64,000 bases of DNA from an uncultured Oscillospiraceae bacterium. Its GTDB lineage: Bacteria > Bacillota > Clostridia > Christensenellales > CAG-138. Location: the NCBI GenBank assembly GCA_964474405.1, contig CAYYUV010000002.1, forward strand, positions 19,349-83,348. Direction: 5' to 3'. A program made the position numbers and the translations under genes. Within the stretch, counting starts at the first letter, position 1; each line of letters opens with the position of its first letter. Shown piece by piece: positions 1 to 64,000 of this stretch. The notes beneath the pieces are model-generated. The model saw only the letters and a program-made list of their open reading frames with translations. It did not search any database and was not told where the DNA came from.

Positions 1-407
1 GCATAATCCGCGATCGGGGCGAACGTGCCGGGCAGCGCGAACTGGCTCTGATAGTTTGAATTGGTGCAAGCGCCCTGCGCAATGACAAGGTCAAACAGGC
101 GAAGCGACGGATCGATCGCGCCTGCGGAGCCGACGCGGATGATCCTATCCACGTCGAAGAAATGGAAAAGCTCGTACGAATAGATGCCGATCGACGGCAT
201 GCCCATGCCGCTGGCCATGACCGATACGCGCTTGCCCTCATAGGTGCCGGTATAGCCCTGAATGCCGCGGATGTTATTGACAAGCACCGCGCCCGAAAGA
301 TAGGTCTCCGCGATCATCTTTGCGCGCAGCGGGTCGCCCGGCATCAGCACGGTCTTTGCAAAGTCTCCCGGTTGGCAGCCGATATGCGGCGTCAGTGTTT
401 TTGTCAT
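1..407 (-). CDS. deoD: Purine nucleoside phosphorylase, DeoD type (N-terminal ~135 aa; 3' end runs off the window)
   Basis: Not in the ORF track because there is no stop inside the window. Reverse-strand translation from the ATG (complement of 405-407) gives MTKTLTPHIGCQPGDFAKTVLMPGDPLRAKMIAETYL...GKRVSVMASGMGMPSIGIYSYELF, typical of DeoD. GGAG lies ~10 nt upstream. Confidence 0.85.
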   Translation of the reverse strand, partial: MTKTLTPHIGCQPGDFAKTVLMPGDPLRAKMIAETYLSGAVLVNNIRGIQGYTGTYEGKRVSVMASGMGMPSIGIYSYELFHFFDVDRIIRVGSAGAIDPSLRLFDLVIAQGACTNSNYQSQFALPGTFAPIADY

Positions 408-668
408 AATATGATTCTCCTGTCTGCCGTTGGTAGGATCGTCCGAGGCGGCGGCGGAAACGGCGCCCGCACGCCCGGGGTTTTTCTTGCTTCAGGCGGA
501 AAATACGGCTCCACCTTGTCCAGTATAGCATGTCAAATGCGCCGCCGCAACCGTCCGGCGACGGAAGAAAGTAACCGATTATTCACAGCCCGTTTAACAA
601 AACGCTACATCTGCTCTGCTATAATGATAACATCCCATTCTGCCCCGACCGTGGGGTGAAAGGAGACT

Positions 669-1367
669 ATGAATACCATGAAACGCATCGGTTATGCGGC
701 GCTGAGCCTGTTGCTGCTTGCAATGGCGGGCTGCACGGACGGAACCGACAAGATCATAGACAGCTCGCAGCAGGCGGGTCCCATCACCATTGTTGGCACG
801 GTGGAGGACACGGAGCCACCTGCCGCAACGCCGGAACAGGTGTATGTCGGCGTGGATGCCGAGCAGACGCCTTCGCCGACGCCGGAAGCGACGCCCACGC
901 CCGATCTGACGGCAGAGCCCACCGCGTCGCCTACGGCCGACCTGACGCCTGCGGCGACGCCTTCCCCGACGCCTGACGGCACGCAGGTGGAGCGTATGCT
1001 GACGCTCGCCACGTCGCTGATGGACGTGCCGTATCTCAAGAGCGGCCGCACGCCGGAGGAGGGCTTTGACCCCGGCGGCTTTATCTATTACTGCCTCAAC
1101 AACGTGGGCCTTGACGTCGGAAAAACCAACTCCTACGGATATTCCAACAAAGAGGAATGGACAAAGATCGAATCGATGGACGATATCCAGCCGGGGGATC
1201 TGCTGTTCTTCAAGACCGGCGAGAGCGAGGACGTCAACTGCGGCACGATCTATCTTGGCGGCAACGAGATGATCTATCCCTCCTATGGCGAGGGCAAGGT
1301 CATCCGCACCAAGTCAAACAGCACTTACTGGCAGGACGCGTTTGTGCTCGCCCGCCGGGTGTTTTAG
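669..1367 (+). CDS. NlpC/P60-family lipoprotein, probably catalytically inactive
   Basis: Lipobox LLLLAMAGC, a Pro/Thr/Ala linker, and a C-terminal NlpC/P60-like domain (VPYLKSGRTPEEGFDPGGFIYY...PGDLLFF...GTIYLGGNEMIYPS). The catalytic Cys and His positions appear substituted. Confidence 0.75.
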   Translation: MNTMKRIGYAALSLLLLAMAGCTDGTDKIIDSSQQAGPITIVGTVEDTEPPAATPEQVYVGVDAEQTPSPTPEATPTPDLTAEPTASPTADLTPAATPSPTPDGTQVERMLTLATSLMDVPYLKSGRTPEEGFDPGGFIYYCLNNVGLDVGKTNSYGYSNKEEWTKIESMDDIQPGDLLFFKTGESEDVNCGTIYLGGNEMIYPSYGEGKVIRTKSNSTYWQDAFVLARRVF

Positions 1368-1374
1368 GGAGAGA

Positions 1375-2142
1375 ATGATGGAGCAAGAGCTGAAACAAAA
1401 AAAACACAGCGGCGGCCTGATCGCGCTTGGTATTGTTTGCGGGCTGCTGCTGCTTGTGGCGGTCATCCTGACGATGCTGCTGCTCAAAAAGAACAGCGCG
1501 GGCGCAGCCGGCGCCGACAAGCCGACCGCCGCGCCCACGGCCGTGCCCACCGCGACGCCCGTGGCCGATCGCAATTACGACGGCGGCGTGCCGATCGGGT
1601 TTGTGCCGGATCTGTCGTTGATGGGGATTCCCGACGCGCTGACCGAGGACAACGCGGAGGCCTTTGCCGCCGACCGCTGGACGGACGTGACGACCGGGGA
1701 CATCCGCGCCGTAGGCGGGATGCTGATCCGGCATACCGAGCTGGACTTTGTGTTCCTCGTCTATGACGGCGCGTATTATTATCTCGGCGAAAGCTGGGAC
1801 GGGCACGGGCTGATCGACGCGGCGCTGTGCGACCTCAATTACGACGAGGGGTATGAGATCGTCTACACCTATGCGACCGGCACCGGCTCGGAGTATCAGG
1901 GCAAGGTGGGCTGGTTTGACCTGGCCACCCGGCAGAACAACATCGCCGCGTTCTCTGTCAAGCAGGGCAACATGGCCATTGTCAAGGGCGAGGGCGACAC
2001 CGTGCTGCTGTACACGGCAAAGCGAACCGCGGGGAAGAGCGACGGCGGCTATATTCTGACGCTGGGCGAGCCGATCGGTGAGCTGCTGGAGCAGGAGGGC
2101 AGCCTGTTTTTGCGGATGGAGCAACCGACGGGCGCGCAATAG
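1375..2142 (+). CDS. Membrane-anchored hypothetical protein
   Basis: ATG at 1375 follows the NlpC gene stop. N-terminal TM helix (LIALGIVCGLLLLVAVILTMLLL), Ala/Pro/Thr linker, globular C-terminal domain. I recognise no family. Confidence 0.6.
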   Translation: MMEQELKQKKHSGGLIALGIVCGLLLLVAVILTMLLLKKNSAGAAGADKPTAAPTAVPTATPVADRNYDGGVPIGFVPDLSLMGIPDALTEDNAEAFAADRWTDVTTGDIRAVGGMLIRHTELDFVFLVYDGAYYYLGESWDGHGLIDAALCDLNYDEGYEIVYTYATGTGSEYQGKVGWFDLATRQNNIAAFSVKQGNMAIVKGEGDTVLLYTAKRTAGKSDGGYILTLGEPIGELLEQEGSLFLRMEQPTGAQ

Positions 2143-2183
2143 GGGCACGCTGTGCAAAAATACGGATGCAACCGCCGTCTGGC

Positions 2184-2492
2184 TTACGACGCGCCGGATG
2201 GGCTGCACAGTGATATGGACAAACAAAAAGGATCCGCGGCCATCGCAGATCCTTTTTCAGATTCATGCTGGGGCAGGATCACCGTCGCCGCGATCAGCGC
2301 AAGCGCCGCCAGCATCAGGATGCCCGCCAGCACCGTGATGAGCGTGATCTGCCGCTTTTTGCGCCGGGCGCGCGCGTGATCGGGCGCGGTGGACGCATGC
2401 AAAACGGATGCGCCGGCAACAGGCAGCGCGGCACCGCAGACGCGGCAATATTGACCTTGACCGGCCTCACGGCCGCAATCGGGACACAGCAT
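2184..2492 (-). CDS. Zinc-ribbon membrane protein (102 aa)
   Basis: This is the C-terminal part of the 473-aa track ORF. It starts MLCPDCGREAGQGQYCRVCG (two CxxC pairs) with GGAGG 8 nt upstream, then a TM helix ITLITVLAGILMLAALALIAATVIL. The rest of the track ORF is antisense to rsmA. Confidence 0.55.
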   Translation of the reverse strand: MLCPDCGREAGQGQYCRVCGAALPVAGASVLHASTAPDHARARRKKRQITLITVLAGILMLAALALIAATVILPQHESEKGSAMAADPFCLSISLCSPSGAS

Positions 2493-2660
2493 GCGCGCGC
2501 ATCCTCCCGTGCTTTTAATTGTGTTCCTTATCGTATCATGTTTTATTCCCCGCGTAAAGGGCGCGCTCTGCGGGCGGCGCGGCAAAAAACCGTTGCCGCG
2601 TACCGGCGTATGGTGTACACTGCAAGATAAGAAAGACGGGAATTGGTGTAAGCACAGGAT

Positions 2661-3488
2661 ATGACGACAAGAGCGGATGCCGCATGGGTTCAACAACAGC
2701 TGCAAGCGCTTGGGCGCACGCCGAACCGCGCGCTCGGGCAGAATTTTTGCGTGGACGGGGACAAGCTTGCCCAGATGGCGGCCGCGTTGCCGCTGGCGGG
2801 CGCGGACGTGGTGGAGATCGGTGCGGGGCTTGGCGCCCTGACGGAGATTTTGCTCCAAACGGCCGCGCATGTCTACGCGGTGGAGCTGGACGCGGCGCTG
2901 GCTGCGCGGACGTGGAGCGGGCTGCGCGCGGACAGGCTGACCGTGGTGCTTGGCGACGCGCTGGAAATCTCCGCCGCGCTGTTTCCGCCCGAGGCGGTCT
3001 ATGCGGGCAATCTGCCGTACTATATCACAACGCCGCTGGCAGAAATGATGCTGACAAGACGGCCGCCCGCCCTGGCGCTTATGGTGCAGCAGGAGGCGGC
3101 GTGCCGCTTTTTTGCCCGTCCGGGCGACAAGGTTTACGGCGGCACGGCGGTGCTGACGCAGCTCTATTATGACGCGCGGCAGCTGCTGACGCTGGAGCCG
3201 GAAAGCTATTGGCCGCGGCCGGACGTGCGCTCCGCCGTGGTGGTCATGCGCCGGCGTGCGGACGCGCCCGCGGAGGCGCCCGCGGCGGTTCTGGCGCTGG
3301 TGCGGAGCTGCCTTGCCATGCGGCGCAAGACGCTGATCAACAATCTTCGGGGCCGCCCCGGCGCGGCGGAAGCGATCGATTCGCTTGGCCTTGCCGCGAA
3401 CGTGCGGGGCGAAGAGCTTGCGCCGGCCGATTTTTTGGCGCTGTACCGCGCGCTTGCGGCGGCGGGGGAGGCCGGGCGCGATGGCTGA
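2661..3488 (+). CDS. rsmA: 16S rRNA (adenine1518/1519-N6)-dimethyltransferase
   Basis: LGQNFCVD, SAM motif VVEIGAGLGALTE, and NLPYYITTP; length is typical of KsgA/RsmA. Confidence 0.9.
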   Translation: MTTRADAAWVQQQLQALGRTPNRALGQNFCVDGDKLAQMAAALPLAGADVVEIGAGLGALTEILLQTAAHVYAVELDAALAARTWSGLRADRLTVVLGDALEISAALFPPEAVYAGNLPYYITTPLAEMMLTRRPPALALMVQQEAACRFFARPGDKVYGGTAVLTQLYYDARQLLTLEPESYWPRPDVRSAVVVMRRRADAPAEAPAAVLALVRSCLAMRRKTLINNLRGRPGAAEAIDSLGLAANVRGEELAPADFLALYRALAAAGEAGRDG

Positions 3489-4455
3489 AGAAATTTTGTA
3501 TGACGTAACGGCGGTGGGCGAGCTTTTGATCGATTTTGCGCCAGCCGGAGCCGATGCGGACGGGACGCCGCTGTTTCGTGCGCAGGAGGGGGGCGCGCCC
3601 GTCAACTATCTGGCCGCGCTCGCTGCCTGCGGCTGCCGGACGGCGATGATCGGCAAGGTCGGCCGGGATGCCTTCGGCAGGATGCTGACCGACACGCTCC
3701 GCACGCGCGGGGTGGAGACCCGGGGCGTAAGGGCGGATGCGGATGCGTTTACGACGCTGGCGTTTGTGACGCTGGACGCGGACGGGGAGCGCTCGTTCCA
3801 CTTTGCGCGCAAGCCCGGCGCGGATACGCTGCTGCGGACGGACGAGCTTGCGTGGGAGCTAATTGACGGCGCGCGCACGCTGCATTTCGGCACGCTGAGC
3901 CTGACGGACGAGCCCGCTGCGGGCGCAACCGCCGCCGCCGTGGAACGGGCGCGGGCGCGCGGCAGGCAGATCACCTTTGACCCAAATTTGCGTCTGCCGC
4001 TGTGGAAGCGGGCGGACGATGCGCGCGCGGCCATGGACTGGGGACTCAGGCAGGCGGATATTGTCAAGCTGGCGCTGGATGAGGCGGCGTTTCTGCTGGG
4101 TCCGGTCACGCCCGAGGACGCGGCAAGACAGCTCATGGATACCTACGGCGTGCGCCTTGTCATGATCACCATGGGCGCCGCGGGCTGCTGTCTTTGCAAC
4201 GGAACAGCCGCCGTGCGCGCGCCGGCCATGCCCGTAAAGCCGGTAGACACCACCGGCGCGGGCGATATTTTTTTTGGCGCGGCGATGAGCCGGGTGCTTG
4301 CCGCGGACGCGCCGCCCGCGCTGCTGGATGCGGACGCCCTGTCCGCCGTCGCCCGCTTTGCCTGCTGCGCCGCCGGGCTCTCCGTCTGCCGCCGCGGCGG
4401 CGTCGCCTCCGTCCCCGCCGAGGCTGAGATCCGCTCCGCGCTGATGAATCCTTGA
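3481..4455 (+). CDS. PfkB-family carbohydrate kinase (fructokinase/ketohexokinase-like)
   Basis: Internal start MAEEILYDVTAVGELLIDF overlaps the rsmA stop (ATGGCTGA). PfkB signatures GGAPVN and DTTGAGDIFFGA are present. Confidence 0.8.
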   Translation: MAEEILYDVTAVGELLIDFAPAGADADGTPLFRAQEGGAPVNYLAALAACGCRTAMIGKVGRDAFGRMLTDTLRTRGVETRGVRADADAFTTLAFVTLDADGERSFHFARKPGADTLLRTDELAWELIDGARTLHFGTLSLTDEPAAGATAAAVERARARGRQITFDPNLRLPLWKRADDARAAMDWGLRQADIVKLALDEAAFLLGPVTPEDAARQLMDTYGVRLVMITMGAAGCCLCNGTAAVRAPAMPVKPVDTTGAGDIFFGAAMSRVLAADAPPALLDADALSAVARFACCAAGLSVCRRGGVASVPAEAEIRSALMNP

Positions 4456-4480
4456 CAAGGGAACATATCGATAGTATAAT
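4452..4480 (+). promoter_or_regulatory. Consensus sigma-A type promoter upstream of rex
   Basis: TTGACA (4452-4457), 17-nt spacer, TATAAT (4475-4480). Flanked by repeated ATATCGAT motifs. Confidence 0.65.
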
Positions 4481-4511
4481 ATCGATATAAAAATCACGAT
4501 CGGAGTACAGA

Positions 4512-5159
4512 ATGGAAGAGCGGAGCATGACCCCGATCCCGCGGCAGACGCTTAAGCGCATGCCGCAGTATCTGCAAACGCTGAAAAAAGCGCGGGATTC
4601 CGGGGCGGAGATCATCTCCGCGCCGACGGTGGCGGCACAGCTCGGCCTCAACGACGTGCAGGTGCGCAAGGACTTTGCCGCCGTCAGCAGCCGCGCGGGC
4701 AGACCCAAGACCGGTTTTGACATCCACGCGCTCATCTCGGACATCGAGAGCTGTCTCGGCTACAACAACACGCACGACGCGGTGCTGATCGGCGCGGGAA
4801 GCCTTGGCCGCGCGCTGCTGTCCTACCGGGGGTTTGAGGCGTATGCGCTGCGCATTGTGGCGGCGTTTGACACCGATCCCGCCGTGGTCGGCACCGAGAT
4901 CGCGGGCAAGCGCGTGCTGCCGCTTGAAAAGCTGCCCTCCCTCTGCCGGCGCATGGGCATTCACATCGGCATCATCACCGTGCCTGCCGACAACGCGCAG
5001 GCTGTGTGCGACCTGCTGGTCGGCGGCGGCGTGCTGGCTGTGTGGAATTTTGCGCCGACGCGTCTCGAAGCGCCGGAGGGCATTTTGATTCAGAGCGAGA
5101 ACATGGCGGCCTCACTCGCGGTTCTGTCCAACCATTTATCCGAGCAGTGGAAGGTTTGA
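4512..5159 (+). CDS. rex: Redox-sensing transcriptional repressor Rex
   Basis: IPRQTLKRMPQYLQTLKK winged-helix N-terminus plus a Rossmann domain (VLIGAGSLGRALL). GGAG lies 7 nt upstream of the ATG. Confidence 0.9.
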   Translation: MEERSMTPIPRQTLKRMPQYLQTLKKARDSGAEIISAPTVAAQLGLNDVQVRKDFAAVSSRAGRPKTGFDIHALISDIESCLGYNNTHDAVLIGAGSLGRALLSYRGFEAYALRIVAAFDTDPAVVGTEIAGKRVLPLEKLPSLCRRMGIHIGIITVPADNAQAVCDLLVGGGVLAVWNFAPTRLEAPEGILIQSENMAASLAVLSNHLSEQWKV

Positions 5160-5211
5160 CCTTCTTTGGCAGGCCGGGCGCCCGCGGACGTAGAGCATGA
5201 CAACAGAACGC

Positions 5212-5248
5212 AAAAAAAACACGCGCCGTACGGGCGCGTGTTTGTCTT
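5212..5248. terminator. Bidirectional intrinsic terminator (rex / convergent 408-aa gene)
   Basis: A8 tract, stem ACACGCGCC/GGCGCGTGT with loop GTACG, then a T-rich tract. It lies between convergent genes. Confidence 0.75.
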
Positions 5249-5350
5249 ATGTCCGGGGGGAGAGGTCAGCCCCGGGCGATGTATAACGGGGGAGCCCCCG
5301 CCCGCGTCATGGGCGATGCCCAAGAACGCGCTGCCGGACGCCTTTTGGCG

Positions 5351-6577
5351 TCAGAGGGTATATTCACTGGTGTTGACGGTATGCGCGTGGGTATCGCCCA
5401 AGGAATTCATGATGTCCTTCACGACGCCCAAGCCGGGAACGCTGCCGTCCTCATCCGAACCGTCGCTGATGACGGCGCAGTCCTCCGCGACCTGCTCGAC
5501 GGCGCTGCGCTGCTCCGGCGTGCAGCGGATATAGGCGCATTCCGACAGGCGCAGCCCGTCGAGGATCTGATCCTCTGTCACGTCCGGAGCGATGTGCACC
5601 TTTGCGCACTCGGTGCAGCATACGCCCTCGGGGTCGCCCAGCATCTTCTGCGTCACGGTGATGCTGATGCGCTCGGAGAACATGCGGCCGGCTGCAATGT
5701 GCAGCGCGTCATATTCCGCATCGAGTGAGAGGAAGGCGTCCTCCAGCGCGCGGGGCAGGGTCACGTCGCCGTTCACGCGGAGGAAGGTGAGCTGATTAAG
5801 CGCGTCGCCGCTGGCTTTATCAAGCGTCAGATCGCCGTTTATATACAGCTTGTCGCCCCAGCGGCGGATCAGCGCGTCGGAAAGCGTCGCGTCGTCCTCG
5901 ACAAAGGCGCAGCCGTCCGGCAGGATCACAAGCTCCGTCTGATCGTCAAACAGCGGTGCGGCATCCTCGGCGTACCGTCTGGCAATGAGCGCCGTTTTGG
6001 TGCTGAAGCGCGCGCCTTTTTTGGTAAGCATGGCAAGGTCAATGCCGTCCTTTAGCATGACGATGCGTCCCGAGGCGTAGTACAGCACATCCCGTGCGCG
6101 GAGGGCAAACGTATCGTCCATGACAAAGGTGTTTTTTAAGAGCACCGCCCCGTCGGGATAGCATTCGGCCTTGCCGTTGACACTCATCTGCGACAGCGCG
6201 CCCGACATGCTGCGGGGATAGAGCACCTTGCCGTTGACCACGATGCGCACATATCCCGCGAGCGTATCCTCCGCGCCCGATTCGAAGGTCAGCTTGCCGT
6301 TAACGATGAGAAAGGTCGGCACGGCGGGCTTTTGTCCGGCGGAGATCGTCATGGAGCCGTTCTGGGAACTGACGGCGACATCGCCGTCCGGCAGATCCAC
6401 CGTGGAGCCCGTATGAATGGTCACATCGTGCCCCGCAAGCAGCTGCCGCGCGGCGGCGCATGACAGCACGGTGCCGGCGTTGATGGTGACGCTGCCGTAT
6501 TTGCTCAGCGTTTCTTCGGTGACCTTGCGCACGTCGCACACGGCGCAGTTGACGCGCAGATTCTTTTTTTCCTTCAT
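5351..6577 (-). CDS. Soluble repeat protein of unknown function, last gene of the ECF sigma tricistron
   Basis: Track ORF 5351..6583. I prefer the ATG at 6577 (GGAG 8 nt upstream; ATGA overlap with the upstream micro-ORF). No TM segment. Recurrent (V/I)NG(K/D) strands and a Cys-rich C-terminal third. Confidence 0.7.
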   Translation of the reverse strand: MKEKKNLRVNCAVCDVRKVTEETLSKYGSVTINAGTVLSCAAARQLLAGHDVTIHTGSTVDLPDGDVAVSSQNGSMTISAGQKPAVPTFLIVNGKLTFESGAEDTLAGYVRIVVNGKVLYPRSMSGALSQMSVNGKAECYPDGAVLLKNTFVMDDTFALRARDVLYYASGRIVMLKDGIDLAMLTKKGARFSTKTALIARRYAEDAAPLFDDQTELVILPDGCAFVEDDATLSDALIRRWGDKLYINGDLTLDKASGDALNQLTFLRVNGDVTLPRALEDAFLSLDAEYDALHIAAGRMFSERISITVTQKMLGDPEGVCCTECAKVHIAPDVTEDQILDGLRLSECAYIRCTPEQRSAVEQVAEDCAVISDGSDEDGSVPGLGVVKDIMNSLGDTHAHTVNTSEYTL

Positions 6578-6687
6578 TTCCATGCTCCTGTCCCCCTAAT
6601 GTCAATTTGTAGTCCGATCTGGTTATATTCCGCAGGCAATGCGGAAGGGATGTCGTGATAGATTCTCTGTTCAAACGGTGTTTTCAT
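6574..6687 (-). CDS. Candidate 37-codon micro-ORF bridging the sigma gene and the 408-aa gene
   Basis: MKTPFEQRIYHDIPSALPAEYNQIGLQIDIRGTGAWK. GGAGGG lies 7 nt upstream. The start overlaps the sigma gene's 3' end by 17 nt, and its TGA overlaps the next ATG (ATGA). Supported by coding geometry only. Confidence 0.35.
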   Translation of the reverse strand: MKTPFEQRIYHDIPSALPAEYNQIGLQIDIRGTGAWK

Positions 6688-7159
6688 GTTCGTTCCCTCC
6701 TTGCGGGCTGTAATATTGTGTGGCAAGCTTTTTCCGGGCGGCTGCCAGCCGGGCGCGCACCGTGGACGGCGGCAGCTCCAGCATCCGCCCCAGCTCCTTG
6801 GAGGTGTAGCCCTCCATGTACCTGAGCAAAAACAGCGGGCGTTCCTCATCGGACAGGATACCCAGCGCCTCGTGTACAAGCACGGCGGAAAGATCGTCCG
6901 TGGCGGCGGGGCCTTCGCTAACCTCCGCAACCGGCGCCAGCCTTTCGCGGCGGCAGCGGTCGATCACGAGGTTGCGCAGCGTGCGGTACAGCCATGCACG
7001 GCATTGCGCCCGGGTGAGCGCGTCCAGCGTGTCGGTGTTTGACAGCGCCCGCAGAAAGGTTTCCTGCACCAGATCCTCGGCGGCGGCGCGATCCCGCATA
7101 AGCTTTTGGGCAAACCCAAGCATCTCGTCATAGAACAGGCTGTATAGCTGTGCGATCAT
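6671..7159 (-). CDS. ECF-type sigma-70 family RNA polymerase sigma factor
   Basis: Start MIAQLYSLFYDE with AGGAG upstream. Region 2 (DLVQETFLRAL) and region 4 (LSDEERPLFLLRYMEGYTSKELGRMLELPPSTVRARL). Confidence 0.85.
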   Translation of the reverse strand: MIAQLYSLFYDEMLGFAQKLMRDRAAAEDLVQETFLRALSNTDTLDALTRAQCRAWLYRTLRNLVIDRCRRERLAPVAEVSEGPAATDDLSAVLVHEALGILSDEERPLFLLRYMEGYTSKELGRMLELPPSTVRARLAAARKKLATQYYSPQGGNEHENTV

Positions 7160-7192
7160 GCCGCGCTCCTTTCGCTTTTGCTTACACATGGA

Positions 7193-7220
7193 TAACGGAT
7201 GGGGAGGGCAAAGTGTTGAC
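7193..7220 (-). promoter_or_regulatory. Candidate ECF-type (autoregulated) promoter
   Basis: The minus strand reads GTCAAC, 17-nt spacer, CGTTA, about 35 nt upstream of the sigma start. It resembles AAC-N17-CGT ECF promoters. By eye only. Confidence 0.3.
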
Positions 7221-7375
7221 AAAACTTAAAAAATTTTTTTCCGGATATGCAGGGAGCGGGGTTTTGCCCCCGCTCGCCTGAGAAAAGCCATATGCGTCCC
7301 TGCCGATGTAGCGGCCTTGGCAAAACAGGAAAAGCCTGCCGCGCCCCTGGCCGTGCTTCTTCGGACAGAAGCCTT

Positions 7376-8752
7376 TTATATGTCGAGGTTTGCCGCGGTG
7401 CGCGGGAACGGCAGCACGTCGCGGATGTTCTGCATGCCGGTGACGTACATGACCATGCGCTCAAAGCCTAAGCCAAAGCCCGCGTGCCGGACGCCGCCGT
7501 AGCGCCGCAGGTCGAGATACCATTGGTACTCGCTCATATCCATGCCCAGCTCTTTGATGCGCGCGTTGATGACGTCATAGCGCTCCTCGCGCTGGCTGCC
7601 GCCAACGATCTCGCCCACACCCGGCACCAGAAGATCCGCCGCGGCAACGGTCTTGCCATCGTCGTTCTGACGCATATAGAAGGCCTTGATGTCCTTCGGG
7701 TAGTCGGTGACAAAGATCGGCTTTTTGTAGACCTTTTCGGTCAGATACCGTTCATGCTCGGATTGGAGGTCGATGCCCCATTCCACCGGATATTCAAAGG
7801 TTTCGCCGCTGTTCTTGAGGATTTCCACCGCCTCGGTATAGCTGACGCGCCCAAACTCGTTGGACACGACGTTGTCAAGCCTTGTCAAAAGCTCCTTGTC
7901 CACAAACTGGTTGAAAAACGCCATCTCCTCCGGGCAGCGCGTCAGCACCGTGTCGATGATGTATTTGACCATCGCCTCGGCGACGTCCATATCCTCAACA
8001 AGATCGCAGAAGGCCATTTCGGGCTCGATCATCCAAAATTCGGAGGCGTGCCTGGCGGTAAAGCTGTACTCGGCGCGGAACGTCGGCCCAAACGTGTAGA
8101 TATCGCGGAAGGCCAGCGCGAACGCTTCGCCGTAAAGCTGGCCGGAGCCGGACAGATGCACGGGCTTTTTGAAAAAATCCTGGCTGTAATCCACGCGGCC
8201 GTCGGGTGTGCGCGGCGGGTTTTCCAGATCAAGCGTCGTCACCTGAAACATTTCGCCGCGGCCTTCGCAGTCGGCGTTGGTCAAGATCGGGGTATGGACA
8301 TAGACAAAGCCCCGCTGCTGGAAAAACTCATGGATCGCCGCCGCCACCACGCTGCGGACGCGGAACGTCGCAAGGAAGGTGTTGGTGCGCGGGCGCAGGG
8401 TCTGCATCGTGCGCAGATATTCCAGCGAATGCCGCTTTTTCTGCATCGGATAATCGGCGGGGCATTCGCCCTCGACGGTCACAGACTCCGCCCGGATCTC
8501 AAACGGCTGCGGCGCGTCCGGCGTCAGAACAAGCGCGCCTTCCACCACGATGGCACAGCCCGTGGACAGCTTGCCGCCGAGATTCCGCTCGTCCACCGCG
8601 TAGACGACCTGTACGGGCCGGAAGCTGGTTCCGTCGTTCAGCTCGATAAAGCCCATGGCCTTGCCCTGGCGTACCGTGCGCACCCAGCCGCCGACCGTGA
8701 TCGCGCCCTGATATTGCTCCGGCTGTCGCTGGATCTCTTTGATTTTGAGCAT
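7376..8752 (-). CDS. asnS: Asparagine--tRNA ligase
   Basis: 458 aa. N-terminal OB anticodon-binding domain ([21 protein letters not shown]). Class II motifs (FRAE..., [19 protein letters not shown]). Confidence 0.9.
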
Positions 8753-8850
8753 ATTCGCTGTCCTCCGCCCCGTTGTGGGAAAAATTTCACATTATTATAT
8801 CACAAATGCCATTGTCCGCAATGGTAATTTTGGACTGACCATGGTAAAAT

Positions 8851-9561
8851 ATGCGCATGGAATTGTTTGGTCTGTATTTGAATTATAACGATTGGCTGCT
8901 GATCCTGGGCGTTGTGCTGCTGCTGGCGTTTGTGGCGCAGGGGCGCGTGCAGCGTGTGTTTGCGCGCTATGCGCGGGAGCAGGCGGCCGGCGGCATCCCC
9001 GCCTCACGCATGGCGGAGGAGCTGCTTGCAAGAAACGGCAGCGACGTCGCGGTTACCCGCGTGGGCGGGCGGCTGACGGATCATTTTGACCCGCGCCGCA
9101 ACACCGTCGGTCTCAGCGAGCTGGTGTACGATGAGACGTCGGTTTCCGCGCTCGCCGTCGCCGCGCATGAGATCGGGCATGTTTTGCAGTATCAGGAGGG
9201 GTACGGCCCCATCCGCTTCCGCAACACGCTGCTGCCCGTGGCCTCCATCGGCTCCCGTGCGGGACCGTGGATCATCATCATCGGCGCCATGATCGGAAAC
9301 ACCACCGTGGCGATGGTGGGGCTGGTGCTGTACGCGGCGATGTTCGTGTTTCAGCTTGTGACGCTGCCGGTCGAGTTTAACGCCTCCGCTCGCGGGCTTG
9401 CCATGCTTGAGGAGGGCGGCTATGTCAGCGCCGAACAGCGGCCGATGGCCAAAAAGGTGCTTGGCGCCGCAGCCACGACCTATGTGATGGCCGCCATCGG
9501 CAGCTTTGTGAGCCTGCTTCGGTTTCTTGCGATCATCAACAGCCGCTCAAGACGGAGCTGA
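8851..9561 (+). CDS. YugP-like membrane zinc metallopeptidase
   Basis: HExxH as AAHEIGHVLQ, plus N- and C-terminal TM helices; length is typical of the Zn-peptidase YugP family. Confidence 0.8.
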   Translation: MRMELFGLYLNYNDWLLILGVVLLLAFVAQGRVQRVFARYAREQAAGGIPASRMAEELLARNGSDVAVTRVGGRLTDHFDPRRNTVGLSELVYDETSVSALAVAAHEIGHVLQYQEGYGPIRFRNTLLPVASIGSRAGPWIIIIGAMIGNTTVAMVGLVLYAAMFVFQLVTLPVEFNASARGLAMLEEGGYVSAEQRPMAKKVLGAAATTYVMAAIGSFVSLLRFLAIINSRSRRS

Positions 9562-9586
9562 CGCGCCCCGCTTCGCGGCGTCGGCC

Positions 9587-9655
9587 ATCGCGTAATCAAA
9601 AGGCATCGCGCAATCAACCCGGCCTATCGCAATCAACCCGCCACAGCGCAATCAA
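9587..9655. repeat. Four tandem ~19-bp degenerate repeats, core (AT)CGCGCAATCAA(CCC)
   Basis: Cores at 9587-9599, 9605-9617, 9626-9636 and 9645-9655 (periods 18/19/19), in the gap between convergent genes. Confidence 0.8.
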
Positions 9656-9697
9656 ACAGAAGCCTGCATGCGTCCCTGCTTGGGGGCGCATGATTTT

Positions 9698-10375
9698 CTA
9701 TAAAGGAAGCTTTGCCGGGGTGCCGGCCTTGCGAGGATAGCGCGCCGGGGTGGGCGCGGTCTTTTTGGCAAGGATCAGCGTGCGCGCGCCCGCCGCGGAG
9801 GGCACGGGAACGGGGCAAAGCGTGCAGCGAAGCTCCGTCTCCGCATGTGCGGATGCGCGCAGCTCCTCTGTGCAGTCGCCCTTATACAGGATCGCGGTGC
9901 CGCCCGTTTTGAGCAGCGGCACGGTGTATTCCAAAAGCACCGGCAGCGGCGCGACCGCGCGCGCCACGGCAAAATCAAACGTTCCGCGGTATGCCTTGTC
10001 GCGGCCGGCGTCCTCCGCCCGCAGATGCGCGGTTCGGGCGGAAAGGTCCAGCGCGTTCAGCACGCTTTGGACAAAGTTCAGCCTTTTTTGCAGCGCGTCC
10101 AGCAGCGTCATTTGCAGCGACGGCCGCATGATCAGAAGCGGGACGGCGGGAAACCCCGCGCCTGTTCCGACGTCGATGACGCTTGCTCCCTCCGGCAGAT
10201 ACCCAAGCGCGGAGATCGAATCCGCAAAATGCTTGACAGCCACGTCCTCGGGCGCGGTGATGGCGGTGAGGTTCATGACCGCGTTGGCTTCGATCAGCAT
10301 GCGGTAATAGAGGTCAAACGCTTCATACTGCGCTTGCGTCAGGTTCGGCAGGTGCGCCTTCCAAAGATGCATCAT
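9698..10375 (-). CDS. rsmG: 16S rRNA (guanine527-N7)-methyltransferase
   Basis: GidB family: LYYRMLIEANAVMNLTAI, SAM motif VIDVGTGAGFPAVPL. 4-nt overlap with mnmG. Confidence 0.9.
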   Translation of the reverse strand: MMHLWKAHLPNLTQAQYEAFDLYYRMLIEANAVMNLTAITAPEDVAVKHFADSISALGYLPEGASVIDVGTGAGFPAVPLLIMRPSLQMTLLDALQKRLNFVQSVLNALDLSARTAHLRAEDAGRDKAYRGTFDFAVARAVAPLPVLLEYTVPLLKTGGTAILYKGDCTEELRASAHAETELRCTLCPVPVPSAAGARTLILAKKTAPTPARYPRKAGTPAKLPL

Positions 10376-12240
10376 ACGGAAAACCCCCGTTTCTGGTAGA
10401 TCATCAGCACGGAAATGTCGGCGGGCGAAACGCCCGAGATCCGCGACGCCTGGCCGATGCTGGACGGACGCACGGCGTCAAGCTTCTGCCGCGCCTCGAT
10501 CCGAAGCCCGGAAAGCGTGCCGTAATCCAGATCCTGGGGCAGCGGCACATCCTCAAGCGCGTGCATGCGCGCCACCTCCTGTTTTTGCTTTTCAATGTAG
10601 CCGTCGTAGCGGGCAAGGATATCCACCTGCTCCTCCACCTCGGACGGCAGCGGCTCCAAAAGCTCCGAAAACAGCGACAAAAGCCCCGTATAGGTGACGC
10701 GCGGGCGCTTGAGCAGCTCGTCAAGACGCACGCCGGGATGCGGCGCGGGCTCGCCCAGCGCGGCAAGATAGTCCCGCAGCGCTTCCGTCACCGGCGCAGC
10801 CTGCGCAAGCTTAGCGCGCGCGCGGGCGACGCCCTCCTGCTTTTTGACCAAGCGCGCATACCGCTCGTCCGAAACAAGGCCGGTGCGCCGCGCGAGCTCG
10901 GTCAGCCTTAGGTCTGCGTTGTCCTGCCGCAGCAGCAGCCGGTATTCGCAGCGGGAGGTCATCATGCGGTACGGCTCACGCGTGCCCTTGGTCACCAGAT
11001 CGTCCGCCAGCACGCCGAGATAGCCGTCGGCGCGGGTGAGCAAAAAGGGCGGCTCATCTTTCAGATACAGCGCCGCGTTGACGCCCGCATACAGCCCCTG
11101 CGCCGCGGCCTCCTCATAGCCGGAGCTGCCGTTGAGCTGCCCACAGGTAAACAGTCCGTCGCAGCAGCGCGCCATAAACGCATTGTTCAGCGCGGTCGGG
11201 TCAAGACAGTCATATTCGATGGCATAGCCAAGGCGCGTGACCTCGCAGTGCCGCAGCCCGCGCAGCGTGCGCAGCATGTCGATCTGCACGTCGCCGGGGA
11301 GCGAGGTGCTCATGCCCTGCACATACATCTCGTCGGTAAAGCGCCCCTCCGGCTCGATAAAGATCTGATGCCGCTCCTTGTCGGAAAAGCGCACGATCTT
11401 ATCCTCGATCGACGGACAGTAGCGCGTGCCGGTCGCGTGGATGCGGCCGCCGTACATCGGCGAACGGGAAAGGTTGCCCAAGATGATGCGGTGGGTGTCG
11501 GCGTTTGTATAGGTCAGATAGCACGGCTCGTCCGGTACGGACAGCGCGCCGTGCAGGAAGGAAAAAGCGGGGGCGGGCACATCGCCGTGCTGCGTCTCCA
11601 TCTCGGAAAAATCCAGCGAGCCGCGCCGGACGCGGGCGGGTGTGCCCGTCTTGAACCGCTGCAAAGGCAGTCCCAGCGCGGAGAGCGCGGCGGACAGCGT
11701 TTCCGCGCGCGCAAGGCCGGAGGGGCCGCATTCCTTCTCCCATTCGCCGATTAAAATCCGGCTTTTGAGGTATACGCCGGCGGCGATCACCACCGCGCGG
11801 CAGGTGATGGAAAAGCCCTCGGCCGTCCTTACGCCCGTGACCCGGCCGTGACCGGTCTCAATCCTTGTGACCTCGCCCTGCATCAGAAAAAGATGCTCCT
11901 GCCGCGTGACGGCCTTGAGCATCCGCTCGTGATAGCGGCGCTTGTCCATTTGCGCCCGGAGGGAATGCACCGCGGGTCCTTTGCCGGTATTGAGCATACG
12001 CATCTGGATCAGCGTATCGTCCGCGGCAAGCCCCATTTCGCCGCCCATGGCGTCCAGCTCGCGCACCAGATGTCCCTTGCCGGTGCCGCCGATGGCGGGG
12101 TTGCAGGGCATCATGCCCACGCTGTCAACGGACAGCGTGATAAGAAGCGTGCGCTGACCCATGCGCGCAAGCGCCAGCGCGGCCTCCGCGCCCGCGTGAC
12201 CCGCGCCGACGACGACGGCGTCAAAGACGGGCTGCTGCAT
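10372..12240 (-). CDS. mnmG: tRNA uridine-5-carboxymethylaminomethyl synthesis enzyme MnmG (GidA)
   Basis: 622 aa. FAD motif [13 protein letters not shown], and [22 protein letters not shown]-like signature. Confidence 0.95.
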   Translation of the reverse strand: [622 protein letters not shown]

Positions 12241-12319
12241 GTAATTGCGCCTCCTTGGTCAAGATGCATCCGTTTTGTGACGGAAAGGTAAACAGTATTG
12301 GTATCATACCATGACGCGC

Positions 12320-12348
12320 TTGCTTTGTACAGAAAAAGCCGCTACAAT
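12320..12348 (+). promoter_or_regulatory. Candidate promoter of the glycan cluster
   Basis: TTGCTT (12320-12325), 17-nt spacer, TACAAT (12343-12348), ~58 nt upstream of the permease start. Confidence 0.45.
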
Positions 12349-12405
12349 CACAATTAGGAAAGGAAGACCGTCCAGCCCGAACGGGTGTGGCACGGCCGAT
12401 GCGTT

Positions 12406-13194
12406 ATGTCTTCAGTTACGCCATATCTAAAGAATTTTTATCGATATCGCGGGCTTCTTAGCGAGCTGGTCAAGCGCGATATCAAGCTCAAATACCGCCG
12501 CAGCATTCTCGGATATCTGTGGAGCGTGTTGAACCCGTTGCTGATCATGCTTGTGATGGTGGTGGTGTTCAGTACGTTCTTTCGGTTCGACATCGAGAAT
12601 TTTCCGGTTTACCTGCTGACGGGGCAGACGCTGTTCGGCTTCTTTACGGAATCGACAAGCATGGCCATCGCCTCGATCATCGGCAGCGCGGCGCTCATCA
12701 AAAAAACGTATGTGCCGAAGTATATCTTTACCGTCTCACGCGTGACCAGCTCGCTGGTGACGCTGATCTTTTCGATGACGGCGCTGGCGCTCGTGATGAT
12801 CATCACGCGCGTGCAGATCACGTTTTATGCGCTGCTTGCGCCGCTGGTGCTGTTGCAGCTGTATGTGTTCTGCCTCGGCATGGGCATGTTCCTGGCGGCC
12901 GCGTCCGTGTTCTTCCGCGATATCCAATATCTGTGGGGCGTTGCTACGACCGCCTGGATGTATCTGACGCCGCTGTTCTATCCGGAGAGCATCTGGCCGG
13001 AGGCGGTTGCGCCGTGGCTGCGCGCGCTGAACCCGATGTATCATTACATCGCTCAGTTTCGCCAAGCCGTCCTGTGGGGCGAGCCGCTTGCCGCGGGCAA
13101 TGTGGCGTTCGGATGCCTGTACGCGGTGCTTGCGCTCGCGATAGGAATCGCCGTGTTCCGGCGCGGGCAGGATCGCTTTATCCTGTACATATAG
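12406..13194 (+). CDS. ABC-2 type polysaccharide/teichoic-acid export permease (Wzm/TagG-like)
   Basis: Start MSSVTPYLKNFYRYRGLL. YRRSILGYLWSVLNPLL signature and six predicted TM helices. Confidence 0.85.
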   Translation: MSSVTPYLKNFYRYRGLLSELVKRDIKLKYRRSILGYLWSVLNPLLIMLVMVVVFSTFFRFDIENFPVYLLTGQTLFGFFTESTSMAIASIIGSAALIKKTYVPKYIFTVSRVTSSLVTLIFSMTALALVMIITRVQITFYALLAPLVLLQLYVFCLGMGMFLAAASVFFRDIQYLWGVATTAWMYLTPLFYPESIWPEAVAPWLRALNPMYHYIAQFRQAVLWGEPLAAGNVAFGCLYAVLALAIGIAVFRRGQDRFILYI

Positions 13195-13203
13195 GGGGCC
13201 GGA

Positions 13204-13953
13204 ATGGATTCGGATATTGCAGTCAAGGTAGATCATGCGACGGTTCGCTTCAACATGTCCAAGGAGCGGATCTCCAGCCTGAAGGAATATATCATCAAGG
13301 CGGCCAAGCACGAGCTGATGTTTCAGGAGCTGCTGGCGCTGTCGGACGTTTCTCTGACGGTGAAAAAGGGCGAGGCGTGGGGGCTGGTCGGCGTCAACGG
13401 CAGCGGCAAATCAACCCTGCTCAAGCTGATCTGCGGCATTTTGCGTCCGTATCGCGGCAGCGTGCAGACCAACGGCTCCATCTCGCCGCTGATCGAGCTT
13501 GGCGCGGGCTTTGACGGGGAGATGACCGCCCGCGAGAACGTGTTTCTAAACGGTGCGGTGCTTGGGCATTCCAAGCAGTTTATGCAGAAGCATTTTGATG
13601 AGATCATCGATTTTGCGGAGCTGTGGGATTTTCTGGATATGCCGATCAAGAACTATTCCTCCGGCATGGCGGCGCGCCTCGGGTTTTCCGTCGCAACCGT
13701 CGTCAAGCCCGATATCCTGATCGTAGACGAGATCCTGGCCGTCGGCGACTATGCGTTTCAGCAGAAATGCAAAGGCCGTATGCAGCAGATGCTGGATGAC
13801 GGTGCAACGCTTTTGTTCGTGTCGCATGAGCCCGATTTGGTACAGAAGCTGTGCAAGAAGGCGCTGTGGCTGGACAAGGGGCGCGAGGTCATGCAGGGGG
13901 ATGCGGCCCCCGTATGCGACGCCTATCTAAAAAAGATTATGGAGCAGGCCTGA
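13204..13953 (+). CDS. ABC polysaccharide/teichoic-acid export ATP-binding protein (Wzt/TagH-like)
   Basis: Walker A GVNGSGKST, signature YSSGMAARL, Walker B ILIVDE. Confidence 0.9.
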   Translation: MDSDIAVKVDHATVRFNMSKERISSLKEYIIKAAKHELMFQELLALSDVSLTVKKGEAWGLVGVNGSGKSTLLKLICGILRPYRGSVQTNGSISPLIELGAGFDGEMTARENVFLNGAVLGHSKQFMQKHFDEIIDFAELWDFLDMPIKNYSSGMAARLGFSVATVVKPDILIVDEILAVGDYAFQQKCKGRMQQMLDDGATLLFVSHEPDLVQKLCKKALWLDKGREVMQGDAAPVCDAYLKKIMEQA

Positions 13954-14783
13954 TGCTGTCGGTTGTGATTGTCAATCACGGCACGCCGGACCGCGTGCGG
14001 CGCACGGTACAGGATGTGCGCGACAACTGCCGCAACTATCCTGTGCAGGTGATCGTTGCGGACAATTCCGACACGCCCACGGCGATACCCGCCGCGGATA
14101 CGCAGCTTTATATGGAAAACCGCGGCTTTGGCGCGGCCTGCAACGTGGGCGCGGCGGCGGTGGAGGGGGAATATCTGCTTTTGATGAACGCGGATGTGCA
14201 GCTGCCGCTGGGCGTGCTGGACGCGTGCATGGACTATATCACCGCGCACGCGGACGCGGGCATTCTGGGCATCCGCGCGTTTCGGCCGGACGGCACGTTT
14301 GACGCGGGCTGCCTGCGCGGGTTTCCGACGCCGTGGTCGGCGCTGTGTTATTTTTTGCATCTGGATCGGCTGTTCCCGCGCTCACGGATCTTTGGCGGGT
14401 ATCACCAGACCTTTCTGGATTCCACACTGACGCAGCCGGTGCCTTGCGTGTCCGGCGCGTTTATGCTGATGCGCACCGCGCTTTACCGCGCGCTCGGCGG
14501 GATGGACGAGGATTTCTTTCTGCACGGGGAGGACATTGACCTGTGCTATCGCGCGTCTGAGGCGGGCGCGCGCACGGTGTATTTTGCCGACAGGCATATC
14601 ATTCATGAGAAGGGCGGAAGCCTGACGGCGCAAAACCGCCGCCGGGTCAGGTGTGCGATGGCCGAATCCATGGCGCTGTATTATCAAAAGCATGACCGGA
14701 CGCGGTATCCGTTCTTTGTCCGTTGGGCGGTGCTATGCACGGTTCGGCTGATGAAGGCGGTGGCCGGGCGAGGCGCGGCATGA
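13953..14783 (+). CDS. Glycosyltransferase family 2
   Basis: Start MLSVVIVNHG overlaps the upstream stop (TGATG). ADNSD and NADVQL motifs. Confidence 0.8.
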   Translation: MLSVVIVNHGTPDRVRRTVQDVRDNCRNYPVQVIVADNSDTPTAIPAADTQLYMENRGFGAACNVGAAAVEGEYLLLMNADVQLPLGVLDACMDYITAHADAGILGIRAFRPDGTFDAGCLRGFPTPWSALCYFLHLDRLFPRSRIFGGYHQTFLDSTLTQPVPCVSGAFMLMRTALYRALGGMDEDFFLHGEDIDLCYRASEAGARTVYFADRHIIHEKGGSLTAQNRRRVRCAMAESMALYYQKHDRTRYPFFVRWAVLCTVRLMKAVAGRGAA

Positions 14784-15703
14784 TCGACATTTTGCTGGCA
14801 ACCCACGAGGGCGAACGGTATCTGGACGAGCAGGTGCAGTCCATCCTGGCGCAGGAGAACGCCGATCTGCGGATTCTGGCGCGGGACGACGGCTCGGCCG
14901 ACGGCACCTATTTCCTTCTGCACGCCTATGAGACGACGCAGCCGGGCAGGTTCTCCGTCGTCGAGGGGCCGCCCGCGGGCGGCGCGGCGGAAAACTTCTT
15001 CCTGCTGCTCGAAAAGAGTGAGGCGCCGTATGTGATGCTGTGCGATCAGGACGACGTGTGGTATCCCTACAAGACCGAAAAGACGCTGGCCGTGATGCAG
15101 CAGCTTGAGCGGGAGCACGGCCGTGACTGCCCGATTCTTGTGCATTCCGACCTTGCCGTGCTGGCGGACGGGCAGATCGTGTCCGGCTCGCTGATGCATT
15201 ATCAGATGCTGGACCCCGCGCGGACGGCGCTGAGGCAGCTCGTCTGTCAGAACGTGGTGACGGGCTGCACGGTGATGGCAAACCGCGCGCTTGTTGAGCT
15301 TGTGCTGTCCCGGCCGCATGCGGGCGCCCTGATGCATGACTGGTGGCTGGCGCTTGCCGCGTCGGTGTTCGGCGAGATCGGCTATGTGCCGGAGCCAACC
15401 ATGCTCTACCGGCAGCACGGGGACAACCGTGTCGGCGCGAAGAACGCGCGCAGCGCGGCGTACCTTTGGCGGCGCGCCCGCGACGGCGAAACTAGCAGGG
15501 GCGGCTTGCTCGACACCTGCCGGCAGGCGGCGGGATTTCTGGAGGCCTTTGGCGATCTGATGGAGGAGGATGAACGGGCGCTGCTTTCGGGCTATGCCCG
15601 CATCCCCGATGAGAAAAAGCCCGCGCGCATCCGCGCGCTGTTTCGGCTCGGCACCTGGAAATACGGTTTTTTGCGAAAACTGGGACAAATACGGTATGTT
15701 TAG
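14780..15703 (+). CDS. Glycosyltransferase family 2 (rhamnosyltransferase-like)
   Basis: Start MIDILLATHEGERYL overlaps the upstream stop (ATGA). RDDGSADGT and CDQDDVW motifs. Confidence 0.8.
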   Translation: MIDILLATHEGERYLDEQVQSILAQENADLRILARDDGSADGTYFLLHAYETTQPGRFSVVEGPPAGGAAENFFLLLEKSEAPYVMLCDQDDVWYPYKTEKTLAVMQQLEREHGRDCPILVHSDLAVLADGQIVSGSLMHYQMLDPARTALRQLVCQNVVTGCTVMANRALVELVLSRPHAGALMHDWWLALAASVFGEIGYVPEPTMLYRQHGDNRVGAKNARSAAYLWRRARDGETSRGGLLDTCRQAAGFLEAFGDLMEEDERALLSGYARIPDEKKPARIRALFRLGTWKYGFLRKLGQIRYV

Positions 15704-15718
15704 GAGGATCTGACAAAG

Positions 15719-16606
15719 ATGAAGGGCATCATTCTTGCCGGCGGCGCCGGTACCCGGCTGTATCCGTTGACCATGATCACCTCAAAACAGCTTCTTCCCG
15801 TCTATGACAAGCCTATGATCTACTATCCGCTCAGCACGCTGATGCTGGCGGGCATCCGCGACATTCTGATCATCTCGACCCCCCACGACCTGGGAAATTT
15901 TCAGCGGCTGCTGGGCGACGGAAGCGCGTTTGGCATCCGCCTTTGCTATCGGGAGCAGCCGTCGCCCGACGGACTTGCGCAGGCGTTTCTGATCGGGGAG
16001 GAGTTTTTGGACGGCGACAGCTGCGCGATGATCCTCGGCGACAACCTTTTTTACGGCAGCGGCCTTGGAAAGCTGCTAAGAAGCGCCGCGTCGGCAGCGG
16101 AAAGCGGTCTTGCCACGGTGTTCGGCTACTATGTGCGCGACCCGCAGCGCTTCGGCATCATGGAGCTGGATGCGGACGGGCGCGTGCTGTCGGTCGAGGA
16201 AAAGCCCGTGCAGCCCAAATCGAATTACTGCGTGACGGGGCTGTATTTTTATGACAACCGCGTGGTGGAGCTTGCCAAAAGGGTGCGGCCGTCCGCGCGC
16301 GGCGAGCTTGAGATCACGTCGCTCAACAACCTGTATCTGGAGCGCGGCGCGCTGCGGGCGGAGCTGCTTGGGCGCGGCTATGCCTGGCTCGATACGGGCA
16401 CGTTCTCGTCGCTGCTGGAGGCGGCGGAGTTTGTACAGATTCTGGAGGAGCGGCAGGACATCACCATTTCCGCGCCGGAGGAGATCGGCTATCGCAACGG
16501 CTGGATCAATACCGCCGCGCTGCTGGATGCGGCAAAGCGCTATGGCGCGTCGCCCTACGGCGCGCATTTGAAGCGCGTGGCGGAAGGGCGGCTGCGTTAT
16601 GAATGA
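15719..16606 (+). CDS. rfbA: Glucose-1-phosphate thymidylyltransferase
   Basis: [18 protein letters not shown]...[17 protein letters not shown], canonical RmlA. Confidence 0.95.
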
Positions 16607-17564
16607 GCCCGTTGTGATCATCGGCGCAAACGGCCAGCTCGGCAGCGAGCTTGCACGCTGTCTTGCGCGCGGGCGGACGGAGCTTGGGCCCGTGCCGGAG
16701 GCGCTTGCGGGCGCGCGCACGGTCTGCGTGGATGTTGATGAACTGGATATCACGGACGAAGGCGCCGTGCGGGCCTTCTTTGACCGGGTGCGGCCGGCTG
16801 TCGTGATCAACGCGGCGGCGTTTACCAATGTGGATGCCTGTGAACAGCAGGAATCGCTGGCATATCGCGTCAACGCGCTGGGACCAAAGTATCTGGCCGA
16901 GAGCGCCGCGCGCGTGCAGGCGTATTTTTTGCATATATCCACAGACTATGTGTTTGCCGGCGACGGCGATCAGCCCTATCGCGAGGACGCTCCGCCGGCG
17001 CCCGCTTCGGCCTACGGCAGAACCAAATGGCAGGGCGAGCGGTTCATCGCCTGTGCCTGCCCCTCCGCCGCGATTGTGCGGACGGCGTGGCTGTACGGCT
17101 ATCGCGGCAAAAATTTTGTGCGCGCGATCCAAAAGCGCGCGCGTGAGACCGGCCGGGTCACGGTCGTGAGCGATCAGGTTGGAAACCCGACCAACGCGGC
17201 GGATCTTGCGCATCATGTGCTGCTGCTTTGCGCGGCGCGTGCGGCGGGGGTTTATCATTGCACGGGCACGGGGATATGCAGTTGGTATGATTTTGCGCGG
17301 GAGATCGTGCAAGGTTCCGGCATCGACGCCGAGGTCGTGCCCTGCACAAGCGCCGAGTATCCGTCGCCCACGCAGCGTCCCGCTTATTCCGCGCTGGATC
17401 ACAGCCGCCTTGCCGAGGCGGTCGGCGACGCCATGCGCCCCTGGCGGGAGGCGCTCGCCTCATTTTTGGCGCATCAGACGGAGATAGAACGGCAGCTGGA
17501 CGCCTGTGCCGGCTTGGTGGGCGCGGAGAATAATCTAAAGATCGGGGAGGGTGCATCGGTATGA
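16599..17564 (+). CDS. rfbD: dTDP-4-dehydrorhamnose reductase (with ~35-aa C-terminal extension)
   Basis: IGANGQLG Rossmann motif, STDYVF, and the YGRTK catalytic motif. Overlaps both neighbours. Confidence 0.9.
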
Positions 17565-18586
17565 AGGGGACGGTTCTTGTCACAGGCGGCGCCGGGTTTA
17601 TCGGCAGCAACTTCATTTTTTATTTGCTAAGGCGCGACCCGGATGTCAGCATTGTCTGTCTGGACGCGCTGACGTACGCGGGCAATCTAAGCACCCTCAG
17701 CACCGTGATGGACGATCCGCGGTTCCGGTTTGTGCGCGGATCGATCACCGACCGCGCGGCGGTTGACGCGCTGTTTGCTGAGGAACGGCCGCAGTATGTG
17801 GTAAATTTTGCAGCCGAAAGCCATGTGGATCGCTCCATATTGGACCCCGGCGTTTTTCTGGAGACGAACGTGCTGGGCACGCAGGTGCTGCTGGATGCAT
17901 CGAGAAAGTACGGCGTTGCAAGGTATCATCAGGTCTCGACCGACGAGGTCTACGGCGATCTGCCGCTCGACCGGCCGGAGCTTTTATTTACCGAAGCCAC
18001 GCCGCTGCATACCTCAAGCCCGTATTCGGCGTCAAAGGCAGGGGCGGATCTGCTGGTGCAGGCGTATTTTCGTACCTACGGCCTGCCCGCCACGATCTCG
18101 CGCTGCTCAAACAACTACGGCCCGTACCATTTTCCCGAAAAACTGATTCCGCTGATGATCATCAACGCGCTGGGCGACCGGCCGCTGCCGGTGTACGGCA
18201 CGGGTCAGAACGTGCGCGACTGGCTGTATGTGGAGGATCATTGCGACGCCATCTGCCGCATTCTCGAACGGGGCGTGCCGGGCGAAACCTACAACGTCGG
18301 CGGACACAACGAGCGCACCAATTTGGAGATTGTCCGCGCGATCCTTGATAAACTCGGCAAGAGCGAGGATCTGATCACCTATGTGACTGACCGCAAGGGG
18401 CATGACCTCCGGTATGCCATCGATCCGTCGAAGATCACCGCCGCGCTCGGCTGGAAGCCCGAGACCGCGTTTTCCGACGGGCTGGACAAAACGATTGACT
18501 GGTATCTGACCCATCGCGACTGGTGGGGACAGATCGTGTCCGGCGCGTACCGTGATTACTACGAAAGGATGTACAAGGATCGCTAG
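17561..18586 (+). CDS. rfbB: dTDP-glucose 4,6-dehydratase
   Basis: VTGGAGFIGSNF, STDEVYG, YSASKA; 341 aa. Confidence 0.95.
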   Translation: MKGTVLVTGGAGFIGSNFIFYLLRRDPDVSIVCLDALTYAGNLSTLSTVMDDPRFRFVRGSITDRAAVDALFAEERPQYVVNFAAESHVDRSILDPGVFLETNVLGTQVLLDASRKYGVARYHQVSTDEVYGDLPLDRPELLFTEATPLHTSSPYSASKAGADLLVQAYFRTYGLPATISRCSNNYGPYHFPEKLIPLMIINALGDRPLPVYGTGQNVRDWLYVEDHCDAICRILERGVPGETYNVGGHNERTNLEIVRAILDKLGKSEDLITYVTDRKGHDLRYAIDPSKITAALGWKPETAFSDGLDKTIDWYLTHRDWWGQIVSGAYRDYYERMYKDR

Positions 18587-19129
18587 ATGGACAAGTTTCG
18601 CTTTCTGGACACCCCGATCGACGGGGTAAAGGTCATTGAACCGCAGGTGTATCAAGACGCGCGCGGCTATTTTTCTGAATGCTACAACGAGGCGCATTTC
18701 CGCGACGCCGGTATCGATTTTTGCTGCAAACAGCAGAACGAATCGGCCTCGGTGCGCGGCGTGCTGCGCGGGCTGCATTTTCAGGTACATTTTCCTCAGG
18801 CCAAGCTGGTGCGGGCGCTGATGGGCGAGGTGTTTGACGTGGCGGTGGATATCCGCCGCGGCTCAGAGACCTTCGGCCGCTGGTTCGGCGTGCGGCTTTC
18901 GGCGGACAACCGCCGGATGCTGTATCTGCCGCGCGGCATGGCGCACGGGTTTCTGGTCATGAGCGAAAAGGCCGTGTTCTCCTACCTTTGCGACGAGTTC
19001 TACCATCCGGAGGATGAGGGCGGCATCCGCTATGACGACCCCGCCATCGGCATCGAATGGCCGGAGCTCGGCATGGATTATATCCTAAGCAAGAAGGACT
19101 TGGCGCGCGGCGGGCTGGAGCTTTTATGA
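18587..19129 (+). CDS. rfbC: dTDP-4-dehydrorhamnose 3,5-epimerase
   Basis: RGYFSECY, RGLHFQ and KLVRALMGEVFDVAVDIRRGS, canonical RmlC. Confidence 0.95.
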   Translation: MDKFRFLDTPIDGVKVIEPQVYQDARGYFSECYNEAHFRDAGIDFCCKQQNESASVRGVLRGLHFQVHFPQAKLVRALMGEVFDVAVDIRRGSETFGRWFGVRLSADNRRMLYLPRGMAHGFLVMSEKAVFSYLCDEFYHPEDEGGIRYDDPAIGIEWPELGMDYILSKKDLARGGLELL

Positions 19130-19629
19130 CACGGGAGTTGATCCTGCTGCACGCGGCGCGCTATCCGCTGATGGAGCCTCAGGACGCAGTCAAGCTCATC
19201 TACCAGGGCGCGTATGCGGGCGGACACGCCATCGCCTCACCCGAGGCCGCAGCCCGGTATCTGGAGCGGGAATGGGCGGAAACGGAGGCTGGGAGCGGCA
19301 TGCCGCTGCTGGAGCCGGTGGCAGGTTCGCTTTGCCGCATCAACCTTGCCGCCGCCAAGGCGCGCGGTGTGGAGCCCGCGCGGGTGCTTGCCGCGTTTGT
19401 GGACACCGCGTCGCAGCATACGCCGGACGACGCGGCGTTTGCGCGGGGGCTGGAGCTTTTAAAGACGCTGACTTCGGAGGGCGAAATGCCCTTTGACACG
19501 CGGCGTCTTTTCCGTTATCTTATATTATATCAGGACGCGGGCTGTCCCGCCGTGCATCACAGCGAGGCGTACCGCCGCGCGTACCTGCCGCATTATCGGG
19601 TCATCGACGCGAAAGGATGGAAAGATTGA
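19126..19629 (+). CDS. Conserved-looking hypothetical protein (167 aa)
   Basis: Start MTRELILLHAARYPLMEPQDAVKLIYQ overlaps the rfbC stop (ATGA). I recognise no family. Confidence 0.55.
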   Translation: MTRELILLHAARYPLMEPQDAVKLIYQGAYAGGHAIASPEAAARYLEREWAETEAGSGMPLLEPVAGSLCRINLAAAKARGVEPARVLAAFVDTASQHTPDDAAFARGLELLKTLTSEGEMPFDTRRLFRYLILYQDAGCPAVHHSEAYRRAYLPHYRVIDAKGWKD

Positions 19630-21740
19630 CGGTGCATCGCGCAAAACGGATCGGACAAATGCTGCTGACGGCGGCGCTGGTCACGGCGCTCTTGCTGGGC
19701 TGCGGCTGTCAAAAGCGCGGCTCGGGCGAGGCCTACGCGTTCCGTACTAGCGGCAAGGCGTTCGAGCAGTGGACGGACGGCGGCTGGCGTTCGGTGTTTG
19801 TGGACGGCGTCAATCTGGGTGCGGGCAAGCCGGGCTGCTGGCCGGGCGAATTTGGCATCGGCTATGACGAATATCTGCGCTGGTTTGCCGAGATTGCGGA
19901 CATGAACGTGTCCTTTCTCCGCGTGTATGTGTTGCAGTCGCCCGCCTTTTATGAGGCGCTGTACGACCACAACCGCCGCAGCGCGTCGCCGCTGTATCTG
20001 ATCCACGGCGTATACTGCGACGAGGCAATGATCGCGGCGTATTCCGACGCCTACTGCCAGGACGGCGCGTTTGAGAAAAAATTTTGTCAGGACATCGAGA
20101 CGATGGTGCGCGTCATCCACGGCGACGCCGTTGTCGAGCCAAGCCCGGGCTGCGCTTCGGGCGAATATACCCGGGATCTGTCGCCCTATGTGGCGGGGTA
20201 TATCCTGGGCATCGAGTGGGATGCCGATCTGGTCAACGGCACGGATGCGCTGCATCCCGACCGGGCGGAGCACCGGGGGACGTATGTCGAAACGAGCGAC
20301 GGCGCAACGCCGTTTGAGGCTTTCCTCGCGCGCGCGGCGGAGACGGCTGTCCGCACCGACATGGCCTATGGCACCCAGCGCCCCGTCGCCCTGTCCAACT
20401 GGATCACGACCGACCCGCTTTCGCACCCGGCGGAGCCGAATCCCGACATGGAGGATGCCGCCACCGTCGATCCGGAGCATATTCGCGCGACGGATGCGTT
20501 TGGCGCGGGGTTCTTTGCGTCCTACCATGTCTATCCGTACTATCCCGATTTTCTGGGCTATGACGCCGCGCTGGCCGAGGCGGGCGGCGGCGACACCTAT
20601 CTTGGATATCTGATGGCGCTGAACGCCTATCATACCATGCCCGTGCTCGTGGCGGAATACGGCGTGCCCGCTTCACGCGGGCTGACGCATCGCAACACGA
20701 TCAACGGCATGGATCAGGGGCATAACAACGAGCGCGATCAGGCGGCGGACATCATCGCCATGAACCGTGCCATCCGCGCGGCCGGGATGATGGGCGGGCT
20801 GATCTTCTCCTGGCAGGATGAATGGTTCAAGACCGCATGGAACGCCATGGACATCGAGGAGAGCGAGCGGCGGCCGTATTGGTACAACGTCCAGTCGTCG
20901 GAGCAGACCTTCGGCATCCTCGCCTTCGATCCCGGGGAGCAGGTGAGTGCGGCGACTGTGGACGGCGACGCGGCGGAATGGGCAGGGGATGTGCCGGTGA
21001 TCGAAAGCGGCGGGTTTGCGGTCTGCACGCGCGCGGACGCGGCGTATCTGTATGTGCTGGCCACATGGGATCCCGCGGCGTTTGGGCCGGAGCAGGCGGA
21101 TATTTTGCTCCCGCTCGACGTGATTGCGGGGCAGGGCAACCGGAGCTTTTCGGGCGCCAGGTATGACACCGGCGCGGATTTTCTGATCCGCATCGGTGCG
21201 GACGCCGGCGCTGTCACCGTCGATCCGTATTATGACGTGTTCCATTTTCAGTATGCGCATCAGCTTTCGCTGGTCACGACGATCGACAGCCAGCAAAGCA
21301 CGGACTCGGGCACGTTTGTGCCGATCTATCAGGCGCTGTCCAGACAGCTCACGCTGCCCGAGACGGGGGAGACGGTGCCGTTTGACCGGCATGACACCGG
21401 CGCGCTTCGGCGCGGCACGGCCGATCCCGGGGCGGCGGACTACGATTCACTGGCCGACTATGCGCTGGGCGACGGCGTGATGGAGCTGCGCCTGCCGTGG
21501 ATGCTGCTGAATGTGACCGACCCGTCCTCGCGGCTGATCGTGGGCGATCTGTATCAAAACGACGCCGTCGTTTCCGTGCCCGCGGGCGATTTTCGCATCG
21601 GCATCTACCAGGACGGATATCGGGGCGAGGTGACGACCTCCCGCTTTAGCTGGGACGGGTGGGAACAGCCCGCCTATCATGAGCGGCTTAAGGTCTCCTA
21701 TTCCATCCTGGCGGAGTATTTTTCCGGCGTGGCCGAATAG
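19617..21740 (+). CDS. Lipoprotein with glycoside-hydrolase-like (clan GH-A style) TIM-barrel region and a beta-rich C-terminal half
   Basis: Lipobox LLLGC. Motifs NVSFLRVYV, PVLVAEYGVPASRG and GGLIFSWQDEWFK resemble (beta/alpha)8 glycosidase strands. 13-nt overlap with the upstream gene. Confidence 0.6.
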   Translation: MERLTVHRAKRIGQMLLTAALVTALLLGCGCQKRGSGEAYAFRTSGKAFEQWTDGGWRSVFVDGVNLGAGKPGCWPGEFGIGYDEYLRWFAEIADMNVSFLRVYVLQSPAFYEALYDHNRRSASPLYLIHGVYCDEAMIAAYSDAYCQDGAFEKKFCQDIETMVRVIHGDAVVEPSPGCASGEYTRDLSPYVAGYILGIEWDADLVNGTDALHPDRAEHRGTYVETSDGATPFEAFLARAAETAVRTDMAYGTQRPVALSNWITTDPLSHPAEPNPDMEDAATVDPEHIRATDAFGAGFFASYHVYPYYPDFLGYDAALAEAGGGDTYLGYLMALNAYHTMPVLVAEYGVPASRGLTHRNTINGMDQGHNNERDQAADIIAMNRAIRAAGMMGGLIFSWQDEWFKTAWNAMDIEESERRPYWYNVQSSEQTFGILAFDPGEQVSAATVDGDAAEWAGDVPVIESGGFAVCTRADAAYLYVLATWDPAAFGPEQADILLPLDVIAGQGNRSFSGARYDTGADFLIRIGADAGAVTVDPYYDVFHFQYAHQLSLVTTIDSQQSTDSGTFVPIYQALSRQLTLPETGETVPFDRHDTGALRRGTADPGAADYDSLADYALGDGVMELRLPWMLLNVTDPSSRLIVGDLYQNDAVVSVPAGDFRIGIYQDGYRGEVTTSRFSWDGWEQPAYHERLKVSYSILAEYFSGVAE

Positions 21741-21771
21741 GGCTTTTACCGGAGCAAGGGAGGAGAACGGA

Positions 21772-22878
21772 ATGATTCCGTGGATTCAGACGGCGGTGGA
21801 TTGGCTGCTTGTCATCATGGGCTCGCTGTTGGTGCTGTTTACGGCAGGGCTGCTGCTGCTGCATCTGATGACCGGCGTCCGCAACCGCGCAATCGCCGCC
21901 ATGAAGGAGCGGCTGTTGGAGCTGCTGAACGAAAACCTCCGGACGGAGCGGATGCGCCGTCAGCTGGCGTCGCTTGTTGATCCGGCCGGCGAGGTGCAGC
22001 GGCTCAGGGAGATCCGCGGCATTCGCACGCGGCGCGGCATGCTGGTGATCGAGACCCTGATGCCGGACATGAACAAGACGTATCTGGCCGAGCTTAGGAA
22101 GGCCGTGCTCGACCCGTGGTACCTTGGGTTTCTGAAAAAACGGATCAACAGCCGGAGCATGGACGATGTCATTTTGACCATGAAGCTTGCGGGCGATCTG
22201 GGCCTCAACGAGTTTACGGGCGCGATTCTGCGCCAGACCTACCTGCTTGGCGACAACGCCGCCGCCCAGCAGATCGGGCTGCTGTCGCTTTGCCTGCTCG
22301 GCGAAGCGGAGGCCGTTGTGACGATCTGCACCGATCCCGCGTTTGTGCTCAAGGTGTCGTTTCGCACGCTGCTGGAGACGTTTCAAAGCTTTGCGGGCGA
22401 CCGCAAGCGGCTGTATGAACGGCTGATCGACGACGCGTCGGACGCCTATGTGCGCCGCGTCTGCATTAAGCGGATCGGCACCGAGCAGCTGGAGTGCCTT
22501 GCACCGCGCGTGATGCCGTATCTGGAAAACGCATCCATGAACCTGCAAATCGACGCCATACGCACGCTGGGGCAGCTGCGTTTCGCGCAGGCAGGCCAGA
22601 GAATCCTGACATTGGCCGACGACGCCCGCTGGGAGGTGCGCGCCGCCGTGGTGACCGCGCTGTCGGAGATCGACGCGGAACGCTATTTTGACGCGATTTC
22701 GGGCGGCCTGTTTGACCGGGAATGGTGGGTGCGCAGCCGGTCGGCCGAGCAGCTTGCGCGCAGGACGGACGCGGACGAGCTGCTTGCCCGCGTTGGCGCG
22801 AGCGGCGACCGCTATGCGTTTGAGATGCTGCGCTTCGAGATTGGCCGGGCGCGGCTGTGGAAGGGGGCGTCGCTGTGA
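21772..22878 (+). CDS. Membrane-anchored HEAT-repeat protein
   Basis: GGAGGAG RBS. N-terminal TM helix, C-terminal HEAT-like repeats (DDARWEVRAAVVTALSEI, DREWWVRSRSAEQLAR). Confidence 0.7.
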   Translation: MIPWIQTAVDWLLVIMGSLLVLFTAGLLLLHLMTGVRNRAIAAMKERLLELLNENLRTERMRRQLASLVDPAGEVQRLREIRGIRTRRGMLVIETLMPDMNKTYLAELRKAVLDPWYLGFLKKRINSRSMDDVILTMKLAGDLGLNEFTGAILRQTYLLGDNAAAQQIGLLSLCLLGEAEAVVTICTDPAFVLKVSFRTLLETFQSFAGDRKRLYERLIDDASDAYVRRVCIKRIGTEQLECLAPRVMPYLENASMNLQIDAIRTLGQLRFAQAGQRILTLADDARWEVRAAVVTALSEIDAERYFDAISGGLFDREWWVRSRSAEQLARRTDADELLARVGASGDRYAFEMLRFEIGRARLWKGASL

Positions 22879-24281
22879 AAGTCGTTGAGATTGTGCGAGC
22901 CGTCGCGCTCGTGATGAACTATCTTTCGCTGCTATATGTCGTGGTCATCAGCACGATCTATCTTGTCCAGCTGATCGCCGCGTCGATCGGCATGAAGCGT
23001 TATGTCAAATCCCTCCGCTATACCGATTACAGCCGGTTTGCCGAATCGGAGAACATGGTGCCGATCTCGGTGCTGGTTCCGGCGTACAACGAGCGGGAGA
23101 CCATCGTGGACAACGTTAAAAACCTGCTGTCGCTCGATTATCCGGAATATGAGGTCATCGTGATCAACGACGGCTCGAAGGACGACACGTTACAGCTTTT
23201 GATCGATGCGTTTTCGCTGATTCCGTTTGAACAGCCCTATCGCAAGCAGCTGCCGACCGAGTGCGTGCGCACCGTGTACCGCTCGCCGGGGTTTGTGAAT
23301 CTAATCGTGCTGGACAAGGAAAACGGCGGCAAGGCCGACGCGCTGAACGCCGGCATCAACCTGTCCCGTTATCCGGTGTTTGTCTCGATCGACGCCGATT
23401 CCATTTTGGAAAAGGAATCCCTCATCAAGATCGTATTCTCCTTTATGGAGGACCCCACCTGCATCGCCGTCGGCGGCATTGTGCGCATCGGCAGCGGCTG
23501 CCGCATCGTGGAAGGGCAGCTTCGGGAGGTCGGCCTGTCCGGCAATCCGCTGGTGTCGTTGCAGACGACCGAGTATCTGCGCGCCTTTTTGACGGGGCGG
23601 CTGGGCTTCAACATGCTTGGTATGCTGCTCATCATCTCGGGCGCGTTCGGCGCGTTTTCCAAGCAGGCGGTCATCGACGCGGACGGCTATACCCGCGGCT
23701 GCATCGGCGAGGATATGGAGCTGGTGGTGCGCCTGCATGAAAAGATGCGTGAGCAAAAGCGCAAGTATTCCGTCAAATTCCTGCCCGACCCCATCTGCTG
23801 GACCCAGCCGCCGGAGAAGCTGCGCGACCTGAAAAAGCAAAGAAAGCGCTGGCACATCGGGCTGCTGGACAGCCTTTTAAGGCACAAAAAGATGCTGCTT
23901 AACCCGAAATACGGCCGCATCGGCATGGTGTGCCTGCCGTATTATTGGTTCTTTGAGATGCTGGGGCCGCTCCTCGAGACGTTCGGCTATCTGTTTGTGC
24001 TGATATCGTATCTGCTGGGCGTGGTGGATCTGCACTTTACGGTCTCGTTCTTCCTGGTGGCCGTGCTGTATGGCACGATCCTGTCCACCGGCGCGCTGCT
24101 GCTGGAGGAAAACACCTTCCGCAAATATCCGGATATCCGTCAGCTCATCAAGCTGTATTTTTACTCGTTTGTCGATAACTTCGGCTATCGTCAGCTCAAC
24201 ACCATCTATAAGGTGGAGGCCACCTTTACCTTCCGCAAAAACCGCGCTGCCTGGGGCTCGATCAAGCGCAAAAAGTTCTAG
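22857..24281 (+). CDS. Processive family-2 glycosyltransferase (PgaC/IcaA/cellulose-synthase-like polysaccharide synthase)
   Basis: N- and C-terminal TM helices, VPAYNE, NDGSKDDT, DAD, GEDMEL and the processive motif QRKRWHIG (QxxRW). Alternative GTG start at 22875 (GTGA overlap). Confidence 0.85.
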   Translation: MEGGVAVKVVEIVRAVALVMNYLSLLYVVVISTIYLVQLIAASIGMKRYVKSLRYTDYSRFAESENMVPISVLVPAYNERETIVDNVKNLLSLDYPEYEVIVINDGSKDDTLQLLIDAFSLIPFEQPYRKQLPTECVRTVYRSPGFVNLIVLDKENGGKADALNAGINLSRYPVFVSIDADSILEKESLIKIVFSFMEDPTCIAVGGIVRIGSGCRIVEGQLREVGLSGNPLVSLQTTEYLRAFLTGRLGFNMLGMLLIISGAFGAFSKQAVIDADGYTRGCIGEDMELVVRLHEKMREQKRKYSVKFLPDPICWTQPPEKLRDLKKQRKRWHIGLLDSLLRHKKMLLNPKYGRIGMVCLPYYWFFEMLGPLLETFGYLFVLISYLLGVVDLHFTVSFFLVAVLYGTILSTGALLLEENTFRKYPDIRQLIKLYFYSFVDNFGYRQLNTIYKVEATFTFRKNRAAWGSIKRKKF

Positions 24282-24411
24282 CGCCCGGGTCGCGTGCGCC
24301 ATAATGCGGGATTGTGGTGCAAAAAGGGGACAGAAAGAGGATGCGCCCGAATAATATTACACATCCTGTCAAAACGCGCGAATAAGGCGCAACAGATATG
24401 TAACAAAACCG

Positions 24412-24440
24412 TTGACAAGGGCGGTCGCGTGTGATATTTT
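24412..24440 (+). promoter_or_regulatory. Candidate promoter of the riboswitch-led unit
   Basis: TTGACA (24412-24417) with TATTTT/GATATT -10 candidates 15-17 nt downstream, immediately 5' of the aptamer. Confidence 0.5.
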
Positions 24441-24456
24441 GATATCGGATAAGAAG

Positions 24457-24560
24457 AGATATCCCCACGAAAAGGCAAACCCCGTGAAAGCGGGCGGCGC
24501 AAAGCTAAAGGGTCTACGGGCGGAAACGCCTATGGCAGCCAGTTGCCGAAATGGATATGG
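24457..24560 (+). promoter_or_regulatory. c-di-GMP-I (GEMM-I) riboswitch aptamer
   Basis: AAAGGCAAACC-CCGUGAAAGCGGG-CGGCGCAAAGCUAAAGGGUC...GGCAGCCAGUUGCCGA matches the conserved GEMM-I cores, including the GNRA loop. Closing helix AGAUAUCC (24457-24464)/GGAUAU (24553-24558). Confidence 0.8.
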
Positions 24561-24626
24561 TGCGGCGTCCCGCGGGACAGGTCCCTATTTGGGAACCCCG
24601 GATGACACGGTACATTATGCTATGAG

Positions 24627-24657
24627 GCAGCCGGCAAAGGAAAGCGGCTGCTTTCTT
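24627..24657 (+). terminator. Intrinsic terminator (riboswitch expression platform)
   Basis: GCAGCCG (24627-24633), loop, CGGCUGC (24645-24651), followed by UUUCUU. Located 58 nt upstream of the first ORF. Confidence 0.7.
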
Positions 24658-24714
24658 ATGTCGGCGTTCGTGAATCGGTCTCTTCCGAATAAAAACTATC
24701 AGGAGGACGGATTG

Positions 24715-25095
24715 ATGAGCAGAAAGAAAATATTGTACGCGGCAGTGTGTCTGGCGTTGATCGTTGCCATGGTTTTGCCGGCGGTAGCCAGCGCGGAAGT
24801 GGTTCAGAAGCCGCAGAGCGGCGTTACCCAGACCATGCAGTGCTCCAAGCAGGAAACCAAGAGGCTCGAACAGATGGTCAAAAAGACCAATCAGAAGATC
24901 CTGCAGCTGGTAAAAAAGGCGCAAATGACGCCGTGGAACGACGTTGCCGAGCTGATTGCTGAGACGAATGCCTTGATCGCGGATGTGTTTGCGTATGCTG
25001 ATTCGATCGGCGCGGTGCTTGCCTGCGAATATACGGAGTATATCGTGGACGGCCAGTCGGTTTTGATCGATCCCATCCGCATCATCCGGCTGTAA
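24715..25095 (+). CDS. Small secreted protein of unknown function (126 aa)
   Basis: AGGAGG at 24701-24706. Signal peptide MSRKKILYAAVCLALIVAMVLPAVASA with an AxA cleavage site. No recognised domain. Confidence 0.7.
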   Translation: MSRKKILYAAVCLALIVAMVLPAVASAEVVQKPQSGVTQTMQCSKQETKRLEQMVKKTNQKILQLVKKAQMTPWNDVAELIAETNALIADVFAYADSIGAVLACEYTEYIVDGQSVLIDPIRIIRL

Positions 25096-25114
25096 ATCAC
25101 GCAGCGTACCCGAG

Positions 25115-25459
25115 ATGCAGATCATCCCGGCGCATTATCCGTCCGGCAAGGTTGGCCAGATCCTGCATGCAGCGGTATCCAGGATTGTCACCTTGCCGGA
25201 TGTCCGTTGTATCATCCTCTACGGCTCCTATGCCAAGGGAACGCAGACGGATACGAGCGACGTGGATCTTGCCGTTTTTTTCAACACGGAGCGGACGATG
25301 CTTTTGCCGGAGTATCGCGCGCTGACCCGCCTTTGCCGCAGCGCCGAGGTGGACATTCAGGTACAGGCGTTTTCCGCCGCGGAGCTTGCTGAGCCGTGCG
25401 GGATCATTCGTGAAATCGTCGATTACGGGGTCTTGCTCGGCTGTTGCACGGCGGAATAA
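25115..25459 (+). CDS. Minimal nucleotidyltransferase (MNT, Pol-beta superfamily)
   Basis: ILYGSYAKGTQTDTSDVDLAVFF is the GS-x(9-10)-D-x-D NTase motif; 114 aa. No clear SD upstream of the ATG. Confidence 0.75.
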   Translation: MQIIPAHYPSGKVGQILHAAVSRIVTLPDVRCIILYGSYAKGTQTDTSDVDLAVFFNTERTMLLPEYRALTRLCRSAEVDIQVQAFSAAELAEPCGIIREIVDYGVLLGCCTAE

Positions 25460-25483
25460 ATCATCGGAGATAAAGGGGAACGG

Positions 25484-26425
25484 ATGGAGGGCTTGGTCTA
25501 CAACTTTTGCGATCAGCGCGGCGTCTCTGTGGATACGGGCAGCACGGTCTTTGACCTGCTGGCCAAGCAGGGCTCCGTGGAGGTCATGCATCTTACCCTG
25601 AAAAAGAGCGACACCATCTGGCTTTGTCCCGCGGACGACGATTCGGTGATGGAATTTTTCTTTTTGCACAGCGGCGGGTTGGAGATCTCGCTGGATGAGG
25701 GGCCGCTGAAGCTCAAAACGGGTGATTCATTCTATCTCAACGCACTCCGGCACGACGTGCCGGTCAGAGCCGTCGCCGAAACGGAGCTGATCTACGTCAC
25801 CAACAGTCCCATGCTTGCCTCCTCGCAGGAGTTTGAGGCGAGTCTGCGGAAGCTGCTGATGCAGATCAACGAAAAGGATCATTATACCTACCGGCACAGC
25901 GGCGATGTGGTGCATTATGTTCGTGAGCTGTATGACTCGTTCCGGGCGGAATGCGGCAAGGTCTCGCTTGACGAGTTACTGGTGGCGGCGCTGTTTCATG
26001 ACGTCGGCAAGTGCTATGTGCCGGACGAGATCCTGAAAAAACGGGAAAAGCTTGAGCCGGAGGAGATCCGACTGATCCTGCGGCATCCGCGCGACAGCGC
26101 GCGCCTGCTGCGGCCGTACTTTGGCGAACGCGTGGCGGAAATCGCCGCCAATCATCACGAGCGTCTGGACGGCAGCGGCTATCCCAACGGCTTCACCTCG
26201 GACGAGGTCAGCTTTGCCTCACGGCTGCTGGCCGTGGCGGATGTGTTTGACGCAATGACCACCGACCGCGGGTACAACCGTATCAAGAGCGATCTGGAGG
26301 CCGCGGAGGAACTGTTTGCGTTGGATCAGCAGTATGACAGGCGCATTACCGAACGGCTTTTGACGCTAGTTCGGGAAGGAAAACTGGAAAAACCAATGGG
26401 AGGAAACGATGAACCGGCTGGATAA
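25484..26425 (+). CDS. Cupin-domain / HD-GYP-domain phosphodiesterase
   Basis: RBS AAAGGGGAA. N-terminal ~105 aa beta-barrel (cupin-like). C-terminal ALFHDVGK...HHERLDGSGYPNG...VADVFDAMTTDRGY, a full HD-GYP signature. Confidence 0.85.
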   Translation: MEGLVYNFCDQRGVSVDTGSTVFDLLAKQGSVEVMHLTLKKSDTIWLCPADDDSVMEFFFLHSGGLEISLDEGPLKLKTGDSFYLNALRHDVPVRAVAETELIYVTNSPMLASSQEFEASLRKLLMQINEKDHYTYRHSGDVVHYVRELYDSFRAECGKVSLDELLVAALFHDVGKCYVPDEILKKREKLEPEEIRLILRHPRDSARLLRPYFGERVAEIAANHHERLDGSGYPNGFTSDEVSFASRLLAVADVFDAMTTDRGYNRIKSDLEAAEELFALDQQYDRRITERLLTLVREGKLEKPMGGNDEPAG

Positions 26426-26873
26426 ATACGGATATTGGCTGATGCTCTCCGATTACGATCTCGGAACCATTGACCCGCTCGTGACGGGCAAGCGGTGGGT
26501 GTACGTTGCCTATCTATGCCAACAGGCGATCGAGCGCCAGCTCAAGGGCATGTACGTCTACTATATGGACGACGAACCGCCCAAAACACATAATGTCAAT
26601 TATCTGTTCACCAAGGTCATTTCCTGCCCCGCTTTTTTGGCCGAGGTTGATCAGGTGAGCTTTCGCATGCGAAGCTATGCGTGTGAGGATTTTTTGGCCG
26701 ACGTCATGTTCTATTACCTGTCCGATTATCCTTTCTCCTATCGCAATATCACCAGCCGCTTTATCGACGAGAAGCTGGCGATGGAGCTGGTTAACAAAAC
26801 GCACGAAAATATAGCATGGCTGCGCACCTTTCAGCCGAGCGTACCGATTCCGCAGATACCCGGTCAGGACTGA
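26409..26873 (+). CDS. HEPN-domain protein (partner type of MNT)
   Basis: GGAGG RBS and a 17-nt overlap with the HD-GYP gene. YWLMLSDYDLGT...YVAYLCQQAIERQLKG...PKTHNVNYLF fits the HEPN (KNTase-C-like) helical pattern. Confidence 0.7.
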   Translation: MNRLDKYGYWLMLSDYDLGTIDPLVTGKRWVYVAYLCQQAIERQLKGMYVYYMDDEPPKTHNVNYLFTKVISCPAFLAEVDQVSFRMRSYACEDFLADVMFYYLSDYPFSYRNITSRFIDEKLAMELVNKTHENIAWLRTFQPSVPIPQIPGQD

Positions 26874-26891
26874 TTGGATTGGCCGCACAAG

Positions 26892-26925
26892 ACCGGCGCT
26901 CCGAAGCGGGGCGTCGGTTTTTTCC
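26892..26925 (+). terminator. Intrinsic terminator after the HEPN gene
   Basis: ~12-bp stem ACCGGCGCUCCG/CGGGGCGUCGGU (two G-U pairs) followed by UUUUUU. Confidence 0.75.
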
Positions 26926-27046
26926 GATTTGCCGCAAACGCGGCGTGCGCCCTGAAGGGGCGGAGCGGCTATGGAAAAATGCGTTGGATTGTGGCATAAT
27001 GTCGGTGATGTGGGCATGGCTCACGGGGTAAGGAGGGCAACAAAGC

Positions 27047-27835
27047 ATGAGCAAAGCGGCTTTGATCCTGGTTGGGACACTGATTCCGTTTCTGGGAACG
27101 ACCTTGGGCGCGGCCATGGTGTTCGTCATCCGGGGAGGCCTTCGTCCGCGCCTGCAAAAGGCGCTGCTGGGTTTTGCGTCCGGCGTGATGATCGCGGCGT
27201 CGGTATGGTCGCTGCTGATCCCGGCGATGGATCTGGCCGCGGAGGCCGGAACGCCCGTTTATTTGCCGGCCGCCGTTGGCTTTTTGGCCGGCATCGGGTT
27301 TTTGCTGCTGTTGGATACGCTGATCCCGCATCTGCATGCAAAGGCCGAGCGGCCGGAGGGCAGACCGGTTGCGCTACGAAAAACTACGATGCTGCTGATC
27401 GCCATCACATTGCACAACCTGCCCGAGGGCATGGCGGTAGGCGTTGTGCTGTCGGGCGCGGTCGGCGGTGCGCGCAGCATCAGCGCGGCGGCGGCTGTCG
27501 CGCTGGCGGCCGGTATCGCGGTGCAGAATTTTCCCGAGGGGGCGGTGGTTTCCCTGCCGCTGCTGTCGGAGGGCGCATCCAGGCCGCGCGCCTTTCTCTA
27601 CGGCGTGATGACCGGCGTAGTCGAGCCGGTGGGCGCGCTGCTGACCGTGCTGCTTGCATCGGCGCTGACGCCCATTCTGCCGTATATTCTGGCCTTTGCG
27701 GCGGGCGCGATGATCTATGTCGTGGTGGATGAGCTGATCCCCGAGGCGCAGGCGGGCGAGCATTCCAACGTCGGCACGATCGGCGCGGCGCTGGGTTTTG
27801 CGCTGATGATGGTACTGGACATCGCGCTTGGCTGA
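27047..27835 (+). CDS. ZIP-family divalent metal (zinc) transporter, ZupT-like
   Basis: HNLPEGMAVG and QNFPEGAVVS motifs; multiple TM helices; 262 aa. Confidence 0.85.
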   Translation: MSKAALILVGTLIPFLGTTLGAAMVFVIRGGLRPRLQKALLGFASGVMIAASVWSLLIPAMDLAAEAGTPVYLPAAVGFLAGIGFLLLLDTLIPHLHAKAERPEGRPVALRKTTMLLIAITLHNLPEGMAVGVVLSGAVGGARSISAAAAVALAAGIAVQNFPEGAVVSLPLLSEGASRPRAFLYGVMTGVVEPVGALLTVLLASALTPILPYILAFAAGAMIYVVVDELIPEAQAGEHSNVGTIGAALGFALMMVLDIALG

Positions 27836-27950
27836 GCACATTTACAGCGGCAGTGCGGCGTGATATACTGAGCACAAGTCATATTTAAGCCGTGTTCTCC
27901 CGATTCTGCGGGAGGACGGTCGAATTACGGGACAAGGGGGGCAAACCGAT

Positions 27951-28838
27951 ATGGAGCAGGCGATCAGCCGCGTGTTGATGGCGGCTGTCAAAAAGGCGCA
28001 GGTGGATGAGCTTACCGGCGAGGCGCTGTATGCCTTTATGGCAAGGCGTGAGCGCAAAAGCGCCGAAAACAGGCGCATCCTTACGGAACTGTCGGAGGAC
28101 GAGCGCAGCCATGCGGCGATTTGGCAGGAGGTGACGGGGCAGGCGCTGAAGCCGTCGCGGGCAAAGATCCTTTTTCTGAAGCTGCTGACCTGCGTGCTGG
28201 GGTTCACGTTTGTGCTAAAGACGCTGCAAAAGGATGAGGCGCTGGCGCAGGAGGTCTATCGGAAGATGCAGCAGGAGCTGCCTGCCGCCGCGCGCATGCT
28301 GAATGAGGAGCGCAGGCATGAGGATGTGCTTTCCGCCATGCTGGACGAGGAGCGGCTGCATTACATCGGCTCCATGGTGCTTGGGCTGAACGACGCGTTG
28401 GTGGAGCTGACCGGCGCGATTGCGGGGGTGACGTTTGCGCTGTGCAACACGCGCACGATCGCCCTGACCGGGATCGTCACGGGCGTATCGGCCACGCTGT
28501 CGATGGCTGCGTCCAACTATCTGGCGGAGCGGGCGCAGGGCAACGCCAACGCGCTCAAATCCAGCGCGTACACAGGCGTGGCGTATCTGGTGACGGTCGC
28601 GCTTCTGGTGCTGCCGTACCTGCTGTTTCCGTCCGCGCTGTATGCGGCGGCGTTCGGCGTGATGCTTGGGATCGTCATCCTCATCATCCTGTTTTTCAAT
28701 TATTATCTGTCCGTCGCCCGCGACGAGCCGTTTTTGCGGCGCTTCGGCGAGATGGCGGTGATCTCGCTGTCGGTGGCGGTGATCTCGTTTTTGATTGCCA
28801 TTGCGGCCAAAAAGCTGCTTGGCATCGACGTGGGCTGA
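27951..28838 (+). CDS. Ferritin-like domain fused to a VIT1/CCC1-family Fe/Mn transporter
   Basis: N-terminal four-helix-bundle-like segment (DELTGEALYAFMA...EDERSHAAIW). C-terminal VIT1 pattern (GLNDALVELTGAIAGV, five TM helices). Confidence 0.75.
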   Translation: MEQAISRVLMAAVKKAQVDELTGEALYAFMARRERKSAENRRILTELSEDERSHAAIWQEVTGQALKPSRAKILFLKLLTCVLGFTFVLKTLQKDEALAQEVYRKMQQELPAAARMLNEERRHEDVLSAMLDEERLHYIGSMVLGLNDALVELTGAIAGVTFALCNTRTIALTGIVTGVSATLSMAASNYLAERAQGNANALKSSAYTGVAYLVTVALLVLPYLLFPSALYAAAFGVMLGIVILIILFFNYYLSVARDEPFLRRFGEMAVISLSVAVISFLIAIAAKKLLGIDVG

Positions 28839-28880
28839 GCGAGCAGCGGATTCTGGTTTTTTTAAGAAGGAGGAATTAAG

Positions 28881-29648
28881 ATGGAATCTACAACGTACAA
28901 CGTTTCCGCGGAGGGGCAGAGACGGTCTGCCCGGCAGTTCCGTCGCGGCGCGTGGGAGACCCTGCGCGGGAAATACTGGTGGGCGGTGCTGGTGACGATG
29001 GTAGCAGCCGTTCTGGGCGCGGGCGGCGTGGCCGCGGCATCCTTCACGTTCAACTTCCGCTTTGAGGACGGCGACCGGGTGGTCGAGAGCATCCGCAATG
29101 TCCTGCCCCCCGCCACGATGACGGTGCTGCTGGCGGTGCTGATCGGGCTCGGCGTCGTCTGCTCGATCATCGGGATTGCGCAGTTTGTTCTCTCCGGCGC
29201 GGTCCAAATCGGCCTCTGCCGCTGCAATCTTGATCAGTATGACGGAAAGGCCATGACGTTTCCGAGGCTGTTCTCGGGCTTTTCGATCTTCGGCAAGGCG
29301 CTGTGGCTGGTCGTACTGACCGCGCTCAAAACCCTTGCATGGACGCTGCTGTTCATCGTGCCGGGCATTGTGGCGGCTTACAGCTACGCGCTGGCGCCCT
29401 ATCTGCTTGCCGAGCATCCCGATTGGTCTGCCCATCAGGCCGTGGAGGAGTCCAAACGCCTGATGTGCGGCAACAAGGGACGGATGTTCCGGCTGGATCT
29501 GAGCTTTTTGGGCTGGGTGCTGCTTGCCGGACTGACGTGCGGCGCGGGCAGCGTGTTCCTTGCACCGTATCCTGAGGCGGCGCACGCGCTGTTCTATCTG
29601 GAGGTTTCCGGTCAGACCGAACGGATCTGCCGGGTTCCCGTCGAATAA
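28881..29648 (+). CDS. DUF975-like integral membrane protein
   Basis: RRGAWETLRGKYWWAVLVTMV N-terminus and repeated TM hairpins. Family assignment is from memory. Confidence 0.55.
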   Translation: MESTTYNVSAEGQRRSARQFRRGAWETLRGKYWWAVLVTMVAAVLGAGGVAAASFTFNFRFEDGDRVVESIRNVLPPATMTVLLAVLIGLGVVCSIIGIAQFVLSGAVQIGLCRCNLDQYDGKAMTFPRLFSGFSIFGKALWLVVLTALKTLAWTLLFIVPGIVAAYSYALAPYLLAEHPDWSAHQAVEESKRLMCGNKGRMFRLDLSFLGWVLLAGLTCGAGSVFLAPYPEAAHALFYLEVSGQTERICRVPVE

Positions 29649-29678
29649 CAGGCCTGCCGGAGCGGCATGGCAGGACAG

Positions 29679-29703
29679 ACCGGGCTTCGGCCCGGTTTTT
29701 TCT
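29679..29703 (+). terminator. Intrinsic terminator
   Basis: ACCGGGC-UUCG-GCCCGGU followed by a U-run. Confidence 0.8.
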
Positions 29704-29751
29704 TTATTTTACAAAAATATCTATTCATATTTTCATATATATATGGAATAC

Positions 29752-29780
29752 CTTTGCTTTTTGCCCATTTTATGTATATA
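29752..29780 (+). promoter_or_regulatory. Candidate promoter of GntR paralogue 1, with ATGTATAT direct repeats
   Basis: TTGCTT, 17-nt spacer, TATAAT (29775-29780). ATGTATAT occurs at 29770-29777 and 29784-29791. Sits in a ~130-bp AT-rich island. Confidence 0.5.
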
Positions 29781-29853
29781 ATGATATGTATATCCAATCA
29801 CTAAAGCCACAATAATCAGATAACAGATTTTGGAAAGCGTGGGAGGGAATGAC

Positions 29854-30564
29854 ATGCTGGCTTATGTCAGTGCAAAATCGAAGGTGCTTCAGCACATCAA
29901 GAGCCAAAACCTTCAGGCAGGCGACCGTCTGCCCACCGAGGCGGAAATGTCCGAACTGTTGGACATCAGCCGTCTGACCCTCCGCGAAGCGCTGAACGCC
30001 CTGAAAAGCGAAGGCGTTGTCCATTCCGTTCAGGGGAAGGGCACGTTTGTCGCGTGTGATTTTGACCATATCTCTGACTCGCTGAACATGAATTACAGTG
30101 TGACAGAAATGATCGAGTCGGCCGGCTACCGTCCCGGCGTGGGCTCGTTTGAAAAAACGCTGATCAAGGCCGATGAATGCATTGCCAAGCGTCTCAATGT
30201 GCAGCTCGGCACCGATGTGCTGATGTGCGCGCGTCTGCGCCTTGCGGACGGGGAGCCTGTGGTGTATTCGCGCGATTATCTGGCGCCGCGGTTGGCGAGC
30301 GAGTTTCTCGGCGTGACGGACGAGGAAATCTCTTTGTATGCGTTTATCGAGCAGACCTGCAACATCCGTCTCGGCATCTGTTTGACGGAGCTGATCCCCG
30401 CTGTGGCGGATGAGCGGCTGTCGGGCATGCTGAACATGGCCGTGGGCTCGCCGCTGATGAAGCTGCGCGCAGACGTCAACGATGTGTTTGGCGAGCCTCT
30501 GATCTATGCCAACGAATATTTCCGTCCGGACAAATTTAAGTTCACCGTATCCCGCGGCAGGTAG
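29854..30564 (+). CDS. GntR/HutC-family transcriptional regulator (wHTH + UTRA), paralogue 1
   Basis: MLAYVSAKSKVLQHIKSQNLQAGDRLPTEAEMSELLDISRLTLREALNALKSEGVVHSVQGKGTFV. Roughly 75-80% identical by eye to the 57581..58291 product. Confidence 0.85.
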   Translation: MLAYVSAKSKVLQHIKSQNLQAGDRLPTEAEMSELLDISRLTLREALNALKSEGVVHSVQGKGTFVACDFDHISDSLNMNYSVTEMIESAGYRPGVGSFEKTLIKADECIAKRLNVQLGTDVLMCARLRLADGEPVVYSRDYLAPRLASEFLGVTDEEISLYAFIEQTCNIRLGICLTELIPAVADERLSGMLNMAVGSPLMKLRADVNDVFGEPLIYANEYFRPDKFKFTVSRGR

Positions 30565-30707
30565 GAGGCAGGGTTTGTTGAACGCGCGCTTGCGCGGGGG
30601 TTCTGCCGGAACCCGCCCTTGCTGATATTGCAACATATAAGGGTTCTTCGGATGCACATTTTAGCGGGCTTGCTGCCCGCGCTTGTTTTTCTTTATGGAC
30701 AAAAAAT

Positions 30708-30736
30708 AAGGCAGCGGCTTTATGCCGCTGCCTTTT
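30708..30736. terminator. Bidirectional intrinsic terminator
   Basis: A-run, AAGGCAGCGG / CCGCUGCCUU stem, U-run. Between convergent genes. Confidence 0.8.
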
Positions 30737-30756
30737 GAACGTACACACGATGCGCG

Positions 30757-32634
30757 TCAGGAGATTTTGATGCAGAACACCTTTTCTTCCTGATAGCCGA
30801 CGCCGCCACGGCAGCCAATGACGATATAGTTGCCGAATACGACAGGCGACGCCTCAAAGTTTGTGGAGGTCAGCGCGTTCTCGTATTCCTTGGTCAGCGC
30901 CGAGACAATGGTGCCTGTGGAGCCGTCCAGCAGGAACAGATTGCCCTTGGAATCCGCCTGGATCAGATAGCCGCGGCCATCGTCGGTATAGACGGCAACC
31001 GGCGAGCTCCAGCAGCAGCCCTCGAGCGAGAACTTCCATTTGGTCTCAAACGTCTCGGTATCGAGCGCGACCAGCACGCTCGCGCCCGAGCTTGGGTACC
31101 GGGCGATGGTGATGAACACAAGCCCGTCAAGCTGCTCGCGCCCCAACACGGCGGACGACTGGATGCCGCCCGACACGCCGGACTGGGTGTACACCGTCAG
31201 GTCATAACGCTTGACGATCTCGCCGGTCATGGCGTTGATCTTGAAGAAGGGCGCCACGCCGGATTTGTTCTCATCCTGCGTAAAGTGCAGCGACGTGCCG
31301 ACGTACAGATAGGCCTCGGTGTCCGAAATCACGTCGAGCGCGGGGGTGCCGTTGGTGTCGTCAAGCGTGTCGCAAGTCCATTTGACCTGCATGGAGTTGA
31401 GGTCGATGCACTGGAAGATGCCGTCGTTGCTGGAAAGATAGATAAACTCGTTCCAGATAACGGGGCTGCCCTCGTACCCGAGCCAGTATTTGTCCGCGTC
31501 ACCGATGCCGGTGGACGAACGCGTCGAGTCATAGCGGAACTTGACGACAGTCGACGGATTGACGGAGATCGAGCCCAGAACCGGGTCAAAATTGGTGTTG
31601 AGCTTCATGGTATACAACACGCCGTTCTCACCAGCGTAGATGAGCGTGTCGGTCTCCGCGTCGATGAGCGGCGCGCTGTCGTAGGCATACCAGACGCGCT
31701 TGGCAAAGGGATCGGTGCCTTCCTTGCCAAATTCGTACAGCCGCGTGCCGTCGATCAGCGAATAGATCATCGCGCGCGTCTTTTGCGAATCGTTCTCATA
31801 CATGTCGCCCGAGCCCAGATACAGCAGCGGATAACCGCGCGGGTCAAGCGAGCCGGTGCCCTTGAACGGCATATCGATATAGATCGGGTCACGCGTGGCC
31901 TCGCTGGTTTCCAGATCGTAGAAATAGACGTTGCCGCCCTCGCAGGGCAGGATCACCTCGACAAGATTCGGCTTGTTCTTGGCCGATTCATAGAGGTTCA
32001 TGACCTTCTTGGTCTCCTCGTCCCACTGCACGAGCAGAGGCTGCCCCGTCCAGCCGCTGCCGGACCAGTTGTTGGAGCCGGTGCCCTTGCCGATGACGGT
32101 CGTGACACGGTCCCACGCTTTGGCGAGCGTCGGCGTGCCGCCCGACAGGGAGATGGTGCCGTAGGAGGCGTTGTTGCGATAGTTGTCGCCGCGGAAGGTG
32201 ATCACGCCCGCAAGCTTGGAATAGGCGTTGCCGTCGGCAAAGCTGATCCTTTCGGTGCGGGTATAAGAGGGAACCTCCGCACCGTCCACCTCAATGTGTC
32301 CGACAAAGCCGAACTTTGAGGGGTCGGAATCGGCGATATAATACGGCGTGGGCTTTGGCGTGGGCGACGGGGTTGGCGTCGGGGTCGGGGTTGGCGTCGG
32401 CGTCGGCGTCGCGCCGGAGAGCCAGCTGAGAAGCCCGCCCTTGTTGCCGTCCGACACGGATGCTACGTCGCCCGAGGGAGTCCCGCTGTCGCAGGCGCCC
32501 AACGCGCTGGCGACCAGAAAGACGACAAAGATGAATAGTGCGAGAACCACCAAAAAAATGGCGATTACAACAAAAAAGCGCGGATGAACAACCAGCTTTC
32601 TGCGTTTCTTGCGCTTCTTTACCGCTGCGCTCAT
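30757..32634 (-). CDS. Membrane-anchored PQQ-like beta-propeller repeat protein, paralogue 1
   Basis: KKRKKRRK, a TM helix, a (TP)n linker, then ~500 aa with propeller-like repeats (WSSPV, IYAGENGVLY). Paralogous to 46370..48223. Confidence 0.7.
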   Translation of the reverse strand: MSAAVKKRKKRRKLVVHPRFFVVIAIFLVVLALFIFVVFLVASALGACDSGTPSGDVASVSDGNKGGLLSWLSGATPTPTPTPTPTPTPSPTPKPTPYYIADSDPSKFGFVGHIEVDGAEVPSYTRTERISFADGNAYSKLAGVITFRGDNYRNNASYGTISLSGGTPTLAKAWDRVTTVIGKGTGSNNWSGSGWTGQPLLVQWDEETKKVMNLYESAKNKPNLVEVILPCEGGNVYFYDLETSEATRDPIYIDMPFKGTGSLDPRGYPLLYLGSGDMYENDSQKTRAMIYSLIDGTRLYEFGKEGTDPFAKRVWYAYDSAPLIDAETDTLIYAGENGVLYTMKLNTNFDPVLGSISVNPSTVVKFRYDSTRSSTGIGDADKYWLGYEGSPVIWNEFIYLSSNDGIFQCIDLNSMQVKWTCDTLDDTNGTPALDVISDTEAYLYVGTSLHFTQDENKSGVAPFFKINAMTGEIVKRYDLTVYTQSGVSGGIQSSAVLGREQLDGLVFITIARYPSSGASVLVALDTETFETKWKFSLEGCCWSSPVAVYTDDGRGYLIQADSKGNLFLLDGSTGTIVSALTKEYENALTSTNFEASPVVFGNYIVIGCRGGVGYQEEKVFCIKIS

Positions 32635-33168
32635 GACATACCTCCAACAATACCATTCGCGCGAAACGCAATGCGCCCGCGCTGATTTATCGACAGTCCA
32701 CCCCGAAGGGCGGCGGAAGCTGCATGAATGATGCAGGGATATACCCTGGTTATACGGTCATCCTTTGGGGCGTAAAATAAACTGTAAAATCATGACCGCA
32801 CGCCGTTGTCCGTGGAAGAAACTCCCAAACACCGATCCGTATTTTGCGGTTTGGGAGCATCCTGCCACAACATGTAGCGGGTACCCCTGCCACGGTACGG
32901 AAGCTCATAAAGAGCCATTTTTTTAGGTGTGATCACATTATAACACCCCGATTTGAACACATTTTTATCAGATTGTGAACAGTTATGGCACCAAATATGA
33001 CTATTTTTGGCGGTATAAGTATGCATTTGAAAGAATAATCATGAACGCTGTCGGCAAAAGCCGAATTTGGTCAGCCGGCGTTGTCCGCCTGCGCGGGGCA
33101 AGACGCATATATACCTAATATATAGTGCGGCGCACCGTGCGCCCAAATTGAGAGGGGGAATCCCGCCT

Positions 33169-34929
33169 ATGCGCATCCTGTTGGCAGGCAGTCCCAACTG
33201 CGGCAAGACCACGCTGTTCAACGCATTGACGGGCGAACGCGCGCGCGTCGGCAACCGCATCGGCGTCACGGTGGAGGTGCGCAGCGCGCGTATGCGGCGG
33301 ATCGATGCGGAGCTGTGGGATCTGCCGGGGCTGTACACGTTTGCGGGGGGCAGCGCAGATGAGCAGGCGGCGCGCGAGGCGCTTACGGCGGCGAAGCCGG
33401 ATCTGATTGTCAACGTGGTGGACGCCACCCGTCTTGGCACGGGGCTGTTGCTGACGATGGAGCTGGCTGCACTGGGCGTGCCGATGGTGGTCGCGCTTAA
33501 TATGAGCGACGAATGTAAAAAACGTGGCATCCGCGTTGATAGCGTGCTGCTGTCCTCCCTGCTCGGGGTACCTGCCGTGCCTATCGCCGCAAGGACAGGA
33601 GAGGGGCTTCCCACCCTGCTGGCCGCGCTCAAGAAAGGCGGACACCTGCCCGCGGCCGCGTGCCGCCGCTGCCGCAATCAGGAGGAACGGCGCCGCCTGG
33701 CCACAGAATGCTATACCGCGTGCGTAACCGGCACAGAGGAGCGCCCGATCGACGCGCCCGACGCCGTGCTGACGCATCCGCTCTGGGGGACGGTTTCCCT
33801 CTTGGCGATCATGGCGTCGGTGTTCCTGGTGACGTTTGGCGCGCCGGGACAATATCTGTCCGATCTGGTGGGACGGCTGTTTGCAGAGGTTTTGCAGCCG
33901 TGGCTGTCGGGCGCGCTCGCGTGGGCGGGCGCGGCGCCATGGCTGTCGGGGCTGCTGATGGACGGGCTTTTTCGGGGCGTATCGGGCGTACTGGCGTTTC
34001 TGCCGCAGATCGCGCTGCTGTTTGTGCTGCTGACCATCCTGGAGGACAGCGGGTATCTGTCGCGCGCGGCGCTGCTGGCCGACGGGGCGCTGTCGGCAAT
34101 CGGGCTGGACGGCAAGGCGGTCGTGCCGCTGCTGATGGGCTTTGGCTGTACGGTGCCTGCCGCGATGGCGGCGCGCACGCTAGACTCGCCGGGGGTGCGA
34201 CGGCGCGCGCTGCTGCTGATCCCGTTCGTGCCGTGCTCGGCCAAGCTGCCGGTGTTTCTGTTTGTGGCAAAATGCACGTTTGGCGAACGGGCGGGGCTGG
34301 CGGTGGCGGGGATGTATCTGCTGTCGGTGACCGCCGGGCTGCTGTCCGCGCTGATTGCAAGGCCCTCGGCCGAAAGGGAACGCGCGGCGGGGCCGTTTCT
34401 TCTCGAGCTGCCGCCGTACCGGCTGCCGTCATGGCGGAACGTGCTGAACGCCGCTGGGGAGCGTGTGACGCATTTTTTGTCGCGCGCGGGGACGCTGATC
34501 CTGCTGCTGTCGCTGGTGCTTTGGGTGGCGGGGCACATCACGCCCACGGGCGCTTATACGGCGGATGTCGGCGCGGGGGTCTGGATGCGGGCGGCGACCT
34601 GCGCCGCGCCGCTGCTAAGACCGGTGGGACTGGGCGTTCCGGAAGCTGCCGCGGCGTTGCTGGCGGGCTTTTTTGCGCGGGAGGCGGCGGTGTCGGCGCT
34701 GCTGCTGCTGTCGAACGGCGCGTCCGTGCTGTTTACCCCGGCGCAGGCGCTGAGCTTTCTTGTGCTGATCGCGGTGAGCCCGCCGTGCGCGGCGGCGCTG
34801 CTGGTGTCGGCGCGGGAATACGGGCGGCGGCGCGCGTTTGTCGGGCGCATGCTGCTGCGCTTTGGCTATGCCTATGCGCTTGCGTATGCTGTGTATCGGC
34901 TGGCCACGCTGGCGGGTGGGGGCTTGTGA
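33169..34929 (+). CDS. feoB: Ferrous iron transporter FeoB
   Basis: Start MRILLAGSPNCGKTTLFNALTG (G1). DLPG (G3), NMSD (G4), and a large polytopic C-terminal domain. No feoA ORF is seen upstream. Confidence 0.85.
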   Translation: MRILLAGSPNCGKTTLFNALTGERARVGNRIGVTVEVRSARMRRIDAELWDLPGLYTFAGGSADEQAAREALTAAKPDLIVNVVDATRLGTGLLLTMELAALGVPMVVALNMSDECKKRGIRVDSVLLSSLLGVPAVPIAARTGEGLPTLLAALKKGGHLPAAACRRCRNQEERRRLATECYTACVTGTEERPIDAPDAVLTHPLWGTVSLLAIMASVFLVTFGAPGQYLSDLVGRLFAEVLQPWLSGALAWAGAAPWLSGLLMDGLFRGVSGVLAFLPQIALLFVLLTILEDSGYLSRAALLADGALSAIGLDGKAVVPLLMGFGCTVPAAMAARTLDSPGVRRRALLLIPFVPCSAKLPVFLFVAKCTFGERAGLAVAGMYLLSVTAGLLSALIARPSAERERAAGPFLLELPPYRLPSWRNVLNAAGERVTHFLSRAGTLILLLSLVLWVAGHITPTGAYTADVGAGVWMRAATCAAPLLRPVGLGVPEAAAALLAGFFAREAAVSALLLLSNGASVLFTPAQALSFLVLIAVSPPCAAALLVSAREYGRRRAFVGRMLLRFGYAYALAYAVYRLATLAGGGL

Positions 34930-34993
34930 CAATTTTGTGGCGTTGCCCCCCGCACGTCTTGCAAACGGCAGGGTTTTCCAGTATGATGGGGTC

Positions 34994-35767
34994 ATGAAAA
35001 TTATGATCGTCAACGACGACGGCATCGACGCCGCCGGTTTGCATGCCCTGATTGGCGCGCTCTGTGGCGCGCATTCCGTGTTTGTTGTCGCGCCTGACCG
35101 CCAGCGCAGCGCCGTCAGCAAGGCCATGACCCTATATGAGCCGCTGCGTGCGGAGAGACGGACGCTTGCGGCGTTTCCGCGCGTGGAGGCGTATGCCGTC
35201 AACGGCACGCCGGTGGACTGCGTGCGGCTGGGGCTTGGCAACCTGGTTCCGCGGCCCGACGCGGTGATCTCCGGCATCAACATCGGCGCCAACCTTGGCA
35301 CCGATACGCTCTATTCCGGCACATGCGCCGGCGCGCAGGAGGCTGCGCTCAGTGGCGTTCCTGCCGTGGCGCTGTCATGCTGCTCGTTCCGGCCGGCACA
35401 TCTGGACACCGCAGCCGCGATGGCGGAGCCGGCGCTCGAACTGCTTTCCCGCTGCCCGCTGCCGTTTGGCGCGTTCTATAACGTCAATGTGCCGGATCTG
35501 CCGCATGCGGACATCCGCGGGATGCGCGGCGCGCGGCTGGGGCTTTTGCGATATCCCGACGCATATGAAAAGCGGCAGGACAACATCGGCAGAGATTATT
35601 ATTGGGCGCCGCGCGACCCCGTGATCGAAAACGCGGAGGACGCGGACACGGCGCTCGTTCCCAAGGGCTATGTGACGGTGACCGCCCTGTCCTACAACAA
35701 CGCCGTTCCGCTGCCGTTCGGCGCGGAGGCGGAGAACAGGTTTTGGGAGGCGAAGCATGGCCGGTAA
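34994..35767 (+). CDS. surE: 5'/3'-nucleotidase SurE
   Basis: MKIMIVNDDGIDAAGL, SGINIGANLGTDTLYSGT. Confidence 0.9.
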   Translation: MKIMIVNDDGIDAAGLHALIGALCGAHSVFVVAPDRQRSAVSKAMTLYEPLRAERRTLAAFPRVEAYAVNGTPVDCVRLGLGNLVPRPDAVISGINIGANLGTDTLYSGTCAGAQEAALSGVPAVALSCCSFRPAHLDTAAAMAEPALELLSRCPLPFGAFYNVNVPDLPHADIRGMRGARLGLLRYPDAYEKRQDNIGRDYYWAPRDPVIENAEDADTALVPKGYVTVTALSYNNAVPLPFGAEAENRFWEAKHGR

Positions 35768-36989
35768 GCGCGTGGCCGTCGTGGGCGGCGGCGCATCGGG
35801 GATGATGGCGGCGCTTGAGGCGTCAAAGGCCGGCAATGAGGTGCATCTGTTCGAGCGGAACGAGAAGCTCGGCAAAAAGCTGTACATCACCGGCAAGGGC
35901 CGCTGCAACGTGACCAACGCCGCGGGGCGCGACACGTTTTTTCAGAACGTCGTGCGCAATCCGAGGTTTCTGTTTAGCGCCTACGCCGCATGCGGCGAGC
36001 AGGATGTGATGCGTCTTTTGGAGCAGGCGGGCGTGCCAGTCAAGGTGGAACGCGGCGACCGCGTGTTTCCCGTCTCGGACAAATCGTCCGACGTGCTGGC
36101 GGCGTTTGCAAGGCAGATCGACCGCGCGGGCGTGACGATGCATCTGAACGCGCATGTGACGGCGCTCGCGACCGAGCGGGGCGAGGCCGGGCCGCGGATC
36201 GCGGGGGTTATGACCGGGGACGAGCTGTTTGCCTGTGACGCGGTGATCCTTGCGACGGGCGGGCTGTCGTACCCTTCGACCGGCTCCACCGGCGACGGAC
36301 ACCGCTTTTTGGCCGCGTGCGGGCATACGGTCGTGACCCCGCGCGGCGCGCTGGTGCCGCTTGAGACGGTGGAACGCTGGCCTGCCGAGCTGGCGGGGCT
36401 GACGCTGAAGAACGTGCGGCTGACCGCGCACCAAAACGGGCGCACGGTCTATGACGAGCAGGGGGAGATGCTGTTTACCCATTTTGGTGTGTCGGGGCCG
36501 CTGGTGCTGTCCTGCTCATCGTATTTGGACGACCCGGCCGGGGCGGAGCTTTGGATCGATCTCAAGCCCGCGCTGTCCTTTGACACGCTGAACGCGCGGC
36601 TTCTGCGGGAGCTGGCGTCCTGCGGCAGACAGCATATAAAGACCGCGCTTGGCGGGCTGCTGCCCGCGCGGCTGCTAATCACGGTGCTGGCGCAGGCGGG
36701 CGTGGACGCCGATATGCCTGCGGCCGAGCTGAAAAAATCACAGCGTGAGGACATCATCCGCGCGCTCAAGGCACTGACGCTGCATGTGGCCGGTACGCGC
36801 GGCTTTTCCGAGGCGGTGATCACGCGCGGCGGCGTGGACGTGCGGGAGATCGCGCCCGGAACGCTCGCATCCAAGAAGGTGGACGGGCTGTATGTCTGCG
36901 GCGAATTGCTGGATGTGGACGCGCTGACGGGCGGGTTTAATTTACAGATCGCATGGTCAACCGGCGCGCTGGCGGGAAGGAGCGTATAA
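35757..36989 (+). CDS. HI0933/BaiN-family NAD(P)/FAD-dependent flavoprotein
   Basis: VAVVGGGASGMMAA, ITGKGRCNVTN, GGLSYPSTGSTGDG and a C-terminal GELLDVDALTGGFNLQ. Confidence 0.85.
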   Translation: MAGKRVAVVGGGASGMMAALEASKAGNEVHLFERNEKLGKKLYITGKGRCNVTNAAGRDTFFQNVVRNPRFLFSAYAACGEQDVMRLLEQAGVPVKVERGDRVFPVSDKSSDVLAAFARQIDRAGVTMHLNAHVTALATERGEAGPRIAGVMTGDELFACDAVILATGGLSYPSTGSTGDGHRFLAACGHTVVTPRGALVPLETVERWPAELAGLTLKNVRLTAHQNGRTVYDEQGEMLFTHFGVSGPLVLSCSSYLDDPAGAELWIDLKPALSFDTLNARLLRELASCGRQHIKTALGGLLPARLLITVLAQAGVDADMPAAELKKSQREDIIRALKALTLHVAGTRGFSEAVITRGGVDVREIAPGTLASKKVDGLYVCGELLDVDALTGGFNLQIAWSTGALAGRSV

Positions 36990-36993
36990 GGAT

Positions 36994-37655
<662 letters not shown>

Positions 37656-37656
<1 letters not shown>

Positions 37657-38255
37657 TGCTGTATTATTTCGGAAAATATGTGCTTGCGCCGTTGGCATGG
37701 CTGCTGTTCCGCCCCAAGGTAGCGGGCTGGAAGCATCTCAACCAAAAGGGCAAGGTCGTCTATGTCTGCAACCACGCATCCATGGCCGATCCCATCGGCA
37801 TCGCGATCGTCTGTCCCCGGATCGTGCATTTTATGGCAAAGGAATCGCTGTTTCGCAGCGCGATTGCAAAGTTTTTTTTCAAGATCCTGCTGGTGTTCCC
37901 GGTTTCGCATGAATCGGCCGATCTGCGGTCGATCAAAAAAGCGCTGAAGCTGTTGGACAAGGGCAAGGCGTTCGGCATCTTTCCCGAGGGTCATCGCTCC
38001 GCGCTGGGCGACGTGATGGACCGCATGCAGAAGGGCGCCGCGTTCATCGCGCTGCGCGCCAACGCGCCGATCGTGCCGATCTATCTGGATCCGCACACGT
38101 TCTCCCGCTTCCGCATCCGCATGGCGGTGGGCGAGCCCATCCTGCCCGCGCGCGTGTGCGTCGAGAACACCGAAATGAAGCCCGTTGAGGCCGTTACCAA
38201 CGCCGTCACCGACGCGCTGTACCGGCTGCGCGGAACGTGCGAGGCGCTCGGGTGA
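37656..38255 (+). CDS. plsC: 1-acyl-sn-glycerol-3-phosphate acyltransferase
   Basis: NHASMADP (HX4D) and FPEGHRS motifs. Confidence 0.85.
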
Positions 38256-40642
38256 GGGTGCTGGTTGCGCGGCACGGCGGCTTCTGCTTCGGCGTCAAGC
38301 GCGCGGTGGATCTGGCACTTGCCGCGGCGGACACCGATGGCAGGGTATACACCTACGGCAGCATCATCCACAACGAGCGCGTGGTGGACGAGCTGTGCAA
38401 AAAGGGCGTCGTTCCAACGCAGACGCTTGCCTGCCTCAAAGGCGGCGACACACTGATCATCCGCGCGCATGGCGCGCCGGTTTCGGTACCGGAAGAGGCG
38501 GCGCGGCGCGGCATCGCCGTGATCGACGCCACCTGCCCGTTTGTCGCGCGGATTCACCGTCTGGTTGAAAAAGCCGCGGCGGAGGGCATCCCCGTTTATC
38601 TGGCGGGCGAACGCGGGCATCCCGAGGTTTTGGGCATCGAAAGCCGTTGCGGAAACTGTACGGTGCTATCCTCGCCGGAGGAGGCGGCCGCCGTGCCGCC
38701 GGCACCGCGCGGCCTGTTCGTCGCCCAAACCACGCAGTCCCCCGCGCATGCGGCCGCGATCGCTGGCGCACTGCGCACACGGGTGGCGGCGCTGACCGTG
38801 GAAAACACCATTTGCGACACGACGGCGCTTCGCCAGCGCGAGGCGGAGACCATCGCCCGACGGTGTACGCGGGTGTATGTTTTGGGTTCAGCCGCCAGCG
38901 CAAACACGCGCGCGCTGCTCAAAATCTGCCAACGGTTCGCACCGCGCGCCGAATTGTTAGAAAATATCGGGAAATTTTCTCTTGAATTATTTACATCCGA
39001 TGATATAATAGGTATTGTCGCAGGCGCATCGACGCCCGACGCGATGATTAGGGAGGTATTACAAGGAATGAGCGAACAGGAAAAAACGACGATTGAGACC
39101 ATTGAAGCGGAAGCTCCCGCGGAGGTTGTCGTCGAACCCACCACTTCAGAGGCGCCTCAGTCCGCCGAGCCGGTAGCGCCCGCTGCCGAGGCGGAGACCC
39201 CCGCCAGCCAGGAACCCGCACCCGCTGCCGCCGTTATCGAAGAGCCGGTCAACCCCGACGATTTTGAGCAGGCGTTTGAACAGACCGTCAAACGGATTCG
39301 CCCCAACCAGGTGATTACGGGTACCGTGCTGCAGGTCGTGGATGGCGAGATATTTGTCAACGTTGGCTACAAGGCAGACGGCGTAATTCCCAGGGGCGAG
39401 TTTTCCTCGGATTCCGAGGTTAACCCGGCGGAGATTCTGAAGGAAGGCGACAGCATCGACGTCGAGGTCGTTAAGGTCAACGACGGCGAGGGCAACGTGT
39501 TGCTCTCTCGCAAGAACGTCGAGGGCAAGAAGCTGTGGGACGAGCTGCTTTCGCAGGATGTCGAAGGGACAAACTTCGAAGCAGTGGTCAAGGAAGTCGT
39601 CAAGGCCGGCCTCATTGCGGAGATCGGCGGCGGCATCCGCGCGTTCATTCCCGCTTCGCATGTCTCCACCCGCTATGTGGAGAACCTGAGCGAATATGTG
39701 GGCAAGACGATGAACGTTAAGGTGCTGGAGGTAGACCGCCAGCGCAAGCGCATCGTCGCTTCCGCCAAGCAGGTTTTGCTGGAGGAGGCCGCTTCCGCCA
39801 AGAAGGAAAAATGGGAAAAGCTGGTCGTGGGCGAGAAGGTTCCCGGTACGGTTCGCCGCATCACCGATTTCGGCGCGTTTGTCGATATCGGCGGTTTGGA
39901 TGGGCTTGTGCATGTGACCGACTGCGCATGGGGCCGCGTTAAGCATCCGTCCGACGTTCTGTCCATCGGGCAGGAGATCGAGGTTCTGATCCTCAATGTC
40001 GACGTTGAGAAGGAGCGCATTTCCCTCGGTTATAAGCAGCTTCAGCCCAAGCCCTGGACAATGGCCGGTGAGAAATATCCCGTCGGCAGCATCGTGGAGG
40101 GCAAGGTCGTCCGCATTGTGCCGTTTGGCGCGTTTGTGGCGCTGGAGCCGACCATCGACGGCCTGATCCACATCTCTCAGGTTGCGGTTCGCCGCATCGA
40201 GAAGGTTGAGGATGAGCTGAAAGTCGGCGATCTGGTTCGCTGCAAGGTGCTCGAGGTCAACGTCGAAGCAAAGCGGATCAGTCTGTCGCGCAAAGAGGCG
40301 CTGCTTGAGGAGAATCCGGAAATCGCGGAACAGCTCGCCGCCGAGAAGGCCGAGCGCGATCGCGTATATCAGGAGCGTCGTGCCCAGCGTGAGCAGCAGC
40401 CCCAGCAGCCGCAGCAGCAGCAGCAGCCCCAGCAGCAGGAGCGCCGTCAGCGCAGCAGCGCGCCCAGCTCCCCGTACCATGCGCAGCCCGCATCCGACAA
40501 CGGGGATCGCCGTGACGCCCGCCCGGATCGCCGCCGCCGCAACAACGAGGATGGCGACTACGAACTGCCGCCGGTCACCAGCACGACCACGTCGCTGGCC
40601 GATCTGTTTGCAGGGTTCAAGGTAGACGACGAAGACAAGTAA
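38237..40642 (+). CDS. ispH: Fusion of 4-hydroxy-3-methylbut-2-enyl diphosphate reductase and ribosomal protein S1
   Basis: N-terminal IspH (GFCFGVKRAV, three Cys-containing segments). Four S1 domains follow. Gln-rich tail (QQPQQPQQQQQPQQQ). Confidence 0.9.
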   Translation: MRGARVRVLVARHGGFCFGVKRAVDLALAAADTDGRVYTYGSIIHNERVVDELCKKGVVPTQTLACLKGGDTLIIRAHGAPVSVPEEAARRGIAVIDATCPFVARIHRLVEKAAAEGIPVYLAGERGHPEVLGIESRCGNCTVLSSPEEAAAVPPAPRGLFVAQTTQSPAHAAAIAGALRTRVAALTVENTICDTTALRQREAETIARRCTRVYVLGSAASANTRALLKICQRFAPRAELLENIGKFSLELFTSDDIIGIVAGASTPDAMIREVLQGMSEQEKTTIETIEAEAPAEVVVEPTTSEAPQSAEPVAPAAEAETPASQEPAPAAAVIEEPVNPDDFEQAFEQTVKRIRPNQVITGTVLQVVDGEIFVNVGYKADGVIPRGEFSSDSEVNPAEILKEGDSIDVEVVKVNDGEGNVLLSRKNVEGKKLWDELLSQDVEGTNFEAVVKEVVKAGLIAEIGGGIRAFIPASHVSTRYVENLSEYVGKTMNVKVLEVDRQRKRIVASAKQVLLEEAASAKKEKWEKLVVGEKVPGTVRRITDFGAFVDIGGLDGLVHVTDCAWGRVKHPSDVLSIGQEIEVLILNVDVEKERISLGYKQLQPKPWTMAGEKYPVGSIVEGKVVRIVPFGAFVALEPTIDGLIHISQVAVRRIEKVEDELKVGDLVRCKVLEVNVEAKRISLSRKEALLEENPEIAEQLAAEKAERDRVYQERRAQREQQPQQPQQQQQPQQQERRQRSSAPSSPYHAQPASDNGDRRDARPDRRRRNNEDGDYELPPVTSTTTSLADLFAGFKVDDEDK

Positions 40643-40665
40643 GCAAGAATAGGATCCATCGGGAG

Positions 40666-40693
40666 GGACGCAGTCATGCGTCCTTCCTTTTTT
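40666..40693 (+). terminator. Intrinsic terminator after ispH-rpsA
   Basis: GGACGCA-GUCA-UGCGUCC followed by UUCCUUUUUU. Confidence 0.75.
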
Positions 40694-40784
40694 GTCCCCT
40701 GATTTGCGCGCGGCGGGGCGGGAGGTGACGGGCAGCAGTCATGCGTCCTTCCTTTTTTGTCCCCTGATTTGCGCGCGGCGGGGC
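40670..40784. repeat. Tandem duplication, 65-bp period (50 bp identical)
   Basis: 40670-40719 equals 40735-40784 (GCAGTCATGCGTCCTTCCTTTTTTGTCCCCTGATTTGCGCGCGGCGGGGC). It includes the terminator's 3' half and U-tract. Confidence 0.9.
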
Positions 40785-40804
40785 AGGGCAAGCGTCGCGC
40801 CAAA

Positions 40805-40845
40805 ACAAAAAAAGGCCGGGCAGGCGCGGTTTTGCCTGCACGGCC
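40805..40845 (-). terminator. Intrinsic terminator for the convergent zinc-ribbon gene
   Basis: Minus strand: GGCCGUGCAGG...CCUGCCCGGCC followed by U7. Confidence 0.7.
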
Positions 40846-40869
40846 GTGGGAACGAAAATCCACAAACAA

Positions 40870-41514
40870 TCAGCCGAGAATACCGATGTCCAGCATGGGC
40901 AGCGCCTGTTGCAGCCGATCCAGAATCGCGGGCATGTCATCCACGAACACGATGTACAGCACGATCATCGCCGAAACCGTCAGGATCAGCGCGATGAGCG
41001 TCAGGATCAGCACGGCCAGAGAGAACCGCTTGAGAGAGGTGTTCTTCCAGTTGCCGCAGCCGAATACGAACATGAACACAAAGCCGATCACCGGAACCTG
41101 AAACAGCAGCAGAAGCAGGATATACTGAACCGTGGTCAAAAGATCCTTGCGCTTTTGCGGCTGTTGCGGCAGCTGCCGCGCGGCGGGCGCAGGCGTATAG
41201 GCGGGCGCGGGCGCATAGACGGGCGCTTCCACGGCGGGCGTGGGTTCTTCTGCGGCAAAAGCGGGCTCCTCTGCGGCGGTATCCGCGCGGGATGCGGCTT
41301 CGCCGGCAAGGGCGCAGGCTTCCGCCGTCACATCCTCCGCGTTTACGGGTGCGGAGTCGGACGCTTCGCCGGCGGGCGCCGGGTCACATTCCGTCTGGCT
41401 TGCAGGCTCCGCCTCGGGCACATGCGCGGGCGCGACGGGGAAGGGATAGCCGCAGCGGAAGCAGAACTTGACGGCATCCTCAACGGCGGTACCGCAATGC
41501 GGACAGTACTTCAT
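40870..41514 (-). CDS. Zinc-ribbon protein with C-terminal TM helices
   Basis: MKYCPHCGTAVEDAVKFCFRCG, an acidic/Ala/Pro linker and three TM helices. AAGGAG RBS. Confidence 0.7.
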   Translation of the reverse strand: MKYCPHCGTAVEDAVKFCFRCGYPFPVAPAHVPEAEPASQTECDPAPAGEASDSAPVNAEDVTAEACALAGEAASRADTAAEEPAFAAEEPTPAVEAPVYAPAPAYTPAPAARQLPQQPQKRKDLLTTVQYILLLLLFQVPVIGFVFMFVFGCGNWKNTSLKRFSLAVLILTLIALILTVSAMIVLYIVFVDDMPAILDRLQQALPMLDIGILG

Positions 41515-41526
41515 GGCAGCTGCTCC

Positions 41527-41937
41527 TTATTTGAAGAATTTGGCAAATTTTCCGAGAAGAGGAAGCCCCTCAAACTTACCCTGCGCCGCCTTAACGATGC
41601 CGATGATGTTGAACACAAACAGCACGACCACCGCGCCCCAGCCGACAAACGGCACGATCAGGCAGATCAGATAGGAGATATACAGCCAGATGCCGTTGTT
41701 GAGATGGAAGCGGACATAGGGCGATTCATGCGCGCCAATCAGCGGAATCAGGATAAACGGCCCGATGTAGCACAGCACGGACAGCGCCTTGTGATCCGCG
41801 ATGTCGGGATCCAGCGGCTTGGGCGGCTCGGGCGCGGGGCGTACGGGCTCACCGGTGGAAGCAGCGGAGGTGCCGCATGCCGGACAGAAATGAACATCGG
41901 CAGGAAGCTCCGTGCCGCACTTAGAACAGAAAGCCAT
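41527..41937 (-). CDS. Zinc-ribbon / DUF4870-like membrane protein
   Basis: Preferred start MAFCSKCGTELPADVHFCPACG (GGAGG upstream). C-terminal HKALSVLCYIGPFILIPLI...RFHLNNGIWL pattern. Confidence 0.7.
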   Translation of the reverse strand: MAFCSKCGTELPADVHFCPACGTSAASTGEPVRPAPEPPKPLDPDIADHKALSVLCYIGPFILIPLIGAHESPYVRFHLNNGIWLYISYLICLIVPFVGWGAVVVLFVFNIIGIVKAAQGKFEGLPLLGKFAKFFK

Positions 41938-42170
41938 AAAGGTTACCTCCAAAATAGGGATAATGGGTATACCATTTCGCGTTTAGTATATCATATCAAT
42001 CGACCCAATTCAACCGATTGCCGCACGGGGTCAAGACGTTTTTTGTCCTTTGCTGATGCGTGCGCGTGCACAGAACAGGCGGGCGGTTTCCCCCACCGGT
42101 CACTGTGCGAGGACGTGCGCGGGAGCTGCATAGCAAAGCGGCGGAAAAGCCCACGTCCGCCGCAGCCCGG

Positions 42171-43103
42171 TCACTGCGCAGGGACGTGCGGGAGCTGCCG
42201 TACGCCTGCGGCAACAAGGGAGGCCATGGCGATGGAGTTAAACTTTTCCTCGGCGGACGATCCGCGCGAGGTCATGACGGCGGGGGCCTTGGCGCCCATG
42301 ATGATGCCGGCCATCAGCGCGCCGACCGTGACGATGTAGCACTTGCCCAGGATGTTGCCCGCTTGCATGTTGGGCATGATCAGACAGTCAAAATCCTCAA
42401 TATACGGGCAGAAAAAACCCTTGTGCTGCGCGATCTCACGGCTCATGGCCACGTCGTAGGAGATGGGGCCGATTACGGCGCAGTCCGGGATCTCGCCGCG
42501 CTCGTTCATCTGCTGCAGCGCGGCCGCATCAACGGTTTCGATCATCTTTTCATTATACTTTTCGATGGCGCAGAGCACGGCAAACTTTGGATACGTATAG
42601 CCCATGGCGTGAAAGGCGTCGTTCGCCTCCTCGATGATATGCTTTTTGTCCTCCAGCGTAGGATACATGATCATACCGCCGTCGGTGTGCATAATGAGCT
42701 TTTTGTAGTTCGGCACCTCAAAAAGGACCAGATGCGTCATGATGTGCCCGGTGCGCAGCCCGTTTTCCTTCTTTACGATCGGCCCCAGAAAATCCTTGGT
42801 TTCCAGCATGCCCTTCATCAGGATCTGTGCCTCGCCATCGCGCACGAGCTCCACCGCGCGCTGGCAGGCGTCCGCATGTGCGGTGTCGATGATGCGGAAC
42901 CGGTCGGGGCTTTGGCCACAGGCGCGGATGAGCCCTTCGATCTCGCGCGCGCAGCCGGTGAACACCGGCACGGCCAATCCCTCACGGTCGGCTTCAAGAG
43001 CGGCTTCGATCACGGGACGGTCCTCGGCGGCGGCGACGGCCAGGGTGTTGCGAACGGGCAGGCGGCGGACGGCGTCGGTAAGCTCGGCAAAATTACGGTA
43101 CAT
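42171..43103 (-). CDS. Phosphate acyltransferase (phosphate butyryl/acetyltransferase family)
   Basis: Preferred start MYRNFAEL (AAGGAG 10 nt upstream; the track start is 43112). LAVAAAEDRPVIEA...MKGMLETKDFL...GAKAPAVMTSRGSSAEEK. Confidence 0.8.
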   Translation of the reverse strand: MYRNFAELTDAVRRLPVRNTLAVAAAEDRPVIEAALEADREGLAVPVFTGCAREIEGLIRACGQSPDRFRIIDTAHADACQRAVELVRDGEAQILMKGMLETKDFLGPIVKKENGLRTGHIMTHLVLFEVPNYKKLIMHTDGGMIMYPTLEDKKHIIEEANDAFHAMGYTYPKFAVLCAIEKYNEKMIETVDAAALQQMNERGEIPDCAVIGPISYDVAMSREIAQHKGFFCPYIEDFDCLIMPNMQAGNILGKCYIVTVGALMAGIIMGAKAPAVMTSRGSSAEEKFNSIAMASLVAAGVRQLPHVPAQ

Positions 43104-43332
43104 CGGCGGCATCTCCTTCTATCTGGCGGCGGCATTGCCCGCCGGTGTTCACGGATACCTTACCCTATTTTTTCCGGCAAGTCAACCGCGCGCGGCGGCG
43201 GAAATAGATTATATTCCCGCCGGGTGTGCGCCGCATGCGAAAACGCTGGAAAAGCGCGGCGCGGTAAGGTATACTGAACAAAAAACAAGGCGGGCAGGCG
43301 CGCTGCCGGAGGCCGCACGGAAAGGAGGCATC

Positions 43333-43908
43333 ATGGCACAGTTCACCAAGCAGGCGATCGCCAAGTCGTTTCTGAAGCTTATCAACAAAATGCCGCTCGA
43401 TAAAATCACCATTCGCGATATTGTGGAGGACTGCGGCATAAACCGGAACACCTTTTATTATCATTTTCGCGACATCTACGATCTGATGGGCTATGTATTC
43501 CGCGAGGAAACGCGTGAGGCGCTGTTCCGCATGGGAACGGACGTGACCACGGAGGGGCGGATCTGCACCGGCATGCGCTTTGCCCTTGAGAACAAGCGCG
43601 CAATTTATCACATCTATCATTCGATCAGCCGCGAGCTGTTTGACGGATATCTGTACGACATATCCCTGGCGCTGATGCAGCGTACGGTCGATGAGCGTGC
43701 GCGCGATTTGCCTGTGACCCAGACGGACAAGCAGCTCGTGTCGGAGCTGCTGGCCTGCACGCTGATGGGGTCTACGCTGTCGTGGGTGGCGGCGGGTATG
43801 CGGGAGGAGCTGACCTGCCGGATTCGCGGCTTCTGCGCCCTGTTTGATGGCAATGAGCTGCAAAACCTGCTGCTTCGATGTGCCGACCGTCTGCACGAGC
43901 CGGTATAA
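43333..43908 (+). CDS. TetR/AcrR-family transcriptional regulator (DhaS-like)
   Basis: AAAGGAGG RBS. ITIRDIVEDCGINRNTFYYHFRDIYDL helix-turn-helix. Confidence 0.85.
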   Translation: MAQFTKQAIAKSFLKLINKMPLDKITIRDIVEDCGINRNTFYYHFRDIYDLMGYVFREETREALFRMGTDVTTEGRICTGMRFALENKRAIYHIYHSISRELFDGYLYDISLALMQRTVDERARDLPVTQTDKQLVSELLACTLMGSTLSWVAAGMREELTCRIRGFCALFDGNELQNLLLRCADRLHEPV

Positions 43909-43948
43909 CGGGCAAAAGGCATCCCCGTCTGTCCGGACAAAACGTTAT

Positions 43949-43978
43949 GCGCCGTCCCAAGCCGGGCGGCGCTTTTTG
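43949..43978 (+). terminator. Intrinsic terminator
   Basis: GCGCCG...CGGCGC stem followed by UUUUU. Confidence 0.6.
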
Positions 43979-44038
43979 GACGGATCGCCGGCCGCGCGAT
44001 GGAGGGTCCGCTAGGCGGGCGGCGCCGGCCGCGATTGC

Positions 44039-44067
44039 TTGACACCCGGTGTCGCTTCTGATATTAT
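44039..44067 (+). promoter_or_regulatory. Near-consensus promoter overlapping the track ORF start
   Basis: TTGACA (44039-44044), 17-nt spacer, TATTAT (44062-44067). Confidence 0.55.
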
Positions 44068-44077
44068 GAAGCCGATT

Positions 44078-45148
44078 ATGAGTACATTTTTGTCTTCGGT
44101 TTGCCGCAGCGGCTGCCGATTCCGCGTTCTTTTGATGCCGGCGCTGCTGGCCGCCGTGCTGTCGGCCGGCTGCTCTTTGGGCTCGGCACAATCGGCCGAG
44201 ACGCCCTCCGCCGCGCCCACGGCGACGGCCGCACAGCAGCAGGTGAGCGTTGCGTTCTCCGTTACGCCGGAGCCGACCCTTGCACCGACCTTCACCCCGA
44301 TCCCCACCGCTACCCCCGCGCCGACGCCGTTCTCCGTGGTATGGATGAGCGACACACAGGTTTATTCCCTGCGGCATGCGGAGGTCTTTTTGTCGATCGC
44401 GGAATGGATCACGCAGAACGCGGAGCAGCAGAACATCCGTTATGTGCTGCACACCGGCGACGTGGTGGACAACGCCAATTCCGCCTCGCAGTGGCAGAAC
44501 GCTTCCGCCGCGCTGGGGCTGATTCAGGATGCGGGGATTCCCATGCTGGCGGTGGCGGGCAATCATGACCTGACAGATGGCAACGGCTATCGCGCGTTTC
44601 TTTCACAGGGCGTGATCGCGGCGCTGCATTCCGAGGATCAGAGCTTCCGCGGCGGCGAGGGCTGTTACGGCCTTTTTTCTGCCGGCGGTGAGGATTTTAT
44701 CGTGATGGGCGTCGGGTTTTCGATCGACGACGGCTTTTATCCATGGGCGCGTGATGTGCTGAAAACCTATTCGGATCGCACGGCCATTCTTTTTACGCAC
44801 AGCGCGCTCGGCAACGACGGCTCGCTTACGGGCCCCGGAAAACGGCTGTCGGATTATGTGGTGGCCGAATCGCCGAATGTCCGGCTCGTCCTTTGCGGGC
44901 ATTATCGCGGCGCAGTGACGCGGCAGCAGACCTATACGGATGCGGACGGCACGACGCGCACGGTGCCTTATCTGATGTATAACTATCAGGAGGACGAGGA
45001 GAAGGGGCTTGGATATCTGCGGATCCTGACCTTTGACCCGGTCGCGCGCACGATCGACGTGCGCACCTATTCGCCGTATCAAAACGACGACAATTATGAC
45101 GACGGACAGCCGGAGCTGGATGCGTTCCGGCTTGCGGCAGCATTTTAG
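44078..45148 (+). CDS. Calcineurin-like metallophosphoesterase lipoprotein
   Basis: Start MSTFLSS... (alternative ATG at 44066; the track TTG at 44039 is the -35 box). Lipobox LSAGC, Pro/Thr linker, VLHTGDVVDN and VAGNHD motifs. Confidence 0.75.
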   Translation: MSTFLSSVCRSGCRFRVLLMPALLAAVLSAGCSLGSAQSAETPSAAPTATAAQQQVSVAFSVTPEPTLAPTFTPIPTATPAPTPFSVVWMSDTQVYSLRHAEVFLSIAEWITQNAEQQNIRYVLHTGDVVDNANSASQWQNASAALGLIQDAGIPMLAVAGNHDLTDGNGYRAFLSQGVIAALHSEDQSFRGGEGCYGLFSAGGEDFIVMGVGFSIDDGFYPWARDVLKTYSDRTAILFTHSALGNDGSLTGPGKRLSDYVVAESPNVRLVLCGHYRGAVTRQQTYTDADGTTRTVPYLMYNYQEDEEKGLGYLRILTFDPVARTIDVRTYSPYQNDDNYDDGQPELDAFRLAAAF

Positions 45149-45160
45149 GGGGTGACGGTT

Positions 45161-46135
45161 GTGATTCGACGCGGAGCATGCGGGATACTGCTGTTGGCAG
45201 TTTTGACGCTTGCCACGGCTTGCACGGGGGGCATGGGCAGCGGTGATGCGGCGCCTGTGCAGACGGCTTCTGCCCAGCCGTCGGAGATGACGGTGAAGCT
45301 GACCATGGCACCGACACCTACACCCGAGCCTACGCCCACGCCGACACCCACGCCCACGCCCACGCCGACCGCGTCGCCGGAGCCGACCGGACGCGCGCTG
45401 CTTGCCTATCAGCTCTCGCTGGAAGAGCGCGCCTATTTTGAGAAGAACGGTGCGGAGGGCACGGATATCGACGCCGTGGTCGCTTCGCTTGCAATCGATC
45501 CGGAGAAAAAGCTCATTGCACTGACGTTTGACGACGGGCCGAGCACCAAGCATACCAATCTGATCCTTGACGTGCTGGAGCAGTACAATGCGCGCGCCAC
45601 ATTCTTTATCATCGGCAACCGCATCGAAAAGAACGCGGACGTTGTCGCGCGGGCGATCGCGCTGAACTGCGAGATTGGCAGCCACACCTGGGGGCATTCC
45701 AACTTCCGCGATTATGAAGCGTCGGTGCTGGTCAGCAGCCTAAAGAAGGTCGATGCGGAGATGCAGAGCAGATACGGCTATCATGTCCGCCTGTTCCGGC
45801 CGACCTACGGCGCGATCAACGACAACGTGACAGCGGGCGCGGCGCGCATGGAATATCCGATGGTGCTATGGTCCGGCAGCACGCACGACTGGAGCAACAA
45901 AAACGCCGACAAGATCTATCAATATTGCTTTGAATGTGCGGCGGACGGCGCCATCGTTCTGTTTCATGACATCTATGACCCGACGGCCGAGGCCATCGCG
46001 CGCATCGTGCCGGATCTGGTCGAGCAAGGCTATCAACTGGTCACCGTGTCGGAGCTGATGTATCTCAGCGGCCAGACCACCCAGCCGGGCGGTCGGTTTT
46101 CCGGCTGGGCCGAGATCGTCGATCCCGGTGACTGA
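45161..46135 (+). CDS. Polysaccharide deacetylase (NodB homology) lipoprotein
   Basis: GTG at 45161, 9 nt after AGGGGG (the track start is 45152). Lipobox LATAC, a (TP)n linker, LTFDDGP, ATFFIIG, GSHTWGH. Confidence 0.85.
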   Translation: MIRRGACGILLLAVLTLATACTGGMGSGDAAPVQTASAQPSEMTVKLTMAPTPTPEPTPTPTPTPTPTPTASPEPTGRALLAYQLSLEERAYFEKNGAEGTDIDAVVASLAIDPEKKLIALTFDDGPSTKHTNLILDVLEQYNARATFFIIGNRIEKNADVVARAIALNCEIGSHTWGHSNFRDYEASVLVSSLKKVDAEMQSRYGYHVRLFRPTYGAINDNVTAGAARMEYPMVLWSGSTHDWSNKNADKIYQYCFECAADGAIVLFHDIYDPTAEAIARIVPDLVEQGYQLVTVSELMYLSGQTTQPGGRFSGWAEIVDPGD

Positions 46136-46197
46136 CGTGCCTCGCTGCTGCCGGCAGGAGCAGCCTTGGCTTTCCGCCAAACCCATAGGCAACGCAC

Positions 46198-46227
46198 CGC
46201 GCGGGCAATCGGCTCGCGCGTTTTTTT
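46198..46227 (+). terminator. Intrinsic terminator
   Basis: CGCGCG...CGCGCG stem followed by U7. Confidence 0.65.
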
Positions 46228-46301
46228 GCCATGCGCGTCCGCGTACACAGAACACAAAGATTAACCCAATATGCAAGGGATTCATCGGCGCATGTGCGCA
46301 G

Positions 46302-46330
46302 AAAAAAACGCGTCCGCACAGCGGGCGCGT
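46302..46330 (-). terminator. Intrinsic terminator for PQQ paralogue 2
   Basis: Minus strand: ACGCGCCCGC-UGU-GCGGACGCGU followed by U7. Confidence 0.7.
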
Positions 46331-46369
46331 CTGTCCATATGCCGCGGTTGCCGCGGTTATGTTCCGTAA

Positions 46370-48223
46370 TTACTCGATCTTAATGCCGACGATCTTTGGC
46401 GTGACGGGGCTGCCGTCGAGCTTGCCGGTGGTGCCAACGACGATGTAGTTGCCAAACGCGGCGGGCGTGGCGTCGATCCGCGCGCCGAGCGACAGCGTTT
46501 CGCACAGCGGGTTGCCGCCCCGGGAGGCGTCATACAGCCTTACGTTGCCCGCGCGGTCGCACATGACCAGATAGGCGTCGCCGCGCTCGGAGTATATGAC
46601 CAGCGGCGAGGAGACAAAATCCGCGTTGCCAAGCTGCTCGATCGACCAGACGACCTCGCCCGAGACGCGGTCATAGGCCACAAGGCGGCCGCCGTATTGA
46701 TAGTTGGTGGCGCCGCTTGCATCGGCAATGGGGACACCCGCGCCGTAATAGGCGCAGATCAGCAGGTCGGAGATGCAGTTTCGGCCGATGTGCGGGGTGG
46801 ACTTGCTGCCGCTTTTGACGGTGCCGTCGCCAACGTAGCACGCCTGGGATTTTTGCCAGATGATCTCGCCGGTCATGCCGTTGATCTTGGAAACATAGCA
46901 ATAGCCGTAGCCGGTTGGCAGATCGCCCGACGCGGTCGTGGTCTGCGACATGGTATAGACATAGATTGTGCCGGACGCGCCGTCCTCCTCGATGACTGCG
47001 GAGGCGTCGCCGTCGCCGCCAATGCTGACCGCGAACTGGAGCTTGAGCGTGTTGACATCGATGCATTGGAGATAGCCGCCGTTGTCGGTCAGATACAGAT
47101 AGTTGCGAAACGCGGCGGGCGAGGATTCAAAGCCGTACCACAGCCGACCCGTGTCGTCTGACGAGGAATAGCCGCTGGCGGTATAGCGATATTTGATACG
47201 CTCGCCGGGGTTGATGGCGACGGTACCCGCGGCAGCGTCATAGCTGGTGTTGAGCTTGCAGGTATACAGCACGCCGGTCTCCGACGCATAGACAAGCGTG
47301 TCGGAAACGATCAGCGGGCTGGAATCGTATGCGTTCCAGCCGGAGCGCAGTGCAAAATAATCCTTGCCGCCAAACTCATAGACGACCTGATTGGTGATCA
47401 GGTTGACCGCGTACAGATAGGCGACCTTGTTGCCCTTGGTGTTGACCGCGGGATCGCCCTGACCGACATACAGCATCGGAAAGCCGTTCGGGTCCAGCGT
47501 CGGGGTGCCGAGCATCGTCGTGCCCACGGTGATGGGCTCGCGTGTTTTGGTGCCGGTGTCCAGCTCAAAGAAATAGATCTTGCCGTCCGAACACGGGTAG
47601 ATGACCTCGGTAAAGCCCTCGACCGTGCGGTAAGCGTCGCTGACGCCGAGCGTCGGAAGAACCGAAGCGTCCCATCGGATGATCAGCGGCTGACCTGTCC
47701 AGCCCATGCCCGAAAAGCTGCCGAGTGTTCCAACATTCTGCGACCATTTGCTGGTGAGCGTTTTGAGCGTCACCGCCGCCGTGCCGTAGGAGAAGGAATT
47801 GCGGTAGTTGTTGCCGCCAAAGGTCGTCACGCCCGCCACGGGGGTATAGCTGCCGGAGGTCGGAAACGACAGGCTGCCCGCGCTTGGATTGCTGTCATAC
47901 AGCGTGTCCTTGGTGCCGATGCGCACCTCCGAGGACAGCCCCGCCGTGCCGTTGCCCGAAACCGTAAAGGCGGCGTTGGGGTCGAGCGGCAGCATGGTGC
48001 GGGTGCCGGTCGAGCTCGACTGGGCAAGGGCGGGATCGGACGACGCCTCCGCCGTGCCCTCGGCGGGGAGCTGCAGCGTGCTTGCTTCCCTGGTTTGCTT
48101 GACATAGTCGCTGATGACATTGGCAAGCACAATCACGCCCACGACAAAAAACACCGTTACCAGCAGAAACAGGAAAAAACGGGGCTGGAATTTTCTGCGT
48201 TTTTTGTGCGACATCGCAAGCAT
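46370..48223 (-). CDS. Membrane-anchored PQQ-like beta-propeller repeat protein, paralogue 2
   Basis: Same architecture as 30757..32634 (basic N-terminus, TM helix, linker, propeller). Shared blocks include NYRN..SYGT, GWTGQPL, LDPNGFPMLYVGQGD. Confidence 0.7.
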   Translation of the reverse strand: MLAMSHKKRRKFQPRFFLFLLVTVFFVVGVIVLANVISDYVKQTREASTLQLPAEGTAEASSDPALAQSSSTGTRTMLPLDPNAAFTVSGNGTAGLSSEVRIGTKDTLYDSNPSAGSLSFPTSGSYTPVAGVTTFGGNNYRNSFSYGTAAVTLKTLTSKWSQNVGTLGSFSGMGWTGQPLIIRWDASVLPTLGVSDAYRTVEGFTEVIYPCSDGKIYFFELDTGTKTREPITVGTTMLGTPTLDPNGFPMLYVGQGDPAVNTKGNKVAYLYAVNLITNQVVYEFGGKDYFALRSGWNAYDSSPLIVSDTLVYASETGVLYTCKLNTSYDAAAGTVAINPGERIKYRYTASGYSSSDDTGRLWYGFESSPAAFRNYLYLTDNGGYLQCIDVNTLKLQFAVSIGGDGDASAVIEEDGASGTIYVYTMSQTTTASGDLPTGYGYCYVSKINGMTGEIIWQKSQACYVGDGTVKSGSKSTPHIGRNCISDLLICAYYGAGVPIADASGATNYQYGGRLVAYDRVSGEVVWSIEQLGNADFVSSPLVIYSERGDAYLVMCDRAGNVRLYDASRGGNPLCETLSLGARIDATPAAFGNYIVVGTTGKLDGSPVTPKIVGIKIE

Positions 48224-48352
48224 CCTTTCCGAGGCGGCAAAGCGGCCGCGCCGCCCGCCTCAAAGCCATATCGCCGGCCGTGCTGCGTATTAAAACAAAA
48301 AAAGGTGATAAAAAAAACACATCCGCATGGGTATATGCCCACATTTATATTA

Positions 48353-48384
48353 TAAAAGCCCTTCCTCGCCGCCGCAAGGAAGGG
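48353..48384 (-). terminator. Intrinsic terminator after the VanZ-like gene
   Basis: Minus strand: CCCUUCC...GGAAGGG followed by CUUUUAU. Confidence 0.55.
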
Positions 48385-48451
48385 AATGCAACGATTCCGT
48401 TACGATTTTATGAATTCTTCTGCGCCGACAGTGCGCCGCCCGGCCGCCGCG

Positions 48452-49180
48452 TTACGCGGCGCACGGAAGCTGCTCCGGGCGCTCTTTTGGAAAAGGGAGC
48501 GGGCTGCTCCCCGTGTAGCAATGCCATTTCTCGAGCAAGCGGGTGATAAACGGCACCTTCATCAGCAGCGCCGCCGCCGCCGCGCCGGAAAAATTGAGGA
48601 TAAAATCATCCACGTCACAGATGCCGCGGCCGGTCACAAGCTGACAAAGCTCAACCAAAATGATCAGCTCTGCCAGGAAAGGCAGCAGCAGCCGCAGCTT
48701 TCTCAGCGGCGGGAGGATACACGGCAGCAGCACCGCCATCGGCGCAAACAGCACAAGGTTGCCGAACAGGTTGTTGAATACCGACGTCCATGTAAAGACA
48801 TATTCGCCTGTCCGCCACTCGCCCACATAGGCAAGAATCGATGACAGCGGGATAAAGTTTGCGTCGTTGATGGTGTGGCGAATCTGTCCGCGTGCGCCCA
48901 GCAGCACCATGCTGACAAGCGCGAGCATGTAGTAGGCAAACAGCGCCCATAAGCTCACCAACACAACGTGCCGCTTTTCCCGCGGGGTCACGGCATATTT
49001 GCCGCGCAAAAAGGTCGCGGCCATCAGCGGGATGAGGAACAGAATCAGCTCCGCCGCCAGATATTTTTTGCTGCTGGCAGCGCCGTTGAGCATCAACAGC
49101 CCGCCAAACGCGACAAACAGCACGCCCGACAGGATGTAAAGCCCCAATACGATTTGCAGATACCATTTTCCTCTTTTCAT
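48452..49180 (-). CDS. VanZ-like membrane protein
   Basis: Preferred start MKRGKWYLQIVLG. Pattern NLFGNLVLFAPMAVLLP...GRGICDVDDFILNFSGA is typical of VanZ. Confidence 0.65.
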   Translation of the reverse strand: MKRGKWYLQIVLGLYILSGVLFVAFGGLLMLNGAASSKKYLAAELILFLIPLMAATFLRGKYAVTPREKRHVVLVSLWALFAYYMLALVSMVLLGARGQIRHTINDANFIPLSSILAYVGEWRTGEYVFTWTSVFNNLFGNLVLFAPMAVLLPCILPPLRKLRLLLPFLAELIILVELCQLVTGRGICDVDDFILNFSGAAAAALLMKVPFITRLLEKWHCYTGSSPLPFPKERPEQLPCAA

Positions 49181-49261
49181 ATCCCCATCATAACGGAAAA
49201 ATGTGTCGAAATTGTCACCGGTAAGCGAACGCTTTGTAGACAATGCGACAAAAAACGCAGA

Positions 49262-49375
49262 CGGGGCGGGCGGTGCGGCGGGCGGATGGTATCCGACCCT
49301 ACGGGGTTCGTGGGGAAGGGGCAAATCGCAACCCGGGGTGGGCGGCACGCCGGGCGGATGGTATCCGCCCCTACG
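49262..49375. repeat. Two copies of a 42-nt hairpin-containing (REP-like) intergenic repeat
   Basis: 49262-49303 and 49334-49375 are 37/42 identical. Each carries GGGCGGA-TGGTA-TCCGCCC (one mismatch in copy A). Copy B abuts the stop codon of the flavin reductase gene. Confidence 0.8.
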
Positions 49376-49868
49376 AGTAGGCCTTTAGCGTGGCGTAGCC
49401 GTTTTCGGCCAGCAGATGCGCCATGTCCGGGTTGCCGTGCGCCGCCTCTACCGACGCGATGAACAGCAGATGATCGCCCGCCTCCACGGTGTTTGTCACG
49501 CGGCATTCGAGGGCTACGCGGCTTTCCTTGACCAGCATCGGCGCGATTTTGTCCGACGGAATCAGCTCGATGCCGAAGGCCGCGGGCTTATCGACGTCGC
49601 GTCCGGAGCAGGTGCCGCAGCGGAACGCCGCCTCACGGAGGGCTTCGCCGGGCAGGCAGAGCGAGAACATGCCCGTTTGGCGGATCAGGGTGCCGCTGTA
49701 CCCGCGCTTGGACAGGCACGCGGCGATTGTCGGCGGGTTGTTGGACGCAAAGGTCCACCAGGACAGAGCCATAAGGTTCTGCCTGCCGTTCTCATCCGCG
49801 GTCACAACCAGCGCAAAGGGGTTGGGCGCGTTCAGCTTTTCCGCTTCGCCGATGGTGATGATCTTCAT
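49371..49868 (-). CDS. Flavin reductase-like (FMN-binding split-barrel) protein
   Basis: GGAGG RBS. NPFALVVTADENGRQNLMALSWWTFAS is typical of the flavin reductase domain. Confidence 0.75.
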   Translation of the reverse strand: MKIITIGEAEKLNAPNPFALVVTADENGRQNLMALSWWTFASNNPPTIAACLSKRGYSGTLIRQTGMFSLCLPGEALREAAFRCGTCSGRDVDKPAAFGIELIPSDKIAPMLVKESRVALECRVTNTVEAGDHLLFIASVEAAHGNPDMAHLLAENGYATLKAYS

Positions 49869-50017
49869 ATCTATATGTCCTCCTTAGGAATGTTGCTCCT
49901 ATCCTATTCTATTTTCGACGTTTTGTCCAGTCCGCCGCCTTGCGGTAAAAATGTCGCAGCGCGTCGGCTGTGCGTGGCCATCCGCAAAAATCCGCCAAAA
50001 AAACATTTCTGTGGGTA

Positions 50018-50045
50018 TTGCGAAAAGAAAACTATATGTTATAAT
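50018..50045 (+). promoter_or_regulatory. BMC operon promoter P1
   Basis: TTGCGA, 16-nt spacer, TGT-TATAAT (50040-50045). It shares an 18-nt identity with P2 (50037-50054 equals 56375-56392). Confidence 0.6.
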
Positions 50046-50136
50046 GAAGTCATCTGATGATTGAATGGTATAGGCAGGTGAGTGCGCAAGCATCTGCTGA
50101 ATACATGGACAAATAATCAAACGCAGAAGGTACCGA

Positions 50137-50790
50137 ATGAACGAGACTGAATGCAAGGCGCGGGTCCGTCAGGAGCTGCTGGCAAGGCACTATCAGCAGA
50201 CAGGGGAACTTTTGATCCCTGTCAGCGTGTCGAACCGGCATGTTCATCTGGACGAGCCGGCGCTTTCTGTTTTGTTCGGGCAAGGGTATGCGCTGACACA
50301 TCAAAAGGATCTGGTGCAGCTTGGCCAGTACGCCTGTCGGGAGACGGTGACCCTGCGCGGGCCGAAGGGCGATATTGATAAGGTGCGCGTTCTGGGGCCG
50401 CTGCGCAAAGAGACGCAGGTTGAGGTCAGCCGGACGGACTGCTTTAAGCTTGGCATACCGCCGGTGCTGAAAATGTCCGGCGATTTGGATGGGACGCCGG
50501 GGCTGACGCTCGTGGGTCCGCGCGGCACGCTGACGCTTGCGCGCGGCGCGATGGTCGCCATGCGCCATCTGCATGTGCATACGTCGCAGGCGGATGTGCT
50601 CGGCCTCCATAACGGGGATTCGGTCTCCGTCATCACCACCGGCGAGCGGCCGATGGTCATGATGCAGGTGATCGTGCGTGTGTCGGACGGCGCGCTGCTT
50701 GAGGCGCATGTGGATACCGATGAGGCCAACGCCTCCGGCATCCGCAACGACATGTTGTGCCGCATCGTCAAGGAAGGGGCGGCATCATGA
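50137..50790 (+). CDS. pduL: Phosphate propanoyl/acyl-transferase PduL
   Basis: Duplicated PduL motifs (VSNRHVHL..., MRHLHVHT...); GPKGDIDKVRVLGP. Confidence 0.9.
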   Translation: MNETECKARVRQELLARHYQQTGELLIPVSVSNRHVHLDEPALSVLFGQGYALTHQKDLVQLGQYACRETVTLRGPKGDIDKVRVLGPLRKETQVEVSRTDCFKLGIPPVLKMSGDLDGTPGLTLVGPRGTLTLARGAMVAMRHLHVHTSQADVLGLHNGDSVSVITTGERPMVMMQVIVRVSDGALLEAHVDTDEANASGIRNDMLCRIVKEGAAS

Positions 50791-51377
50791 CGGGACAGCG
50801 GACGAAAAGCCTGATTTTGATTCCGGACTATATGAGCGTCAGGAGCATTCACGGCCAGCCGTCGGATGCGCTGATTGTGGGGGATCCCGACAAGGTGCCG
50901 GGTGAGCTGCGCACCGACAGGTTTTTGGACGTGACGGACGCCGCGTCGCGGCGGACAGTCGTGCAGATGGTGCCCGAGGTGGCACGGGCTGCCGTGGTAA
51001 CACCGTCTATGGCGTTCTACCGCCGCGTGTTTGAGCTGCGGGACGACTGCTTTTTTGCGGATCTGACCGCGCGCCTGCTTGCGACGGGCGCACACGTTTC
51101 GATCGTATCCGGCATGCAGCGCGTGCGCGTGCCGAAGCGTGCCGCCGAATGGCTCAGGGAGCTGAGCGCGGACGGCGCCAGGATCGTCTTTGAGGACGCG
51201 CCCGAAACGACGGGCGGAGCGCCGGAACTCATAACCGCAGCCGATGTGGCGGCTTGCGGACGGCAGGGAAGAAAAGAGCTGCTGGCCGCGCCGCGCGCGA
51301 TCGTAACCCCGGCCGCCCGGGATGAGGCGAAGGAACGGGGTATCACCATTTTGACAGGTACGGGAGGGCTTATATGA
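50787..51377 (+). CDS. BMC-locus protein of unknown function (196 aa)
   Basis: ATGA overlaps with both neighbours. The C-terminal ~40 aa reads ITAADVAACGRQGRKELLAAPRAIVTPAARDEAKERGITI. No enzymatic motif recognised. Confidence 0.6.
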   Translation: MTGQRTKSLILIPDYMSVRSIHGQPSDALIVGDPDKVPGELRTDRFLDVTDAASRRTVVQMVPEVARAAVVTPSMAFYRRVFELRDDCFFADLTARLLATGAHVSIVSGMQRVRVPKRAAEWLRELSADGARIVFEDAPETTGGAPELITAADVAACGRQGRKELLAAPRAIVTPAARDEAKERGITILTGTGGLI

Positions 51378-51949
51378 TTCTTGCAGTGGTCAAAGGCAAC
51401 GTGGTCAGCACGAACAAGACGGAAAAGCTGCAGGGCGGCAAGCTGCTGATCGTTGAGGAATGGAACGTCGACACCAAAGAGGCCTCCGGCCAGCCGCGCG
51501 TCGCGCTGGATCTGGTCGGCGCGGGCGAGGGCGAGCTGGTGATGTGCGTGTGCGGCAGCAGCGCGCGCCAGACCGAGGAAACGGACAAGCGCCCCGTGGA
51601 CATGGCCATCATCGGCATTGTCGATCAGGCGGAGATGAACGGCGTTACCTGCTATAAAAAGTATCGTTCCGCAGAGGAAAAAGCGGCGGATCAGGCGGCT
51701 CAAACGGCGGCGTCCCGCATCGAAAAGCCGGTGCCGGCGGTGACAAAGCCCGCGGAGAAGGCGGCCGCCATCCCGGCAGCGCCTGTGGGCGAGCCGTCGA
51801 TGGACGACAACCGGCGCGAGGCCGAGAAGGCGGCGGAGCGGTTTCGCCAGATCCTGTCCGCAAGCAACGAGCAGCTTAAGAACGCGGACGCGGCCGCGCA
51901 GACGCATCCCAAGGCAAAAAAGCCCGCTGCGCCGGGAATGAAAAAATAG
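51374..51949 (+). CDS. BMC-P (EutN/CcmL/PduN pentamer) with ~100-aa C-terminal extension
   Basis: MILAVVKGNVVSTNKTEKLQGGKLLIV...VDMAIIGIVD is an EutN fold. An Ala/Lys/Glu/Pro-rich tail follows. Confidence 0.8.
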   Translation: MILAVVKGNVVSTNKTEKLQGGKLLIVEEWNVDTKEASGQPRVALDLVGAGEGELVMCVCGSSARQTEETDKRPVDMAIIGIVDQAEMNGVTCYKKYRSAEEKAADQAAQTAASRIEKPVPAVTKPAEKAAAIPAAPVGEPSMDDNRREAEKAAERFRQILSASNEQLKNADAAAQTHPKAKKPAAPGMKK

Positions 51950-52020
51950 GAAGGCGTTTGGAACCGGCACAATATTTGGACAGAAGAACGAAGAGTTTGG
52001 ATAAAAGAGGGTAGAAGCGA

Positions 52021-53421
52021 ATGCTGTCACAGGAACAAATCGAAAAGATCGTGGCTGACGTGGTACAGCAGATGCATCGGGGCGAAGAAGCGGAACAAGC
52101 GCCGACCAGCTGCTTCTTTGACGACATGGACGCCTGCGTCGCGGCGGCCGTTGCGGCACAAAAGGCGTTTGTGCGGCTCGGCATGGAAAAACGCCGCAAG
52201 ATCGTCGAGGCCATGCGTGCGGCTGCACGCGAGCATGTGGACACGCTTGCCAAGGCAGCGTTTGAGGAAACCCATTACGGCTCTGTTGCGCACAAGACGG
52301 CCAAGTGCCTGCTTGCGGCGGATAAGACGCCCGGCGTGGAGGATCTTGAGACGCGCGCCATCACCGGCGACGACGGTTTGACACTGATCTTTCCGGCACC
52401 GTTCGGCGTGATCGGATCGATCACCCCTTCCACCAACCCCGTTGCCACCGTCATCAACAACGGCATCAGCATGACGGCAGGGGGCAACACGGTGGTGTTC
52501 TCCCCCCATCCGGCGGCAAAGAAATGCTCAGCCATGGCCATCGAGGTGCTGAACCATGCCGCGCTTTCGGCGGGCGCGCCCGCGCCGCTGCTGTTTGCGG
52601 CGAAGGAGCCCTCCATCGAGGCGTCGCAGCGCATGATGGCGCATCCGGCGATCCGCCTGCTGTCGGTCACCGGTGGCTCTGCCATTGTTGATATGGCGAT
52701 GAAAACAGGCAAGAAGGTCATCGGCGCAGGCCCCGGCAACCCGCCAGTCATTGTCGATGAGACCGCAAATATCGAAAGAGCCGCCCGGGATATCGCGGAT
52801 GGCGCCACGTTTGAGAACAACGTTCCCTGCATCTCCGAGAAGGAGACCTTCGTGGTTGAGAGCGTCGGAAACGACCTGGTCAAAGGGCTTGTCAAGGCCG
52901 GCGGCCAGCTGCTTGACTGCGGACAGACCGAAAAGCTTTTGAAGACGGTCTTGATCGAGAAGGACGGAAAATATACCATCAACCGCGATTTTGTCGGCCG
53001 TGACGCCGCATATCTGCTCAGGAGCGCGGGCATCCCCGTGCAGGGCGAGCCGCGGCTGGTTGTGACGATCACCAAGCGGGATCATCCGTTTGTGACGACC
53101 GAGATGCTGATGCCGGTCATGCCGGTGGTCTACGTCAAGAATGTGGATGAGGCGATCGCCTGCGCGGTCGAGGCCGAGCACGGCTGTCATCACTCGGCGC
53201 ATATGCATTCCACCAACATTGAAAATCTTTCCAAGGCCAGCGCCGCGCTCGATACCACGATCTTTGTCAAGAACGGGCCGTCCTACGCGGGCATCGGCTT
53301 TGGCGGCGAGGGCTTTACCACGTTTACCATCGCTACGCCGACCGGCGAAGGCCTCACGAGCGCGCGCACGTTCACAAGGACACGGCGCTGCACGCTCCGC
53401 GGCACGTTCAACATGCTGTAA
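52021..53421 (+). CDS. CoA-acylating aldehyde dehydrogenase (PduP/EutE family) with N-terminal encapsulation peptide
   Basis: Amphipathic MLSQEQIEKIVADVVQQM. Catalytic segment ENNVPCISEKE; 466 aa. Confidence 0.9.
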   Translation: MLSQEQIEKIVADVVQQMHRGEEAEQAPTSCFFDDMDACVAAAVAAQKAFVRLGMEKRRKIVEAMRAAAREHVDTLAKAAFEETHYGSVAHKTAKCLLAADKTPGVEDLETRAITGDDGLTLIFPAPFGVIGSITPSTNPVATVINNGISMTAGGNTVVFSPHPAAKKCSAMAIEVLNHAALSAGAPAPLLFAAKEPSIEASQRMMAHPAIRLLSVTGGSAIVDMAMKTGKKVIGAGPGNPPVIVDETANIERAARDIADGATFENNVPCISEKETFVVESVGNDLVKGLVKAGGQLLDCGQTEKLLKTVLIEKDGKYTINRDFVGRDAAYLLRSAGIPVQGEPRLVVTITKRDHPFVTTEMLMPVMPVVYVKNVDEAIACAVEAEHGCHHSAHMHSTNIENLSKASAALDTTIFVKNGPSYAGIGFGGEGFTTFTIATPTGEGLTSARTFTRTRRCTLRGTFNML

Positions 53422-53489
53422 GCACAGCGGACGCACAGGCATTTGACGGGCTCACCCCGTAAACACGCAGGGCAGAAGGAGAGGGTTAC

Positions 53490-54797
53490 ATGGTCATTCA
53501 CGATAAATGTAAGGCGGCGGGGGTCGTCGGCGCAGGCGGCGCCGGGTTCCCCACGCATGCAAAGCTGAACTGCAAGGCCGACATCGTCATCGGCAACGGC
53601 GCGGAGTGCGAGCCGCTGTTGCGCGTTGACCAGCAGCTGATGAAGAACGAGCCGGATCTTGTCGTCGAGGGCATGCGCTGCGCCATGGAGGCTTGCGGCG
53701 CCAAGCAGGGTCGGATCTGCATCAAGGGCAAGCATAAGGAGGCCGTCGAGGCGCTAAAGGCCGCCTGTGAAAAGGTGAGCGGCATCGAGGTGTTTGTTCT
53801 CAACGATTATTATCCGGCGGGCGACGAGCAGCAGATGGTCTATGACGTGACCGGGCGTATCGTGCCGGTTGGCGGCATCCCGATCGACGCGGGCGCCGTC
53901 GTGCAGAACGTTTCCACACTTAAGAACATCGCGCTGGCGCAGCGGGATATCCCCGTCACGCATAAGCGCCTGACCGTCACCGGCGCGGTTGGCCATCCGA
54001 TGACCATTGATGCGCCGATCGGCATGTCGCTGAGGGACTGCATCCGCATGGCGGGCGGCCCTGAGGATGAGGAGGGCTACGGCCTGATCTGCGGCGGGCC
54101 GATGATGGGCTTTGTCGAAAAGAATTGGGACAACGTCGTCACCAAGACGACCGGCGGCCTGATCGTGCTGCCGAAGGATCACCCGCATTTTCTCCGTAAA
54201 TCCGCACCGCAGGCGTTTAATCGCAAGCTGGCCAAAGCGGTCTGCTGTCAGTGCATGAGCTGCACCTCAATGTGCCCGAGAAACGCGTTGGGACTCGGCG
54301 TCAAGCCGCACCTGGCCATGCGCGCCGCCGCGGGCGGTGGAACGTATGAGGACAACGGGCTGTTCTCCTGCTGCAACTGCGGCATCTGTTCCTACTATGC
54401 CTGCCCGTTCGGGCTTTCGCCGTCCACCATCATGACGGAGGCAAAGACCGCCATGGCGCAGTCCGGCAAAAAGCCCGTCAAGACGCAGCCCGCGCGTGCG
54501 CACCAATTTCGTGAATACGGCAAGGTGCCGGTACGCCGCCTCGTTGCGCGGCTGGGACTCAAGGCATACGACGTACCCGCACCGCTCTATCAGGGCGAGA
54601 TCCGCCCGGGCGAGGTGCGCATCCCGATGAAAATGCACATCGGCGCGCCGTGCGAGCCGGTCGTGACCGTGGGCTCCGCGGTCAAATGCGGCGACGTCAT
54701 CGCAAAGATTCCCGAAGGAAAGCTCGGCGTGGATATCCACGCCTCCATCGACGGACAGATCCGCGCCATCGAAAATGGCTGCATCGTGATCGGATAA
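53490..54797 (+). CDS. PduS/RnfC-like flavin and Fe-S electron-transfer protein
   Basis: GAGGAGFPTH, an SLBB-like segment, and two Cys clusters (CCQCMSCTSMCP, CCNCGICSYYCP). Confidence 0.8.
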   Translation: MVIHDKCKAAGVVGAGGAGFPTHAKLNCKADIVIGNGAECEPLLRVDQQLMKNEPDLVVEGMRCAMEACGAKQGRICIKGKHKEAVEALKAACEKVSGIEVFVLNDYYPAGDEQQMVYDVTGRIVPVGGIPIDAGAVVQNVSTLKNIALAQRDIPVTHKRLTVTGAVGHPMTIDAPIGMSLRDCIRMAGGPEDEEGYGLICGGPMMGFVEKNWDNVVTKTTGGLIVLPKDHPHFLRKSAPQAFNRKLAKAVCCQCMSCTSMCPRNALGLGVKPHLAMRAAAGGGTYEDNGLFSCCNCGICSYYACPFGLSPSTIMTEAKTAMAQSGKKPVKTQPARAHQFREYGKVPVRRLVARLGLKAYDVPAPLYQGEIRPGEVRIPMKMHIGAPCEPVVTVGSAVKCGDVIAKIPEGKLGVDIHASIDGQIRAIENGCIVIG

Positions 54798-54813
54798 GGG
54801 AGGTTGGCAACTT

Positions 54814-55359
54814 ATGGAAGCATTGGGAATGGTCGAACTCAACAGCATCTCGCAGGGAATTCTGGCGGCGGATGCGATCCTGAAGGCCGCGAACGTAACC
54901 ATCGTACGCGCGCAGCCGGTCTGCCCGGGCAAGTATATCGTCATCGTCAACGGCAGCGTCGCGGATGTGAAGGCCTCCGTCGAGGCCGGGAGCGAAGCCG
55001 CCGCGGAGCATCTGCTGGACAGCATGATCATCCCGCGCGTGCATGAGGACGTGATCCGCGCGATGAGCGGGTGCGTCGATCTTGCGGGCGTGGCCGCGCT
55101 CGGCGTGATCGAAACCTATTCGCTGGCGCAGGCGCTTTTGTCCGCCGACGCCGCGGTCAAATCCGCGGATGTCGCGCTGATGGAGATCCGGCTTGGCACG
55201 GGCCTTGGCGGAAAGTCGTTTGTGCTGCTGACCGGCAGCGTATCGGCTGCACGCGCCGCCGTACAGGCGGGCGTGGGCGAGCGGGGGGACGACGGCATGG
55301 TCGTCAGCTCCGTGGTCATTCCGGCTCCGCATCCGGAGCTGACCCAGGCGCTGCAATAA
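54814..55359 (+). CDS. BMC-T tandem-domain shell protein (PduT-like)
   Basis: Two BMC domains (EALGMVELNS..., AALGVIETYS...). A Cys in PVCPGKY aligns with the PduT Fe-S ligand motif (TICPGKF). Confidence 0.85.
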   Translation: MEALGMVELNSISQGILAADAILKAANVTIVRAQPVCPGKYIVIVNGSVADVKASVEAGSEAAAEHLLDSMIIPRVHEDVIRAMSGCVDLAGVAALGVIETYSLAQALLSADAAVKSADVALMEIRLGTGLGGKSFVLLTGSVSAARAAVQAGVGERGDDGMVVSSVVIPAPHPELTQALQ

Positions 55360-55453
55360 GCGGCGGCTCGGTTTTTTGAGGACGGAACCCAACAGCAGGG
55401 TCCCGCGGACATGATTCCCTGAAGGACGCACAGGCGAAAGGAGAGCGAACCCT

Positions 55454-55732
55454 ATGATGATCGGAAAAGTGATCGGAAGCGTCGTTTGTACGCCGAAGCA
55501 TGAGGCGCTCCATGGCGTCAAGCTGATGCTGGTTCGCCGGTATGCCGCGGGCAGACCCGCGGAAGTGGTGGTGGCGGCCGATTCCTTGCGCACGGCCGGC
55601 GCCGGTCAATATGTGTATATGGTGGACAGTACCGAGGCGGCCGCCTCCCTCCGCGTGGGCATGACCCCCGTGGATCTGGCGATTGTCGGGATTATCGACC
55701 AATACAATAGCAGAAAATGCAACCTTGCATGA
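55454..55732 (+). CDS. BMC-P (EutN/CcmL) vertex protein, second copy
   Basis: [27 protein letters not shown]...[10 protein letters not shown]. Confidence 0.85.
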
Positions 55733-55755
55733 AATTAATGAAGGAGGATCTATTC

Positions 55756-56022
55756 ATGGAAAAAGAAGCACTTGGTCTGATCGAAACCAGAGGGTTTGTC
55801 GGCGCGGTTGAGGCGGCGGATGCCATGGTCAAAGCGGCCGATGTCAAACTGATGAGCAAAGAGACGGTCGGCGCCGGGCTGGTCACGGTCATGGTGCGCG
55901 GCGATGTCGGCGCGGTCAAGGCGGCGGTCGATGCAGGCGCAGCGGCAGCAAAGCGCGTTGGCGAACTGGTGAGCGTGCATGTCATTCCGCGTCCCCACAA
56001 CGACGTGGAAGGCATCCTGTAA
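55756..56022 (+). CDS. BMC-H hexameric shell protein (PduA/EutM-like)
   Basis: [37 protein letters not shown]...VHVIPRPH. Confidence 0.9.
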
Positions 56023-56034
56023 GGGCACAAAGGT

Positions 56035-56325
56035 ATGCGCGTAGGTCGTGTCGTCGGCAACATCGTCTCCGTCATCAAGGAGCCGACTCATATTGGCAAA
56101 AAGATGATGCTTATCCGGTTTCTCAACGATCGCGGGGAGGAACTGGATGATGAGTACGTGTATGCCGACGCGGCCGGCGCGGGCGTGGGGGATCTGGTTC
56201 TCGTGTCGGAGGACGGCAGTGCGGCGGAGACCGAGTTTCATCTCGAAAACGACGTTTGCACCTTCGACGGCGTCATTGTAGGCGTGGTGGATTCCATGCG
56301 TTACGACCGATCCGTCACCCCGTAA
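56035..56325 (+). CDS. BMC-P (EutN/CcmL) vertex protein, third copy
   Basis: MRVGRVVGNIVSVIKEPTHIGKKMMLI...FDGVIVGVVD. Confidence 0.8.
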   Translation: MRVGRVVGNIVSVIKEPTHIGKKMMLIRFLNDRGEELDDEYVYADAAGAGVGDLVLVSEDGSAAETEFHLENDVCTFDGVIVGVVDSMRYDRSVTP

Positions 56326-56354
56326 AAAACAGCGAAAAAAACGTGAACTTCGTC

Positions 56355-56383
56355 TTGCCATTGCTATAATATGTTGTTATAAT
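56355..56383 (+). promoter_or_regulatory. Internal BMC promoter P2
   Basis: TTGCCA, 17-nt spacer, TGT-TATAAT (56378-56383), in a 166-bp AT-rich gap. Has the same 18-mer TGTTATAATGAAGTCATC as P1. Confidence 0.6.
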
Positions 56384-56491
56384 GAAGTCATCAGACAACT
56401 TGCGATCTAAGTATGATATCAAAGAGCAATCTACATTCAGGTCGCTGGCGGACAGGACACAAGCGTATTACACGAAAGGAAGAATATAAAG

Positions 56492-56776
56492 ATGGAAAAA
56501 CAGGCACTCGGTTTGATTGAAACCCGTGGTTTTGTCGGCGCAGTTGAAGCTGCCGATGCAATGGTCAAAGCAGCCAACGTCACCCTGGTCGGCAAGGAGA
56601 TGGTCGGCGGCGGTCTGGTTACGGTTCTGGTACGCGGCGACGTCGGCGCGGTCAAAGCGGCCGTCGATGCGGGCGCATCCGCAGCCAAGGCGGTCGGCGA
56701 GATCGTCAGCGTACACGTCATCGCACGTCCGCACGACGATGTCGAGGGCATCCTGCCGCAGAAGAAAGCGGAATAA
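56492..56776 (+). CDS. BMC-H hexameric shell protein, second copy
   Basis: [27 protein letters not shown]...VHVIARPH. Confidence 0.9.
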
Positions 56777-56833
56777 CCCCGACGCCCCAATCGGGAGGAC
56801 CATCCAACGAACGTAAAGGACAGGTGAGACGCT

Positions 56834-57538
56834 TTGGAAATGGATATTGAACAAATCATCAAACGCGTTGCAGAAGAGGTATACAGCAAGATCCGCACCG
56901 AGGAGCAGGCGGGCGGCAGCGTCCGCGCGAGCTCCGGTGAGGAGTGGATCCTGTCTCGCATGCAGCCGAGTATGCGCCTCGACGAGGTCAAGAAGGCCTG
57001 TGACGAGGTAAGGAACGGCAAAGCAAAGACGCTGTGCATTCCCCAGTGGTTTGTCAGCTATGCGGCAGAGCAGCTCAAGGGCAGCGGCGTCAAGGTCGCG
57101 ACCGTTGTGGGTCTGCCGGGCGGCACGACATCGTCGTTTGCCAAGTATGCCGAGGTCAAGCAGGCGGTCGTCGCCGGCGCGGAAGCGATCCTGATCCCGG
57201 TCAACATGCAGCTTTGCGCTGTGGGTGACTGGGGCGGAGCCAAGAACGACCTGGGGGAATCCATGGTTCCCTGCAAGGACAAGGCAACGGTCTATGCCGT
57301 GATCGAGGTGGACGCGCTTTCGTGCGATCAGCTCGCAACCGCGGCCGAGATGTGCGGCTCCTGCGGCGTGGACGCGGTGCTTCTGTCGGCGGTTGTCGGC
57401 GGCAGAGTCAGCGACCAGCAGGTGCAGGCCGTCAAGCAGAAGGGCGTCCGCACGGGCGTATACGGCGGCGTAACGCAGTCGACTCAGGACGGTTACAGCA
57501 GAGCGGGAGCATGCTGCTTCGCGGCATCCGCGTGCTGA
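56834..57538 (+). CDS. DeoC/DERA-like aldolase-fold protein with N-terminal encapsulation peptide; catalytic lysines apparently absent
   Basis: TTG at 56834 or ATG at 56840. Encapsulation-peptide-like MDIEQIIKRVAEEVYSKI. DERA-like core GSGVKVATVVGLPGGTTSS...AGAEAILIPVN...VYAVIEV...GVDAVLLS. Confidence 0.7.
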   Translation: MEMDIEQIIKRVAEEVYSKIRTEEQAGGSVRASSGEEWILSRMQPSMRLDEVKKACDEVRNGKAKTLCIPQWFVSYAAEQLKGSGVKVATVVGLPGGTTSSFAKYAEVKQAVVAGAEAILIPVNMQLCAVGDWGGAKNDLGESMVPCKDKATVYAVIEVDALSCDQLATAAEMCGSCGVDAVLLSAVVGGRVSDQQVQAVKQKGVRTGVYGGVTQSTQDGYSRAGACCFAASAC

Positions 57539-57580
57539 ACGGCTGAACGTACCAATAATACGGAGCAACGGCGGTAATGT

Positions 57581-58291
57581 ATGCTGGCTTATGTGAGCGC
57601 AAAAATGAAGATCCTTCAGTTTATCAAGGGTCAGAACCTCCAGGCAGGCGATCGCTTGCCCACGGAGATGGAGCTCTCGGATAAGCTCGACATCAGCCGC
57701 CTGACGCTCAGGGAGGCGCTGAACGCCTTAAAGAGTGAGGGCGTGGTGCATTCCGTCCAGGGAAAGGGTACCTTTGTCGCCTGCAATTATGACCATATTT
57801 CGGATTCGCTGAACGTCAATTACAGCGTGACCGAGATGATCGTGGCGGCGGGGTATGAGCCGGGCGTGGCCTCGTTTGAGAAAAAGCTCATCAAGGCCGA
57901 CGACTGCATTTGCAAGCAGCTGAACGTGCAGCTTGGGACGGATGTACTGATGTGCTCACGGATTCGGCTGGCGGATAACGTGCCGGTCATCTATTCGCGG
58001 GATTATCTGGCGCCGCGGTTGGCAACCGAGTTTCTGGGCGTGACGGACGAGGGGATTTCGCTGTATTCCTTTATGGAGGAGAGCTGCGGCATCCACCTGG
58101 GCGTCTGCCTGACGGAGCTCATACCGACCGTTGCGGACGCGGAGCTGTCGGGCATGCTGAACGTGCCCGTGGGCGCGCCGCTGATGAAGCTGCGCGCAAA
58201 CGTCAACGACGCCTTCGGCGTTCCGCTGGTTTATGCAAGCGAGTATTTCAGACCGGACAAATTCAAGTTTATCGTATCACGCGGGAGGTAG
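57581..58291 (+). CDS. GntR/HutC-family transcriptional regulator (wHTH + UTRA), paralogue 2
   Basis: MLAYVSAKMKILQFIKGQNLQAGDRLPTEMELSDKLDISRLTLREALNALKSEGVVHSVQGKGTFV. The next gene starts 6 nt downstream. Confidence 0.85.
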   Translation: MLAYVSAKMKILQFIKGQNLQAGDRLPTEMELSDKLDISRLTLREALNALKSEGVVHSVQGKGTFVACNYDHISDSLNVNYSVTEMIVAAGYEPGVASFEKKLIKADDCICKQLNVQLGTDVLMCSRIRLADNVPVIYSRDYLAPRLATEFLGVTDEGISLYSFMEESCGIHLGVCLTELIPTVADAELSGMLNVPVGAPLMKLRANVNDAFGVPLVYASEYFRPDKFKFIVSRGR

Positions 58292-58297
58292 CGAAAC

Positions 58298-59368
58298 ATG
58301 AAAGCAGTTGTAAAGTATGGTTACGGCAAGGGTGAAACCGAGCTGCGCGACGTCCCCGTTCCCGAAATTGGCGACGACGATCTTTTGATCGAGGTCAAGG
58401 CCGCGGGCGTTTGCGGTTCGGATATCGCATTCGACAACGGACAGCACAAGGAAATTTTGAATCCCCCGGTCGTCCTCGGGCATGAGTTTTCCGGCGTGAT
58501 CGCCAAGGTTGGCAAGAATGTGACCGATTGGAAGGTCGGCGACCGTGTGGTTTCGGACAACACCGGCGAGGTCTGCGGCCATTGCTATGCGTGCAACACC
58601 GCGGATTACCTTTCCTGCCCCACGCGCAAAGGCATTGGCTACGGCATGGACGGCGGCTTTACCAACTATGTCAAGATTCTGGGCAAGACGCTTGCCCGCG
58701 TGCCGAGCAGCCTGCTGCGCATCCCTGACTGCATGAGCTTTGAAGAAGCGGCGATCCTCGACCCCGCCTGCAACGGCTATATGGCCGTCGTACAGGAGGC
58801 CAAGGTGATGCCGGGCGACTTTGTGGCCGTTTTCGGCGTCGGCGCCCTGGGGCTTTTCTCCATCCAGGCAGCACGCGCCGCCGGCGCAGCAAAGATCATC
58901 GCCATCGCGCTTTCCAGCGACGGAGAGGGTCGTTTTGAGATGGCCCGTCACTGCGGCGCAACCCATATTGTCAAGTCCGACGTTGAGGATTGCCATGCGC
59001 GCGTCATGGAGCTGACAAACAACGAGGGCGTGAGCTGCGTCGTGGACGCGGCGGGCGTCAACGTGGTCATGCCCACCATCATTGACATTCTGCGCACCGC
59101 GGGCATCATCGTCAAGATCGGATACGATCATAACCCGTACACGCGCTCCCTGGATCCCTTCGTCGACGGCGCCAAGGCGCTCAAGGGTCACTTTGGCTAT
59201 GACTGGGTATCTTGGAGAAACGTGATGAACCTGGTCGAAGCGGGCAAGTTTGACCTCAAGTGCATGATTTCCCACAAGATGCAGGTTTCGCAGTTCCGCG
59301 AAGCATTTGACATGGTTCGCCGGAAGGAATCCATCAAAATCATTCTGTATCCGGATCCGTTAAACTAA
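58298..59368 (+). CDS. Zinc-dependent MDR alcohol/polyol dehydrogenase (sorbitol/threonine dehydrogenase-like)
   Basis: GVCGSDI, GHEFSGVI and the structural-zinc Cys cluster CGHCYACNTADYLSC. GGGAGG RBS. Confidence 0.85.
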   Translation: MKAVVKYGYGKGETELRDVPVPEIGDDDLLIEVKAAGVCGSDIAFDNGQHKEILNPPVVLGHEFSGVIAKVGKNVTDWKVGDRVVSDNTGEVCGHCYACNTADYLSCPTRKGIGYGMDGGFTNYVKILGKTLARVPSSLLRIPDCMSFEEAAILDPACNGYMAVVQEAKVMPGDFVAVFGVGALGLFSIQAARAAGAAKIIAIALSSDGEGRFEMARHCGATHIVKSDVEDCHARVMELTNNEGVSCVVDAAGVNVVMPTIIDILRTAGIIVKIGYDHNPYTRSLDPFVDGAKALKGHFGYDWVSWRNVMNLVEAGKFDLKCMISHKMQVSQFREAFDMVRRKESIKIILYPDPLN

Positions 59369-59417
59369 ACGCTGTGGCGGGCGCGGTGTGATCGAGGCCC
59401 GCAGTTGGAGGCAAGTT

Positions 59418-60461
59418 TTGGAAATCTATATTTGTGCAGACTTTTCACAGGACGGGATCGAAATGCTCAAAGTCGCCGGTCATACCGTGCGTACAGGCGG
59501 CTGGGGCTTCACCGGCGAGATTCTCAATGAGGATCAGCTGATCCGCGAGATCGGCAATGCGGACGTGCTGATCGTAGGTTACGAGGAAGTGACCAAGAAA
59601 GTGCTTGACAGCACGCATCTTTCGGTGATTTCCAGCATCCGCGGCGGCCCGCGCGCCAATATCGACGTCGATTATGCGACGCAGAAGGGCATCCCCGTAT
59701 TCTTCACGTTCGGCCGTGAGGCGCTGCCGGTGGCGGACTTCACGATGGGTCAGGTGCTGGCCATCACCCGTAAGATCGTGCGTGCGGACTCCGAGCTTCA
59801 CAAGGGCGTGTTCACCGCGCCGGCCGGGGACTTCGGCAGCGACAAGGACGTCATCTGGGACATGAACGCCGAGGGTCCGTGGCAGAGCCGCAAGGGCATC
59901 GAGATGGAAGGCAAGACCTACGGTCTGATCGGCTTCGGCACGGTCGGCAAAGAGGTCGCCAAGCGTGCCCGCGGATTTGGCATGAACGTGCTGGTCTACG
60001 ATCCGTACCAGAAGGCCGAGGTCGTCGCCTCCTACGGCGCCACCAAGGTTGAGCTGAACGACCTGCTTCGCGCAGCGGACATCATCAGCTTCCATGCCAA
60101 GGTCAACGATTCCAACAAGGGCATGGTCGGGGCAGAGCAGTTCAAGATGATGAAGGACGGCGTGTATATTGTCAACAACGCACGCGCCGGACTGATGGAC
60201 GAACAGGCGCTCCGTGACGCGCTGCGCAGCGGCAAGCTGGGCGGTCTGGCTCTGGACGTGTTTCATCAGGAGCCGATCAAGCGTGATGACGAGATGTTCC
60301 AGTATCCGAACGTGGTGCTGACGCCGCATATCGCGGGCGCCGGCCGCGACGTCATCTATCTGCAGTCGGTCATGCTCGTCAACGACCTGCTGCTGTACTT
60401 CGCGGGCGGGCGTCCCAAGCCCATCGTCAACCCCGAAGTGTTTGAGAAGAAAGGCAGGTAA
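59418..60461 (+). CDS. D-isomer-specific 2-hydroxyacid dehydrogenase family protein
   Basis: Preferred TTG start at 59418 (GGAGG 5 nt upstream; the track start is 59388). GLIGFGTVGKEVA NAD motif; NNARAG; TPHIAG. Confidence 0.8.
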   Translation: MEIYICADFSQDGIEMLKVAGHTVRTGGWGFTGEILNEDQLIREIGNADVLIVGYEEVTKKVLDSTHLSVISSIRGGPRANIDVDYATQKGIPVFFTFGREALPVADFTMGQVLAITRKIVRADSELHKGVFTAPAGDFGSDKDVIWDMNAEGPWQSRKGIEMEGKTYGLIGFGTVGKEVAKRARGFGMNVLVYDPYQKAEVVASYGATKVELNDLLRAADIISFHAKVNDSNKGMVGAEQFKMMKDGVYIVNNARAGLMDEQALRDALRSGKLGGLALDVFHQEPIKRDDEMFQYPNVVLTPHIAGAGRDVIYLQSVMLVNDLLLYFAGGRPKPIVNPEVFEKKGR

Positions 60462-60467
60462 CGCGGT

Positions 60468-61529
60468 ATGGCACTGGTTAAGACACTCGATATGCTCGCA
60501 CAGTGCGAGCGCGGAAAATACGCCGTCGGCGCATTCAATCTCAATTCTCTCGATCAGGCGCAGTTTCTGATCAAGCGGGCGGAGCAGCTCAAATCCCCGA
60601 TCCTGCTGGTCGAGCCGGGCGTCATTGAGAAATATATGGACTTTACGGATTTTGCGATGGTTTCGGCGCGCGCCGCGGCCAAGGCAAACATCCCGGTCGG
60701 CATTCACCTCAGCCACGGTCTCGATCTGGAGCAGACCGAGCGCGCGGTCAAGGCGGGCTTCACCTCCGTCATGTATGACGGCAGCAAGCTGCCCTATGAG
60801 GAGAACGTTCGCACCACCAAGATCGCGGTCGAGATCGGCCACAAGTATGGCTGCGCGGTCGAAGGCGAGCTGGGCGCATTGGGTTCCAGCTTTGCCAACG
60901 TGTCCGAGTCGATGACCGACCCGGCGCTTGCCAAGGATTACGTCGCCCGCACCGGCGTTGATATCCTCGCAGTTTCGATCGGAAACGCGCACGGCTTCTA
61001 CAAGGGCACGCCGTCGCTCGATTTCAAGCGTCTGGAGGAGATCCGCTACGCGCTGATGCCGTTCAACTGCTATCTGACGCTGCACGGCGGCACGGGTATC
61101 CCGGAGAACCACATCCGCCGCAGCATCGAGATGGGCATTGTCAAGATCTGCATCTACACCGAGATGTGCCATGAGGGCAAGGCCGACACCGTCAAGTACC
61201 TCAGTGCGCATCCCGATTATGCCGGCAACTATGACATTCCTGAGATGCTGGCCGCCTGCATGGGCGGGTTTGCCCGCTCGATGGAGAGCTGCATGAACAT
61301 GTTCATGAGCATTGGCAAGGCATATAACGATATTCCGGCCATCGCCTATGAAAAGCAGCCGATCACGCCCGTCGCCATGCCGTCGTTTGCCGCGCCCGCG
61401 GCAGCGCCCGCTGCGGCAGGTGCGCAGGCCATTCCGCAGAACACCGACATCGGTCCCGCTTATCCGTCTCTGCCGGCCGAGAACAAGAGCTTCAAGTCCA
61501 CCGGCCGTTACTGGGACAAGAACCTGTAA
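60468..61529 (+). CDS. Divergent class II (metal-dependent) ketose-bisphosphate aldolase family protein with ~70-aa C-terminal extension
   Basis: YAVGAFNLNS, VEGELG, SIGNAHG and LTLHGGTGIP match FBA/GatY-class II. HLDH reads HLSH, and KIN..T reads KICIYT. Confidence 0.75.
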   Translation: MALVKTLDMLAQCERGKYAVGAFNLNSLDQAQFLIKRAEQLKSPILLVEPGVIEKYMDFTDFAMVSARAAAKANIPVGIHLSHGLDLEQTERAVKAGFTSVMYDGSKLPYEENVRTTKIAVEIGHKYGCAVEGELGALGSSFANVSESMTDPALAKDYVARTGVDILAVSIGNAHGFYKGTPSLDFKRLEEIRYALMPFNCYLTLHGGTGIPENHIRRSIEMGIVKICIYTEMCHEGKADTVKYLSAHPDYAGNYDIPEMLAACMGGFARSMESCMNMFMSIGKAYNDIPAIAYEKQPITPVAMPSFAAPAAAPAAAGAQAIPQNTDIGPAYPSLPAENKSFKSTGRYWDKNL

Positions 61530-61542
61530 AGTAATCATTCTT

Positions 61543-61596
61543 GCGGGAAGACGCCGCCAAAGACAAGCAACGTCTTCCCGCACCGTTTCCTTTTTC
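61543..61596 (+). terminator. Intrinsic terminator or attenuator between aldolase and kinase genes
   Basis: 11-bp stem GCGGGAAGACG/CGUCUUCCCGC (17-nt loop) followed by a U-rich tract. Confidence 0.6.
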
Positions 61597-61696
61597 TCCA
61601 CCGCACGGGGTGTATCCCCGCGAACGCCGCAGGGCGTATGCTTGCTTCCATTGGCAAGAGCATCAGCATCAACGATTGAGAGGGGCAAACGCAGCT

Positions 61697-63199
61697 ATGT
61701 GGGTTATGGGCGTTGACATGGGCACCTCCGGCTGTAAGGCCGTGGTGTTTGACGAGAGCTTCATCATCCGCGCGCAGGCATATCGGGAATACCCCATGCA
61801 TCTGCCGGGCGAGGGGCTGCTTGAATTGGATGCGGAGCTCGTATGGGCGGGCATTCAGGATGCCATCCGCGAGGCCAATCAAAAGGCCGAACAGCCCGTA
61901 GGTGCGCTGGCTGTCTCCGCCATCGGCGACGTGATTGTCCCGGTGGATGAGCACGGCGACAGCGTGCGTTATGCAATTGTCGATTTCGATGCCCGCGGCG
62001 GCGCGGAGATCGACGCGTTTTCCCGGCAATTCGGCCAACAGCATTTTTTCGACATCAGCGGCATGCCGCCGCTGTATATCGGCAGTTTATCCAAAATACT
62101 CTATTTACGGGACAAGGAGCCGGAGGTTTACAAAAAGATCCGGCGCTTTGCCAGCTTTGAAGATTATATCGTGTGCAAGATGGGTCTGCCGCCCGTAGCG
62201 AGTTATTCCGAGCTTTCGCGCACGATGTTGTTTGATATTCGCAAAAAGGACTGGTCGGACGAGATTCTCGCCGCCATTCCGCTGACGCGGGACATGCTGC
62301 CCATCGCAGCGCCGTCTGCAAGCGTGATCGGCGATTTATCCGACGAAATGCGCGCTTTATTGGGCTTTTCCAAGCCCGTTCGGGTCGTGACCGGCGGTCA
62401 TGACATGGTTTGCGCGGCTGTCGGCGCGGGGCTTGACGAGACGGATCCCGGCACCGTCGTCGATATCGCCGGCACGATCGAGGGCATCGTTGCCGCAATG
62501 CCGGAGGCGAACACCTGTCCCGCCATGCTGGAGAACCTGTTCCCCTGCTATGTCGGGCATACCGGCTATGTGACCTTCTCGGTCAATCTGACCGCAGGCT
62601 GCATCGTTCGCTGGTACCGCGATTTTATCGCCCGCGACGAGTATGACGCCTGTAAAAAGGAAGGCATCAATTTCTACGAATACATGCAGCGCAAGGCAAA
62701 CCCGGCCGAGCCCGGAAAGCTGTTGCTGCTGCCGCATTTTTCGGGCAGCGGAAACCCGTTCTTTGACCCGGCGGCGCTCGGCGCCGTGTGGGGGCTGACG
62801 CTGGACACCGACCGGGCGGACATCGGCCGCGCGATCGTGGAGGGGCTTGCGTATGAGCTTCGGTTGCACCTTGAGGCGCAGCAGCGGGCGGGCATCCATA
62901 TTTCGGCGATCCGTGCGGTCGGCGGCGGCGCGGCCATCGACTCCCAGCTCCAGCTTAAGGCAAACATTACGGGGCTCACGGTTGTCAAGGGCGCGGTGGC
63001 GGAATCCTCCGCACTCGGCGCTGCGGCCTATGCCGCGGTCGGCATCGGTCAGATTGCAAACCCGGCCGACGCCTATCAAAAGGTCAAGGCACGCGAAACG
63101 GTTTTCACGCCGGATCCCGCGGCGCATGCGCGGTTTGAGGCGGCTTATCGCAGGTTCCGCGCCCTCGCCTATGCAATTCACGACGTCGAACAGCAATAA
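61697..63199 (+). CDS. FGGY-family carbohydrate kinase (xylulokinase/ketose kinase-like)
   Basis: Start MWVMGVDMGTSGCKAVVFDE. GGHDMVCAAVGAG; GGGAAIDSQLQLKANI. Confidence 0.85.
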   Translation: MWVMGVDMGTSGCKAVVFDESFIIRAQAYREYPMHLPGEGLLELDAELVWAGIQDAIREANQKAEQPVGALAVSAIGDVIVPVDEHGDSVRYAIVDFDARGGAEIDAFSRQFGQQHFFDISGMPPLYIGSLSKILYLRDKEPEVYKKIRRFASFEDYIVCKMGLPPVASYSELSRTMLFDIRKKDWSDEILAAIPLTRDMLPIAAPSASVIGDLSDEMRALLGFSKPVRVVTGGHDMVCAAVGAGLDETDPGTVVDIAGTIEGIVAAMPEANTCPAMLENLFPCYVGHTGYVTFSVNLTAGCIVRWYRDFIARDEYDACKKEGINFYEYMQRKANPAEPGKLLLLPHFSGSGNPFFDPAALGAVWGLTLDTDRADIGRAIVEGLAYELRLHLEAQQRAGIHISAIRAVGGGAAIDSQLQLKANITGLTVVKGAVAESSALGAAAYAAVGIGQIANPADAYQKVKARETVFTPDPAAHARFEAAYRRFRALAYAIHDVEQQ

Positions 63200-63294
63200 T
63201 GTACCCATCAGGGCGTCCGGGGAGGGCGGCCTTGGCGAAGATAAAAACGAAGGCGGCACGGCCGCTTGAGCAAATGCCGCGAATGCGGCAGAAA

Positions 63295-64000
63295 ATGGAG
63301 GTGAACGGTTTGTCCGATACTATTCTGCAGCTTAGAAATATCGGCAAAACATTTTCCGGCGTCAACGTCCTGCGAGACATCAACCTGGACATCCGCAAGG
63401 GTGAGGTTCATGCGCTGCTGGGCGAAAACGGCGCAGGAAAGTCCACGCTGATCAAGATCATCAGCGGCTACCAGCCACCCGATAAGGGCGGCGAGATCAT
63501 TGTCGATGGGACAAAGGTCAATTTCCGCAACCCGCGCGACGCCATGAACGCGAGCATTCACACGATCTATCAGGAGCTTTCGCTCTGTCTGGATATGACC
63601 GTCGCGGAAAATATCGTCATCGACAAGCAGGATCGCTATCCCGGGATCATGCAGCGTAAGGCCGCCTATAACAAGCTGGCCGCGGAAACGCTGAACCGCC
63701 TTGGGCTTGACATCAGCCCCTCGACGGTCGTCCGACGCCTGTCCATCGCGCAGCAGCAGGTAGTCGAAATCGCCAAGGCCATTTCGGCCGACGCGAAGGT
63801 CATCCTGATGGACGAGCCCACCTCGTCCATTTCCCAGAAGGATGCGGAAAAGCTTCTTGAGATCGTCCGTACCCTGCGCGACGAGGGCGTAACGGTTATC
63901 TACATCTCCCACCGCCTGCACGAGATCGGCGAGATCGCCGACCGCGTCACGGTTCTCCGCGACGGCAGCATGGTGGGCACCGTCGATGCGCACACGACCA
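63295..64000 (+). CDS. Sugar ABC transporter ATP-binding protein (RbsA/MglA-like, first NBD; 3' end off the window)
   Basis: Not in the track because there is no stop in the window. LQLRNIGKTFSGVNVLRDINLDIRKGEVHALLGENGAGKSTL, LSIAQQQVVEIA, ILMDEPTS. The start may be TTG at 63310 after GGAGGTG. Confidence 0.85.
   Translation, partial: MEVNGLSDTILQLRNIGKTFSGVNVLRDINLDIRKGEVHALLGENGAGKSTLIKIISGYQPPDKGGEIIVDGTKVNFRNPRDAMNASIHTIYQELSLCLDMTVAENIVIDKQDRYPGIMQRKAAYNKLAAETLNRLGLDISPSTVVRRLSIAQQQVVEIAKAISADAKVILMDEPTSSISQKDAEKLLEIVRTLRDEGVTVIYISHRLHEIGEIADRVTVLRDGSMVGTVDAHTT

Follow-up and report, generated by a model that had tools for sequence, protein, structure and literature searches.

The presumed signature enzyme of the microcompartment encoded in our window (the whole 64,000-nucleotide stretch of DNA that was analysed) is, as far as its residues can tell, not an aldolase. 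The protein has the fold of a deoxyribose-phosphate aldolase (DERA, DeoC), and we call it pDERA, for pseudo-DERA. An amphipathic helix at its N-terminus is followed by a disordered linker and then by a (beta/alpha)8 barrel of the DERA type, which is complete. We give a probability of roughly one half to the reading that pDERA is a pseudo-aldolase derived from a DERA bearing an encapsulation peptide (EP), and that it now serves an adjoining catabolic cassette as an accessory or adaptor without catalysis of its own. The ancestor would have been the EP-bearing DERA of microcompartments of the sugar-phosphate-utilisation (SPU) type. According to Dwyer, Sutter and Kerfeld 2024 (PMC11585597) and Sutter et al. 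2021 (PMC8217296), SPU microcompartments universally have an active DERA as their signature enzyme, and the organelle has accordingly been inferred to degrade DNA-derived deoxyribose 5-phosphate.

The features of pDERA lie in the window as follows.

56840..57538, +: pDERA coding sequence (open-reading-frame list and translation; gene calls start at the ATG at 56840)
56846..56908, +: candidate EP helix, residues 3-23, IEQIIKRVAEEVYSKIRTEEQ (AF2 helix, muH, conservation)
56909..56941, +: disordered Gly/Ser/Ala linker, residues 24-34 (AF2, conservation)
56942..57535, +: DERA-type (beta/alpha)8 barrel, residues 35-232 (AF2, Foldseek)
57029..57184, +: beta2-alpha2-beta3-alpha3 block, residues 64-115, the most constrained region of pDERA
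57191..57193, +: codon of L118, at E. coli D102, strand 4
57293..57295, +: codon of Y152, at E. coli K137, strand 5 (labelled K167 in the first-pass annotation)
57380..57382, +: codon of L181, at the Schiff-base K167, strand 6 (labelled K201 in the first-pass annotation)
57455..57457, +: codon of G206, at E. coli K201, strand 7 (hmmalign)

The reading frame is intact, with 232 amino acids and a stop codon. The ATG at 56840 is the start chosen by gene callers and in homologues, as in P0001, an identical protein called on other contigs; the first-pass annotation had started at an in-frame TTG at 56834. A putative Shine-Dalgarno sequence, AGGTGAG, is found about 11 nt 5' of the start. The homology of the core to DERA, first proposed by eye, is upheld by phmmer against the DERAs of the PDB (E = 1e-14), and HMMER recovers the match of GSGVKVATVVGLPGG to VKVxTVxGFPxG. 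The TIGR00126 score of 70.7 bits lies below the equivalog cut-off of 117.3 bits. Pfam PF01791 (DeoC) is matched at 27.0 bits, above the gathering threshold of 23.8, over residues 45-140 only, and the precomputed PF01791 match is missing in about half of the homologues. Compared with DERA structures, the AF2 model (eight strands, mean pLDDT 92.2) keeps the complete barrel: the best 50 Foldseek matches in the PDB are all DERAs or DERA-family aldolases, and the best of these reach TM 0.82-0.88 with an rmsd of 1.4-2.1 A. There is no second DERA in the 64-kb window.

We verified the E. coli DeoC numbering against PDB 1jcl and 1jcj. The latter has Leu at position 201, within 'GFLPAGG', and is presumably the published K201L mutant. 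In E. coli DeoC, D102 lies in 'ADEVDVV', K137 in 'LLKVIIET', the Schiff-base K167 in 'ADFIKTSTG' and K201 in 'GFKPAGG'; K201 and D102 act with the Schiff-base lysine as proton-relay residues. MAFFT, phmmer and hmmalign concur in aligning D102 with L118, K137 with Y152 and K167 with L181; K201 aligns with G206 in hmmalign and with Y208 in an alternative phmmer register. In the AF2 model L118, Y152, L181 and G206 fall on predicted strands 4, 5, 6 and 7. These four catalytic positions are invariant in 97 true DERAs, and none of about 61 proteins in a clade from Clostridia retains them. The D102 column holds D in 97/97 DERAs and I, L, F, M or V in 61/61 members of the pDERA clade. At K137, Lys in 97/97 DERAs gives way to a highly variable position (Y, A, L, F, M, I and others), and at K167 (Lys again in 97/97) 53 of the 61 clade members have L or M. 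The K201 column, also Lys in 97/97 DERAs, is G in all 58 clade members that possess it. K167 had seemed to be retained in some relatives in a first MAFFT reading; that column proved to be K137 once the E. coli numbering had been verified, and these candidates were rejected.

The loss of the Schiff-base lysine and its partners, which the first-pass annotation had proposed, is thus real and extends further than it had claimed, although its by-eye register was one beta-strand off. Its Asp-to-Leu change at D102 stands, as L118. Its 'K167 to Ala' belongs to the K137 column, where the aligned residue is Y152, and its 'K201 to Leu' to the Schiff-base column, where L181 is found. No lysine occupies a catalytic column in the corrected alignment, and the conclusion that pDERA is not a conventional class I DERA survives, since the four invariant active-site residues have given way to others, most of them hydrophobic, and the TIGR00126 cut-off is missed. 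The losses are shared across the Clostridia clade, whereas the nearest catalytically intact relatives (for example P0082, from locus L035) keep all four residues (DKKK). That the first register was itself wrong invites the suspicion that pDERA is an ordinary DERA whose lysines are hidden by misalignment. The agreement of three aligners, the substituted residues on the predicted strands and the low TIGR00126 score make this barely credible. Moreover, there is no Lys inside the cores of strands 4-7; the only lysines conserved in the clade, K102 and K107, are both on alpha3, and K102 is common to true DERAs (97%), of which only 31% have Lys at position 107. Judged by strand positions, the residues that face inward at the top of the barrel are predicted to be hydrophobic and to form a putative 'hydrophobic plug'. 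Together with the replacement of the four catalytic residues, this predicts that class I aldol cleavage of deoxyribose 5-phosphate by pDERA is impossible.

pDERA is nevertheless maintained by purifying selection. Nine locus pairs, which include both shell-linked and shell-less ones, give a dN/dS of 0.06-0.21 (0.06-0.12 in the shell-less pairs tested); the flanking enzymes have values of 0.02-0.10, and pDERA evolves 2-5 times faster than they do. The reading frame is intact at every one of at least 30 loci examined, and among sequences that are 35-80% identical, 38 positions are at least 90% conserved. Missing catalytic residues and rapid evolution are what a decaying, functionless relic of a DERA would display, but such a relic is contradicted by the intact reading frames and the dN/dS values, and also by the 38 conserved positions and by several segments that are more conserved than in true DERAs; we regard it as highly improbable. 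With essential catalytic residues gone and purifying selection persisting, pDERA is, on the evidence of its residues, a pseudoenzyme.

A neighbour-joining tree, in which the key clades have bootstrap values of only about 50%, orders the family as a series from DKKK proteins to DKKK proteins with an EP, then to proteins that have lost K167 alone and kept the EP, and finally to proteins that have lost all four residues, with EP-less forms nested inside this last group. P0034, P0036 and P0038 keep D/E102, K137 and K201 and are without the Schiff-base K167. The family thus offers a stepwise decay series, in which the Schiff-base lysine went first and its partners afterwards. The pDERA clade comes from gut and rumen Clostridia (Oscillospiraceae, Lachnospiraceae and Christensenellaceae).

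The genes around pDERA bear directly on its role. They were assigned from Pfam and from gene calls on identical contigs upstream of pDERA, and from Pfam and NCBIfam in the cassette downstream of it.

50137-50790, +: PTAC
50787-51377, +: conserved protein with no assigned function
51374-51949, +: BMC-P
52021-53421, +: EP-bearing aldehyde dehydrogenase (AldDH)
53490-54797, +: PduS-like protein
54814-55359, +: BMC-T
55454-55732, +: BMC-P
55756-56022, +: BMC-H
56035-56325, +: BMC-P
56492-56776, +: BMC-H
57581-58291, +: GntR/UTRA regulator
58298-59368, +: Zn-dependent dehydrogenase
59388/59463-60461, +: 2-hydroxyacid dehydrogenase
60468-61529, +: class II aldolase-like protein
61697-63199, +: FGGY kinase
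from 63274, after the FGGY kinase: ABC sugar transporter

The microcompartment genes (50137..56776, +) precede pDERA in an order that is repeated in related loci, and carry the hallmarks of the SPU type, namely BMC-P triplet shell genes and an acylating AldDH together with a PF01791 protein. No RPI or TPI gene was called in the window's locus. The sugar or polyol catabolic cassette (57581..63199, +) accompanies pDERA always. Its NCBIfam matches are IolM-like, PGDH-like and GatY/FBA-like, all below cut-off. For the aldolase-like protein the nearest models are those of GatY, KbaY and FBA, whose cut-offs it misses; its motif HLSH stands in place of the HLDH of class II aldolases, and with the canonical Asp missing its activity may be something other than plain aldehyde-forming aldol cleavage, a counterpoint to the adaptor reading.

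pDERA is genetically inseparable from the cassette of Zn-dehydrogenase, 2-hydroxyacid dehydrogenase, class II aldolase-like protein and FGGY kinase. By tblastn across 34 loci, it adjoins these genes in every locus with enough sequence, and loci retrieved through the aldolase-like protein alone contained it in 3/3 cases. In L040 the shell genes are embedded within the cassette, and 13 loci have pDERA and the cassette with no shell gene within 10 kb on either side. A mirror-tree comparison gave partial r values with pDERA of 0.44 for the FGGY kinase, 0.36 for the Zn-dehydrogenase, 0.17 for the 2-hydroxyacid dehydrogenase and 0.16 for the aldolase-like protein; it singled out no cassette protein as partner, a counterpoint to an adaptor function. 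The C-terminal tail of the aldolase-like protein was considered as a docking element for pDERA and is not supported as such, as the tail-less orthologue in L038 still has pDERA.

The N-terminus of pDERA, MDIEQIIKRVAEEVYSKI, resembles that of the AldDH, with EQI.K.VA..V in common by eye. Its helix has a muH of 0.67, a value matched by 0.2% of shuffles (AldDH, 0.58), and residues I7, E13 and V14 are 94-100% conserved in the pDERA clade. The linker that follows has pLDDT below 50 at residues 24-29 and the lowest conservation of the protein (mean top-residue frequency 0.29). The EP is present in 20/20 shell-linked copies and absent from 12/13 shell-less copies, with a possible remnant in L025; this pattern reflects few independent events, as the shell-less forms group together in the tree. 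The EP-like character ascribed to this N-terminus from the start is thus corroborated by the predicted helix at residues 3-23 and by its distribution: the helix behaves as an EP, in that it is found or missing along with the shell genes from locus to locus, and is a candidate cargo signal. pDERA is the only cassette protein whose sequence changes with the shell genes, having an EP with them and none without. None of the other four cassette proteins has a terminal extension confined to shell-linked loci, and no EP was found on the Zn-dehydrogenase, the 2-hydroxyacid dehydrogenase or the FGGY kinase. Two candidates were rejected: the N-terminal extension of the 2-hydroxyacid dehydrogenase stems from a mis-called start and is conserved everywhere, and the C-terminal tail of the aldolase-like protein is also conserved in shell-less loci.

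These distributions speak against pDERA as a pure scaffold or core organiser of the microcompartment with no role outside it, which was the first suggestion of the first-pass annotation. Such a function would suit a protein that has an EP and a linker and ends the shell gene string, as the SPU DERA does in L035, and CcmM, dead AldDH and SPU RPI provide precedents. However, the 13 loci without nearby shell genes keep the orthologue, always beside the four-enzyme cassette and in 12 cases without an EP, under the dN/dS of 0.06-0.12 noted above. The suggestion is too narrow, and in its pure form we find it quite improbable. Because EP-less orthologues are under selection beside the cassette where shell genes are lacking, the role of pDERA is tied to the pathway, and the organelle alone does not account for it.

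By the usual logic of microcompartments, an EP-bearing, pathway-specific protein is the signature enzyme. The status of pDERA as such a protein would argue for catalysis by pDERA itself, which is a counterpoint to an adaptor function. It could be a repurposed enzyme with new, non-Schiff-base chemistry (an isomerase, epimerase or lyase) and hence the real encapsulated signature enzyme. Strong purifying selection, retention in shell-less operons and the sole EP on a pathway-specific protein all fit this possibility, and a cassette whose aldolase-like protein is without the canonical Asp may miss a catalytic step.

Where the constraint on the protein now lies is informative here. It has shifted away from strands 5-8 and into the beta2-alpha3 region, where it also covers alpha3 positions that are variable in true DERAs. 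Residues 64-115 carry a family signature, C(I/V)PQWFV ... VGLPGGTTS.AKYAE.KQA. Mean top-residue frequency in the pseudo clade, against true DERAs, is 0.64 against 0.57 in beta2-alpha2, 0.82 against 0.63 in beta3-alpha3 and 0.47-0.56 against 0.59-0.83 in strands 5-8. A101, Y103, A104, K107 and Q108 are conserved in the pDERA clade and variable in DERAs, and shell-less forms of 174-175 amino acids without the beta7-beta8 region still keep the beta2-alpha3 motifs. The phosphate-binding side is degenerate, and conservation is poor across the C-terminal half of the barrel. Conservation is highest at C66, P68, Q69, W70, G91-S98, P120 and N122, which are in loops after strands 2-4. These loops are on the catalytic face of a TIM barrel, which makes a small-molecule site, as opposed to a protein interface, possible, and which would favour a repurposed enzyme. 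Such an enzyme is made unlikely by the lack of an invariant polar residue that this family alone possesses: E105 and K102, both on alpha3, are shared with DERAs, and C66 is Leu or Val in 6/61 clade members. The K137 column is highly variable, the D102 and K167 columns are merely hydrophobic, and, besides the degeneracy of the phosphate-binding side, the strand 7-8 region is missing in some members. Nor does pDERA have a His/Asp/Glu cluster suggestive of a metal site.

The same loops adjoin the hydrophobic former active site (I37, C66, L118, Y152 and L181), as might be expected of a non-catalytic binder of a sugar, sugar phosphate or aldehyde, which might pass an aldehyde to the aldehyde dehydrogenase or buffer it. 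By analogy with DERA, the retained half of the barrel is presumably the aldehyde-donor side, and it is the phosphate side that has decayed. Variability at the Y152 position speaks against a defined pocket, though, and ligand binding leaves the conserved outer face of alpha3 unexplained; we consider a binder distinctly unlikely.

The accessory or adaptor role that we favour would instead have pDERA grip a cassette enzyme through its beta2-alpha3 surface as a non-catalytic subunit. In shell-bearing genomes, the EP would turn pDERA into an adaptor that carries this putative partner into the lumen. An aldehyde-forming step would thereby come to lie close to PTAC and the acylating aldehyde dehydrogenase, which has an EP of its own. 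A more specific version, which we hold only tentatively, is that the organelle of this clade is an SPU-derived microcompartment for a polyol or ketose pathway that involves no deoxyribose 5-phosphate, in which the dead DERA would be a piggy-back adaptor for an EP-less enzyme. The likeliest enzyme to be carried would be the HLSH-type class II aldolase-like protein, in which case a pair of degenerate aldolase folds might work as one functional unit. If so, this would be a new route for encapsulating a signature enzyme, and an organelle would have changed its substrate by exapting its former signature enzyme.

Few metabolosomes are as widespread as SPU microcompartments, and the claim that an active DERA is their universal signature enzyme fails, on the predicted loss of catalysis, for the pDERA clade. 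Where a PF01791 protein of this clade is unable to cleave deoxyribose 5-phosphate, Pfam-based typing of the locus would assign the wrong substrate. The organelle is tied here to an uncharacterised sugar cassette with an atypical class II aldolase-like enzyme. A literature search on dead DERAs in microcompartments and on the cassette (apulose; Christensenellaceae) found nothing relevant. The clade constitutes a natural experiment, in which the same protein comes with or without an EP according to shell genes, and it opens a way to ask how EP-less cargo enters microcompartments.

Compared with DeoC (EC 4.1.2.4, TIGR00126; PDB 1jcl, 6d33, 3r12), pDERA has the same (beta/alpha)8 barrel (TM 0.82-0.88) and the motifs of the N-terminal half, CxxPxxV, TVxGxPxG, K..E...A and GA....(I/V)xxN. 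Unlike DeoC, it has four invariant active-site residues replaced, scores 70.7 against 117.3 bits and has a poorly conserved C-terminal half; in the window protein KTSTG has become LLSAV, and GFP is GLP. The characterised SPU6 DERA retains D/K/K and is active (PMC11585597), whereas D102, K137, K167 and K201 are lost in pDERA. Both have the DERA fold with an N-terminal amphipathic extension, which in SPU DERA is a helix of about 70 residues plus two strands and in pDERA a helix of about 21 residues plus a linker of about 11. The closest catalytically intact relatives of pDERA are EP-bearing DKKK DERAs such as P0082. As in SPU loci, the gene ends a shell string with a BMC-P triplet, an EP-bearing AldDH, PTAC and a PduS homologue; RPI, commonly present in those loci, is absent from this locus together with TPI, and pDERA is joined to a dehydrogenase/kinase/class II aldolase-like cassette. 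Unlike SPU DERA, pDERA has orthologues without nearby shell genes.

Inactive homologues have precedents in microcompartments: an EP-bearing, probably inactive RPI complexes with SPU6 DERA, and others are the dead second AldDH of GRM1 and the gamma-carbonic-anhydrase domain of CcmM (PMC11585597). The SPU RPI (without its catalytic Cys), the GRM1 AldDH and CcmM share with pDERA a dead enzyme fold, a packaging element and retention in the locus. In contrast to all three, the dead protein here is the presumed signature enzyme itself, and it persists EP-less in shell-less operons, so that its putative non-catalytic role predates or outlives the organelle. The clearest analogy for an accessory role may be GatZ/KbaZ, the non-catalytic TIM-barrel partner of the class II ketose-bisphosphate aldolases GatY/KbaY. 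Like pDERA, this family, which we take to be Pfam PF08013, is a TIM barrel without catalytic machinery whose gene lies beside that of a PF01116 aldolase. The likeness would be one of mechanism only: the two are unrelated in sequence, and PF01791 is the only Pfam match of pDERA.

pDERA, a pseudo-deoxyribose-phosphate aldolase (DERA, or DeoC), is encoded by an intact plus-strand ORF that runs from 56834 (TTG) or 56840 (ATG) to 57538. ATG 56840 is the start in gene calls and in all close homologues and gives 232 aa; AGGTGAG, about 11 nt 5' of the start, is a plausible ribosome-binding site. The Pfam DeoC/LacD match is marginal (27 bits, threshold 23.8, residues 45-140 only), and the NCBIfam deoC equivalog score of 70.7 bits lies below the 117.3 cut-off. 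Solved DERAs are matched at E = 1e-14 to 1e-10 (phmmer). An AlphaFold2 model from an alignment of 53 family sequences (mean pLDDT 92.2) predicts a helix over residues 3-23 that a low-confidence linker (24-34) joins to a complete (beta/alpha)8 barrel with all eight strands. The top 50 Foldseek matches of this model in the PDB are DERAs or DERA-family aldolases only, the best with TM 0.82-0.88 and rmsd 1.4-2.1 A. The DERA homology and N-terminal helix proposed in the first-pass annotation are therefore real.

We numbered catalytic columns by E. coli DeoC, checked against PDB 1jcl (identical through residue 238). Position 201 is Leu in PDB 1jcj (GFLPAGG), presumably the published K201L mutant.

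Catalytic columns in E. coli DeoC numbering: motif and strand in E. coli; pDERA residue; label in the first-pass annotation; residue in 97 true DERAs; residue in the full-loss clade (n=61)
D102: ADEVDVV, strand 4; L118; D102 (correct); D in all; I/L/F/M/V
K137: LLKVIIET, strand 5; Y152; 'K167 -> Ala'; K in all; variable (Y, A, L, F, M, I and others)
K167 (Schiff base): ADFIKTSTG, strand 6; L181; 'K201 -> Leu'; K in all; L or M in 53/61
K201: GFKPAGG, strand 7; G206 (Y208 in phmmer's alternative register); no label; K in all; G in 58/58 with the column

MAFFT, phmmer and hmmalign assign the first three columns of pDERA identically, and hmmalign places no lysine in any of the four. The by-eye reading had D102 right but named the K137 column K167 and the K167 column K201, and its Lys-to-Ala change is in fact to Tyr. 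Its central claim, a missing Schiff-base lysine, holds more strongly than stated. The substituted residues lie on predicted strands 116-120, 150-156, 179-183 and 205-208. D16 and T18 are further changed, to I37 and S39; C47 (= C66) and the G204-G205 pair are retained. We regard it as established that pDERA is a DERA-derived barrel that would be incapable of class I aldol chemistry.

A search of 5.8 billion proteins returned only 58 relatives of pDERA, whereas a profile run against 1.84 billion representatives gave 8,644 matches, mostly ordinary DERAs. At NCBI the homologues are named 'hypothetical protein'. We scored about 200 sequences at these columns; the substitutions are common to the 61-member full-loss clade. 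Between this clade and true DERAs lies an intermediate set that bears an encapsulation peptide (EP) and has lost the Schiff-base lysine alone, with residues at 102/137/167/201 of, for example, DKVK (P0034, P0038), EKAK (P0036), DRYK (P0078) and DNLK (P0080). A neighbour-joining tree, in which key clades have bootstrap of only about 50%, orders the family from housekeeping DKKK DERAs through EP-bearing DKKK DERAs of the sugar-phosphate-utilisation (SPU) microcompartment type and K167-only losses to loss of all four residues, with EP-less short forms nested within this last group. The only conserved lysines of the full-loss clade, K102 and K107, are both on helix alpha3 (Lys in 97% and only 31% of true DERAs, respectively), and no substitute nucleophile is evident.

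Other EP-less DERA-like proteins have lost the Schiff-base lysine independently (P0182, P0085, P0136, P0118, P0181; DKVK, DKQK, NKMA, NTQI, DTSK). EP-bearing P0167 (DKSK; L043:2920-3654) ends a shell-gene string, with unrelated genes next. Seven proteins of 455-480 aa with an EP-like N-terminus and an intact C-terminal DERA domain (P0091, P0107, P0109, P0116, P0117, P0123, P0127) probably represent fusions of the RPI-DERA or flavoprotein-DERA kind already described (PMC11585597; PMC12747264).

The pDERA gene ends the microcompartment gene string of the window and is followed by a sugar cassette.

Gene order around pDERA (BMC-P, -T and -H, shell proteins; AldDH, aldehyde dehydrogenase)
PTAC
50787-51377, conserved unknown protein, 196 aa
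51374-51949, first BMC-P, 191 aa
EP-bearing AldDH
PduS homologue
BMC-T
BMC-P
BMC-H
BMC-P
BMC-H
56840-57538, plus strand, pDERA
GntR/UTRA regulator
Zn-dependent dehydrogenase
2-hydroxyacid dehydrogenase
60468-61529, class II aldolase-like protein (PF01116)
FGGY kinase
ABC sugar transporter

Scanning one genome per species yielded 29 loci. Every one comes from a gut or rumen MAG of the Clostridia (Oscillospiraceae, Lachnospiraceae, Christensenellaceae). By tblastn with the window proteins as queries, pDERA adjoins the cassette wherever a locus offers enough sequence; within 10 kb, 13 of the loci are free of shell genes. The aldolase-like protein as sole query recovered three further loci, all three encoding pDERA. 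In L040 the shell genes lie inside the cassette. Among EP-bearing relatives that are catalytically intact, P0082 alone has usable context: its locus, L035, is SPU-like and has no such cassette. That pDERA belongs with the sugar cassette is established.

The 196-aa protein has no match in Pfam or NCBIfam. It holds the same position between PTAC and BMC-P in the inspected shell-linked loci L004, L005, L036 and L040 and in L035, which is SPU-like and has an intact DERA; just some of the remaining shell-linked loci give a tblastn hit above threshold. Its orthologues have an EP-like N-terminal helix, seemingly missing from the window copy, and a C-terminal motif, L(V/I)TExDV...IVTPxARDxAKExGI. The first BMC-P joins a EutN/CcmL domain (1-84) to a C-terminal tail of ~95 aa in which Ala, Lys, Pro and Glu abound; its counterparts in L004, L005, L036 and L040 are shorter (99-127 aa). 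The 2-hydroxyacid dehydrogenase has probably been called too short, starting at GTG 59388 or another upstream start and not at ATG 59463, because every locus conserves the peptide LEIYICADFSQDGIE, encoded in frame upstream. The FGGY kinase, intact (500 aa) in the window, L002 and L003, is broken into two pieces (110 + 378 aa) on a near-identical contig (SRR12762279, L001:14858-16360). Cassette companions elsewhere, which may hint at its substrate, are a deacetylase of the PIG-L family and a conserved protein of 220-225 aa (MK..PELIVMLTHNDKTV...; no Pfam match), often joined by an aldo-keto reductase (L004:14800-16307, L036:15388-16935, L037:15450-16865, L038:6707-7426 and 10153-10815, L040:16339-18359).

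The aldolase-like protein is itself unusual. It retains the three Zn-binding His motifs and reads HLSH in place of the HLDH of class II fructose- and tagatose-bisphosphate aldolases, a change shared by its 120 nearest homologues (119 HLSH, 1 HMSH). We take the replaced Asp to be D109 of E. coli FbaA, the catalytic residue that polarises the substrate. The Ser therefore lowers our confidence that this is a plain aldehyde-forming aldolase. Judged by sequence, both aldolase folds of the pathway depart from canon, and they always co-occur. A conserved C-terminal tail of ~40 aa (61320-61529; NTDxGPEYPSLPAxNxxFxxxGxYWDKN), preceded in the window copy by a 25-aa Ala/Pro-rich linker, is found in shell-linked and shell-less loci. 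The tail is not strictly coupled to pDERA: the L038 relative (286 aa) is tail-less, and that locus still encodes pDERA.

The N-terminal helix of pDERA is strongly amphipathic (muH 0.67, matched by 0.2% of shuffles; AldDH N-terminus, 0.58). A (D/E)xxIIxxITxEVY helix opens 20/20 shell-linked copies; 12 of the 13 shell-less copies begin at barrel strand 1 without it, and the thirteenth, L025, has a possible remnant. It is thus established that the EP occurs where shells exist, L025 aside, and the correlation with shell genes is suggestive, without statistical proof because independent evolutionary events are few. pDERA is the only cassette component marked for encapsulation, because no terminal differences between shell-linked and shell-less loci were found in the other four cassette proteins.

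Across nine locus pairs from shell-linked and shell-less lineages, dN/dS is 0.06-0.21 for pDERA and 0.02-0.10 for the flanking enzymes. So the gene is no decaying relic, yet its constraint is weaker than that on true enzymes; pDERA is established as functional insofar as it is under selection. The main rival to the reading proposed below is that pDERA has been neofunctionalised and has a new enzymatic activity. Relative to true DERAs, constraint has shifted from strands 5-8 to the b2-a3 region.

Mean top-residue frequency, pseudo clade and true DERAs
b2-a2: 0.64 and 0.57
b3-a3: 0.82 and 0.63
strands 5-8: 0.47-0.56 and 0.59-0.83

The conserved catalytic-face loops favour a new activity, as does the logic of a signature enzyme. 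Against it, the former active site is variable and hydrophobic, and the family has no invariant polar residue of its own. Residues near-invariant in the pDERA family and not in DERAs are P68, W70, F71, L92, S98, A101, Y103, A104, K107, Q108, P120 and G206, together with Q69 (93%), whose DERA column is a conserved Pro (94%). Truncated members also count against catalysis: some shell-less pDERAs of 174-175 aa are without the strand 7-8 region and retain the PQWF, LPGGTTS, AK(Y/F)AE.K and PVNM motifs. The 174-aa forms of shell-less rumen lineages (L024, L026, L029, L030, L032; dN/dS 0.06-0.08) stop shortly past strand 6, closing with a few unrelated residues, and their barrel may thus be incomplete. 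Helix alpha3 is conserved at both DERA-conserved and DERA-variable positions, a pattern that a protein-protein interface would fit better than an active site.

We infer that pDERA would serve one of the cassette enzymes as an accessory subunit without catalytic activity and, in shell-bearing genomes, would also be the adaptor that brings this partner to AldDH and PTAC in the lumen. A mirror-tree test across cassette proteins singled out no candidate partner. GatZ/KbaZ with GatY/KbaY is an analogous arrangement and a precedent for a non-catalytic partner.

SPU loci are defined by PF01791 and AldDH, DERA has been proposed as their universal signature enzyme, and the SPU6 DERA retains D102/K167/K201 and is active (Sutter et al. 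2021, PMC8217296; Dwyer et al. 2024, PMC11585597). We found no mention of a catalytically dead SPU DERA in the literature searched. With its BMC-P triplet, AldDH, PTAC, PduS and PF01791 protein, the window locus is formally of this type; it differs in that its DERA would not function as one, and in the absence of RPI and TPI. Pseudoenzymes in microcompartment cores, and the arrangement proposed here, have precedents in the EP-bearing, apparently inactive RPI that complexes with the active SPU6 DERA, the dead AldDH of GRM1 and CcmM (PMC11585597), and pDERA resembles them in being another. Unlike them, this pseudoenzyme is the presumed signature enzyme itself, with a life also outside the organelle.
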